A stretch of 64,000 bases of DNA from Marsupella aquatica (GCA_973895155.1 OZ316898.1:14848330-14912329), one strand, 5' to 3'. Positions 1 through 64,000 are shown, numbered from the stretch's first letter. Program-made: numbers and translations. Notes: generated from the letters alone by a model not told the origin.

Positions 1-635
1 GTGAGATGATTTGTGGCAATGCAGTGAGCTCTGGGCTCAAATTTGGCCGTAACTCAGACTGCACCAACACAAAGGGCTTCCCTTCTTCTTGCACGTGATC
101 TACGTCTGGCTCTTCGTCTGGACGTATGGCCTCGTTGTGTTGAGACCCTTTGTGCGGCACACCAACTTGTTTATCTAGCTCATGTGGCAACCTCCTCTCT
201 TCTGCAAGCCGTAATTGTTCTTCGGCAGCAACCCAAGAGGGCACTCGGTCTAGCTCAGGCGTACGTGAGTGTTGGGGGCTTGCTCTTCCTCCCCTTCTTC
301 CTCTCGGCATCCCATTGAGACCTGCATGCCAAGCTCACAAAAAACAATATCACCAACAAATCTTCCTCAAACATCAACCATCGCAAGTTGCGTTGTGGTT
401 GACGTAAAATAACAGAGTAACCAAGAAAAATCTTCTCACATATCAACCGTCACAAGCTGCATTGTGGTTGATACGCTTGAACTCTAAATAGACGTAGCTC
501 CCCTCCTCTTGCAACCAAACAAGGAGAAGGTTCCCCGACAACGGTGCCAAAAACAAGGACCATACTTATGTCACTTGTCTACCCAACCATTTATACGTAA
601 AATACTACTCTCCTGTGCATAAACTGTTGGTATCA

Positions 636-3600
636 TGTTACGGGGTCGTGGAGGGACGCTATTTGGAGGATTTCCACACCTAAGGATGAGTATATTTGAT
701 TCCGCTCCCGGAAATGTAATTTTTGATCAAGTCTACCGACTAGCCATTCTCTGCTTTTGATCAAGTCCCATGGACTACACCACACACACACACACTTCTA
801 CTGGTCGTTGTGGAGTGCTGTCACCACCCCCCTTTCCTTAACTGGTTGACCAACCCAAGCAAGGATTCCTTAGACACTTCCCAGGAAAGAACACAATCGT
901 GAACCGGAAAACATAACGCAACACCAAACTTGAGAAATCAAATCAAATCCATATGTTTTGGTAAAAAGGATAACACATTGCAAGGACAACCTAGCCTCCT
1001 GCCGTCTGTCCAACTCCTGCCTCAATGGGGCAAGCGCTACCCTCTACCTCACTACTCTGACTCGGTTCCTCCTTCTGGTCCTCCGCTAACTTCCCGTAAG
1101 CAAACACTATACTGAGTTCCCCCCTAACTACTCCGGGGCTCTCCCCCTAAATACCAAAAAACACACCAAAGCACCCCTCACGGGGCCACAACGATGGCGG
1201 CTTACCCTAGCGGCGCCGCTAAACCCTTGAACACTAAGAAACCCCTAAACTAAAATCATGCGGCACACACATGATTCTAAAACCCTAAACCCTAAACTAA
1301 CAATGGGGCCGACGGTGCCTTGGACGGCGCCCCAACATTACTCCGTGAACCGTGAAATTGCAAGGAACCCCACAATGGCCGAAACTAGGTGCCCTTCCAT
1401 TTGCACTTCTGAGTTCACCCCTGGATAGCCCTCCTCCTCCTGATCAGGAATCACTTAACCGCTCTTGAAACGGACATCAGACGACCAAGTTATGGCCGTT
1501 TCAGTATCCCGTAAACCCAACCTCGTCGGGCCCTAACTTGCTCATCCTGGCTCCGTTTGAGGAGCGCCGCCTCTTGTTGGAATCAGCTCCGCGAGCTATT
1601 TCCAACAAGCCCGTGAGTGACCCCTCACAAAAAATTTGGAAAGTCAAGGGGCCGTACAAATACGTCCGTACGACCACTATAATCCTCCTCCTCTTCATTC
1701 ACGGTGCCCTGGCTTGAGCTCCGTGAGTGGGCCTCCTCATCACTCTCCACTGGAGTGAGTGCCACTTCACTCCTCTTCTTCTTCACCGGGGTACTCCTTA
1801 TGCTAGTGCTTCCCTGCTTCCTCAAATTGGCCAAGGCCTGCCACGCCTTGATGTACCCCTCACCAATGGTGTAGGCCATAAGGCCGCCTCTTCACCAGAC
1901 CGCAACTCCAACGGTAAAACCTGCCCGGTGGCCATGGGAGTCCCAGGGGTGACAGATCGGGATGGCATCCCCGGGGTCCCCGTGTTGACCTGAGCCTCTC
2001 GTAACGATTTACGTACCTCCCTGAGCTTCTTCTCTAAGCTCTTGCTCTTCTCTTGACTCTTCTTGGCTGCATCCAACAGGGTCCATACTTCCCACTGACT
2101 TCCTTCACCACTATCTCAATGGCCCTGGAGATCAAATCCGGGGAAAGTGTGAAGCTAGGTGTGCAGGGGCTCTTCCGTTTCCCCAGACTCAAGGCCTCAC
2201 TCCTCTTAGCCCTTGTCTCAAAGATCACCATTTGACTCCGTAGTGCTCCCACCTGGGCTCTTAACTCCACCACTTCTCCAGAATTCTGCTTCTCTTTGGC
2301 CAATGCCTGTTTCAATACTCCAACCTCTTCCACTTCCTTGGCCTTGGTGGACAAGGCTCCCTTCAAGTTGGAGATCTCTACGTGAGCTGCTTGGAGAAGC
2401 TTAACCTTCTCATGAATGGCCTCCTCCTTGGCCTTGATCACCTCCTTCATAGACAGGGCACTCTGCTCCAAATTCTCTACTCTGGCGGTGGCCTGCTTGA
2501 GAGAATCTCTCAATGCGTGGACTAGCTTGAGTCCCTCATGGACCCCCTCCCGGAAATCCCGTAACTCCACCAAGTAGACATCAGGAATGTCATAGACCAC
2601 GGGCTCCTCCGGATCTCCCACAAGTGATTCAAGCCACTCCAATGTGGAGTCCTCATCCTAGTTTTCTTCCTCTCTATTATCATCCCCAACCGCCGACGAT
2701 GATCCCTCCGTTAGTTTCCACAAGATAGTAGTGGCCATACTCCTGATTTCCGTGGTAAGGGATGATCTAGAGTCTTCCTGTCCCGGGGAAACAATCCACC
2801 CTTCTGCTCTGGCCAGCAAAAATGACCCCATCAAATGTATAGCCCCACCTGGTTTCACACTCCCAGGATCGGCGTCCAATAGCTTCTTCAACCCGTAGTA
2901 CCACCATCCATACACATGGGCTGGATAGTTCTTGATGTCCATAGCTACCACGAAATGCTCTCCATTCACCACCCCGGATTGCACGTTACCAAGGACCCGT
3001 TGATGAACCTTGGCCAGAAATCCCTTGTGCTCAGCATCCTTGACGGCGGAAAGAGGAATGGAAGTAGTGGAGGTGGGATTAGTCACCCAACCGGCCACCA
3101 TTGTCAACGTGAGCTCTCCCCTTATGTTCCGAGGTGTGAATGAGAATTGCTGGTTCTCTAGAAACAGAAGCTTAGCTAACTCCACATGGGCCACTACCCG
3201 TTGGAGACATTCAAAGTAGATTCCTTCCGTACGTAACTCCATCCCGGCCATTGTAATCTCCACCTTCATGAACTCCGTGAGCCCGGTGGCTTGAAAAATA
3301 TTCCTACAATCCTCCATCACCTTGGCGGAGGTTTGGGGATAAATTCGATGGAAAACCTTCCTACTCACCGGTGCGGAACTTGCCGCCAGTCCAGTACTCA
3401 TCGTAGCTTCTCTCTCTTCTCTCTCTCTTGCAATCAATGTCTCAACGTAGTCACGGTAAGCAGCCTTGTATCTACGAACGCATGCCACACTAAACTCCGG
3501 TTGATCCAGCATCCATGCATCTAGAAATCAAATCCTCAATCACCAAATCCCGTCACCCGTAGCAATGTCAATTCCCTGGCCCGAAATGGCCCCCGTATCC

Positions 3601-4424
3601 CGATCAATCAATTACCCTCAATTCCCTCAGAAGCCACTCCGTGCTGCTACCGCTAATGCTCGGAGAAATCATGCCAACAAGCCCCAACAATTGACCATGA
3701 GAAAGGGCTTCCAAAATAATTGCAAAATGTGGAGAGAGCTTTCGGCAAGAGTTGAGAGAGAGCCCGAGTTTTTGCTTTCGGCAATGAGTTGGTCTTGCAA
3801 AAGAGAGGAAGTGAAAAAATAGGAAGGAAAAAAAAAGGAACAGCTGTGGCTCCTTTGCTAATTTTCCCTCGCGGCTGCGCCTTGCTTACGCCCTTAACTC
3901 GCAGCTGCGCCTTGCGCCCCGGCACCCTTTTACTCCTCCTCGCGGCTGCCCCTCGCTTACGCCCCGGCAGCCCCTTTCGGGGCTCCGCCTACTCGCGGGG
4001 CGGCCCTCCGTCTCGCGCCTGCTGCCTCCCAACTTGCGGGCACGCAGCCTTACACTGGGCCCTCCACCTGGCGCCCCACGGCTCGCGGGCTCCTCCTCCC
4101 TGGCTGACTCCGCCATATTACACGGGGGCCAAGAAAAACTGCCGGGGTCTCCAAATATTAATGGGTGGTATCCCCTTAAGATGCCTAATTTTCTTCTCCC
4201 ACAACGACAAGACCCAAGAGAACAAAGGGTCAATTAAAAAAATAGTTCCTCCCGGGTTCAAATAGCTCCGGCCCTCCAGAGCAACATGAACACACACCGG
4301 GATGATTAACTTTTAAGAAATTAAAACAAAATTGAAAAACTCTTGTGTATATTGGCTTATTTATTTACATGCATCTTGCCAATAACACCTAATGGTGACT
4401 TTTCGAGACGGGGACCCCGTCACA
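636..4424 (-). mobile_element. Large solo-LTR-like element (TG...CA termini) carrying a decayed ORF
   Basis: Left end TGTTACGGGGTC (636) and right end GACCCCGTCACA (4424) form an 11/12 inverted match. The flanks TATCA and TGTAA match at only 3/5, so any TSD has decayed. No internal direct LTR pair, gag or pol seen. GC-rich short repeats at 3860-4130. Confidence 0.5.
1501..3512 (-). pseudogene. Decayed retroelement accessory ORF (globular N-half, coiled-coil C-half)
   Basis: ORFs 2658-3512 and 2034-2642 are in the same frame, separated by one TAG (AAC TAG GAT GAG GAC TCC ACA TTG). Reading continues by frameshifts into 1822-2076 and 1625-1879. Heptad-rich segment (LKQATARVENLEQ...LRAQVGALRSQ). 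Confidence 0.55.
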
Positions 4425-4771
4425 TGTAAGCACAAACCCTTGATAAGTGTACATAAACACATATTGATGTGTGCACAATTCCATGGAATACACTTACTGA
4501 TAAGTGCATGACATTTTTCCAGTACAGTAGAATTGCCCTAATGGTCTTAGTATAGATTGGTAGAACTACACAATTTAGGGTCGAGTGATGTTCTGTCATA
4601 GAGGGGTTCGTTGCACATGGACAGTGTAGCTCTTATAGATAAATACACAATTCCATTTTGTTGCACTTATCACCTAATCCAAACCCGCATTAAGTGCATT
4701 ATAGCGCTACTCCTTCTTGACAGTGTGCACTTAGAGAGGGGCCACTGTAGATAAATGTCAAAGATGTTTTT

Positions 4772-5768
4772 GGGAGATATATGCTTGATGGGCCCTCTGG
4801 CGAAACTTTCTTACCTGATGGGCCCTTACGGAACTTTTCTTACCTAATAGGCCCCCTCTTAATGAGCCGTACTCACTCTTCTTGTGAGGTGCCAAACTTT
4901 GTAGTTGACCACAACAGGCCCTATGTTGTACACTGTGTGTTTACGTCCAGTCCACCACAGTCCACGCCATAGTGAATCGTTCTCCCAACCGAGTGGCCAA
5001 CAACACAGTCGACAACGGGGTTCTAAATAGGGTGGGGGTGGATTTAGCCATAAAAACATTGCATTATATAAGTATTCATGTGTTGTGAGGGGTTTAGGGT
5101 TGTTGCTGCTACCCGACAATCGTCGCTCTTTGATTCTTTGTGTTACAGGAGGGAAGCGCTCGGGTTTTGTCAGTGCTTGGGCATTTGTTGATGCTTGATG
5201 CTCGGGTTTTGTCAATACCTTCAGGTTGTTGATTGAAGCCCAGTGCCTAGTGCCTAGTGACAGAAAACAAGTGCTGGTGAAAGTACCAGGATCATAACGA
5301 CTGCACATGTCCACCAAACTCATAGGCCCAGATCAAAAACGTTGAGAAAACTATGTGTGGATCACATGAAAGTAAGCCCTATGACTATTCCGCGGTACGG
5401 TAAAAATTCAAATCCGAAGACATGATCCATACTATATTCATTTTGTAATTTGTGTTGCGTCCCTGATTCAAATCCAAAAACATAATCCATATTGTTTTCA
5501 CTTTGCAATTTGGGCGTTGCGGCCACAATTCTGCAGTTCCCTTAATTGCGTTGTTTAACTTTTTTGTTCCACCGTGCAAGGTTGGGTACGGGATTCGACA
5601 GTGCAATTTGCTTCACAGTCATGGTTGACCACAGAGTTTTGGGGAAACAAAATTGGTCATTGTATCAAGCAAAAATTGGTTAGAGTGACTCTTAGAAGAC
5701 GCAAAAGTGTAGCAAGGGCCCATTAGATTAAAAAATTACACCAAAGGCCCATCAAACTTATACCTCTC
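4772..5768. mobile_element. Non-autonomous TIR element (MULE-like)
   Basis: About 65-bp degenerate terminal inverted repeats: GGGAGATATATGCTTGATGGGCCCTCTGG...GATGGGCCCTT vs the reverse complement of the right end GAGAGGTATAAGTTTGATGGGCCTTTGG...AATGGGCCCTT. No clear TSD. Confidence 0.55.
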
Positions 5769-6899
5769 TTTTTGGCCAGGAAACAATTTTCACACGAGAT
5801 CTTCATGTTTGTGTCCCTCCCTCGGTCATGGACTGTCGGGCCGCTGCAAATGAGTAGTCATTGAAGGTCGAGGGCTTTATTTCAAGTCCTTCGGCTCCAC
5901 CACACCTAATTAGAGCCTACTTCGTGATCCTCTTCATGAGTTCATGACCTGCATTCTCCGCCAAAATAAGGGATATCACTTCGCACAACATATAAAGATC
6001 CCGGCCAGAAAAGATCATTTCGGGAGACTTTACTCTTTCGCACATTCGAAATGATCGTGATCTGCCAATGGTCAGTGGGCGTACCCATATTCAAGGGAAA
6101 TCCTACGGGAATCAATGCACGACGCTGCAGGTTCAGTATGAAGTGATTACCATTTAACTTCGGAAACTGGGGTTTAGGGTATATTATCGTGAATCGTGCC
6201 CATCGTTCTGTCATTCTTTTTGGTAAGTGGAGGAACAGCCAAAGTTGTCCAACACGAGACGTTCATGACCTTTCGGTCATCGTAGGTCGTGGATGATGTG
6301 TTCAACCCGGTGAGAGATTGAGTTGGGAGTACCTGTTGTTACCTGGTTAATGGGAACTTAATTCTATGAAGTCTGATATATGAAGGTACGTATTGTTGCC
6401 TGGTCATAGAAACGTCATAGTTCATCTGAATTTGATGCTAGCGCTGTTGGTTAAGCTCAATTATGCATTCATTCCATCAGGTTTGTTAATGTGGTACTGC
6501 ATTCATGTTGGAATGACGATAGAGTCTACTGTGGTATTTGGCATATGAGCACAGGTTAGAGGAATTTTCCATACCAAGTGTAATTATTCTGTTATTCCTT
6601 CTAAGTAAGTATCTGGCTGTCCATATTTGAGTGTCAATTTTTGAGTGTGGTTTTTTATGTGCACACACGTTTATGTTTCAACGAAGGGGCGTCATGCCAA
6701 TTTTAGAATCCACAGTAGATCCCGTGTCCAAAACTCTGGGTTAACAGTTTAGAAAGATCACACGGGCTGATGAACATGCAAGTACATTCATGGCCTTGCT
6801 ATATTAATAAAAATGATGACGTGTCTGTTGAGTATGCCCATTTGAGAGGACACTTTCTGAGACTGTATACTGCACTAGGTCATTTGCGTTTTTTCTTCC

Positions 6900-9160
6900 C
6901 TCTCACCTTGAATGCCTGTCGCGTAGCAACTTGAACAGGGGCTGTATAGAGGCAGGTGATCTAGCTACTAGTAGGAAGAAATCTATGAAAAGGAATGAAA
7001 GCTGGGCCATTCCATCCCCATCATCGACAACTTTAGTACTACCTCCATGTGGGAGCTTCGAAGTTCTCCATTAAGCAGGTGGTCACATGAACTCATCACT
7101 TGTAGGCTCGGTTGTCGGTTGGTAACTTGGTTCAGGGCAAAGAGTCCATCAATTTAGGGTTCATCCTGAAGACGAGGCCAATCTCACCTAGAATATATAT
7201 TTCAAATGTCCTTCAAATTTTCTGATAGACAGAAGAACTGAGGACATAAATTCTCATCCAAATTGGGCAGCAGCTTGATAAATGGAGGGTTAGTATCCAG
7301 TTAGTTCTCATTCTAGACCACCAATAAGGATTGGATTGTCATTCATCATTATCGTTTTTTTCTAGAATCTCCCTGAGAATTCAATTGAGAGTTTTGTTGT
7401 CGCTTCTTCTTTTAGCGTCCACACCATCCTCCTAGCTAGAAAAGGCTTTAAAAAGGGTCTCCGTATAGTTGTTGGCAGGTGACTCTGAGTTCCCAATCAT
7501 GGTACACCACAGCATTTAGGAATTTTCTCGTTAATATACTGTGGCCACGCCAAGACAGATTGTCATGGTCCCTCTCTTGCTGTAGGACTCAGTTGAATTA
7601 AATTGCAGACTTTGAAAACGGACTGCTTGGCACTAAGGCAATCCTCAATTGTCAATCCAGAAAACGATCCACTATAACATTGTCAGCGGGATTGTCAGTC
7701 ACCTTATGGCGATCGTATGCTTTAACTAAGGCGGAATGAGTCCTCTGAACCTGGCTGTAACTTCCAGTAATCTCTTCGTCATGATCCCGAGACGGAAGTG
7801 GAAGTGAACAGTTCAATTGCATAATTGTAATATTTGAATGAAAACGATGTGCCAGTCCAATATCTTAGTTCCTCTGTCTCAGAAAGTCCCGTATAATTGC
7901 GGCAGCACTGTTCCATGTACCAATAGGCAGTTCCCCAACCTGCACAAGTGCTCAATCGTGGATTCAAATTCTCATTATGTTCTTAAGCTGAGAAGAAGCA
8001 TGACAAGTTGCTAGGAAGATGTTAATTAGCATTGAATGTAAGTGAAACTTCCAGGTCTAGCTTGTAGAATCTTGAGGAGATTATAAAATTTAATTCTAAT
8101 TGGATGTAAAGTGCGTTCTTTCACGAATCACAGACCATACATGCAGGTAAGCATGCCACCAAGCTCATGTCGGACGCCCTTTAGCATCCAGCCGATGATC
8201 TAGTTCAATGCAGTCTCTTTCAAATCTCTCCATCCCCCCCCATCGGACGGCATGTATTTGCGAAACTTTCTAGCTTCCTTAAAATGCTATCCAGTTCTCA
8301 CTACTGGGAGAAGATGGCTTTTCCTTAGTTTTCTCTTCACATCGCAGCTGAACATTAGACCATCGCATGTAGCTAGACAGTCTTATCACAAGAAGATATG
8401 ATAAGACAGTCTACATGTTCGTCTGCGTTTCTTTTCACGTCGCAGCTGAACATGTCTTATCACAAGATAAAGAACGGCGCCGTTGATAAATGAATGCTGG
8501 GCATAATCCTCGCTGTTCCATATATCCACCAGAGGACATAAACTACACGAAAGTGTCCAGAATTGCCCTATACTTTCTACATTCTACTTGTAATTCCTTC
8601 AACCCAAGTGAACAAGAGGGTCATAATAAATTTTGAAAAGTCTTGAAGCTATCGAGCAGGATGAAGATGTACTGGAGCCATTAGGCAAATTTATCCTAGT
8701 CTATACGATTTTAGTCAGATCCATATTGAACTCGGTGGAAAATAATGCGGATTATTCAGTCTGGTCCACACTAACTTGAACTAGGCAGAAAAAATGAGGT
8801 TTACACATTATTTGACTGCAATACTTGACACTACTCTCGAACCCACACTTTTCATCCTGCTATAGAAACATTGAAATACCCAAACCCGTTAAACTCTGGA
8901 CACACCACACCCAATTTCCAAACCAGACTGATTTCCGATTTGTAGGAAATGCCGCAATGGTGACTGTAGCTTCCCATATTAAGCAGAGCCAGTTGAAGCT
9001 GACAGAACTAGTATCCGTCCTACACTCGCAACTGTTGACAGAAACATAGTCATTGTGACTGAAGTCTTCAAAGTTTTGGCATGGATGTAATGAACAGATC
9101 AGCGGATACAATGAACAGATCAGCTGACGCAATGCAACTCTACTGCAGTGCGACATTGTC
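6900..9160 (-). pseudogene. Heavily decayed LRR-coding relic (NLR-type)
   Basis: Manual minus-strand translation gives LRR-like fragments: LKELQVECRKYRAILDTF (~8545-8600), HLPSNLS (~8005-8025), LTIEDC (~7640-7655), GMAQLSFLFID...SPASIQPLFKLL (~6925-7015). Many stops and frameshifts. Confidence 0.35.
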
Positions 9161-11881
9161 TTGATTTGTAAAACCGCCGGTGACTTAGGGGAAATTCATT
9201 AGAATTTTCCATAAAGTAGCAGAACACAAGGCAAAACTGTCACGTCCCGGGGTGGGAAATCAAATTCATCCTACCTTACGTGAGACTCTTACCTAGGTTG
9301 ATGTTGGTGTTCTTAAATACTACCTTACAAAAAACACAACCCTAGCGTGTTTGTATTTTCCCTTGGTAATAAGTGTATTTTGCCAATTCTTGTGTTCATA
9401 TGGCACTTCGTACTCACCTACAACACCAGATTTGCCTGTAAATCTCTAATCACATCATCTATTTGGGCTACAAAATAGTATCAATAAGTTCTAAATAGGT
9501 AATGATGCAGGACCTAGTAAGCCAGCCTGAGGTATTCTATTATGCGAGGAAACAGGAATTTTGTTAGTGAGGAGAATGTTGTTAGCGAGACACTCTAGGT
9601 TAAAATTATTTTTTACATTTTGCTGCCTTTTATATATTTTGTGTGTTTTTATGACTCCTGATGGCTAGCTGATGGCTAGCAACCTCGCTAGCCAAAAAAG
9701 GAGTCCCAAAAATGTCTGTTATGAACCAGCTTGTTGTTGGCGAGCAGTTGGATATAGAAAAATTAGGGACCATGTGAGGAAGATTTTTACTTGTGCGAGT
9801 AAATTTTTTACTGTTTACTCGCACGCTACAATGACCCAGCCTGCCTCTACTCCTACTTGGCTTTATCCAATTCTGCCGTGCTCTCCGGGCGCAGCAGGAG
9901 CTCACCTCTTCAGATTCAGTGCTTTGCACAGTGGGGCATTCTCTCAGTAAGGCAATACGGTTCCTCTTAAAGTCCCCAAAGGCATCCTTAGGAAATATTA
10001 CATAGCTTACTGGGAAATCTCCTGGTGTCAGCAATATTGGGGTTCCACATTAACCCAAAGCTGGGAGAGGCTCCTATTTTCAAAAGTGGGAATACATGCA
10101 ATTCTACCACTCTACCCGCTCAGGGTTAACTCTAGTCTTGGGTTAACTTCTAGTTACTTATGTAAAGTGTATGTAAATTCTCAATGTAAAGTGTATGTAA
10201 AGATTTCACCAAAGAAGAGTGGCAATTTATCTAATTAGACTGAAACAAGTGCCAATGTAGTAAATCTCACATATAAATAAACCCCTGCCAAATTGCTGAC
10301 ACCAGGAGATTTTCAAAAGTGGGAATACATGCAATTCTACCAACCCCCCGCCCCCCCCCCTCAAACATTATAATGGCAATGAAAAATATTCGTGGCAAAT
10401 TTTAGCTCATTCACACAACTATTTTCCTTGTAAGAAACCTACATGCACAAAGTCTCCTGGCTAGTTCAAAAGAGAATAAAAACCCTGTGAAATTCACTTC
10501 TAAATGCAGTACTTCAACGGATGGGACCACTTTGCTCCCTTCTCCAAAGAAATAAATGAGTAGTCCATATAAAGGACCAGAATTGGGGTTTACCCGCTTG
10601 AAAGTCAATTGCTTGTTGATGGGAGATCTTCTTTAAACCGCCAGCAGTCATATAAATTGGGGAAGTGTCCAAAACTTCTCACTTTTTCACTTTCCTCTCA
10701 TTCTTCTCCTCTCCAGTTCCATATTGCTCCACAAAATCAGGAAATGATACTATTTATGGTGAAACATGGTTTTTGTCATGGCTAGTGGTGGTTCAAAACA
10801 CAACTACCCGCACTATAAAGTCTCCTAACTAGTTCAGAAAGCCTACTTCTTTTTAGTTAAAATCATGCTTTGTCTCTTTTTTAGTTTAATTATTACCTGG
10901 TCTTCTTCTTCCACTATGAGTAAGAAAAGTAACTTTAATTAACCTGAAACAATCCAATAGTCAACATCCGGCCAGGTTCCACCGTCAGATGGTCATCTGT
11001 ACGTGTCCTCTACTTGCGATGTAACCGCAACAGTCATGCTTTCCAACACACAACTTTGCCCCCATCCCAACTCACTTGCCCCCCTCCTGGTTGGTTGCCC
11101 CTCTTCCCCTTGCAAAAACAAAATAAAATATCATGAACCAGAAATAGGTTTTTACGAGCCAAAAAAGTAAGAGAAAATGAGGCCCAAATAGTACGAACAT
11201 GAAGCTTAAACTAAATGGACAATTGCAAATTCAATTACCCGTAAAAAAATGAAACAAAAGTCAATTGCGTATTCACTTGTGAGATATTTTCCTTTTAAAC
11301 AACCTACGGTAGGTGCACAAAGCTCCTAATACACAAACGGATGGGACCACTTTGTTCCATTATGCAAATAAATAAATCGTCAGCGTAACAGGTGAAGGGC
11401 GACAAAGCAAAAACCTTGCGTACTTTCGGCACTGCGTTGACAAAGCGAAAGCAAAGAGCCCCAGTATCGACACGGTGGACTCACTTTAGTATGGATGCTC
11501 CAAGAATTAAATCAGATGGACCACCTGCGAGAATCCAAGAGTAGTTAGTCACTAGGCAACAATCATGGCAAAACCCAGATATCTCTACAAAGGACATTCC
11601 TAGCGATCTTTCCTGGAAGTGCAATTAATGTTTTCCAGTGGGACCCACCAGATCTCTTTGCCAGACTTAGAGTCTGACAACCTGGTCATACCAAAGAAAT
11701 GTAATTAGAAATCATTTTCACATCAGTATGCTCTGAATGAGCTCTGAGTGGTGCAGTCCATCTGCCTTTGAGATTCATCACAAAGGCGAATGAGCCTCTT
11801 GTACTTACCTGCCCCTGCTCGCTACTCACCACCGATTCCAAATTTATTCAAGAGTGTTCCAAGAATGAATGAAGTTCACTT

Positions 11882-12004
11882 TTGGATCGGGTGAAGGTTA
11901 ACTGTATTGAGAAAGCAGGTTTCAAACAAGGGCACCTGCTCTGTCTTGGATTGGGTGAATGTTAACTGTATTGAGAAAGTAGGTTTAAAACAAGGCACCT
12001 GCTC
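11882..12004. repeat. Two-copy tandem duplication, ~66 bp
   Basis: TTGGATYGGGTGAAKGTTAACTGTATTGAGAAAG...GGCACCTGCTC occurs twice. Confidence 0.8.
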
Positions 12005-12899
12005 AGACATGCCTGGGGCAAGCCGACGTCTATTTTTTTCTGGCACATGATATTTATTCTCATAGCCAGGTTTGGCATAGGCAGGTAGCCAGAAGCTACT
12101 TTGGGCTAATCAATGTTAATCTACATTATTTAGCCTTTCTCCTGCACCCTTAACCCTCTAACTCTCTCTAGGAGAATCTCTAATCTGTAGGGGAAAAGTA
12201 CTCCTTATTAAGTCGAGAAATTTGGGCAATCAGGTCCCAAAACTATGGAAAATCCTACTTGGGACCAGAATAGTTACAAAGCAATTGTTTCACATAGGGA
12301 CATGGTCGGGCATGCGGGTAATGATATGAGAGTGACAAATGCTCAATAACTGGGTTGATGGCTCTAAATGATGAAACTCTGCAACAAAAGTTGAAACGAG
12401 AAGTGTAGTCCATGAAAGTTTTCTCCATCACTAGTCCAATGCCCATGCCTTGCACAGATGACTTGAAAGCAAGGCAAAGAAATGATATCAAAGGGAGCAA
12501 TTACTGTTATCCCTTCCATCATACACTTTCTTGACCAATTTGAGCATAGAAGCCACTCATAAGGGAGTGATGTGGACTCTTAAAATAATAAGGTTGTCCA
12601 ACATGAGCTGGATGGAAATCACAAAATTCTGAAAACCCATAGAAAAACCACACTACAAAAGTTTAACATATATAAACATTATTTTGCTGGAATCTCATTT
12701 CAGTTGCAAAACTACATTTGGGCATTTTGGACAACTTTGGATGCAATGGAGACTTGTTTTCATGGATTTCAGTTTTTTTTTTTCTAGGCAAAATTAGCCA
12801 AGAAAGTATTAGCTCATAATACTGGAAAATAATGCAAAGAAAAAGGAAGGCTTGGGTTTTAAATTCCTCAAACTACAGAAATAGCTCAACTAAGGGCAA

Positions 12900-15800
12900 G
12901 AACCATTCCTGGCTTCTCAGACTTTGATGGTTTCTTTTATTTGTTCTCGGTCTGTGATAATTGTCTCAAACAGAAGGGGGGAGACTGCAATCTTTTGAAA
13001 GCAATCCAATTCACCATGAATGATGCTGAAGACTTCTCCTCCGTAGAGCATCCCACCTGTCAGGGAATGCCCAGCGGGGACAGCTTTGGTGTTGAGGACT
13101 TGGCAAACTAGTTTTTCCATCCCAACCGAGCCCTATAAAATGAAAAAACCATAGATCCCAGACCCCAAAATACTTGTCTTCGGCATGCCAGAATTGGCGA
13201 ACATGGGCGTGCAAGATGGTTCTCTCCCATTTTGCCAAACACTGTGGGTCTCACAGATTAATGCATTGTGAGGCACCTGGACTGCATGTATCAAATTGAC
13301 AAAAGACTATTGGAGCACGGGTTGCCTGCCCACTTCTCCAAAGACTGTGGGCCTTGAAGATTAACCAATTGTGAGGCACCTGGACGCCAAGAATGGACTT
13401 GGCAAAAGACCATCAGAGTGCATTGCCGTTGTGCGTAGGGTGGGGATGCTGATCGGACACAATCCACCACCAGCAAGCCAGTGTGCCATTCAAATCGCTA
13501 GTTACGCATTTACCAAGTTATGGGTGGCACTTTCAGTGGGAATGCTCCGAGACCAAGAACCTGTGTTTGTTCAAGCTCTGTCTGCAATATTCATCCAAGA
13601 GAAATTGCTAGACTGCAGTATTTTACTAAAGAATTTCATCACATGTCATTGAGCATGCATTCCCATTGGATTCAAATCAGGTGCCAAGATTGGAGATAGA
13701 CTAACTGCTATTATGTATTGTTCTCGACTTCCTGTTAGGGGGACTTTACAAGAGAGCAGCAAAAGTTTAGGCACCCTTACTTCCGATGAAATGAATGTGT
13801 GTTTATTCAAACTTTTGACTTAGAAAACCCCTGCGGGCATTTCCTTGTTGGGAAATGCCCGAAACCTACATTGCACCCTGGTTCGGGTATTTTTCTGTAG
13901 ACATGGATGTTCGAATCGGGCGGGAGACTGGCACATTTGGAGGTGTGATAATCTTCTGCCCAGTATGTCCTCTTCTATTTTCATCATCAGCAGGCATGCA
14001 GGGCTGGCATCTCTTTAGAAGAAGTTTGCGACATAAATTCTGTCAGGAGGGCAGGTTACCGGCATGTAAACATTTTTTAGGCCATTGCTGTGCCCATAAA
14101 TCTGCTGGACAGAAATTACGTACTATAAAGCCTGTCTGGACAGCCTGAACCCTGTGACAAGAAAACCTTCCCTGTTGCTGGTCAAGTTTTCTTTCACGTT
14201 CTAGTCACAGGCTAGTAACCCAAGACCACCTCCATTATCCTAATTATACAATGTTCAGGTTTGGCTGCGTCGGTGAGGCCTGGCATCTAGTCTTACACCT
14301 AAATCCTGGCTCAGTTTCATCCATGGTAAAACCGCCTGTTAGTGCTGCTGCGGTCTTCTAAAGTCCCCTCCCCCCCTTTAGATGTTGTTGTACTGGACTA
14401 TTTATACATCTTCGAACTTGCTCTAGCTGGTGTAAATGAAAGCCTCTCGCGGTGTTGAAAGTCGAGATTCCAGTCGTGTTCTCATATGCACTATTGCACT
14501 ATCTTCAAGCTTGCTCTAGATAGTGAAAATGAAACCCTCTAACGGTATTGAAAGTCGAGATTCCTCTCGTGTTCTCATTTTAGAGACGGACACAAACACC
14601 TCCCTCGAGCTTGCTCTAAATACTGTAACTGGAGCCCTCTCACTGAATTGAACATTGAGATTCCTCTCTTCTCATCCTACAGATGGACCTTCATTTCGCA
14701 AGATGGTTATGCCGTCCCTTCACATCGATATGCCGTAATTTCGCAAGATGGTTGTGTCTGATCCACGAAAGCAAATGACGACCTCTACTGACAATTGTGT
14801 TCATCCTCGGTCAGCCTGGCTGTGAACACGCGCAACGGACAGATGATTGATACTGGTAGCGTCCCGGTCTGAAATGTGAACGGTGCTTGCACTGACGATA
14901 GACGATTCCCTTCCGATCAAGTGGTCTGGTTTCTTCACGATAAAATAGACTCCCTTTCAATGATGTTGGACCGCAATCGTATGTGCTACCAAAGAAAATG
15001 TGACACCAGTGTGCATTCTAACCTACCCGGAGAAGGATGATAATTTCTACAGTCCGTAAAGGTATTGCCCTGGATTGGACTCCTCGAGAAATTTAGGATA
15101 AGTAGCTCCTTTTCCGGACACTCATCATCACTGACCCGTATATTACAGTTCCTGTGGGACAGGATAAAATGAAATCAGATCGAATCCGCGTCGGCAACTA
15201 CACCGACCTATCTTGCACGACATCTTTGTGTACGGCCACATTGCCACAATGTGCAGTTACGATCTGATTCGTGCAAGTTCTGTTCGGCAGGTGTCGAATG
15301 GTAACAAACTTCTTGTTCAACAATAAACGACGAGTGCGGAGTGCCTCTCAGCCTGTAGTGAATAAGCGCAGGGCAAACCTGTGCATGTCTCGTAAATCCC
15401 AATGGTCACTTAGTGCAATTTGAATACTACGGGAACGAGAATTTCATACATACGTTCAGCAACTAGATTAAGCCAACTTCGGTCTTCTCACAAAACCAGA
15501 AGACAGAAATACCGAAGAGAAGGCTGGACGCCAAATTTTTGCAGGCAAAGGTCCGACCAACAGATGCAGATCGACAAACGAATCCGCAACAGATGGACAA
15601 AAGAAATGGCATCACCTCCGGCCGAGATCGTTCGCTACGGATCAAAATAGCATACAAGGAAACATGTCCGTAGGAAGTCACCATCGCACAATAAAGATCT
15701 AATCTATCAACATCGTAAGACCGCTGTAGGTGCAGAAGAGGAGGAAGGCAAGGCCCGGAATGTGTACACAGAAACCCGAGGCAGATACTATAAACCAAAT

Positions 15801-16732
15801 TCCGATGTGTTGCATACTATAAACCAAATTCCGATGTGTTCCATTACAAGATACATTAGTACAGCACAGAGCTGAACAGGGTTGATGTACGTGTCGATTA
15901 GTATCCATAGAGATGGATAAAGTTTATAGTAAAACCAGTCAACAGGGTTGATGTAAGTGTCGATAAGTATCCACCGAGATGGATAAAGTTTCTAGCAAAA
16001 ACAGTGTCTGCGGAGACTCTGGTCTACACTATGTTCCCTAAAGGCCATCCGGGTTCGTAATTTTAGTGCTAATCGGTGTGAAGATTCTAACTAAAACGGA
16101 TATCTCCATCCCAGCTCTCTGATAATTGAAAACTACTGGTTCCGAATCTCTTCGACGATTGTATAGCTATCTTGGAAATTCCCAAACTCGAAGTGAAGTT
16201 CGCCTCAAAGCTACAAACTGTCCAAAGAGAATATCGTCCATGCAAATTCCGTTGCTCCTGGAAGCTCTCTAAGCTCCTCTCGAAGCACCGCTGAACTTTC
16301 TAGAATAGGGAGCGTCACTTGAACTTCATCCCCTCGTGAACTTCAATAGATCCGTTCACATCCTTACAGGTCTGTCTCAAACTCACTCGATGTCGAATAT
16401 CATCACTTAAAACACAAAGTTGTTTGAGCACATCCCGGCTGCGCTTACGTCTTTTCAGACTGCCTCACAAAGCTCCGTCCGGATTCTATCCGATGTCTCG
16501 AGCACACTCACTCGGGACAAGTCTTCTTTCAGATGTTCCCCGCTCTGCCTCGTCCTCAGGAGCCCGAGTGACCATTGGGACATCAAAATTCTAGTCGTCC
16601 TTCCTTTAGAGGCTATCTAAGCCCCACAATGATGCGTCTCTCAACTCTCCCCTGTATAGGGGCAATCACGCAAGAGGGCAACAGCGCAATAACTTCAAAA
16701 CTCGAATGCCGCTTTAACACAATTACAGTAGT
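12900..16732 (-). pseudogene. Decayed NB-ARC C-half and LRR of a TIR-NLR
   Basis: In frame after the ubiquitin stop: TTVIVLKRH (RNBS-B-like), FEVIALL, RIIVGLR*PL (GLPL-like). Further on: DVNGSIEVHEGMKFK (MHD-like, ~16320-16365), IRELGWRYP (~16095-16125), three ~100-bp LRR-like repeats at 14415-14675, and RPTVFG[E/K] repeats at 13225-13390. Confidence 0.45.
15875..16005. repeat. Two-copy tandem duplication, ~66 bp
   Basis: AACAGGGTTGATGTAMGTGTCGATWAGTATCCA...GAGATGGATAAAGTTT occurs twice. Confidence 0.8.
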
Positions 16733-17473
<741 letters not shown>

Positions 17474-17499
17474 TCACGACTCGGCCACCCGGGAGACCG

Positions 17500-17870
17500 T
17501 TTTGCTTCGGCCGCGACCACCGAATGTCCGAATCGCCCCTCCTGCGACAGTCAGTCGCTACAGCGCTCCCGTTCGCCTAGTAGAACGGAATCAACTTCGG
17601 GACTCACTCTCTGGTCTTCAAACTTCAGCTGAACTCCGCGAGAAAGAAAAGGTCGAGAGTGCAGAAATAGAAATCCTTCCGAGAAACAAACTAGGCCACG
17701 ACTGCGAGCTAGCTTGCAACAACCCGTAGTCCTACCGTAGTACCCACAGCAAGAATTGGGTCAATTTTTCAAGGGTGAAGTGTGCTGCGAACTGGTTACG
17801 TGAGATTGGATGAAAGAAAGAGTCGGAATTGGATGGATGCAGAGGAGAGATGAAAACGTCTATATGAAGG
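17500..17870 (-). pseudogene. Decayed TIR domain
   Basis: Ordered TIR motifs at canonical spacing: IDVFIS...SDSF (in ORF 17732-18016), [14 protein letters not shown] (~58 codons later), KLIPFY*ANGSAV (~30 codons later), then QEGRFGHS. Frameshifts and stops lie between them. Confidence 0.6.
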
Positions 17871-20800
17871 CGGGGGGGCGGCCGCGTCACGTGCACGGGA
17901 CAACCCGCTCCAGAAAGAAGACGGCTTCCAAGTTCCAACTCCTCTGTAGATCTCGATTCGCGAAGCTCCAGGTGAAGAAGGTCTTCAGTCAGCCCCAGAG
18001 ACGCGTCGTCCTTCACGAGCTTCTTCCGGACGAGATTTGTTGTGAAAGTGAGTGCAGTAAAGTAGATGTGGCTCCACGCCTCGATCGATGAAGCTCCGTG
18101 ACTAATAAATACGATCGAACGGGGAATACCGCACGTGACTCGGTGAACCTCATCTGCCCCTTCCCTACAATATAATTATACTGCTTAATGGGGTTTCTTT
18201 CGGCTGCATAACGCCTGCCGTAAGATCATTCTGATGACACTCTGATTAGTGATTACGCAGCCCATTGAGGATCTCAGCCATCAATGCGTGGGATGGACGA
18301 CGCCTATAGAACAACTTACTAACACTCTGGAATGTTCTTCAATTATTTTATGAAACCCATTATAACCTGCCTTCGTCGAGACGACCACGGGTACTCGTGT
18401 CAGGACATGGCACAAAACAGTGGGACGGTCATCTTCCTTGGCAGAAACAGGATATCACTTGTCTGCGCCAAAAAAATTCGGATCCCAACTGAAATTCACA
18501 ATTTTTTCTAAAATATTATTATAGTGTTTTCTCAGAAACAGAAACACTCAATAGAAAAAACCCTGGCTACCTGCTACCTGCAAGCCATTCTTCCATTTTT
18601 TCCAGCATAGTCTTCATTTTTTGCACTTTCTGTAAGTGCAAACAGGCCCAAAAAACTTTCGAAAAGTATACATGCACCCTCGTCAGCTACATTGACCAAT
18701 AAGTGCATGGCATTTTTCGGTACAGAATAAAATGAATTTATGGGGTAAGGAATCATATTTAGGCCTGGGATGGACAATTTAGGGTGGAGTCACTGGAATG
18801 TTCACTGGAGGGACCACTGCATACACAGGGACTCTGGCTCTTATCATGAGTGTACAATTCCCCATTAGAAGCAGTGCATACCTTCATCAAACGGTCATTA
18901 TCCCCAAAACAAAACCTGGTGAATCCAGGTTATTAAAACTAGTCAATAATGTTTTTAGGAAAATAAAAAATATGCAGTGCTTCACAAACTTGGTGGAGAG
19001 TGGTGGTTTAATAAAGTAGACCTTCTTCCCAAAAATGTGCACTTAGACAGATGACTTCAGAAGACAAGGGTACCGCCCAGTGTTTTTGTTAGTGGCAAAA
19101 TTTTGCTTGATTCCACCTCCCCAAAATTCTTTCGCCACTTTGGCAAAAATTTGCTACTATTTTTCTGGCTCATTAGCCAGTGTTTCAGCTAATCCCAGGT
19201 CCCATTAGTCAGAATCTAAGGGTCAGCCTTAAATCTAGGGAGATCTGACGTTCAGGAAAATAATTGAATAATGAATCTTCTGAGCATCTTCTCTCTCAAA
19301 CACTTTACATTCGCCACTCTAACTAAAAAATGAAATCCTTAAAAAATAAGCTGGTACTGCGGTCATGTTGTTTAGCATACATAGCATACAGACAAGCCAC
19401 AAAACTATAGCGACGGCCACCGTTCTTAGCAGAAACAGTGTCACGCTTGTCTGCGCCACAAATCTTATATTTACTGTGGATCCACCGCTCCGAAGTACAC
19501 AAACAGGTCCTCACTGAATTCTAGATTGCAGAAAGCGGGGAGACCGCGTCTGAGACAAGGAGAAGAGGTGTCATCTTGTCTAGAGAAAGTAGTAGTTTGT
19601 CATGGTGGCCGAGCGGTCCGTAAGTTGGCCCCTTCTGCGTTGACAAGGCAATGTCGCGGTGACACGAGTACAGTACCGTACCGTACCCGTCGATCTGATG
19701 ATCGCACGACTTGGGAGGTGTCTGCAGCCGACAGCCGAAAGGCCCATTGGCCGAGAGGTTTTCCCTGCAGCTCTACCCAAGACTGACTACTACAGGAGTA
19801 AATTAAATGCCTATTCGATCGTGGCCGGGAGACCCGGAAGCTGCAAGGGGGACAAGCACGCCCTCGGAACTGGAAAGAGTACCATAGTTGAGCTGCAGCT
19901 ATTATTTACCTTATCCAATTTTGTTCTAGACATCTCGAATGTTTCATAGTCAATTTTATATTATTATTATATCACACTACAAAAAAACGAAAACAAGAAA
20001 ACCAGGATCCGGGAGGAGGGCGATCTATAGAAAGTTAGGCTTCAGAAGGGAGTAGATCCAGCAGGGCAACTCAAAGACGGTGTTCCATGTTTTTTTCATG
20101 AGTAGCTGCTCGAATATTGGGCCAACTTAATCGGGAGATATTTGGCTTGAGACGAGTCACAATACCGGACAGCAGGTGAGCTCAACATCTGTCAACAAAT
20201 ATTGGAATTCTGATATATTTTGGGAGGGTGTGAACAATTCTTGAAAGGTGCCAATGTATTCTCACAGACTGATTTTTGGTACACAAGTTTGTGCATTGAC
20301 TTTTCTAGTTAGTGGCAATCATCTTTTTTGGGCTAACCACACATTTCAATCCTCAACCTGGCCAAGAGCATTTTGATATTCTCTTGTAAGTACCTCATTA
20401 TATAAGGACAAGCCTTATGTCAGTGCGTTGCACTATGCAAGGAGGCCGGTCCATAGAGAGTCCGGCCGGGGAATTTATGGGGTAGCCGGAACCACATATG
20501 TGTCAGGGTTACACATTTTTTTCATCAATGGTCAAGGGCTCATCAGCTCATCAAATCCAACAACTGTGTATCTTTTTCACATCTTTTCCACCCAGGAATT
20601 TTTTGTTTTGAGACAAAAGACTAAAAAAGATTAAATCACTTATTATAATTCTAGATAATGTCATGTATTTTTCCAAAAATTAGACAAATAAAAAATAGTG
20701 TCCTTATCCCAACCGCAATGACATGGATGCTGGTTAGAGATTCGATCCATGCAACATTTGCGTCCATCTATAAATCGCAAGTGCGCCACTTCATGAAACA

Positions 20801-21185
20801 CAACACGGTAGGGGTATGGTACTGCCAAGTCAGTCGATGTTGTCGTGTTTTTTGTGTGGCCCGGTCGCCCACACCTTTACAGACAAGACAAATGTGCGGT
20901 GACACGAGTCCAGCACCGTACCCATTAGTCTAGAGTACAGCAGATAATTATGATCGGAAGCTGCCTACGGTATGGCTCCTCGAACCGAGAGACGGCCATT
21001 GGCCGGGAGGTTTCCCGCAGCTCACACAAAACTAAATTTTACTCTCCTTTATTGGTCACGGATTCGGTACACTTTCGGGCTTACCGTGCGGCGTGACAGC
21101 ACACCAGGATGATTCTTAAGGTTTTTCTTTTTCGCTTACGGTCGGTGGCAAATGTCACCTTGTACGAACGATTTTAAAGATTTTT

Positions 21186-21338
21186 AGAGATATTTGATGA
21201 ACCCCTAAAATGCAAAATGTGTCTCGATGACCCATGAGTGATCCAAATCCTTGATAAATCTCAAATCAATATACTCAAAATCTCATGGGTCTATTAAATA
21301 ATATATTTTAATTTAGGGGTACATCAAATGTATTTCTC
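21186..21338. mobile_element. Small MITE-like inverted-repeat element
   Basis: GAGATATTTGATGAACCCCTAAA pairs with TTTAGGGGTACATCAAATGTATTTCTC, with an AT-rich interior. Confidence 0.4.
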
Positions 21339-21689
21339 CATAATTCACGGTACACTTAGATACATATGTAAATCTGAAAATGTTATCAAAATTATACATC
21401 ACCACCTAAATTTTCAGTTGTTAGTTAGTTTGAATTGAACCATCTACGTCCATTTTGTGTATGAACAATTTTGTCTAAATTCTCAATTGAAAATGAACTT
21501 TGGTAGAGTTCTTGTAGATCTTTTGGATCCAATCATCCAGATTTCTTTTGTGTCTGAATACTGGTGTTGTCTCTTAACTCAAAGTGAAATGTAATAGTGT
21601 TAGACGTTTTGAATACAACCATCTATATGAGGAGTGGAGATAACTTTTTCCTTTGGAACTGAAAAGAGAATAGAGACAAGGGGACAGTT

Positions 21690-22725
21690 TTGAGATTTCG
21701 TGACTAGATTTGTGTCGTAACTTTCTCCAGGAGTTTCGGATTTGGGAGTTCTGGACTGATTTGACAAGATCATGGCGAGCCGGTGAAGATCGATATGAAT
21801 TGCGCCCCAAACGGTCACCGTATGAGCGAGTTACATCAGATTTAATTTTCGTCATTTTTTCACTTTTTCTGCGCGTTCGGCGATTTCGCGACTCAATTTG
21901 GGTCGTAACTTTCTCCGCGATTTTCGGATTTGGGAGTTCTTGACGGCTTTGGAAAGATCTTGGCGAGGCGGTGAAGATCGATACGACTTGCGCCCCAAAC
22001 GGTCACCGTATGAGCGCATTAAGTCGGATTTAAGTTTCACCGTGTTTTCACTTTTTCTGCGCGTTTGGCGATTTGGGCGATTTCGCGACTCAATTTGGGT
22101 CGTAACTTTTTCCGGGAGTTTCGGATTTGGGAGTTCTTGACGGTTTTGGAAAGATCTTGGCGAGGCGGTGAAGATCGATACGACTTGCGTCTCAAACGGT
22201 CACCGTATGAGCGGGTTACATCGGATTTAAGTTTCGTCATTTTTTCACTTTTTCTACGCGTTTGGCGATTTGGGCGATTTCGTGACTCAATTTGGGTCGT
22301 AACTTTCTCCAGGAGATTCGGATCTGGGAGTTCTTGACGGCTTTGGAAAGATCTTGGCGAGGCGGTGAAGATTGATACGACTTGTGCCCCAAACGGTCAC
22401 CCTATGAACGAGTTCCATCGGATTTAGGTTTTGTCGTTTTTTCACTTTTTCTACGCGTTTGACCATTTTGGCGATTTCGCGACTCCATTTGGATCGTAAC
22501 TTTCTCCAGGAGTTTCGGATCTGGGTGTTCTTGACGGCTTTGGAAAGATCTTGGCGAGGCGGTGAAGATCGATATGAATTGCGCCCCAAACGGTCACCAA
22601 TTGAGCGAGTTTCATCAGATTTAGGTTTCGTCGTTTTTTCACATTGGCTGCGCGTTTGGCGATCTTGGCGTTTTCACGACTCGATTTGGGTCAACGTATG
22701 AGCGAGTCACATCGGCTTTAGGCCA
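21690..22725 (+). repeat. Tandem array of ~5 copies of a 197-bp monomer
   Basis: GATTTCGCGACTCAATTTGGGTCGTAACTTTCTCC...GGAAAGATCTTGGCGAGGCGGTGAAGATCGAT...CCAAACGGTCACCGTATGAGCG recurs at ~21693, 21882, 22079, 22276, 22473 and 22670. The first period is ~189 bp, the rest 197 bp. The last copy is internally deleted. Confidence 0.95.
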
Positions 22726-23003
22726 TCGCTTCTCCTCCAGTTGGTTGTTGCCTTCGGGAGCTGTTGCCGCACGCTCAATCTAGAGGGCGGATCTTCACTC
22801 GCGTCGACTCCCCAACGGACAGATCGACGGGCGTTTCAGCTTTGTTCCTTACTGTTCCTGCACCTGCTCAACGGTTTCCTAGGCTAGCGGTGGTGCCGTT
22901 TCTCGACCTGATGCGGTGGGCTCTCTCCATCGCCTCCCCTTTCTTTTCACATGCCTCGGTTGGGCCTTTTGTCGCTTCTTGATGCGTTTTTGCTTTTATC
23001 GGG

Positions 23004-26000
23004 TTGCGGCCTGTCATGTCTACGTTGAGAGTGTTGGCGCGGGGCAAGCGCCCAGCCCCACCCCACACTTCTCCCCCGTCCTCCCCTCCCCCTCGTGGCC
23101 GTCTTCGTGTTTGCTCTTCTTCACTGGATCTCTCTCATCTTCGTGATGATCCCATGCCCGATGCTCTGCCAGTCCCCCCCGTCTACTGCCCACCCCATCG
23201 TCGCCCTGGCTCCTCTCCCCACCCCATTCCCCCTCCACCCATTCATCATCCTCCTCCGGCCTCCTCGTCCACATCTGTTCCACCCCCACCTCCTGTCCAG
23301 TCTTTCCCTGCTCCCTCCCCGGACGAGCGTCCCCTGCATACTTGTCCTGACTGTGGATGGGTTGGCATCTCCCTCCCTCATCATCGCGGGCGGGGCCGGT
23401 GCCATCGTCGCCAGCAAGCACAATCCCAGCCTCAGCCCCCTATTGACCCGGTTAGCTCTGCCCCTCCCTCCTTGGAGGCTCCCGAGCAGGCATGGAGTTG
23501 GGTTCGCACTCTAGACCCCCTTCCAGCCTACCATCCAGGGTACATTAGACCTCGCCTTTATAACCACATTCCTCTGGCGCTGCGCCCTATAGTTCGGTCC
23601 TCCTTGTTGCAACTCATGCAGCTTATCTTGGCGCATCCTATGGAGGTCTCCTACTGGTCTTTACTGATGCTTTTTCCACAGTGGACTCTTACCCTCCCTA
23701 GTCATGGTGGTCGTGTGGGTCACCGTGAGACTGCCTCTCGTATCCATCGTTTTTTGCGGGGAGATTGGGAGCAGCTTCAGGAAGAGTACTTTCTTCGCGC
23801 CCGGTCTTTTACCGCCCGTGCTTTGTCTGACCCAGCTCGCCACTCTCATCCCCCTGAGCATAGACGTCTTCGTCGCTCTTGTCGTTTAGCCCAGGCTGGT
23901 GAATATCGTCGGGCTGTCCAGGCCCTTTCTCCCACCACACCAGCCCCCCCTGGCGAGGTCACCTCGTTGGCCCTTCAGGATCTCCATCCGCAGCCCCATG
24001 ATCAGCTCCCTTTGTTTGTCGAGGATTTTGAGCCTGAGGAGGATCTTCAGTTTAGTAGGGACCACTTCACCTATGCCTTCCTCCATGCCCCGCGTTGTTC
24101 TGCTGGTGGCCCCTCCGGCTATGTCTTTGAGCATTTTCGTGATTTATTCCCCCCTGAGGATCCTCAGTTTGGTTTTCCAGTTTTCTTCTCCTTTTGCCAG
24201 TGTATTGCAGCCGGTCGTTTGCCTCCTCCCGTCTCTCGGCTCTTGAGTGCTTCTCGTTTATTGGCCATGGCTAAGTCTTCACCGGGTGTTCGGCCAATTG
24301 CTATTGGGGAGGTTTTTCTTCGTCTTGTGTCTCGCACACTTTCCTCACAGTTTCGCTCTGCACTATCGGATCATATCTCTCCACATCAGTTTGCAGTTGG
24401 CGTTCCTGGCGGTTGTGAGACGGTTATTGCGGGTATTCGAGCTACATTGGACCTCCACCCTGATTGGGTTGTCCTCCAGGTTGATGTCTCTAACGCTTTT
24501 AATACGGTTTCTCGGGCAGCCATTTTTCGTGCTTTGAGGGCGGCGGATCCAGACATCCAGTCCCTGATCCCCTTTGTCCGTTGTTTTTATGGACTCGAGG
24601 CCCCACTCTTCTATAGTTATCACTCCTCTACAGGTGTGTATACCACTCTTTCCTCTGCAGAAGGTACACGTCAGGGTGACCCTTTGGGTGGGCCTCTTTT
24701 TGCCATTGCCCATTTTACAACTTTACGGGAAGCTGCCATGGCCCACCCCCAGTGTATCTTCCCCTCCCTTTCAGATGACACCCACATCATTGGTCCTCCT
24801 GCCGCGGTTACTTCTGCCCTCGCCACTCTTTCCACCCATTTGATGGGCCTCGGTTTACGAGTTCAGCCTGTGAAGAGTCGTGCATGGAGTCCAGCTGGGT
24901 TACCCTCTGATCTTGTGCTTCCCCCAGGGTTCTTACGTCCAACCGATGGTCTTCGGGTCCTTGGCTCCCCAGTCGGTACCGCCTCCTTTTGCTCATCTTT
25001 CATCGCTGACTCTATACAGGCTGCCTTAGCCCATACTCCTATGCTCCCTAAGTTAGCAGATTCTCAGGCAGCATTTGGGATGTTGTTGAGGTGCATCCAC
25101 CCTCGTGCGTCTTATCTGGCTAGGACGCATCCCCCTACCGAGGATCTTTGTCTCCACCTTCGAGCATTTGATGTCTCCATTCATCAAACCCTGGCCTCTC
25201 TTTTAGGTCCGGGTACGTTGCTCTCATCTCCTTGGCTTCATCGACAACTCAATCTTCCTATTTCGCAGGGTGGTTTTGGGCTTACTTCCATTGAGAGCCT
25301 TGCACCTTTGGCCTTTTTGGGTGCATGGGCGGCCGCCTTCTCGTTGTTGGCCGATCGTTTTCTTATTGAGGATCGCCCTTTTTTACTTTCATCTCTCATG
25401 GAGGTAGAGGAGGGTTCCCTCCCGTTTCAGGTTCATTTGCACACAGCGCGGTCCTCATTACCAGATCCCGTTCGCGCCGCGTTACCTTCTTTCCAGGAGT
25501 TTTTATCCTTGGATCCCGTTCGTCTTCAGGCAGACCTCGCTGGGCGTATGCACACTTTCACCCTTTCCAGCATCCTCTCCGAGGCACCTGACACGGACCG
25601 AGCTTGGATTCTTTCTTCCGGAGGGAAGGGCGCAGGTGGATGGCTTCAGGCCAATCCAGTCATTCCTCATTTGCGGATGTCTTCAACGGAGTTCTCCACA
25701 GCCATGCGTCTTCGTCTGGGGCTGCCCCACCCACTTCTTGCAGGTTTACCTCCTTCTTGCACTTGTGGGAAGCCTTGTGATGCCACAGGCGTCCATCTTC
25801 TTCGGTGCAGTTTGGGAGGTGAAACCATTATTGTTCACGACGCTGTGCGAGATGCGACTGCTCAGGTTCTCTCTGGCTCTTTGGTATGCGTGCGGCGGGA
25901 GGTGGTACTCGAGTTACCTGGTCCTCCATCACAGCGGTTACGGGTGGATCTTACCATGGTCCGTGAGGGTCAACGTACTTTGGCAGATGTTGTGGTGGCA

Positions 26001-26237
26001 AACCCATTGCGCCAAGACATCATTGGGACAGCGGCAACTACGGCAGGGGCAGCAGCGTCACGTGCGGCAACAACGAAGGAGGCCAAATATGCTGCACGAG
26101 CTTCATCCGACAGCTTCCTCCCCCTTGCTGTGGAGCTATTTGGGCGTTTCATCCTCAGTTTGATGGGCTTCTTCGGCAAGCTGCCCGGGATGTTCATGGC
26201 CGAATGGGTCCCACCGGACCCCCGCTTTCTATTTTGA
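23004..26237 (+). CDS. Non-LTR retrotransposon polyprotein: Pro-rich N-terminus, Zn finger, reverse transcriptase, CCHC knuckle, restriction-like endonuclease
   Basis: HTCPDCG...HH...C; GGPSG; VRPIAIGEVFLRL; QVDVSNAFN; GTRQGDPLGGPLF; SLSDD; LRVLGSPVG; GGFGL; CTCGKPCDATGVHLLRC; HDAVRD; RVD...DVVV...KEAKY...PLAVELFG. First ATG at 23017. Compared with copy 2 it has a 1-bp frameshift near 26147 and a ~200-bp deletion near 26279 that removes the natural C-terminus. Confidence 0.92.
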   Translation: MRPVMSTLRVLARGKRPAPPHTSPPSSPPPRGRLRVCSSSLDLSHLRDDPMPDALPVPPVYCPPHRRPGSSPHPIPPPPIHHPPPASSSTSVPPPPPVQSFPAPSPDERPLHTCPDCGWVGISLPHHRGRGRCHRRQQAQSQPQPPIDPVSSAPPSLEAPEQAWSWVRTLDPLPAYHPGYIRPRLYNHIPLALRPIVRSSLLQLMQLILAHPMEVSYWSLLMLFPQWTLTLPSHGGRVGHRETASRIHRFLRGDWEQLQEEYFLRARSFTARALSDPARHSHPPEHRRLRRSCRLAQAGEYRRAVQALSPTTPAPPGEVTSLALQDLHPQPHDQLPLFVEDFEPEEDLQFSRDHFTYAFLHAPRCSAGGPSGYVFEHFRDLFPPEDPQFGFPVFFSFCQCIAAGRLPPPVSRLLSASRLLAMAKSSPGVRPIAIGEVFLRLVSRTLSSQFRSALSDHISPHQFAVGVPGGCETVIAGIRATLDLHPDWVVLQVDVSNAFNTVSRAAIFRALRAADPDIQSLIPFVRCFYGLEAPLFYSYHSSTGVYTTLSSAEGTRQGDPLGGPLFAIAHFTTLREAAMAHPQCIFPSLSDDTHIIGPPAAVTSALATLSTHLMGLGLRVQPVKSRAWSPAGLPSDLVLPPGFLRPTDGLRVLGSPVGTASFCSSFIADSIQAALAHTPMLPKLADSQAAFGMLLRCIHPRASYLARTHPPTEDLCLHLRAFDVSIHQTLASLLGPGTLLSSPWLHRQLNLPISQGGFGLTSIESLAPLAFLGAWAAAFSLLADRFLIEDRPFLLSSLMEVEEGSLPFQVHLHTARSSLPDPVRAALPSFQEFLSLDPVRLQADLAGRMHTFTLSSILSEAPDTDRAWILSSGGKGAGGWLQANPVIPHLRMSSTEFSTAMRLRLGLPHPLLAGLPPSCTCGKPCDATGVHLLRCSLGGETIIVHDAVRDATAQVLSGSLVCVRREVVLELPGPPSQRLRVDLTMVREGQRTLADVVVANPLRQDIIGTAATTAGAAASRAATTKEAKYAARASSDSFLPLAVELFGRFILSLMGFFGKLPGMFMAEWVPPDPRFLF

Positions 26238-26979
26238 CCACGCACTTTCGCCAACGCATTTCAGTCACCTTACAGCGTCCTCTTTCTTGGTGTTTAGTGG
26301 TTCCCTTTTGCTCACTTCTTTTTCGATTGGTTTTGTCCACATGGGCCCTCTTTTGTTTGTTCATTTGTACTCTGTTTGGTCCCTTTGTATATAAAAAGTG
26401 TGTATATTTAATCTATATTGCTTTTGTGTGAAAAGATTCATGTGAAGAATAATGTAACTTCTCTACACAAACAACTATACCAAACTAAACCTATCCATGC
26501 TTGGATGTTGACATAAGTAGGTTATGCGCTTTATGGTGCCTAATCGATATGAATAATTTGGACAGTAGTTAAGCTTTGAAAAAATCAATATTGAAAAATC
26601 CATATAAGTATTGTTGTCTCCAGTTTGGGTATAAAGTGGATTTTAAAGGTAATGTTATTGCAATAAAACAAGTTAGCTTGGAAGCAACATATAAAGTGTT
26701 CTCTCAACCCTCTTGAAGGACTAATAACAAGTAAAATGAGAAAGAATGTCAAAAATATAACTAGGGGTGAAATAACATGTGGAAGGTGGGGTGAAATAAA
26801 ACCAGGGTTTCATTGGCTAGGAGAAGCTTTACATTGAACAGGCAAGGATTATTAAGATGTTAACATGTGAAAGGGGCTAGTTATGAAAATATTGTTTTGA
26901 AGTGGTATTTAATGTTAGATTATTGTAATGTAAAGTCTAGAGTATTATAACCTTGTTTAACCTTACAATGTGTCAAACA

Positions 26980-27210
26980 ATACTCCAACCCTTGCATATG
27001 TGTGCACCAATTGACTTAACTTATGACTTATTGATTTTGAAATTACAAATGGGGTAAAATAGTACACCAACCCTTGCAAATGTGTGTACCAGAATATCTG
27101 AACTTCTAACCTTACATTGATTTTGAAGTTACAACTGAGGTCAAATAGTATAGCAACCCTTGGAGATGTGTGTACCAAAATGCCTTAACTTGTAACCTTA
27201 GATTGATCAA
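26980..27210. repeat. Degenerate ~85-bp tandem repeat, 3 copies
   Basis: AACCCTTGSADATGTGTGYACCA at ~26987, 27069 and 27155, each followed by AACTT...ATTGAT. Confidence 0.6.
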
Positions 27211-30200
27211 CACAAATTCTAGTCAACAAAAACATGCAAAGGTATAATAATCACGTACTTTGATCATAGTCACCATGAGAATTTTCAAAAAGTTCTTGTC
27301 TACCCCTTGAGTCATAAATATTCCTTAAATGCATACCAAAAAAGTCCTAAGTGGTAATCTCAAACATTAAATTACTCTATTATTATGAAATCTTTAAAAA
27401 AAACAAGCCTATGCTTTCTATTGACTAACTTTTCATACATTTGAAAAAAATGAAATCAAATGTTTCTCCTCTCCTGAAGGTGTTTCTATATACCTCCTCT
27501 CTTTTCAACATGATCATTATGACTCTACACTCATGATCATTATGACTCTACACTCATGGTTTTTCTTTGTTTTCATTTGCCATTAATGAGATTGATGAGA
27601 ATGTTCTATTTTAACATATATTCATCATTACTATACAAATCATGATGAATAAAGTACATTTTTCCAAACAAAAAGTATACTTGTAGTCTCCCAACAAAAC
27701 AAAACAAATGTTATTAATAGTTTTTGAGTCTATGGGTTTGTTTGCTAGTGATGTCAACTTTTACTTATGCAAAATTGCACATCTCATATTTTTATAGACA
27801 AGTCCAATACATATTGATTACAAACACATTGAGAGACAATGAAGTGTGTGTGATTGCCTAGCTCCTTGTCTCCAAGACACTTCCTTGCTCATCCTTATAA
27901 TGAACAATTTGTCACAAGAACAAGCTCGTTGACAGCTATAGTAAGGAGCTCTAGTGTGGATTACAAAGGGAATTGAAAATAACATGAGAGAGATAAAGAT
28001 GAACAAGAGATGATAATATTATGTACCCCACTATAAGCTCCTTCCAAAATATTTGGCACCACATTTTGGCACCACATTTGACAACACATTTTGGCACATC
28101 ACTGGTTTCTGTCACCAAGAGGAACATGTATGATTGTGGCAACAAATAGTCATGACTATTTGTGTTTTTTTTCTCTTTTTCTATCTTTTAACCTTCTCCC
28201 TCTTCTCCCTCCCTTTTGTTTCCACCCATGCCCGTGCAAGGGAGGGCACAGACAGACTACAAGGGAGATCCTTGTGCTAAGCAAGGGAGGTGCCAAGGGT
28301 TAAGTGGGAGTTTTGGCAGATTTGATGACCAGGAAAAAGAAGTAACAAGAAACAACCAATATTACTTTCACCCAAAACATAAGAAAAATGAGATTTTGGA
28401 GAGATTGAATGTTGTTGATGAGTTTTGATATCATACATGTAAATTATGCCCACTTAATTTTAAAACCAATAAATATAATTCTACCAATATGTCAACAAAT
28501 TGAGCTAGCCCCACATACTATTTTTTATAGATTAATTTGTGATACTTAGAACCTGCCAAGATTAAAGGCCTATCAGATTTTGACTAGTGGGATGTATGGC
28601 TAGGTTGGAAAGAGGCTAAAAAACCTATAGTAACTTATTTTTGCCGAAAGTGACTTCTACCTTTCAAAGTGGCTCAATCTAGCAAATTTGAGCCACCTAG
28701 GAAAATGCAGGACACCTTTATGAAGCAGAGGATGCTAAGACTTTTCTTATGTAAACTTTCTAGACTGACATCTGACCATTCAATCTGCCAAGATTCTAGG
28801 ATAACCTTCAGATTCTGGATAATGTGGTATGTGGCTAGGTGGAAAACTGGTCTAATTTAAAAGACAAAAAGCTATCCATGGGTCTCACGTGGAATAAAAT
28901 AGAAATTCAAATATTAAAAAGGGACAAAAGGCCCTCCATTTTTCAGTGAGGTGAAATTTGGCTGATTTTTGCCACTAAGAAATGCTGGAGCACACACTGA
29001 AAACCGGAAAGAGTTGAGTAGGGTGGCATTTGGTTTCCAATATCTCTTGCCTTAGAAGTCAACTTTTGTACCCGAAATTTACAAGATGAAATGACATCAT
29101 GAGAAACAAGGGAATTTCAGGGGAGGCATAGGGTAACTTGTACAACACCCCCCCCACCCCCCCCCCCCCCCACACACACACACCAACCAAAAACTCCTAT
29201 TTTTTTGAAAGGGTCCTACCTTGGACATTTTATTGAGAAACACCAAAAAGGTGAAGGACAGCACACACAAGACTTGAGAGCAAAATATTCCAGTCACTCC
29301 AAATGGATCTCAACAATCCACGTACACAGATAACATATTTTATTTTCCCCAAATCCAACACGATGGGAGCAGAAGCTCCAGCAAACCAAACAAAAGCCAG
29401 TCCTGGCCTAAGGCAACTGGCTTAAGGCAATGACAACGCAATTCCAATCAGGCAATTCAAAACCATTGCCAGCACAATAGGCCTACCAAGAGATCGATCA
29501 CCTAGACAAGAACAAAAGAATCCAGCCGGATCTTGAATCTGCACACATGGGCACCAATTGTAACATTCCATACATTTGCATACATGCTTAGTGTTTCCTA
29601 TTTTCTGGACATTTGTGTGTCTGGGTATCAGGATTATGTTAGCAAACTCTGAATTATCCCTTTCTTTGTGCATGCCACAAGAAAAGCTTGACAACCCCTT
29701 TGCAATTCCCAACCTGTTGGAACTTTGGGAATCTTAAGCCAAACAACATCTTTGCAGCTCAATGACCAAACGTGTGGACATTTCCAAAGTCTCATGCATT
29801 GCATCAATCAACCTAGTTGCATTGGAGAAAACCCTAAACCCTCACATTCATTCTTGTGTGAACGCTTTGCAATATTCACATACAACTATATGATCACAAT
29901 CAAACGGCACACTTCTGCGCTTAGGGTCTTGAGTGAAGCCTCTAGACCCAGACTCTGGTGCTTATTTGAAGTTGGGAGTATGACTATGGGTGGGAAATGC
30001 GGATTGGAGGCAAGGGTGAACATCCTCAATTAATAATTACGCTAAGAACATCTGTTCAATGACGATGTAGGATCCATCTAGACCCATCTACTTATTTGAG
30101 ATGGAGTACATTTTGGACTTTTGGTTTGATTATGTGTCCATTTTAATTTCTTAATGCCCTTCTTGGTTTTCTCGTTGTATTTGCAAAGCATTATTGGAGA

Positions 30201-30283
30201 AGAAAGCATAGTCAATATTTGGATCACCTCATCATGAATATTCTCCTTACATTAATAAATTATTGAATAACAAATCTCATAGG

Positions 30284-33145
30284 TAGTGGTGGTCCTAGCC
30301 ACCCAGCTCCCTCGACTATCTCAACACTCTTGCCTAAGTGCCCTTGGTACCCAAATGCTACACAAAACTCCTCGAGCAAGCAACTAGGTACCTCTAGCAC
30401 CTATGGTGACAACTCCCATATGAAGTCGCACTTGCTCCCTCTCTCGACCGTTACTCAATGGTCCTCATAGTCTGCACAAGCAACCAAACATCTAGGTAAT
30501 AAGTAACCCGTAGAATCTAGGAACTCCCAGACTGGTGTCTCAACACAAGCTCAACAGACATTGGTAAGTAGGTCAGCAAATAGAATCTCTCGGGCCCACA
30601 CGGTCTTGCCATTTGCCGAGGCCAGAGCTGACACCCAATGTTAATCCATAACCCCCCCCCTCTTTGGGTGCTGCCCCCAGATCATGCTCATGGGCGGCCC
30701 AAATAACTAGCTTGTCCCAAAGCTTGTCCAAAGTTTGTATTAAAATGTCGGGACTAGATTGGCCTCGACTCTAGCAACCAACTCCAAGGTTCTCGCTCAA
30801 CCAAGAGTCTAGGGGCCAATTGCGCTTGGAACCCAACCTCCATGTCTACTCTTCGTTGCCTCCCCAATGCAAGTTCTTGTGGAAAATAGTTGCGGAACTC
30901 GACCACCTTAACACTTAGCTCCGACATCGCTGACTCCGACGCCGAGCTCCCCTATGGTCCAAGCCCAGAACGGCCATTTGGGGGGGACTTAGCCTAGGGG
31001 CACTTGTGGGCAATGGGGCCTGGCACTGGCGAAGGTAACGCGCTAAGCTGGTGACACACACTAAGGACTTGGACTAGCTGAGGGCTGGTCGGGCCAAGAG
31101 GAAAGGGTTGGACTCAAGGTCGACCATCCAGACCCCCAGACAGACTTTGAGTTCTGAGGGCTTGAGTAAGAGCTCATTTTGGGCCCAATGCCAATGGAGT
31201 TCACTCCATGGGCAACAGACGCTTGGGGCACGAGTTATGGCCCAATTCGGATTTGGCTGATCGGGGGTCTTGGGCGACAACAAGATCTAAGGGCCTAGGC
31301 ATGATCACTAGGTTGGCCCGATCACAATGGACTAAGGCACTCTGCTTATGAACACCTAACTAGAAAGTTATGGGCATCGCCACTTGGTGGCACACCTAGA
31401 GGTGCGGGTTGGGGTCCAAGTGGGGGGCCAAAATTTGGGGACCAAAGTAGGTCCACTCAGGGGTGGCAGGTCTCCAAAAGCATATATGAGGGGAGTGGTG
31501 TCTCCCTGGGGGGCTAAGGGCAAGCCGAAGTTGTGAGCCGCGGCAGTCGCGATGCTAAGGGAAAATGTCAAATAAAAACGGCGATAACTTCCCAATGGGA
31601 AGTCCGTTGGAGGCATTCTTGGATGCGTTGGAAAGCTCTCAAGGAGGACTACATCTTTTTGAGTCAGTTGGGTCTAGGGGCACCATGGATTCTTGGGGTT
31701 TGTGGGGACTAGTTTGCCCGCTTGCAAAATCTTGCCGAAATAGCAGCCAAGCCGCGTTCAATCTCCCAACGGAGCTTGCGTTGGGGAGGCAAGGCCAAGT
31801 AGGCATGGAGGATGAGTTCCAAGTGCATTTGGTCCCTAGGCTACCAATGGGCAAGAACCAAGATTGGTTGCTAGAGTCGGGGCCATTTTGGTTCCGATGT
31901 GTTGGGACAAGCTTTAGGACAAGTTACGCTATGTGGGCCATGAGCATGTCTTGCGGGCAGGGTGGTCAGTTGGTGATGGATAGGTACAAGGGAGAACCCG
32001 GGCTGCACCCAAGGAAGGGGTTGTTCTAGACGAACAATGGGTGTCGGCTCTGGTTCCGGCTTATGGCATTGGGAGGACCTATCGCTGACCTACTTACCAA
32101 TGTTTGTTGAGCTTGAGTTATGATGCTAGATGTGGGGGAGATCCAGATCCTACTGGGTTACTTACCAAGACACTTGGTTGCTTGCACAGATAGTGAGGAC
32201 CTTTGAGTAGCGGTTGTGTTAGAGAGCAAGTGCAGAGCCCTTTGTATGAAAGGGGCCACGGACGGTGCAAAGCGCATTAGGTTGCTTGCTCAAGGTATTC
32301 CATGGAGGCGTTTGGGCACGAGGGGCACTTAGGTGAGGGTGTTGGGATTGGTGAGGGTGCTGGGTGGCTAGGTCCACCACTAAAACTAAATTTGACTTGG
32401 CTATTGTTGCGGCAGGATTTGGCAAGCAAGATAGCCCCCACAAACCATGAGAACCAATGGCACCCAACTGAGATCAGGAGAATGTAGTCCTCCTCAAGAG
32501 CTTTCCAAGGCATCTAAGAAATACTCCAATGGACTTCCCGTTAAGAAGTCATCATCATTTTTGTTTGGTGTTTCTTCTTAGTGTCGTGACCGCCGTGGCT
32601 CACGACTTGGGCTTGCCCTTGGCCCCTAGAGAGACACCACTCCCCTCATATATGCTTCTAGAGACTTGCCACCCTGGGACGGGCGCGCTTTGGTCCCCTA
32701 CATTTGGCCCTCAACCTAGACTCAAACTTGCACACATGGGCACGCAACTAACTTGTTATGCCCAACTAACTTTCTAGCTAGACGTCCGTAAGTGGAGTGC
32801 CTTAGCCCGTTGTGATTGGGCCAACCCAGTCCTCATACATAGGCCTTCAAAACCCATTGTCAGTTGGGGGTCTTGGACGGCCCCACTCAGGCTGCGCCGT
32901 ATCTTATTCGCCAAATATTTGTTGCGCAGGAAATAAACTTTGTAAGTTAGCCTTGGGGCCAAGAGCAGCTTCCACTCAAGCCCTCACTCAATTCCGTCTG
33001 GGGGTCTGGATGGTCCACCTTGAGTCCGGTCTTACCCATGATCCAACCAGCTTGAACATGCGAGTCTAAGTCCTTAGTATGCGTCACCAACTTAGCGTCT
33101 TGCTTATGCTAGACAGAGCAATGTCTCGTTGCCCACTAGTCTCCC
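30284..33145. repeat. Two inverted, circularly permuted copies of a ~1.4-kb repeat
   Basis: 30284-30830 is the reverse complement of ~31800-32380, and ~31000-31770 is the reverse complement of ~32390-33145 (e.g. GACCATCCAGACCCCCAGAC vs GTCTGGGGGTCTGGATGGTC). Confidence 0.75.
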
Positions 33146-33149
33146 CATA

Positions 33150-34797
33150 CTTATTGCTTTCAATAGGTTTCTCGGGAAATAATTTTTTGTGCTTTGCGGA
33201 TCCAGAGATCTAGTCCCTTATCCCCTTTTTCTGTTGTTTCTATGGACTTGAGGCCCCCCTCTTCTATAATCATCACACCTCTACAGGAGTGTATACCACT
33301 CTTTCTTCTGCAAAAGGTACACGTCAAAGTGACCCTTTGGGTGGGCCTCTTTTTTGCCATTGCCCATTTTACAGCTTTACGGGAAGCCGTTGTGGCCCAC
33401 CCCCAATGTATCTTCCTCTCCCTTTCAGATGACACCCACATCATTGGTCCACCCGCTGCGGTTACTTCTGCCCTCGCCACCCTTTCCACCCATTTGATGG
33501 GCCTTGGTTTACGGGTTCAGCCTGTGAAGAGCGTGCATGGAGTCCAGGTGGGTTACCCTCTGATCTTGCGCTTCCCCCTGGATTCTTACATCCAGTGAGG
33601 ATCGACCTTTTTACTTTCATCTCTCATGGAGGTAGAGGAGGGAACCCTCCCATTTTAGGGTAATTTGTGTGCGGCGCAATCATCATTACTAGATCTTGTC
33701 CAAGCTGCGTTACTTTTATTTCAGGAGTTTTTATCCTTGGACTCCCTTTGTCTTCAGGAAGACCTTGTTGGGCGTATGCACGCTTTCACCCTCTCTAGCA
33801 TCCTCACCGAGGCACCTGACATGGACCGAGCTTGGATTCTTTCTTCTGGAGGGAAGGGCTCAGGAGGATGGCTTCAGGCCAATCCAATCATTCCTCATCT
33901 GTGGATGTCGTCAACGGAGTTCTCAATAGCCATGCGTCTTTGTATGGGGCTACCCCACCCACTTCTTGTTGGTTTACCTCCTTCTTGCACTTGTGGGAAG
34001 CCTTGTGATGCCATAGGTGTCCATCTTCTTTGGTGCAGTTTGGGGGGTGAAACCATTTTTTCATGGCTCTTTGGTCTGTGTGCAACGGGAGGTGGTGCTC
34101 GAGTTACCTGGTCCTCCATCACAATGATTATGGGTGGATCTTACCATGGTCCGTGAGGGTCAACATACTTTGGCAGATATATGTAGTGGTGGCAAACCCA
34201 TTTCGCCAAGACATCATTGGGACAACGGCAACAAGAATAGGGGTAGCAACATCATGAGCGGCAACAACGAAGGAGGCCAAATATGCTGCACGAGCTTCAT
34301 CTGATAACTTCCTCCCCTTTGCTCTTGAGATATTTGGACGTCTCCATCATCAGTTTGACGGGCTTCTTTGACAAACGGCTTGGGATGTTCATGGTCGGAT
34401 GGGTCCCTCCTGGACCCCCGCTATTTGTTTTGACCATGCACTTTTGCCAACGCATGTCAGTCACCTTACAACGTGCTCAAGCTCGGGCCATCTATCGTCG
34501 ATCTCTGAGAGTGGGTGCTAGTGTGCCTCCGCAACGGCTAGCCCCCCTAGAGGACATTCTAGTCCCACTTGCCGATTTAGTTTCAACACTTGATGTGGAC
34601 CATTAACTTTTTGCCACATTTGCTAGGAATGATGAGGACCTTGGTCCATTTGCATTAGTTTTAGTCCCTCTTTCTTGGGTTTTAGGAGTTTCCTATTGCT
34701 CAATTCTTTTGCATTTGGTTTTGTGTACTTGGGACCTCTTTTGTTTGTTCTTTTGTACTCTGTTTGGCCCTTTTGAGTAAAAAGTTTGTATATAATT
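33150..34797 (+). mobile_element. Degenerate partial copy of the CRE-clade retrotransposon (3' half)
   Basis: Colinear with copy 1 from ~24490 onward (AIAHFTALREA, SLSDDTH, CTCGKPCDAIGVHLLWC). Has a ~430-bp internal deletion at ~33596. Keeps the C-terminus QRMSVTLQRAQARAIYRR...VDH* that copy 1 lost. Confidence 0.92.
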
Positions 34798-35360
34798 TCT
34801 TCCCAATCTAATGTTGTTGGACCATTGACGTCATGGAGACAACCCTATTCTTGAGTTTTTTTTAATACTTGGGATCCTCGTTAAAAAGCTGCAAGGAAAA
34901 TGATTATTTTTTCCTTTGAATGTATATTTTATTGTGGGAATAAAAGCGCAGGAGACTATAGAAGGGGGGCCACCAGGTGGTAAATGTGATCATTTGATTC
35001 TCGTCTAGCAAATGTCTTCCGATCTCTTTATTTGTGCAAGAATCTGGCCAGGTGTCAATCTTGAATCCAACCCAAAAAAGAACTAGATGTTGACATGTAG
35101 TCCCTGTTCCCCACAATCGAGGGAATCAGCAATCTAAACGATGAGGAGCGTCTCCACCAAGGACGTATTTTAGGGTGCCGTGTCTCCTATCAAAGCCTCT
35201 GTTTAGGATGCTATGTTGGCTTTACAGTATTTTCTATACTATAGAACCGTGCCCTAGATAATTACTGTGAGTCATTCTAAAACAATACCCAAAGGGTGTC
35301 CATAATTTGTATTTCCATAAGTTATTGTCACTTATGACACGTAGAAGTAATAAACCTGAC

Positions 35361-36950
35361 CATAAAAATACAAGTTGCTTGAGTAAAGAACTAGGGTTCA
35401 CCCGTTTCTCTCAAAGCTGCTATATGGTGAATGCACATTTCATAAAAATACAAGTTGCTTGAGTAAAGAACTAGGGTTCACCTGTTTCTCTCAAAGCTAT
35501 ATGGTGAATGCACATTTCAGATTTTGTCTTATTCAGATTTTTGTGTCATGTATTTTCATTTCAATCTGCCTTATCAAGGGGCAGCCTTTATATTCTATAC
35601 ATTTTCAATTAATTTTTAGACCCCTTTAGTTTTAGGTATTCTAGAGTGTTTTGAACTTATTTTGGCAGCCCCCTTTCACAATATGTGTTTTCTTAGAGAT
35701 CAAACCAAAGGCTCCACCACCACGAGTGAGAGAAATGATGCTGAATAACATGAATGCATAGCCTTTTAAGTTCTCCTCATGTTTTTCTTTCCTAGGTTTA
35801 TGGTTTTTATTGAAAGTAGTGTCATTCATAAGGCACCTTGAGTTAAGTGCACACATCGTAGCATTGTTTGACTGTACCTTTTCTTGGTCACTGTGCTTTT
35901 CTTGGTAGACACTTTACTTATATAACAACACTTCTATGCTCTCATATTTTATTTACTTTCATATCACTACAAGACAAAAAATAAATTTTGTTCTAGGATG
36001 AGCATGCTATATCAAGAAGACATAAATGAACTTAAATCACGAGTTTCAGAATAAAGTACCTATAAAATTCATTTCACATCCAATATAATCATGTATACAT
36101 AAGAGCATATCATATTTTTAAGAATTTACCAGTATGATATATACAAAAGAGGATATCATATTTTGAGAATTGACTAGTAAAAGTGTCACCTCGAGCATCT
36201 CACTGAGGAGGTGCTGATGCTGGTGGCCCTTAACAAAGTCGGCTGCGGCTTTCTGGTGCTAAAGAGCTCCTGATACTTGAACGCAATATGCAAGGTGCTG
36301 ATGCTGGTGGCCCTTAACAAAGACTGCTGCGGCTTTCTGGTGCTAAAGAGCTCCTGATACTTGAATGCAATATGCTTATGAACCTATATGGTGAAAGCAT
36401 TTTTCAGATTTTGTCTTATTCAAAATTTGTGTTCAGTATTTTGATTTTAATGTGCCTTAACTCCGTGAATCATTTGTATTAATTTGATTTTGAACTAACT
36501 TTTGGACCCCTTTTAATTTTAGTGAACTTAGAGTAAATTGAATGTATTTGACTCTCATAAATGTTTGATCTTTCCTTTGCAATCACTCCTTAGTGAATTA
36601 TCTTTTTTCTCATGAGAGTAGTAATGAGTTTGAACAATGTGCACATTTGGTGTACTTCCTTCCTGGTTTACTTTACAAATTTTATGGTTTTAATTGAGTT
36701 GATTAGCATTACCTACAAGCAAGTGAAAAATCTGTACTTTATGTGCAGAAATGTTTAGTACCTTTGTACTTTCTTCGCATGTGTACTATGTCACTCACTC
36801 TTAATGAACAAATATTAATTTTTTGACATATATTTTACATGTACGTTCTTTTATATTAAAATAAATAAAATGAATTACATATCTCTACAAAACAAAAAAA
36901 AGTCATGTTCCAGGATGAACATGCTATATATGAGGAATAAAATTGATTAT
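35361..36950. repeat. Local duplications: 80-bp and 85-bp tandem pairs and a diverged ~550-bp direct repeat
   Basis: 35361-35518 is a two-copy tandem and 36209-36375 is a two-copy tandem. ~35497-36030 resembles ~36385-36940 (TATATGGTGAA...TTTCAGATTTTGTCTTATTCA...AGGATGARCATGCTATAT). Confidence 0.7.
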
Positions 36951-36959
36951 GTAGAATCA

Positions 36960-37257
36960 CTCGGCTTTGTTGCTTTGGCTTAGTGTAGGATGCGCCTAGA
37001 TGGGCTTCTCTCCCCCCGGTGTCATGTTGCCACCGGACTTCTTTTGTGGGGACCCCTTTGCTCCCTTCAGTGTCCTGGGTGGTGCACTTTTATGCTGTTT
37101 GCATTGGGTTTGGGATGACTCTCGTTTTGGGTCCTACCTCCTTGTTTGTTGGGGTTTCCCTCGTCCCTTGTTGACTCTCCTTCCTTTTCTGGCCCTTTGT
37201 GGCTCTTTCCCTTTTGGCCTGTGGGGTTCATGCGGAATAAACGTATTTAAAAAAAAT
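36960..37257 (+). mobile_element. Retroposed 3' fragment (LINE/SINE-like tail)
   Basis: T/C-rich segment compositionally distinct from its flanks, ending in AATAAA...A8. Confidence 0.35.
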
Positions 37258-38675
37258 GTGTCACCTGGTTGAGATCTTATGAACAAAATCCCCATAATCA
37301 ACAGTTGGGGAAAACCTCTACTTCATGTATAATTGTAACATTGCAAGATATGATGCCTTGACAAATAAGAGCTTCAATTTTATTTGTAGGAGCTAATATT
37401 TCACACAATGCTCTGTGTTAGGAATTGACTTGAGTTCCCAGCTATAGTTAGTCTGACATTACTAAGGTGAGTTAGCCATTGATTATAAGAGTATAAGCTT
37501 CAATAAGGGGCGAGGGTGGGGACTTTTTATGCTCCCTCCTTGCTAAGGAGGGCGAGGCCCAAAGTGCATTAATCAAGGGGAGAGGGGCAGCGTAAGCACT
37601 CCCTTCTCTGGGGAGCTTTTAATGGGGGGAGGCCAAAGCCCTATGCAGGGACGGTGAGTCAAGAATACCAGGTGAGGGCCTGCACGAGGCCCTATGAAGA
37701 ATTAAAGAGGGGGGGGGGAACTCGGGGGCCTCAGTATACAGAGACCCCCATATCACGCTCGACGTTTTGGACCCTTGCACCCCTAACTTATTAAGTAAAA
37801 AAAAATTCCCCTTCCCTATCATACTTATAAGAATTCCAAATCCTAACATTTTGACCCCTAAAAATAGTTAAGTAAAGTTCTCTTGTGAATTAAACACCCC
37901 TTAGTAAGAAAAGAAAAGTTCATTCAAGTGCGCACCTTATTCCGGTTTTCGCCAAGCTTATTTGAACCCTAACGTGGTCCTTTGGCATCCATATCTCATG
38001 AAAAACTGATAGTATATAGTGTTGATGCTTCCACTAAGAATACCAATTCTAGTAGAAGCTTCAACAATATACAATATGAGTTATTCATATTTGCAATCTG
38101 CTATGCTTGTCTCATGTTAAAGGTAGGTACACCAAAAGGGAATTGAGTCAAGAATCTGAATGGTGTGTGTACGTGGCAGAGGGGAATTGAACCCCTGATT
38201 GAGCAAGAAGCTCGAGTATCCAAATCTGCCACCCCCTAGCCTATTCCCCTAACCTATCCCCTGTACATACTAAAACCCCTACAATGACTGTTGATGCATG
38301 CAAATCATTCAACTCTAGACATGGTCTCCAAATAAGTATCCAAAGCTTGTTTATCAACTCGATCTAACACATACACTAAACCAATCCCTTGTTTCATGGT
38401 TAGAGTAACATTAGTCATCACCATCTCTATATCAATCCATTGTAAATCAGTTGTATCATAAGTGAATTCAACTTTGCTTGAGCTTGTTGGCTTATACCAA
38501 TTGAACAAGAACTGACAAATACTCCCTTCGTGTCCATGAGGAGATGTTGGTCTGTCAAGCAAATCAATAGCAGATCTCACTCTAGTCCATTGTCCCTTAA
38601 CTTTGTGTCTCATCATCATAATCCGACCAAGCCAAAATTCTTTCTTGCTTGCACTACTGGCTCTTGAATCCTAGA

Positions 38676-40392
38676 TGTCGTATAGCCAAAAGAACAAAAA
38701 GGAACACTTTTTACATAAAGACTCGGAATACGATCCCTTTAAGAACAGATTTGGAAAGAATTGAATGAATTTATCTCTCTGAGTAATCTAAAGCTCTCAG
38801 CACATAGATTTCTTGTTTCTCACTAAAAGATCAAATAAACAAAACACCAAAGTAAAATAAACTTCTGTCTTATGAGTCAAGAGAGAGTCAATTATGGTCT
38901 GAAAACTCTGATTAGCTATTGCCACTCCTTCAAAAAGGACTATGGTCTTAGAATAGACATAAAACAAGTCGCATAACTCACTAATTTCTCTCCTGACTAA
39001 ATAAAATTGCATGATAAGGAATTTCCAATTTGCTAAACAAGTATTGCTCTGGTTACAAATGTAATGATATGACTTAAGATGCCGGCAACATAGTTTGACA
39101 TCAGCGATACGCAATTCCGTCAAACACTAAATCATATTCCATAAACAAAGTAACGGTACTGAATACTCTGAGAACCAAACTTTACTTCTCACATATCAAA
39201 CAACAACTCTTGAATTAGCTAGCGAATCTTGACCCTTCAAGCAAGCCTAGCAGTGAATTCAATGTAAGTCACAGAAGTTTGTAACTGAATTCAAGTATCA
39301 AGAAATTTCTTGAATTCATAAATTCAAACATAAGTTTTACTTCTATACAAGACTTTTCTTGTTAAAATGGAAGGAGGGAAACTAACAGAAGTCTGATTGG
39401 AATTGTCCCCCCTCTTCCGAATGGAAAAAACATGAGGTTTTATAAGTAAAGGTTCCCTTAACTGAAAAGGCATGACTTTTCAAACCTCATATATCTAAAA
39501 GACAATCCTAAAAGAAATAAAGAAATGCATTGGAGACTTAGTGGACGCTTTGTAGAGCGTCGGTGCTTTCCGGTAAAACTAATAAACAGTGGTGTTAATC
39601 TAATTTTAACTTCTAAACTAAAAGTCAGAATGAGCTGAGACTTTTCTAGAGTACCCTACTACATATAATCTCTATGCTGGTAAAGTTTCAAACTTCTCTG
39701 AGGTCTCTAAGTGCCTCAAATAAATCGGTGAAAGTGGCACGGTGTTATAAAAGTGCGAAAATCAGAAATATTTCTAAGTGTCGGGAAGATAGTGGATGCT
39801 TCAGAAAGCGTCCAAACCCACAAAGGACTTTTGTGGACGCTTCAGAAAGCGTCGGCTGAATTTTGAGGTTTGGTCGCGGCGTCCGTCTTCCGGCCTTCAG
39901 GTGGGACGCTTCAGAAAGCGGCGAAGTCTGTCTTGGCGGACGCTTCAGAAAGCGTCGATTCTGCTTTGTCTTCGAACATGGTTGGACGCTTCACAAGGCG
40001 TCACTTCTCATGTGGACGCTTCAGAAAGCGTCTCATCAGACTTTGGGGTTAGCGGACGCTTCAGAAAGCGTCTTAAAGCGTCCGGTGTCTGGTTCAAATA
40101 GACGTTTCACGAAGTGTCTTCTGTTCCGTGGTATCGGTGAAGGACGGCTCAAAAAGCGTCGTGGTTAAGGGGGTCGCATCTGGTTGGCAGCAACCATGGA
40201 CGCCTCAGCTGTCTTGAGGTTTATTGGCTTTGTAACTTGGGACGCTTCAGAAAGCGTCCTTAGTTAGACTAAGTGAGTTAACCGCCAAATGGAAAGTAGA
40301 CGCTTCAGAAAGCGTCGTTTTTGCTCAAAAAGTTTGAAACGATTCAGATTTTTCTCTTATGGTCGTGTTTCAGCAAAAGTCTCCTTTCCACA
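38676..40392. mobile_element. Solo LTR (1717 bp) inserted in the transposase ORF
   Basis: TGTCG...CCACA termini, flanked by a perfect 5-bp TSD CTAGA (38671-38675 and 40393-40397). Confidence 0.9.
39540..40320. repeat. Interspersed 19-bp palindromic repeats GGACGCTTCAGAAAGCGTC inside the solo LTR
   Basis: About 13 perfect or degenerate copies. Arms GACGCTT/AAGCGTC surround a CAGA loop. Spacers are mostly ~10-50 bp and unique. Confidence 0.9.
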
Positions 40393-43300
40393 CTAGATTT
40401 ACCTCTTCCCTTACCTTTCCCCTTCTTTGATCTTGTAGAAGGGCCTGCATCATTAGCACTTTCAAAAGCTACTCCACAATCACTCCCAACATCAACAAAA
40501 CAAGTCACAGTATTTGGATCACATGTTTTTCTCTTACCAAGATTATAGTATGCCACTTGCTTCACCCTTGTCAGCCTATCTTTAGACAAATGAGGATTGC
40601 CCACTAGTTGACTCACCAAAGTTGATTTGTAAATTGTTCTGCCCTCATAGGTAACTGTAGGCAAAACCTTCTTTTTTTCCTACACAAGGCTTTGAATAGA
40701 CTCTGTAAGCTCAGCCACAACAGAAGATAGAACATGACGAACCTCATGCCCCAAAGTATCTACCTCTATAGAATGAGGTTTTGGTATGTCTAACTCAGCC
40801 CCATCCTGCAAAACATCATTAGGAATGGTTAGCTCATCTGTCAACCATGCATCAATTTGATTTAGATCTTCCTCGGGATCTTCAAATTCATGAAACTCTC
40901 CTTCTAGACGAGGTCCAATTGGAGATTTGTGCTCTACATGCTCTTCAGAATCATCAGCAACAACTGCCTCTTCTATTATAGCTGAATCTGGCCATGTTTC
41001 AACTTCCACATCCCAAGGGTGAGTCCACCATCGCTTTCTTGTTACTGGAAGATCACTTCGGGGAAACATTTGTAACCTTCTAAGCAACTCTTTTGCTTCT
41101 TCAAATCCTTCTTTCAACGCTGCAACAACCAACTCATTAGATTGCACTTCAGAGTAATAAAAAAGATTAGGTGCTTCTTCACCTTCAAGTAAAGGATGAA
41201 GCTTGGCCCACACATGATCTTGCTTCTTATGAGAGCGAGCTACTTTTAAGCCCTCTGGTCCACATTCTAATCCAGCAAGACGATTCAACCCAATAGTACT
41301 ATCTAACAAAGAGCCAAAATCATAATTCCTCTCATGGCCACTCATTCCACCTACCTTGCTGAAAAAGATCTCACAACAATCAGAACCCAATTCATGAAAT
41401 GGAATACACAAGTGAGAAAACTTATCACGAAATGCACATACAAGCAACACAACAAATTGACAAGACATATTAACATTATGAAAAGCTTGGATTGAAATCA
41501 TATTTTTCTCTGTATGTGAAGCAACATTTCCACCAACAGCATGATCACCGTACCTCAACCACAACCTCCACAATCAAAAGAACCAAGATACTTTGCCTGC
41601 CAGCTTCACTCTGGTTCTCAGGTCATATCTTTGGGAGTAGAAAATGTCAATGTAATCTGCACAGACCTGTAGATACAACTCTATCCCCAAACTTTGCTCA
41701 TACAACAGATCAGTTCTTACATGCAAATCTGCTAAACAATCACGCACCTTTTTGGATGCTATTCTTTGGGGACCAACCCAATTTTGACGATCAGATCTGT
41801 TCACATCATCCCAGTTCAGTCCATGTTGATGAATTGCATAGCGATTATACACATTACAAACATGAAACAAAGAAGAATGTTGGTCTCCAAGTGCCATTAT
41901 TGAGGACACTCGATCTAGTGGGTTAATCAACTTTTTCCCATTGTGAGGCTAGTCTTGATCACCAAAACCGTACAGGTCCCCATTAGGCAATATGGCAACT
42001 GAATATGGCCATCCTTCCCACCCTACACAGAATCTAGGGTAAGAGCCATTTGCTCCTCTGTAGTCTTCTAGCATCAATTTCCTACGTCTTGCATCACCAT
42101 CACTAGCATGCCCAAGCAAAGGACCTACAGAGTCTCTGCAGTGCACATCCCAACATTCTTTTAATTGCACCCAATGCTCTCGAACCCATTTTGCCTTGAA
42201 CTTGTTACAGGTAGATATAGCATAGAGGGCCAACTTTGGCATTCCAACATGCAATGGATTGACAATGACAACTCTAGCATACATGCCCTTGTTATAATCC
42301 TCAAATGTATTTACAATCCTATTATAGCCATCCTCACCGTCACCTACAAGAATCTCCAATCCAAATTCACAGGTATGCTCATCCTTATGGCCACGGAAAC
42401 CAATCAGAGTGTCATACTTGGCCTCCCACCTGCATAGAGCCCAATGAAAAGTAACTCAGATATAAAGAATTAGTAAAACTATGTCATGTATCACAAATAA
42501 GCTTCAAATGCTATGATATGCAAACATACCTTGGGCTTTCCTTTATCCTAGTTTCATCCTCTGCAAGCATGATAGGTACATCGCCTTGAATTCCTAGCAT
42601 CTCCTTTGCAACAGACAAAATCCAAGCCACCTCCTTGAATGTTTCTGGTCTAATTCTAACACGAAATTGCACAAATTTTGCTCTATCTCTTTTCAATGTC
42701 TTAAGGCTTGGCCCAGCTAAATTTCTTGCAAAAACATGGGCCACCTGTCGGCCCCCATACTGAAACATAGCCTGAGCTATGGCTTTTGTTTTTTGACTGT
42801 AACAAATCCCCCTTGCACTTCTCTCCAAATTTCTACTTACATCCTTCAAAAAATCCCAAAGACCTTCTTTTCCACCAAATGCACCATTCCTATGACCATT
42901 GACAATATTTTTTAGAAAAAGTCTCAAATCTTTTCTGTCTGCAGCTACTCCTAACAGTTCCTGCAATTTTCTCTTCCTAGTACTAAGGGCACACACTTTC
43001 TGAGTCTGTTGTGCCAACAACCATCTCTCCTTTCTTCTCTTGACATTCAGACCATGCATCTGTGTGGTCAACTCTGGACGTGTCAAATAACGTGCATTCA
43101 AACCACCCTCTGTGCTTCTTCCCCCTCTCTTTGCTAAAGCCTCCATTTCCCTGTGCACCCGTCCATGAGAGTCACCTTCTAGTGTTATAGCATGACATCT
43201 ACTGCAAAATAGGTTCAGAAACCCTCCACCATACAAGGACAACCTACAGCAATGTTTATGCCTAAATAATCCTTCTATATGTACAATAGAATTGGTGACA

Positions 43301-44855
43301 GGATTGCAGACATCAACAGAGGCTGCAACATCTAAATCCCATACATGTCCTCCACGTTGATCATGCAAGATAACTTTCACAGCATATTTCACATTCTTCC
43401 ACTCTACAAATTCATCCCATATTCCCCAGTAGAGCAAACTTAAGCCCACATCAATGTCTATAGACCCACCTGTGCCAGAGCTACTGCTTGCATTGGAAGC
43501 ATCCTCCTTGAAGAATTTTAGAATTGAATTATGTGAAGGATGTTGATCCCTCTCGTCTGGCTTCCTTGGTCTGCCCCTCTTTCCAGATCTCAATGCAAGT
43601 TCAGTAGTATTCTCTCTGGCTTCAACTACATCCAGATGACCCCGACTGACCAAGTGTGTCCTCAGGTTGTGATCCAAAGTCCCTTTCTTACAAACCAAAT
43701 CCATGATTGCCCCACAAACTTTACAACGAACCTTATAAAGGAACCACTTGTTTGCATTATTGGTTGACCCAGGCACAGGGGGCACATGAAATAGGTCATC
43801 ACCACCTCCACACTCAACATTCAGATTTTGAACTATCTCTAAGCCAGTTGCTATGGCCCCCTCATAATCAAACTCAGGCTTCTGTGCAAGATCTGAGGGC
43901 TTCACCCCAGTCATAGCAATACCCCTTCTCTTGTAGTAATTGTCTTTGTGTTTAGCAAAGGTGAGGTGCTTAGTCTTATAATTGCTAAACAGATTAGCAA
44001 TTGACTTCTTATCTTGGGAATTGTCTGCCCTCCCATAGACCACTCTGCATTCAAGACACTCCAAATGGCCTCTCACATCCTGTCCTTCATCCCAAGTTTG
44101 AATTCTCCAATTATGAGCTTTATAACCATTCTTGTGAATCCACTTCTCTAGTCTTATATATTCATCATTCCAGACTTTCACAGCTGCCTGAGACATGAGA
44201 AGAGACTCAAAAGAAGCTCTCATAGGGGGAGCTTCTTGAAGCTGTTCACCCTGTGAAGAGTCCACTGCAACCGATTGGGTGACAGCAGGAGATACTGATG
44301 GAAACTGTGTTCTACCAGTCGGCAAGGATCCTATTTGTTCAATGACAGCAACTTTCCCATCCAATTCAGACAACTCAGTCATTTTCTCACTCTTGACCTT
44401 CATGCAACCAGGAAGCCTATAATCCCAAAAATCAAAATCAAAATCAACCAAATCAGGAATTTGACTTAAAAAATCAGCTAAAGTTTGTCCTTCTTTGAAG
44501 GCCAACACAGCTATAGGTTCTTCATCTTTCCCATCAGTGACCACATCCCTTTTTTTGTGAAGTAATTTTACAAACTGGGCAGTCATTTCAATCAATTTGT
44601 TCAAGTTAAAGCATCAAGGGTTCTAAATACAATCACAGTCACATAATGAACCTGCCATACAACACAATGGACAAAATAGTACAAAATGTATTAGAGATTA
44701 CTCCAAAATAGTTCAAAAAACCTTTTGATCACCAAATTTGATGACCAACACAAAAAACTTTTGTTCATCATTGTTCACATTAGAGTAGTGCAGTGAATAA
44801 GTTGCTTTGTACCAGGACTTGACCAAAGCAATTCTACCAAAATATTTCACAGCAT

Positions 44856-45522
44856 CTAAGAGGTATGAGGCTGCACAGGAACCAATTCACCCTCAGGTAT
44901 TGCATGCCTATGACAATAAATAAAATGCCACCCTTCCACATCCCAATGGTCCCTGCCCTTCACACACCTCTTGAGGTGTTTCACCCCCCCAGGTGTCTCA
45001 TCATGACACCAACTACGAGGGCACCTACGACACTATACAAAGTCCTTAATCCCATCTTTGTAGATTTTACAGTACTCACAAAAATGCCTTGGGCAAATTA
45101 GGTTGTTTGGACTTGCTGGATGAGACCTTTGAGGCAATGCCCCAACCATAAGGAGCACCCTTAGGCAGCCAGGGTGGTAACGGGAAAAGCAATCAGGGTG
45201 GGCACAGTGCAGCACAAGCGACTCCTTTGCTGTGGGATGCTCGAATCTACCAATGAGTCCACAAAGCAAAGCATCTAGCTTTGCCAGCAGAACACAATTG
45301 ACAAACCCAGGGTGCCCTCCAGTCATTGTTTTTAGGCAATGTGACAGGAGTGCAAACGGTTCCCTGCATACCTTCTCCACCAACAAAGTGAAAATGTTTG
45401 CTGCAGGGCCCATCACAAAATACCACATCATCTGTTTCATCACAAAAGAAACAACAAGGGGGATCCATGCGATGGTGCTCCTTATGGGAAAATATGTCAA
45501 TTTGTGGCAGATCAAAAGCCAT
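44856..45522 (-). pseudogene. EDM2/NSD-like tandem PHD-finger cluster
   Basis: CFFCDETDDVVFCDGPCSKHFH...C...WVCQLC...CF; a frameshift leads to HCAHPDCFSRYHPGCL...ICPRHFCEYCK...V*CRRCPRSW...HWDVEGWHFIYCHRHAIPEGELVPVQPH*. Cys/His spacing and the IYC..H.I....L.PV..H tail match EDM2 as recalled. Confidence 0.75.
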
Positions 45523-46597
45523 CTTTTCTTGCAGATAGTGATTTTACCTCTGCACAACAAATCCATTCACTCAGCATCCATTTTGCAGCCCTCAATAATC
45601 ATCCATTCAACAGCACTGTATTCATAGTTATTGGTGCAACTACAGATTGGGCATCTTGGACGTAAGCATAGTTACCTTGATTAGTTGATTGAGGTCTACT
45701 GCTTCCACAATCTTGGATCAAAACGTATATTGCTGAAGCTTCTGAGATGCTTGGAACACTACACCCTAGACCAATCCATCCTGCAAGAAGAGTTTAGAGC
45801 ATATTAACTTATCTGAAAGGTGACTGAACTGAAAGACTGAAATTGAGGCCAGGTTCATTCCTCATGGAAATTGATTTCTTGGTAGAGGACACACCTGAGC
45901 TTGTGGAGACTATACAGAGATAGGAAGAAAGGCATATAAAGATCAAGATCTAACATAAAACGTCGAATACAAACACACACAAAAGTATATTGTTCCAAAG
46001 AGAACAATAGAGAACTTGTACAGACAACAAACTATTGATTCAAGTTGAGGCTGTTTTAACTACCTCGAGAAGCTGCCCTCTTCTTGAACAAGCTGCAGCA
46101 CAACACAGTGCCAAATGAATTTCAGTCGAAGCCTCTACTTCTAAATTGATTTTCAGCAATCCATGGAATTCAGATTTTGTGTCCAAGCTCTAGTATGTTC
46201 AGAGTGTTAAGCCATCTTTCAATGAATCCTTGCAAGCAAGATAGCACATAAATCTGCTTGGAAAAGAGGGGCAGATACAACATGGTTTCTTTGACAGAGA
46301 ACTCTAGGCATTGCATTGCATGACTCATGCACTCAGCTGATCAGGGACAGAGTGAGGGACAGAGCAGCTGGCTTGACAAGGAGCAAGCTGGCTAACAAAT
46401 CAAGCTCTATATAAGCAAAGACATTGCGCAGCAATTGTCGTGGTTGTAGATAGAGCAGCAAGTTACTAACAAAGCAGCAAGCTACCAAGCGCCCCGCCAA
46501 GCAAGATCCCATTGTCATTTACAGAGCAGCACACAACAACGAAGGCAGTTCAAAAGCACCAAGAGAGAGATAGAAAACTCCACCAAAAGTAGTTGTG

Positions 46598-47335
46598 CCT
46601 GATCACAACTTTGCGCGATCACAGCCTCGCCCCCCCTTCACAGCTCCGCGTGCGATCACAGCCTTGCCCCTTCACAGCCTTTCCCGATCACAGCAGCCTG
46701 ATCAGAAACTGCCCCTTGAGTGCAGCAGCCTTATCAAAATATTACCCCTGATCACAGCTTTGCCTTGACCGCAGCAGCCTGATCAGACTGAAATTGTCTA
46801 ATCAAAAGTCACCCTCGACCACAGCAGCCTCGATTGCCCCTCGATTGCAGCAGCCTGATTAAATTGTGCAATGCCAGCTCGGGTGACAGCTTTGCTCAAT
46901 TACTATATAGCAGCCTGATCCAAAGAAGTTTGAGTGATGAAAGCTTTGCTTGATCTCTACAGCGCCTCCCGCAGCGCCTCCATTGCCTGATAAAATTTTG
47001 TCCCCCTGATCACAGCAGCATTGACAGCAGCTCGCACGATCAAATGTCGCCCCAGATCACAGCAGCCTCAACAGCAGCATGATGAAATGTCGCCCCTCCA
47101 ATCACAGCAGCTCGATCAATCCAAAGTGGCCGCCTCCATCACAACAGCTCCATTCAAAGTTGCCCCGGCCCGATCATAGTCAAGATCACAACAGCTCGAT
47201 CCTAAGTTGCCCTCCCCCCGATCGATCTCAGCCTTGCCCGATAGTGCCTTGCTCGTTCAAAGCAGCAATACAGGACCTCAATCACTCAGCATTTCAGCAG
47301 CACCTCAATCACTCGACATCGCAGCGCCTACAACA
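46598..47335. repeat. Degenerate minisatellite built on GATCACAGCAGCC
   Basis: Many variants of (T/C)GATCACAGCAGCCT at irregular 20-50-bp spacing. Confidence 0.7.
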
Positions 47336-48347
47336 TGCAGCTCCTTTGGAAAAGTATCGAGGCAGACCTTCGCGACTCACCCCTGCAAACGATCATTCCC
47401 AAACATTCCCGTAAACAGCCAGGGCAAACCATGGCCGATTGATCGGGAAGGATCGTGGCCGCCCTTTGTAACCCTAAATCGGGCCCCTCCACGGGGGCTG
47501 CAACTAACACAGATTGAATGGACCCGGGTGACCCAATGTATGGCCGCGCGATGTTTACCCAAACATCACTAACTTGGATTGATGGCCCTAAGTAGCCCTC
47601 GACCTGCTACCTTAACCCTTGCCCTTAACTTCCCTCCTCACCGACTAACTCCCGCTCACACCAACAATTTGAATTTTGCCCTCAAATATATTGGCCATAA
47701 AATACACAGGCACTAAACTGGCTGGAGTTTATGAAAGGAGGTGCCACATGGACCAATTAAAAATTGACACGTGTACCCCATATATTCTATTGGCTAATAT
47801 GCCCTATCTGAAAGTTACAACTTATATTGAAGAACTGGGTTTTTTAGCAACCCTACTATACTTCTAAGTTGCCGGATTTATTTTTTAACCCCTATTGTTC
47901 TTCCTCAAAACTTCTTAAGTATTCTGCAAAATTGAATTAAAAAACCCTATACTTATTCGCGCGTGATGGGTCGGAAGTTATTAAGTGAGGACCCCGGGGG
48001 GGAATACATTTGTCTCCCTTCTCTTTGGCCCAAGGCCCTAAGCAAGGGCTCAATTGGGACTAAAGGGGCATGTAAGGCACGTAGGAGCAGGAAGCTCTAA
48101 GCGTCCTTTAATTTTTCCAGGAAAAGGCAACACATGGCGCAAGGGCAGCAAGGCAGCCAAATGGTGTAAGGAAATAAGAAGGGAATTCAGGCAACAGTTT
48201 GCCCTCGGCCTTTCTGGTGTTCACAATTGTTTTTGTAAACACTTTTTTGTTTCTTTTATTTCACGCAAGTTTGTATTTTTGTTTGAACAGGTGTTGACTC
48301 CCGTGCCGTTTGCTGTAAATTCAAATATACTTTGATTCCCTAGAGGA

Positions 48348-48475
48348 GAGATATATCAACCTGGAGGACAACCCAATTAGGGTGGAGGTCCAAGGTAGCG
48401 TGAATACCCACAATAACTGTCTCACAATTGCCAAAAACATGCACCCACTGCAAACTGACGTGGAGAGAGATGATA
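48348..48475 (-). mobile_element. Short fragment of the CRE-clade RT
   Basis: Translates GNCETVIVGIHATLDLHPNWVVLQVDIS, matching copy 1 GGCETVIAGIRATLDLHPDWVVLQVDVS (~24370-24492). Confidence 0.9.
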
Positions 48476-49072
48476 CCTTGTTGATGGATTATGGGAGAGA
48501 TGGAGTTGTCAATATACATTGGGCCGGCTATCAATGCCGTCCTAATTGAAGTGATATTGGTATTTTCTGAAATTTTGGATTAAATTTTTCTCTGGTCGAA
48601 GTTGGGTCATGCATTATCATGTCAGGTTGCTAGTGGATCATCAGGTCAAAGACCAGTCCATCATAATTTAGCATGAAAACATGTGAAACCAATCAATGTG
48701 CAAAGATCTATCTAACAATTCAAAGGGCAGTTGAAAACCAAGATAAGGGATTCTGATCTAAGATGAAACCTCTCTACCAACTCTCAGGCACGTACAGCTC
48801 CAGTGAAGACGGGCACAATGATACTGGGTACTTATGAGCAAAGCTTGGGCATTCATGCTAGTGATGCCATATATGAAAGTCTGGTCATGTAAATGTTTCA
48901 ATCAAACCAGCATCATTGACAAGAAACAGCCTGAAAAAATATAGTCACAGATGTTATGTCTACTCATCAAAGTATCAGTCAAACAAAAGACAATAGAGCC
49001 AATTACTCTCTAGAATAACAACCTGGACAGCTTCTAGTAAGACCATAAGATACGGCACTGGTATATTAAGCA

Positions 49073-49417
49073 TGTTAGGATTTACTCTTAGGTCTAGAGT
49101 AACGACTGTACCGTAGTTAAGGCTAACCTTAGTCGCAGACTTGGTTAGGTTAGTCATGCTGTGCACACTCTATACCCAAGCGGTGTTTGCTTGGAGAGGG
49201 AGAACTCAGGCTCATTGTTACGGAGCTAGGTGAGAGATAGAGAGAGCTTGCGTTGTGGATGCTTGGTATGGCCGATCGACCTAGAGTGTAGTAAAGCTCA
49301 TGTGTGTTCCCGTGGACGTAGGCTCATGTGGAGGTGAACCACGTATTTCTTTGTGTTGACTATTGTGCGTTGGATGGTTCATGGGCTTGCCGTTGCGATT
49401 GTTGTCTATGCTCAACA
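49073..49417 (+). mobile_element. Solo LTR, 345 bp (strand relative to the sister copy only)
   Basis: TGTTAGG...CTCAACA termini with a perfect TSD AAGCA (49068-49072 and 49418-49422). Confidence 0.88.
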
Positions 49418-50028
49418 AAGCATGCCTGTCCATGCATCAAGACGTACATAATTAGACCATCATCATATTGGATGAACGTGGCAAACAAAATCAGAGTCTT
49501 TGTTCATGGGGTCCGGTAAGTGCACATCAAAATATGTCATACATGGTGTATGACATCGTTCCATATCATGATAAATGCCGTTATTTTCTTTAAATCAGTG
49601 AGTGCACATTGTATATTACCACATTTTGATATGTGATTATCAGCAGGGTTTGTTCATCCCCTATCCCTGCCCCTGCCCCATTGCTGAGCTGGAGCTACAC
49701 ACCCTGCCACACATTCTCCCCTAGCTTGCCACCTGAACCTCCACCCCAGGTCCACACAAGCCCCCTAGTGCTTAATACCATAATTCTTGTCCAATCACAG
49801 AGAGAGAGAGAGAGACTGAGACTCTTCATTGCTCAAACATGTTCCACCTCTAGTTATATTAAAGGAGTGTCCAAGACTTCTCCCCTTTTCACATTTCTCT
49901 CCCCTACTATAAGACTTTGCTTCACAATTTTAGGTTCACCAGGTTTTTGTCATGGCTAGTGCCTCTTTAAGGGTTTTCCTTGGGTTTTGAAGTAGGCCTC
50001 GATGGCGCAAGTAGACACAACTATGTTA

Positions 50029-50385
50029 TGTTGAGCAAAGATGATATTCACAACGACAAGCACATGATCATCCAACACAGGGCATGCACAAATAATCAAC
50101 ACAAAGCGATACATGGTTCCTCTCAACTGAGGCTACATCCATGAGAACAAACAAGAAACTACACTCCAGGCCCATTGGCCATACCAAGTGTTTGCAATAC
50201 AAGTTCTTGCTATCTCTCAATTGGCTCGGTTGGGGCTTAGTTACATTGAGCATGAGAGCCCCCTATCCAAGCAAACACTGTTTGGGGATATAGTGTGCAA
50301 CATGACTAACCTAACAAAGTCCGTGACTAAGGTTAGCATTAAAATATGGTTATAGTCCTCTAGACTTAATAGTAAATGCCTAACA
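50029..50385 (-). mobile_element. Solo LTR of the same family, opposite orientation
   Basis: Its reverse complement aligns with 49073-49417 (GCTAACCTTAGTC...GTTAGGTTAGTCATG...GTGTTTGCTTGGA). TG...CA ends. TSD TGTTA/TATTA (4/5). Confidence 0.82.
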
Positions 50386-51449
50386 TATTATTGCAAATAC
50401 AAACCTTTGAAATGGAAATTAATTGCAAAAGCCATGCCCATTGTTAATATGCTTGGATGGACTCTTTAAACCTGAATAGATGGCATCCAAAAGGGCATCC
50501 AAACATTGAATTATTTACTTGCATAACATGGTCTACATTAGAAAAATTACATTGATGTGTAAATTGAAATATAACTATTCACAGTGATTCATCATCTTTA
50601 GGCTTGATTTCTATGTAATTGCTCTACACCTCAAGACCCACTTTGCTTGCTAGTAAGTTAGAGTATTGAATCCCTTTCCAGCAAACTAATTTTGAGTTAA
50701 TTTTATTAGACTAGCCTAAGTGCCCATTATTTGAACATATACAAAGATGAGATATTCAAGCGCGCCATGCCATCCCGCTTGCCATATGCAGACACTCACC
50801 CTGCCCCCATCCCCAATTCTACTTGTACCCCAGACTTCAGTTACGCCTAGAGTGTTGGTCTGGAGGCTTCAGTCTAGACCATAGACCCTGATGAGTACTT
50901 TTTGATTGCGAGTGGATAGTTAGATTTGGAAATGGTATAATTGCCAGAAGCAAGACAGGGCAAGATGTCTGTGACTGGTCTGAAGGTAATTGTAACTTGC
51001 AAGCAAACAGGACAATTCCTGTTATGGGAAAAAAATTTCCTGCTGGCAAGCTGGGTCCCTAGCTAGCTAAAACCTGGCTGTTGAAACTCAATTATGGGAC
51101 TGAATTTGGTGCCTCCCCACTGCAAGGAGGTACTTTCTTGAAGTGTGTGTATGGATTGCTTTGAGATTTTTGAGATTATTTTTGAGTTCCATGAATTTTG
51201 GGGGTGTCAGACACTTCCACTCCCAATGGAAGGACGTAGGTTCCATGGGGACCGGGTTCATCTAATGGGTTCCAGTCCATCCAATTGCGTGCTTCATCCC
51301 AATTGCGTGCTTCACTGGTCCCTCAACTTCATAAAAGCACCCTTGCTCACCATTATAAATTATTCACAACATACCGTGTTACCGCAAAAAGGATCTTTTG
51401 AAAAGAACAATGCCCCGACAAAACCCCACAGAAGAAAATTCCGTTACTT

Positions 51450-54400
51450 AACCAAGGAGTGCAATTCCTCGTGGAAATGTTTCGTCAGCATTCAGTCCAG
51501 TACGCCACACAGTCATCAGGTCTCCGTTTCATTCGTGCCAAAAAACTTGAGTCAAGCAGTCTCGAGTCAGTCTTTGGCTCAACTGTAGATTATTTTCAAC
51601 TCAAACGACTGCGTCCAACTTACGGTTGCGCAATACGTCCTGGGTTCTGACTTCGTCACTCCACTCTCGTCTCGCTAAGTCTTCAGCAGACTTTTGGATT
51701 TCATGGAAATAATTGTTTAATAATCTGGCAAGTTTTCGGTTGACATCGGGAGAGCAATATCGGGATTGTAATGATAATCGCGCGCTTCCATTGTAGACTG
51801 TAATACGATCAGTCATACACATACACATATTCATGGAGATTGTCTGTCAGTGAGAGTTTCAGGAGAGCACGCTGGTCTCGTGTTGATCAGGGTTGTCCCC
51901 TCTCCTGTGACCGAGACCCCTCTTCTAAGTAGGCTGACAATCCGTTCGCCAGATTGATCAGTCTTTCGTTGATTGCGAGTCTCTTGATCGATTACTGGCA
52001 GATTGCGCCATTCGGTCTTTTCTTTAACTGTTCAATGCGTGCTCTGCACTATTCTCAGCCAGGAATGAGTTGGCATGATGCCGACCGACCGGACCGGACC
52101 GTCGTGATCATCAGTCAAGAGCCAATTAATCATCCTTGCAGTAGACTGTTTGATGGGACATCCACTGAAAGGTGACCATGTTATGACATGAGGTAAACCA
52201 AACTCTCAAGTTTCAAGACTTCATCACAATTTTGCGCTGCTGGATGGTAAGTAATATGTCTGAATTACAAGATTCCCAATTATGGTTGGTTCAAGGTGGA
52301 AAGTCAGAGGAAATTATCATCACTCCTGATGTCCTCCATGTTAGTCGGACGCAGATTACAAGATTTCGTCTGTAATGTGCAATGAGTCTATCATACGTTT
52401 GAATCTCGGGGATGTTCAGTGGACAGAGGTTTATAAAATCTTGAATTATGATTACTTGGAGGTGTAAATTGTTTAAGAATTTGTTATCATTTCGGACCGT
52501 TTGGAACTTTAAGTACAATTGGAATGATAAGGTCCCGCACTAGGTTGCTTGCACAGGTGTTATGTTGAAATGATGATGACCATCCCGCGGCGGACAAAGG
52601 TGTCTAAGGACTTCTTGTCCTGACTGTTGTGTTGGCATGTCGTTTGTTTGGGTCTCGACAAGGAAGAGCGAAATTGAAGCACGGAGGTCTGGGCCTGCTC
52701 TGTATGGCCTGCTAGATATGGTTTTACGAGATGATTCGGGAGCTGAGATTTCCTTGCAGGCGAACAGTGCACACATTATTGTCATCTTGAGCAGTGGCGA
52801 AGTTGGGTCGTACTTCCCGTTTCTTCGAGACACAATGCTGAAGCAGCACTGCCTACGGACAAACTTGCGAAAGAGGAATCCAGTGGTGCTTTTCTGCAAC
52901 GATAGACGTAGTTCTGGCTTTGTCGGAACCGGTAATTGATTTGTTGTTAGGTGTGATATGAATTTTATGTTGGGAACCCTAAACCCTGAACCCCAAAGCG
53001 TTCAGAAACGTCTCCATCGCTTTGCTTTCCAAAGAATTGGATATGTTTGACAGCAAATTCCAGGTTTAGCCGGAATCCTTCTGTTATTGTTCCAGCCCTC
53101 CAAGATAATTAGAAGGAAATCGCAGTTATGGAAACGAAACAGGACACTGACAATACCTGGAATGGGATGTATCACATATACCTGGGACGATGACAGATGG
53201 AGAATGTAATAGAAGAACTTGTTGTCGTTTTACACTAGATCACTTGAAACCTAAGTCTGAGAATTGACAACAATTAGATCGATCCTCTGAGCTTGAAAAC
53301 CTTCACTAGATAGTCAGTCTCTGGAAAGCCAGAGCAACTTGGAGTGCAACAAATTAGAGGTTTCTGGACATTGTAGTTAGTAACGAGAATTTTCTCTAAT
53401 TCTCGAGATCAGTACACTTTGAGATCCAGAAAAATCGAGAGAAAAATAATGTAAGGCTGAAATTTTGATAATAACTAATCTTAAACAAGAAATTGTGATA
53501 AGGAAGAAGCTTAACTTACAGTGAGTTGATTGCAAACATGAAACAGATGAGAAATCAAACTAACACTCATACGGGGTCAACCTTGACTTAATTGTCTTTA
53601 ATTGCCTCCTAACTGCACAACATGATCCATTAAAGATTCTATATGGTGGCTATGTACATTGTGCAATCTACATGCCTCCCGCCCTCACTGTCATAGGCAG
53701 TAATTGTGATAGGTGACAGGAATTCGGCCGTGGTACCCGCCCAGCACTACTGTACGATGACCAGGTCATGGTGATTGAGAATTACTGTGGAACGATTTGC
53801 ATGAGCGATCACTTAGACAGCAAAACGTCGCTGATGTTATTCTTATGTCCATGTCACTTCTTGTCCGAGAATCTCCAGCCTGGAAAATGATCTGAATCGC
53901 CAACCTTATTTTGTTTTGCATTTATCTATTGTTACTTCGTTATGAAAAGCATTCCAGGCAATCTTGCTTGCACGCAACGTCAAGTACAGAGATATCTGTG
54001 ATCTCACCTCTCACATTAATATCGATCGAATTTTAAGAAGAGGGCTACACCTATACAAGGAAGTTTGTGAATAATCGAGGGTACGAAAACACTAAAAAAC
54101 TCATATTTTAAATCGCGTCCTTGGTATGACATATTCTCATCATCGTAATTGTAAGCATATGGTTGGATCTGACCAAGCAAAACAGCAATGGTGGAGTAGA
54201 TTTTGGCAGGGTACTAGGGCAAAGACTAATAAATTGTCGTTTGTTTTGCAGCACTTTCTCCGAGTCATGGACAAGTCCGAGAGTGCGAAATTTGTTGACT
54301 CGCACATTCCAATGCAGCACGGTGTGGGTTTTCCAGTTTTTTACCATGGCGTGTTTACGAATTTCATGTCTTGTCATTGAGCGTAAGTAATACTTCACCG

Positions 54401-55250
54401 CTATGTTACCGTGGTTTGATCACGATTGATAAGTGGGCACGTCTAGATTGGAATTTATCATTGACCTCCGGCCCATCGATACTTTTAAGGGTACTTCTGT
54501 TACACTAACAAGTAAATTATCTCAAAGTTTGGTGTTCATATATGGTGGATAGTCTTTTGCAAGGTTTGGGCGCCGAATAATTTCGTTCCTGATCACGGAA
54601 TTCTGTTAATTGTTTGTTTCTTAGCCTTAGCCAAGCCTTACAGACCTTTCTTATATGGCCACAGCACACGGACAGAGTAGAAGCTCTTTCCCTGGACAGA
54701 CACCTCCTGCCTGTGGGCATAAGAAAAATCTTTTCACTACAGCAACATCTTTGGAACGGAGGTGACTCGCCTTCGAAAGAATTCCGGGCAAAATGATAGA
54801 ACGAATTCGAACCTTGTCGACGGTAGATATCAGACGGTGAACAAATACGACTATGTAGAAACTCCTAGAAGCAGCTTGAGCCACAGAGAAATTAGTTTGG
54901 CCCGAGTTAAAAAAAACCAAGTGTGCCCCAACGTCTATCATTTGCAGCATTTAATCACTCCCGTGAGTATATTTGAAAGTGAACGAGTACAGCTATGTAG
55001 AAACTCCTAAAACCGGCTGGAGCCACAGAGAAAAATAGTTTGGCCCTGAGCAGAAATTTCAGGTGTGCCCCCATCGATCATTTGTAGCATTTCAGGTGTG
55101 CCCCCATCGATCACTCTGCTATATATTAGACGGTGAACAAATACAACGACGTAGAAATTTTAAAAACACAATGGAGATAGAGAAAACAGTTTGGCCCTGA
55201 GTACAAATGTCAGGTGTGCTCCAACGTCTATCATCTACAGCATTTAATCA
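51450..55250 (+). pseudogene. Decayed NLR relic, probable TIR-NB-ARC-LRR with a possible N-terminal kinase
   Basis: TIR-like SFV...LLD...EI...NSAHIIVILS...PVVLF (52637-52939). P-loop-like TLTIPGMGCIT (53144-53176). WARLDWN...PSILLRVLLLH (54428-54505), LLPVGIRKIFSLQ, IERIRTLSTVDIRR, and ~150-bp LRR-like repeats at 54830-55250. Weak kinase-like words upstream (HIFME, IDYWQIA...MRALHY...WHD, ADYKISSVMCNE). Confidence 0.45.
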
Positions 55251-57425
55251 GTCACGGCGGAGCAACGTAGCTTTGGGGTAGTTCATGATGAAGAGCCAGA
55301 GCGGGGCTAAACTCAAGCTGGTCCGTGAATCTATGTCTATTTGTATGGTCATCACAAGCTTTTATCGAATTGTTTGAGAATTTGTTTTTCCGTCTTGCAG
55401 CGCTAGTAAAGTTAGTCTCGATGCCAATTACTTGTTGGGCACAGATGACCAGTGTAGAGCAAACATCACGTTTAAAGGAGGAAGATGGCACGGACAAAAG
55501 TGCAAGATACGTTGATTGTATGACATCCATAGCTCTGTATCCCAGTGGTCAGTACTGTGCGAACAAAAGGATTTGAGCTATGTATGTGGAAAGGGATCTG
55601 GCCATTATTTCCCAAATCACAGGAAACTTACGGATAATCCCAAGTTGGGGTGCAAGCGCTGAAGACATTATGCTCAAGCTCTATTGCTCCCACAAACATG
55701 AAACTCCCAATCAAAAAAGCACGGATGTTGGGCAGCGCTCAAGTTAAAGACCGAAGATGATAGAGCAAGGCATCAAGCAACCCATATCAAATACCTTCTT
55801 TTCAAACATATTCTGCTTTATTCCCCAATTTGTTGCTACTGATCAGAACATGTTCTTCAAATCCTCTTTATTCTTCACTTGTTGCTATCCAGAAGTCATG
55901 ATGTTCGTCAATACGGCATGGTTGCCGTGGTAAAAGCCAGATAACTGAGGCGCCTGGGCAAACGTGGATACTGCTAGTATATGGGACACCAGCCACTAGA
56001 AGGTTCTTCAAACCGCAAGATTGCTGGGATCCGTTCATTGATTTCTGAAACTAATTATGGCATATATATGAGTTGGTACGGTTTTGTGTTGATGGAAGTC
56101 CTGGATCGAACAGTGTGACGCTTGCGGTAATTATAAATAGAGACTGTACTTCAGAACAGAATCCAGTGAGCGCATAAATTCGCGATATTAAGATTTCGTA
56201 TCTCGTTTTGTGTAGATCTCTCTACAGTTGAGAAATTCGAAAGTCCGAGACTCCGTCAATGAGAAAGCTTTGGAACAATTTTCTAAGCGCTGACAAGGAT
56301 AGACCGTATGCCTTAAGAAGTGGCATGGTTCTGGTAGGTTCTTGCCAACTCAGCAGATGTAAAGCAAAACAGAGATATGGAGCCAGATGACTTTTCAAAC
56401 TTCAAAACCATCTAGCGAACATCAGCTTTTCGTTGCTAAGAGTTCGGTTCCAAAGTCATAGTCCTCTGCGAGATAATTAGGACTCCTTCAACAATCAAAT
56501 GAATCCTTCAATGTTATCTGTCCTGTATGTTCAAATTCTTGTCGATTAGAAATTGATCTACATCTTGGACATAACCTTCCCAACAACGTAAGAACCGATC
56601 AGCTTGAATGGTCTAACAGCTGAAAGGATTAATGATCTGACGCCTTGGAGATGCTTGGGTCTGAGGAATGCATAGTGTAAACGCACGGTCTCTAGGTTAG
56701 GACGCAAACGAGGATTCAATTGCTCAATCCTAGACCCAAGGATGTTCGCTTGATTAGGACACAAAATACGATTTCAATCCACCGGTTACCTCGGTTCTGT
56801 TAACATCAATCCTCGAATAGAACACATGTTTTCAATTCTAGGATTCATTCTAGTATTGGTCTAGGATTGGGCCATGAATTAAGGGAAAGGCGACAGTTCC
56901 CATCTAGCATGATGAACTCACGAAGTCATGAGTCAAGGAAACAAATCTGAATTCTGACGAGCAGTTTTGACCTTGGAAGAATTCTCGAGTACCATCCCAA
57001 GAAATCGACCTTGTTTTCACATCCAGAATGTGTCGCTAAAACAATTACAACGCCGATTTAATTAAGATTCACTCTTTCAGTTGTTCTTAGATTACTGTTT
57101 CAGTGAAGTGGCTTGACTGATTCTCGTCTTCTCTGGCGCGAGACGCCAAGGACAGGTCTGAACTCCATGCGCCCACACCCAAGACTAGGTCAATTAAACA
57201 TCGAAAGGATTGAGGAGAGATGCACCGACAGAGGATTGATGGACTCTGGCCACCGCAAAGCAATCAGTGTAGTAGAATCTACTGTAGTAAGTCAAGATTG
57301 GAAACAGCGATCACCAGATGGGCTACACTGTGATAGGTATAGAAAAGTAATCCACTAAAAGCGATCACCAGATGTATCTACACTGTCTCAAAAAAGCGAT
57401 ACGCGGGTCATATTACAAACGGTAA

Positions 57426-57794
57426 GAGCATCTCCAACCGATGTTTACCCAATCCACGGACTAAAATGCAAACAGTAATCTCCGAGTCGTTGATACTCGC
57501 TCATTGTGACGCTATGGGATTTTCAGGCAGTGGGTGTCTTGCTACTAGATCTGTATCTGGAAGACAAAATAATAATAATATATATATTTACAGTTTTTCT
57601 ATTGGGTTTTCAAGATTGTTATCTATGGTGGTGTGGAGCTGATTTCTAGGGTACAGAAAAGTAATAATACACTAAAAGTTTGGGCTCAGTTTCAATTGAC
57701 AATGAATGGTACTTAAAGTAAACTAAAAAGAGAGTGTTGTCAAACTGGGTATTTAGTCTTTACATTAACCAAACCCACTAACCAATGGATGCTC
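57426..57794. mobile_element. Tourist-like (PIF/Harbinger) MITE
   Basis: TAA|GAGCATCTCCAA ... TGGATGCTC|TAA: typical TIR start and 3-bp TAA TSD. Confidence 0.7.
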
Positions 57795-58784
57795 TAAGGA
57801 CTTTGGACTACCTCAGAAGGGAATGAGGGAATTTGAACCTAGACCCACTCAAATAGTTTTAATTTTGTTTTGAAAGGAAATGGAGAAGGCCACCATGAAG
57901 CCCAAAGAAGGACTTTAACCTGCCCCCGGGCTCCTCCTGCAGATTGAGGACCTGGACCAGGCCTTTCCAATAGTGGGCCGTCAGAAATTCTTAAGAGGTA
58001 GCAACACCATAGCAGAGTTTTCCAGGTCCGCCTCGGCTTGCTCAATGTTTTGGCTCCGAGCACCACCAAGGCTGCAGAATGTTAATTTTTGGTAAAACCC
58101 AATATTTGATTGGATGACAAAATAAACTACGGGCAGAGCTGAAATGGGCTTGGTGTGATCTTAATTTCAATTTCCTACTTAAAACATTGGGCCTCCCCAA
58201 CACTCAATACCATATACTCAAAAATCAGTTTCTCATTACTGTAATTTTCACTTAAGCACTTTTACTTAGGTACCTAGAGCAAAGTTAGAACCAGAACCAA
58301 GCTAGGTAGCTTCTTCAACTATTAAGTAACACATTCTAAATAAAGTGTGAAACTCTTGTGTTTCTCTGAAACAAATGACTAAAGAAAAGTGCTCTAGAGT
58401 AAACGGTAGTTTGTGAGAAGTTTTTGTTGGGTATATTAGATTGAGTGTTTAAAATGGTGCAAAAACTCACAATACTTGTCACTAGGTACAGTAGCTTGAA
58501 CTTCACATATCATACCTTTCAAAGTGATTTGATTTGATTTCCGTTTAAGAATTTTGGGTTGATGGTCCACTGAGAATTTGCAAGGTTTCTGGCACCCCAG
58601 TCAAACATTGGCTCCCTGTATAGTGGAGTCAGACCAGACGTTGATGGTCCTTTAAGAATTTCTGATGACCCACCATTGGAAGGGCAATAGGGCATCGTCA
58701 AGTCCTCAGTCCATGATTGAGGTCTACCAAGTAGTGAAAACGTGGGAGGGGATTGGTATGTACTTCTTGGTCATTAAGCCCAGT

Positions 58785-58968
58785 GCATATCCCAACAGTG
58801 ACAAAGGGAAAAAGTATGAATATATCATCAAAGTTCGGCTATTCTTGTGTATTGTATTTTTAGGAAAAGAAAATTTAAATAAACAAGCATATCCCAACAG
58901 TGACAACGGAAGAATGAATATATCATCAAAGTTGGGCTATTCTTGTGTATTGTATTTTTAGGAAATAA
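58785..58968. repeat. Two-copy tandem duplication, ~103 bp
   Basis: GCATATCCCAACAGTGACAA...ATGAATATATCATCAAAGTT...GGCTATTCTTGTGTATTGTATTTTTAGGAAA occurs twice. Confidence 0.85.
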
Positions 58969-61259
58969 AAGAATGAAATAAATAACTCTTGATTCTGAGA
59001 GAAAAATTGTTGAGATGAGAAAAAGATTTTGAGGAGAGACAGTATGTCCAGGAGAGCAAAAAATTTCAAGGTGAAAAAAATTGTCGAGGTGATAAAAGAT
59101 GTCAGGATGGAAAAGATATCGAGATAAGACAAAATATCAAGGAGAGAAAAAGATATTGAGATGAGAAAAAGATTTTGAACATAGTTTGAGTAGAGAAAAG
59201 ATGTAGAGGTGAGCAAAAGATGTCAAGGCGAGAGAGACAATTTTAGATGTATGTTGAGTTGAGGCAAAGATGTTGGGGTGAGGTGAACATGTTGAGGCGA
59301 GGCAAAGAAAAGTGCAAGTGAGTCAAATAAATGTAGACAATGTAAAGAAATGCAAGCAAGGCAAGGCAAGAAAGTTGCGACCGTGTTGTCAATATGGCAA
59401 TGCAGTCACTCCGGTCATGAGGGTGTTGCGGCTATGCCATTCTTGTGGCCATGTTGTTGCCAAGCCCAATGCCAAAACATTGCTTAGGTACATTGAGCTA
59501 AGGTAAACTGAAAATATTGGATTTGCCATAATTCTTTCTTGCCCATTTCATCTTGGCAATGCAAGAATGTTGTTCAAAATGGAACATGAAATTATGTAAT
59601 GATTATCAAATAATTCAATTCAAGTCAACACAAAAATATGTGATAAGGCTCAAATGGGTGGGAGAGTACATGAGCAAGAGTTAGGCAAGAAATCTTTATT
59701 GTTCATGATACAAAAGATGAAACAAAAGGGCGTGCAAATGGGGGTAAAGCGCTGGGCTCTTGACTGGAGAAAGAATTAGGGCAAAAGTGAGGTTAATAGT
59801 CAGAGATGAGGGGGAATGTCAAGCAAGATAGGTCTTGTGGAGAAAAAATGTTGGGAGCTTGACCTTATTGGCCTTCATTAAAGATACATTATTTGAATTT
59901 TATTTTTTACAGAATGCTGAATGTTTAGATGGAAGAAAAATTTCTGGGACCATTTTTCTACAAAAGGTAAAACAAATAAACAGAATAAAACATGTAAAAA
60001 CAGTTGACTTCACTTTTGCATTTTAAGTTTATTTTGGAAAAAGATGTTGTTATTGTTGTAAAAGTTATGTTGTTGGGGAGAGCAAGGATGTGGGAGGGTG
60101 AGAGGGAGCGCAAGAGTGATGATGGCCCCAAGTGCTTTGCGGAGTCATGGTGTGGTTGCACAATACTATTGGGAGGGGAACATTTAATTTTTTTCTCTTC
60201 CCCTTTTTCCTATTTCTTCACTCCTTTGCCACTCCATTCCTCCCCACTTTTCTTACCTTGGCAGCATTAAATAAACAAAAAAATGCACAATCAAATACAG
60301 AGAAGAAGAAAAGGGAGTGAAAAACAGAATTAACCCATTTTCCTTCCTTCTAGAGCCTCATACTCGCTCTATGTAAAAATCCAAAAATTTTCACATGCCC
60401 CAAGAGATTCTCCTTCCAAAGCCTTGAAGAAAAAGACATATTGGAGGTGATGTATAAATATCATCTCACATAAGATGTTATCATCTCATATTCTGTATTT
60501 TACTATTAATATAAGTATTTCATTTGACATACCTGATACTCAATCAATCCAAGAGCACAAAAATCTTTACAACAATCTGACACCGTTCAGGTTTTTTCCC
60601 TCCATTTAATGAACTTGTAAGCAGACTTTTAGGCATATTATAGAAGTAGATGCCCTGCAAAGATCCCAAAGGGTAAAATCACAAAAGTCAATTGAGTACT
60701 CTTGCTCACTGTACTATGAGGTGGCCTTACAAACCGGGGGGGGGGGGGGGGGGTGTGGTTGGACATTCGATTCCTTATGAGATCAAAAGTGTACCATATA
60801 ATCAGTGAAAAGGCTGCAGTTCACGTTACATCAACTGGGAGGTCAGAGGTCTTCACGTTACATCAACTGGGAGGTCAGAGGTCAGGTATCTACATGGCAA
60901 GTAGTGGGCCAAGGAAATGCTTATATTGTGTCTCTCTTTATGGACGCCACTAGAGGTCTCTTCCAAAATTCGAGACTCCAGAGCGTGTCATGTCATCATG
61001 ACACACTCCAAACAGGTATGGATTAGTTTATAAAATAAAACATTTCACCGTTTGTGTTTGTGACAGAATTTTGGTAAAATTGAGGACGCCATGCCATAAA
61101 CCTTGATATAAAAATGTTTGAAAAATAACCTTTTTATTTACCCTAGGTAACAGACTGTTCAATTAGTAGGAGGCCCACCTTCTGTGTTTTTTACCCTGAG
61201 CAACCGCTGCCCACCCACATTCTGAATTATATTTCAATTGAATAATAACTAACTCTCTC

Positions 61260-61630
61260 TCGGCAAGTTGATCTGATGACAAAGTAATCGTGGCAATTTT
61301 CTCGACCTTCTGCTGCCACGAAGGAAGAAGTGGACATGATTCTATGTTGGATCACTCAGCACTCCTTTCCATGGCGTCATCATTGCAGTTCCTAACTCGG
61401 TGATGCCTCTCGCTACTGTTAGATTATCCAAAGCATGAGGCACGAGCGAACGAAGAGAAGCAAGCTTAGCAGAGTTCAGTAAGGGCCTTGTTTACGTGCA
61501 GATGGTGTTGAAGAGCCTGGGCATGAAAGAAGGACATAGTTATAAGAAGTGTCAGCAGATGATCAAGGAAGTCTATGCAGACTGTAATGGGAAGGTGGAC
61601 TTTCAGGAGTTCAAAGGGTCCACAAACTAA
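61260..61630 (+). pseudogene. Calmodulin-like (CML) EF-hand pseudogene
   Basis: 61451-61630 reads RREASLAEFSKGLVYVQMVLKSLGMKEGHSYKKCQQMIKEVYADCNGKVDFQEFKGSTN*. This is a plant CML terminal EF-hand with the preceding loop deleted. An upstream ATKEEVDM fragment is present. Confidence 0.75.
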
Positions 61631-63463
61631 TTAGAACAACAACAGGCTCTCCATTTTACTTTGGTTGGAAAGTGCCCCCAAGTCTTACAAAGCATAGGGG
61701 GGGGGGGGGGGCAAAGTGGGAATGCCTGGACATAGACTATTTTATACTCAACCTACAGGACCATCTATGAACTCAGAGAATTAGTTTGTCCATGCCATTT
61801 ATTAATTTTCAAGATCATCTCGTAGTCTCTTGGAAACGCGGAACTGCAAACTTCCTGATAAGAAGATGCCGTGAATCCAGTCACTTTTCATATTTCAGGT
61901 GAACTTGTGAGGAATTTTGAGATAGAGCGGAACAACAGGTTTCATGCAAGTCAAACACGAGAACGATCAGAATCTGACGTTTTCACACTAGTTGTTGGCT
62001 GAACTTAAAGTTAAGTTTTGTGGTGGGAGCCCAAAATGGCTCCAAACTTTTTTTCTGCGCATAGGTTTTCTCCACATATGCTTTCTCCACATAAGTATAG
62101 AGGCACACAAATATACTTTAGTCACAATATATTCATTCTAATTTCTAACACTCTTTAGTTTGTATGGAGTACTCAAGATCAAGACAAATTGGAGTACACA
62201 GACTATATTGTATTCAACACAAATGAAAGTACATTAAATGTTCCCCCCTCAATGTACATGTGTACTTGATTCTCTCACCATTTAATGTCTTTGTCTTTTA
62301 GTTATCAGAATTTTTTAATGCTTTTATATATCTCCCTTTGGGACCAAAGTCACCTTGAAAAGGTACGACTCTTAAAAGGGTTCCTTTTTGTTTTTGGGTG
62401 AAATTGGTCACCTCGAAAAGAGTTTTAAAGGGGCTTTTTTTTTATAGAAAAAACGATGAGTAAGGAGCATGCCCTATGGTTGATCTCATTATTTTATTTT
62501 CTTTGAGAATTAAAACAGATAGAGAATCAAGGGTATTTTAAAGAATGGGAAAATAAAAAAGACAAAAAGAGACATTTTTATTTTTTGGCCCGGATGGAGG
62601 ATTACTTTAAGGGGAGAAATAATAAGGGTTTAAAGAATTTTTTCTTTAATTGCTGAGAGGTTTAAGGGTATTTAAGGGAGAGATTTTCAAAATGGTCTTT
62701 GTTTATATTTTTTTCTTGCTAGAGGGGGCAGACACTAGTTGAGTGTATCGAACAAGCTAACCCCTATTCTATCTTAGAAGTGGGGAGCGATGGATGGTTT
62801 AAGGGTCTTTTAAGGGGAGGAACAATAAAGACAAAGAATGGAGAGATTTCAGGTTTTATAAATCTTTCCTTTTTCTTGCAAGAGGGGAGTCAACATCAAA
62901 ACAAAAAATGTGTTTTTATTCCTTTTGTGGACTTCTCACTCATTTTTCAACATAGATATAGATTTTTATTTGAGTAATTCTAGAAGAATGGGTGGGTGTG
63001 CTTTTAATTAGGTTAGGTATGATATTAATTAGTCATTAATGAATTTAGGTATGACATTAATTAGGAACTTAGAGATGATTAGCATAAAAAGGAGAGTCTC
63101 TCAGTTCATTCTTCTCATTCTCTTCTCTTCTCCTCTCATTGCTTATTCTTTTGCCTTTTTTGGCCAAAGTGACCTCATAGGCATTTGCTGGGGCAAGGGG
63201 CGCCATAAGCGTTGCTTGCAACCTACCATTTGCCTAGGTGGTCGTGGAGGGACGCGCTCGATCATTAGGGTCGTTCATAGGTAGTTTTCTATCGTATTCT
63301 CTTGGACTAGTGTGAGTTTGCTCTAGCCGGTGGTAGCAATGACCTAGTCATTTGCTACAGACCTGCCTATGACTTAATCTAGTACATTTGGCGGGACATT
63401 TGGATGCAACTCTTTTTTGTTGGAGATATACTTTGGCTTTGTGTTGTCATCGATGGAGTGTTC

Positions 63464-63602
63464 TCGATGCATACAATGCTTGTTGCTTGAGAAGTATTTT
63501 GCCTACGAGCGTGTTCATCCTTTAGATGCTGGTCGATGCATACAATGCTTGTTGCTTGAGAAATATTTTGCCGACGAGCGTGTTCATCCTTCAGATGCTG
63601 GT
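63464..63602. repeat. Two-copy tandem duplication, 69 bp
   Basis: TCGATGCATACAATGCTTGTTGCTTGAGAARTATTTTGCC...AGATGCTGG occurs twice. Confidence 0.9.
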
Positions 63603-64000
63603 TTGTATATACATCAACGAAAGGTTGATGATGAGAGGAGAAAAAGATTAAATTCTTTATGATTTATTTCAGATTAGGTGGTGGACGATTTAGGGTTAAT
63701 TTAGGTTAGTCTTTTAGATACATTTAGGTTTTGATACATTTTTTTCTCTTATCAAATAAAAATTACATGTATGAATTCTATTTCAAACTTATATTATTTT
63801 GAGGTATCATATTATAATGAATAATCTTTTCCTTGTATTTATTAATTTTTCTCAAATTTAAATGCAACCCCAACTTATCATGTTTTTGTACTATTGCAAG
63901 TCAAATTTGGGTCAAAGCATTTCAGGACCCGAGTTTTGAACCTGAGACCTCCCCCTCACGAGAGTGATCACTATACTAATGAAACATTCATGTATTGGTG

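Follow-up and report, generated by a model that had tools for sequence, protein, structure and literature searches.

The question raised by this locus of Marsupella aquatica is whether a decayed transposase gene and a cluster of PHD fingers, lying close together on the same strand, form a single mobile element that carries its own chromatin reader. We examined it within a window of 64 kb (the whole stretch of DNA analysed), in which the original prediction had placed a P-element-like transposon with an EDM2-type histone-reader module. In our judgement the locus is likely to be a decayed copy of a DNA transposon that moves by cut and paste, is present in many copies in leafy-liverwort genomes, and has two genes, one for PHD fingers and one for a P-fold transposase. 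Its identity as a transposon was borne out by defined ends and many copies, and its two-gene nature by the finding that the PHD fingers constitute a separate open reading frame (ORF) upstream of the transposase. The angiosperm setting in which the element had been viewed was misplaced, the closest relatives being liverwort sequences (Calypogeia, Riccia).

As defined by terminal motifs and by homology to Calypogeia, the element spans positions 37721 to 47998 (10,278 bp, or about 6.6 kb once two private insertions are subtracted), with all of its coding features on the minus strand. The narrower extent first proposed, 37745-47970, had captured real inner motifs near both ends, but the termini lie farther out. 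These ends are imperfect inverted repeats of about 45 nt, in which an outer motif and an inner motif, TCACG[C/T][G/T]CGA, are repeated as inverted copies, within 37721-37762 at one end and 47958-47998 at the other. The 3' terminal inverted repeat (TIR) and subterminal region (37721-37771, plus strand) carries the outer motif CTCGGGGGCCTCA and the inner motif TATCACGCTCGA at 37751-37762, and the 5' subterminal region and TIR (47735-47998, minus strand) carries the outer motif CCCGGGGTCCTCA (reverse complement) and an inner motif at 47958-47969. The outer pattern CGGGGKCCTCA has two sites in 64 kb, at 37723-37733 (+) and 47986-47996 (-), for a chance expectation of 0.02, the pattern having been derived from those same two sites. 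Two 12-mers, previously offered as weak ends, are thus placed as inner motifs of the longer TIR rather than as termini, although they are real; both end types are conserved in Calypogeia fissa. The 5' and 3' subterminal regions are unlike each other and each is kept between genera: 41 of the first 51 positions at the 3' end match a Calypogeia end at L001 16410 (reverse complement), the first ~300 nt of the 5' end align with 73% column identity, and the 22-mer at 47933-47954 is identical in Calypogeia L001 19628-19649 (chance expectation, 0.00). A perfect 15-nt inverted repeat is also present in Calypogeia.

The statement that the element lacks a target-site duplication needs correcting, since a candidate is present. 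The sequence GGGGGGAA occurs on the plus strand of the window at 37713-37720, where it directly abuts the terminal motif, and at 47997-48004, where 2 nt of it fall inside the terminus defined by homology, and nowhere else on that strand. The candidate duplication, seen in one complete copy and G-rich and of low complexity, is certain over 6 bp (GGGGAA, with the terminus at 47998) and extends up to 8 bp. Within the 3' untranslated region, a 27-nt block (38177-38203, plus strand) is unique in the window and conserved with Calypogeia, where its core, AGAGGGGAATTGAA, is present four times, three of them spaced 81 nt apart; the block may be a transposase binding site.

The transposase gene runs from 44586 to 38305 on the minus strand and is broken by three in-frame stops (41949-51, 41574-76, and 40680-82) and a 1.7-kb insertion. 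Its product, of about 1,300 residues, comprises N-terminal zinc fingers, a helix-turn-helix region, a split RNase H (DDE) domain, a helical insertion domain, and a BAH-like barrel. Exon 1 (42526-44586), whose homologues are 53-67% identical, is an ORF encoding two zinc-finger-like motifs of the form Cx2C...H...H together with a helical region; the first catalytic D also lies here, in AEDETRIK (42541-42564). Exon 1 is followed by a short intron with approximate bounds 42441-42525, recognized from the resumption of the frame past ...CTCTATGCAG and from homology to the full-length homologue P0114, which runs across the gap. From exon 2 onward (40386-42440) come the second catalytic D, in ASDGDARRRK (42078-42107), the DxxH..K motif D*PHNGKK, interrupted by the in-frame TAG (around 41949), the helical insertion domain, the catalytic E motif GSDCCEIFFSKVGG (41346-41387), and the start of the barrel, all on the minus strand. 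All four motifs on which a spliced DDE relic of P/THAP9 style had been proposed were thereby located. The C-terminal domain is split by a private 1715-bp insertion (38671-40385), in which the palindrome GACGCTTCAGAAAGCGTC recurs about 10 times; the homologues of Calypogeia and Riccia run on without a break at this point. The last part of the gene (38305-38670, minus strand; stop at 38305-38307) encodes the second half of the barrel and is 59% identical to Calypogeia L001 13821-14129 by tblastn; the gene had been correctly recognized, but its reading frame goes on to 38305, past the limit originally drawn. Piece by piece, the window gene follows the order of the full-length homologues P0114, P0131, and P0138 (P0114, E 1e-14 to 1e-33), and D249 and D369 (P0114 numbering) are invariant across the family, E606 being the majority residue.

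The fold was assessed on P0114, which is 26-42% identical to the window pieces, and not on the broken gene of the window. The structure model of this homologue (mean pLDDT, 80.9) had the P element transposase 6p5a as its best Foldseek match (E 2.1e-11), followed by Transib (7.5e-3), so that the Foldseek check suggested for the transposase put the P element fold first. VIA-align superimposed model residues 132-640 on residues 133-565 of the 6p5a chain (6p5a_A; Z 24.7, rmsd 4.7, 407/442 residues aligned), while other folds scored lower (Transib, Z 13.0; RAG1, about 11; Hermes, 7.6). On the strength of this model, the transposase is predicted to have the fold of the Drosophila P element transposase. 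The C-terminal barrel was modelled on Calypogeia L001:13416-14129 (barrel pLDDT, about 90). BAH domains, including DNMT1 BAH1, EBS, ORC1b, AIPP3, and ASI1, made up about 14 of the 18 best rows in a wide VIA search, with Z scores of only 6.0-7.3, and Foldseek returned nothing at E<=1e-3 with the barrel model; we describe the C-terminus as a predicted BAH-like beta-barrel.

The claim of a P-like element fared unevenly: the fold, the order of the DDE residues, and a possible 8-bp duplication speak for it, but every sequence-level test for P/THAP9 failed. Neither the window pieces nor 10 long homologues matched a P/THAP9 family of Pfam (Tnp_P_element, THAP9-like, or TNP-like), even at E 10; indeed the transposase family matched no Pfam model of any kind, and PDB sequence searches with the transposase gave no match. 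Nor did Pfam find a THAP domain in the transposase, where the two other Cx2C...H...H motifs stand instead. THAP domains are restricted to animals, and the residues of the fly P enzyme that contact GTP are D528, K385, K400, V401, S409, F443, D444, and N447 (PMC7776569). The blank Pfam and PDB searches and the missing THAP domain would suit a different placement, in which the transposase represents a separate unnamed superfamily, or Kolobok, and owes its P fold to remote common ancestry without belonging to the P superfamily. We know of no solved structure for Kolobok. The extra C-terminal barrel, which has not been described for P, and a duplication length that is not firmly 8 bp point the same way. 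We nevertheless regard this placement as rather unlikely: the match covers 407 of 442 P chain residues, helix-turn-helix and insertion domain included, and lies 11 Z units over the next fold; the language-model neighbours of the transposase form clusters, some members of which carry TNP-like_RNaseH_C, TNP-like_GBD, or THAP9_C; and the duplication can be read as 8 bp.

Upstream of the transposase lies a stand-alone triple-PHD ORF of about 221 codons (44856-45522, minus strand), preceded by a 5' leader and promoter region (45523-45790). PHD1 (45522-45250) is followed by a +1 frameshift near 45263, PHD2 (45263-45036) by an in-frame stop (45035-45033), and the PHD3 tail (45032-44859) by the terminal stop (44858-44856), in agreement with the one stop and one frameshift originally counted; most other copies do not have the additional base at 45263. 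PHD2 of the window exceeded the cut-off (23.9) of the Pfam model PHD_NSD (PF22908) with 26.5 bits, the Calypogeia module scored 40.5 bits with the same model, and PHD1 reached 19.4 bits with PHD-1st_NSD, under its cut-off. The last PHD unit is of the form C4HC2H (C-x2-H), ending in ...YCHRH in the window and ...YCNHH in Calypogeia, and this form, with His as the final zinc ligand, is a feature of the EDM2/NSD1 type (PMC3776765). A homologue search with the 177-aa PHD ORF was blank, and the PDB contains no EDM2 relative. Judged by its domain matches and zinc ligands, the module is assigned to the NSD/EDM2 type at family level. To this extent the EDM2-type label stands, but EDM2's other regions are absent: the ORF is PHD-only, with conserved start and stop, and lacks the ELP domain and the proline-rich region. 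With this PHD-only architecture of about 221 codons, the protein does not count as an EDM2 orthologue. The dN/dS values (PHD1, 0.25; PHD3, 0.51; transposase pieces, 0.09-0.23), which are rough owing to saturated dS, indicate that the PHD gene is kept under purifying selection.

The interval between the PHD ORF and the transposase ATG (44586), given beforehand as about 250 bp on the same strand, measures about 270 bp (44587-44855, minus strand). This spacer is poorly conserved among copies; contigs of other copies bridge it (e.g., X4 record 28, at 44509-44921), and further contigs align only on either side of it (joint at 44661-44855). In Calypogeia L001, PHD1-3 (8335-9021) likewise lie directly upstream of the transposase (9301-14129), and in the sequencing runs of this species some contigs of diverged copies reach from PHD3 into the start of the transposase. 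The physical linkage for which a check had been proposed is thus found in another genus, Calypogeia, as well as in numerous diverged copies from this species. The P-fold transposase family itself was found in liverworts, a coral, and metagenome eukaryotes, and its more distant members (Riccia, one metagenome contig, and the non-plant homologues) lack the PHD. Because the two genes are linked in the Calypogeia and Marsupella aquatica copies and not in the distant relatives, we conclude from the comparison of homologues that the PHD appears to have been acquired and retained by one sub-lineage; it would be a lineage-specific part of the transposon, present in two genera, rather than a family-wide one.

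With both ORFs on the same strand and close together, and a spacer that varies among copies as an intron might, the PHD fingers could alternatively be N-terminal exons of the transposase, splicing removing the 270-bp spacer together with the stop to yield one fusion protein. We consider such a fusion improbable, and more so than a separate superfamily for the transposase. Protein conservation extends right up to a stop at the same position (PVQPHTS* in the window vs PVQEHST* in Calypogeia), the start and stop of the PHD ORF being equivalently placed in both, and the PHD and transposase ORFs each begin with a conserved Met-Ala. Moreover, the transposases of Riccia and of the distant relative L004 start at the homologous N-terminus without a PHD, and the PHD was found in none of the 155 collected transposase-family proteins.

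One element carrying both genes is also what the copy-number data describe. The interval 42300-48299 drew 554 to 2,014 contigs per sequencing run of this species, at 85-100% likeness, and the multi-copy signal is even over the transposase and the PHD; together with the linkage in another genus, this upheld the claim that the PHD belongs to the element. The signal is highest over the 5' block (47735-47998), where many contigs stop near 47977. Between this block and the PHD promoter region, a 1944-bp segment (45791-47734) with a degenerate repeat field (46596-47300) and repeat families D5-D10 is near single-copy in depth (runs X1 and X2) and is missing from at least one other copy, as an X1 contig joins 45790 straight to 47735. 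A domain-bearing ORF was not found in this segment; the ORF and domain scan between the element ends showed no BRCT, F-box, or Cys-rich ORF and, beyond the PHD ORF and the transposase, no further domain-bearing ORF. Four in-frame stops and one frameshift, over the transposase and PHD ORFs together, mark the Marsupella aquatica copy at 37721-47998 as dead and itself inactive. It is the sole complete two-ended, two-gene example in this analysis; the PHD-bearing Calypogeia copy has no recognisable 5' end in 8.3 kb upstream.

That the locus might be a pair of host genes that arose from a transposon by domestication is suggested by the distant relative L004, which looks uninterrupted and was found again, 99.9% identical, in several metagenome samples; the many diverged family copies in this genome, the inverted-repeat ends and flanking duplication of the window copy, and its stops and frameshift make this very improbable. 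The notion that a piece of an EDM2-like host gene lies beside a transposase relic by chance draws on their adjacency, nothing more, and is effectively refuted by the multi-copy signal that the PHD region shares with the transposase, by its place inside the inverted repeats, by the same order and spacing in Calypogeia, and by the failure to find other EDM2 parts nearby.

For the two-gene transposon favoured here, we propose that the transposase would bind the subterminal motifs and excise and reinsert the element, duplicating up to 8 bp of the target, and that the PHD protein would bind histone H3 tails on the element's behalf. The role that we rank first, at a little under even chances, is that the PHD protein would maintain transcription of the element, or prevent its silencing, where chromatin is marked. 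Ranked second, and put forward more tentatively, is that it would steer insertion to a chromatin state, possibly with the BAH-like tail. More doubtful still is the combined proposal that the triple-PHD protein, acquired once in leafy liverworts, and the BAH-like tail would make up a two-part chromatin-reading system that steers insertion or shields the element from silencing.

These results reveal a clear P-fold transposase family in land plants (liverworts). Because it is invisible to the current Pfam P/THAP9 models, P-like elements are probably under-annotated. The value of the window copy lies in its completeness: with both ends present, it sets out the anatomy of the family. The PHD-only gene, kept under selection, lets one ask in a natural setting how a chromatin reader serves a DNA transposon. 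The BAH-like barrel hints that chromatin reading in the transposase family may predate the capture of the PHD. We expect these points to interest specialists in transposons and in plant chromatin.

Among known systems, the P element and THAP9 share with this element the fold of helix-turn-helix, split RNase H, and helical insertion domain (Z 24.7), the order D, D, E, imperfect TIRs with internal motifs, and a duplication that could be 8 bp. The present element differs in having other zinc fingers in place of THAP, no similarity at the Pfam or sequence level, an extra BAH-like C-terminal barrel, a second (PHD) gene, and a liverwort host. Arabidopsis EDM2 and animal NSD1-3 resemble its second gene in the PHD_NSD match, the tandem fingers, and the His as final zinc ligand (PMC3776765). 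Unlike EDM2, the present protein is a stand-alone one of ~221 residues, lies inside a transposon, is multi-copy, and is without EDM2's other regions. A literature search returned no paper on a transposon-borne EDM2/NSD-type PHD gene. Chromoviruses carry built-in chromatin readers, and VANC of VANDAL is an accessory anti-silencing gene. By analogy with both, a module encoded by the present element may read or manipulate host chromatin, for insertion choice or escape from silencing; here, in contrast, an NSD/EDM2-type PHD reader is encoded by a gene of its own within a DNA transposon. RAG1/RAG2, with ProtoRAG and Transib, likewise pair a DDE transposase having an insertion domain with a second gene bearing a PHD reader (RAG2). 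The present fold resembles P more closely than RAG1/Transib (Z 24.7 vs 11-13), and the accessory protein of the element is triple-PHD only, without the kelch propeller of RAG2. In V(D)J recombination, the PHD reader of RAG2 couples cutting to H3K4me3 chromatin (cf. PMC4411706). If true, the two-part reader system proposed above would represent, among plant DNA transposons, an equivalent of the RAG1/RAG2-PHD pairing.

This region holds a multi-copy element that is bounded by inverted repeats and has two genes, one of them for a DDE transposase of P fold; every coding feature belonging to it is on the minus strand. Contigs from four sequencing runs and two coded organisms gave a strong multi-copy signal across both transposase and PHD sequences (42300-48299), and runs X1 and X2 include sequence identical to the window. 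This contig signal was approximately single-copy at 45.5-47.7 kb and then reached its maximum at 47.7-48.1 kb, many contigs ended at 47977, and in one contig position 45790 was fused directly to 47735. Taken together, the 45790-47735 joint and the signal profile indicate that nucleotides 45791-47734 are missing from at least one other copy, and that the element reaches approximately 48.0 kb. A 26-nt inverted repeat (38054/45718) was ruled out as a terminus because multi-copy contigs continue through 45743. Within the 1944-bp segment missing from another copy, degenerate repeats of 16-80 nt are arranged around GATCACAGCAGCC (46596-47300); runs X1 and X2 show this repeat field as single-copy, and X3 and X4 as moderately repeated.

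The ends of the element came to light only when motifs were searched for and the genera compared; aligning upstream sequence locally with the reverse complement of downstream sequence gave nothing above shuffles for the window or for loci L001-L004. The pattern CGGGGKCCTCA occurs at only two sites in the 64 kb, in inverted orientation (37723-37733 and 47986-47996), for a chance expectation of 0.02 with a pattern derived from these same sites. At the Calypogeia fissa locus (L001), a perfect 15-nt inverted pair, CTCGGGGGTCTCACT, lies at 16396-16410 and 19584-19598. A four-way alignment showed that 41 of the first 51 nt of the window left end are identical to the Calypogeia end at 16410, and that the window right end corresponds to the one at 19584 in Calypogeia. 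The right-end match takes in an identical 22-mer at window positions 47933-47954 and L001 positions 19628-19649 (chance expectation 0.00). By these comparisons, we place the element termini at 37721 and 47998, with imperfect terminal repeats of about 45 nt. A 42-nt inverted match (26/42 identical) was the unique best in the window. The 12-mers advanced as weak ends in the original prediction are real motifs, but they correspond to an inner motif of these repeats and not to the true termini. In L001, the 3'-type end (16410) and the 5'-type end (19584) point away from each other, 3.2 kb apart; the intervening stretch (16411-19583) contains a copia-like polymerase fragment, and the copy beginning at 19584 displays no PHD or transposase sequence over the next 1.9 kb.

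On the plus strand, the 8-mer GGGGGGAA is present only at 37713-37720 and 47997-48004. Read strictly, the target-site duplication is the 6-bp GGGGAA; a right terminus lying two bases further in would make it 8 bp. The duplication is compatible with the 8 bp of the P element, though too low in complexity to serve as proof. In L012, a distant relative and the contig encoding the full-length non-plant transposase homologue P0114, a perfect 16-nt inverted repeat, TGGGTAGGTATGCTCC, flanks the gene (81-96 and 5812-5827). G/C-rich stretches resembling the liverwort termini lie outside this repeat, and no target-site duplication of the L012 element was seen by eye.

Two sequences stand out as candidate transposase-binding motifs, namely the 22-mer of the 5' end and a conserved 27-nt block in the 3' subterminal region (38177-38203). 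The latter is single-copy in the window, while its core, AGAGGGGAATTGAA, occurs four times in the Calypogeia 3' subterminal region (L001 14234-14409 and 16114-16127), three of the copies being spaced 81 nt. A tRNA-like nature of this block was ruled out, as ARAGORN finds none. The GC-rich stretch of about 1.7 kb between L001 copies of the core resembles a nested insertion.

The PHD gene belongs to the transposon, as had been proposed. It is located between the two ends, it shares the multi-copy signal of the transposase in read contigs, and contigs of diverged copies span from the third PHD unit to the transposase start (e.g. X4 record 28, 44509-44921). The same order is found in Calypogeia fissa, where three PHD units (L001 8335-9021) lie immediately upstream of the transposase (9301-14129). 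No additional domain-bearing ORF was found inside the element ends, and the element family has two genes.

The triple-PHD ORF on the minus strand opens with an ATG at 45522, closes with a stop at 44858-44856 (about 221 codons) and encodes three PHD-type zinc fingers (PHD1, 45522-45250; PHD2, 45263-45036; PHD3, 45032-44859). It is broken, as is its Calypogeia counterpart: PHD1 and PHD2 are put in different frames by an extra base near 45263, and an in-frame stop lies at 45035-45033. The extra base is missing from most other copies in the read contigs, indicating that the frameshift is private to the window copy. PHD2 matched Pfam PHD_NSD at 26.5 bits (curated cut-off, 23.9), and the Calypogeia counterpart did so at 40.5 bits. 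In both liverworts the last PHD unit terminates in C-x2-H (YCHRH in the window, YCNHH in Calypogeia), in keeping with the C4HC2H feature described for EDM2 and NSD1 (PMC3776765), and the closest language-model cluster to the module consists of streptophyte 142-aa proteins with PHD_NSD and PHDvar_NSD. Judged on these similarities, the module is of NSD/EDM2 type at the family level; to this extent the proposed EDM2-type assignment stands, but all other regions of EDM2 are missing from the PHD protein of the element. With the 177-aa PHD ORF as query, no homologue was retrieved, a result probably due to half of the query being out of frame.

The PHD units could be read either as a separate ORF or as part of a spliced fusion with the transposase. 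Window and Calypogeia agree in the position of the Met-Ala start and of the stop that follows ...PVQxHxx, and this conservation argues for a separate ORF. The zinc ligands are kept between the two genera, with dN/dS values of 0.25 for PHD1 and 0.51 for PHD3, and of 0.09-0.23 for the transposase pieces of the same genus pair, all of which are rough as dS is saturated. Among distant copies, no PHD was found within several kb upstream at two Riccia loci (37-45% transposase identity) and at the metagenome locus L004 (30-48%), and none of the 155 collected family proteins carries a PHD. The lack of PHD in these distant relatives indicates that the PHD gene is an acquisition of one transposon sub-lineage. 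None of 92 pattern matches on metagenome contigs was confirmed as a PHD relative. The L004 relative, distant and apparently uninterrupted, is represented by 99.9% identical contigs in seven metagenome samples (L004-L010), where it adjoins a dual-specificity phosphatase gene. L010 is devoid of 131 bp present in L004 (9764-9894); a spliced intron was ruled out, since this segment lacks GT..AG ends and is of a length not divisible by 3.

Downstream of the PHD ORF, after a spacer of about 270 bp, the transposase gene extends on the minus strand from an ATG at 44586 to a stop at 38305-38307. Two Cx2C...H...H motifs lie in exon 1 (44586 to about 42526), as does the first catalytic Asp, within AEDETRIK (42541-42564). 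A short intron separates exon 1 from the part bearing ASDGDARRRK (42078-42107), which is followed by a DxxH..K motif and by GSDCCEIFFSKVGG (41346-41387). In-frame stops are present at 41949-51, 41574-76 and 40680-82, and the C-terminal domain is interrupted by an insertion of 1715 bp (38671-40385). The window copy is dead. The motifs, spacing and light decay listed in the original prediction were correct, while the gene extent it gave was too short, given the true stop. The 1715-bp insertion holds about 10 irregularly spaced copies of the palindrome GACGCTTCAGAAAGCGTC (39544-40325), which resemble the subterminal binding sites of a non-autonomous DNA transposon; no inverted-repeat ends were seen on it, and its excision as GT..AG would preserve the reading frame.

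Pieces of the window transposase were searched singly, with exons unjoined and stops not read through, and a natural full-length homologue was used for structure. No Pfam family was matched by any transposase ORF or piece or by 10 long homologues, even at E 10, and PDB sequence searches with a window piece, the family profile and P0114 were blank. A profile search of 1.8 billion representative proteins returned 385 relatives at E<=1e-3, 34 of them at E<=1e-30. Riccia sorocarpa contributes many of the relatives and the coral Desmophyllum pertusum one, while others come from metagenome or run assemblies. Three full-length homologues, P0114 (1005 aa), P0131 and P0138, are collinear with every window transposase piece. 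The AlphaFold model of P0114, built from a 96-sequence family alignment, had a mean pLDDT of 80.9 (core >95). Foldseek ranked the two PDB entries for Drosophila P element transposase first for this model (E 2e-11 to 4e-11), followed by Transib as the next fold (E 7.5e-3). VIA-align gave Z 24.7 against P element transposase (407/442 residues aligned; rmsd 4.7), compared with 13.0 for Transib, about 11 for RAG1 and 7.6 for Hermes. D249 and D369 (P0114 numbering) are invariant in the family alignment and E606 is the majority residue; the window retains counterparts of all three. The absence of a THAP domain from the transposase agrees with the stated restriction of this domain to animals (PMC7776569). 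The predicted structure thus supports a transposase that is P-like by fold, on which point the original prediction holds, but not by sequence.

The C-terminal ~150 residues form a beta-barrel (window 38305-38670 and 40386-40664, interrupted by the 1715-bp insertion; L001 13416-14129). Modelled alone from the uninterrupted Calypogeia ORF (pLDDT ~90), it retrieved almost exclusively BAH domains as top rows of a wide structure search (DNMT1 BAH1, EBS, ORC1b, ZMET2, AIPP3, ASI1, TNRC18, Rsc2 and PBRM1), yet at Z values of only 6.0-7.3, and Foldseek returned no significant match. These results are suggestive, not proof, of a BAH-like domain, which may constitute a second chromatin-binding part built into the transposase. 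The BAH domains of plant AIPP3 and ASI1 are among the nearest solved folds. P0114 and the coral homologue have the barrel too, which indicates that it is older than the PHD gene.

Other repeats were noted around the element. Just beyond it, an inverted repeat (49072-49423 and 50023-50386) with arms of about 360 nt, 73% identical and about 600 nt apart, has a foldback/MITE-like look. The sequence at 48349-48474 matches 24370-24491 in inverted orientation (126 nt, 84% identical), the latter lying within a retroelement region (21.6-26.4 kb). To the left of the element are short tandem duplications (35361-35519 and 36209-36375; 80-nt and 84-nt units, 95-96% identical), and 35494-35662 is repeated at 36381-36549 with 75% identity.

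Following the P element paradigm, the N-terminal zinc fingers and a helix-turn-helix would bind the conserved subterminal motifs, and the DDE site would cut and rejoin DNA, with a staggered cut at the target. From PHD biology, the small PHD protein would be expected to bind H3 tails. Since this protein is free-standing, we incline to a general function for it, that of maintaining expression of the element in marked chromatin; steering of insertion sites, possibly jointly with the BAH-like tail, would rank second.

Searches of the open-access literature brought up neither a transposon-borne PHD gene of EDM2/NSD type nor P-fold elements in bryophytes. The window contributes a complete two-ended copy, a terminal structure shared across genera, evidence for the fold, the polarity with which the PHD was acquired, and the BAH-like tail. 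Among known systems, the P element and THAP9 come closest; they have the same fold as the liverwort transposase but differ in their DNA-binding domain and are devoid of an accessory gene; next come RAG1/RAG2 or ProtoRAG, in which a transposase is likewise associated with a PHD-bearing partner.
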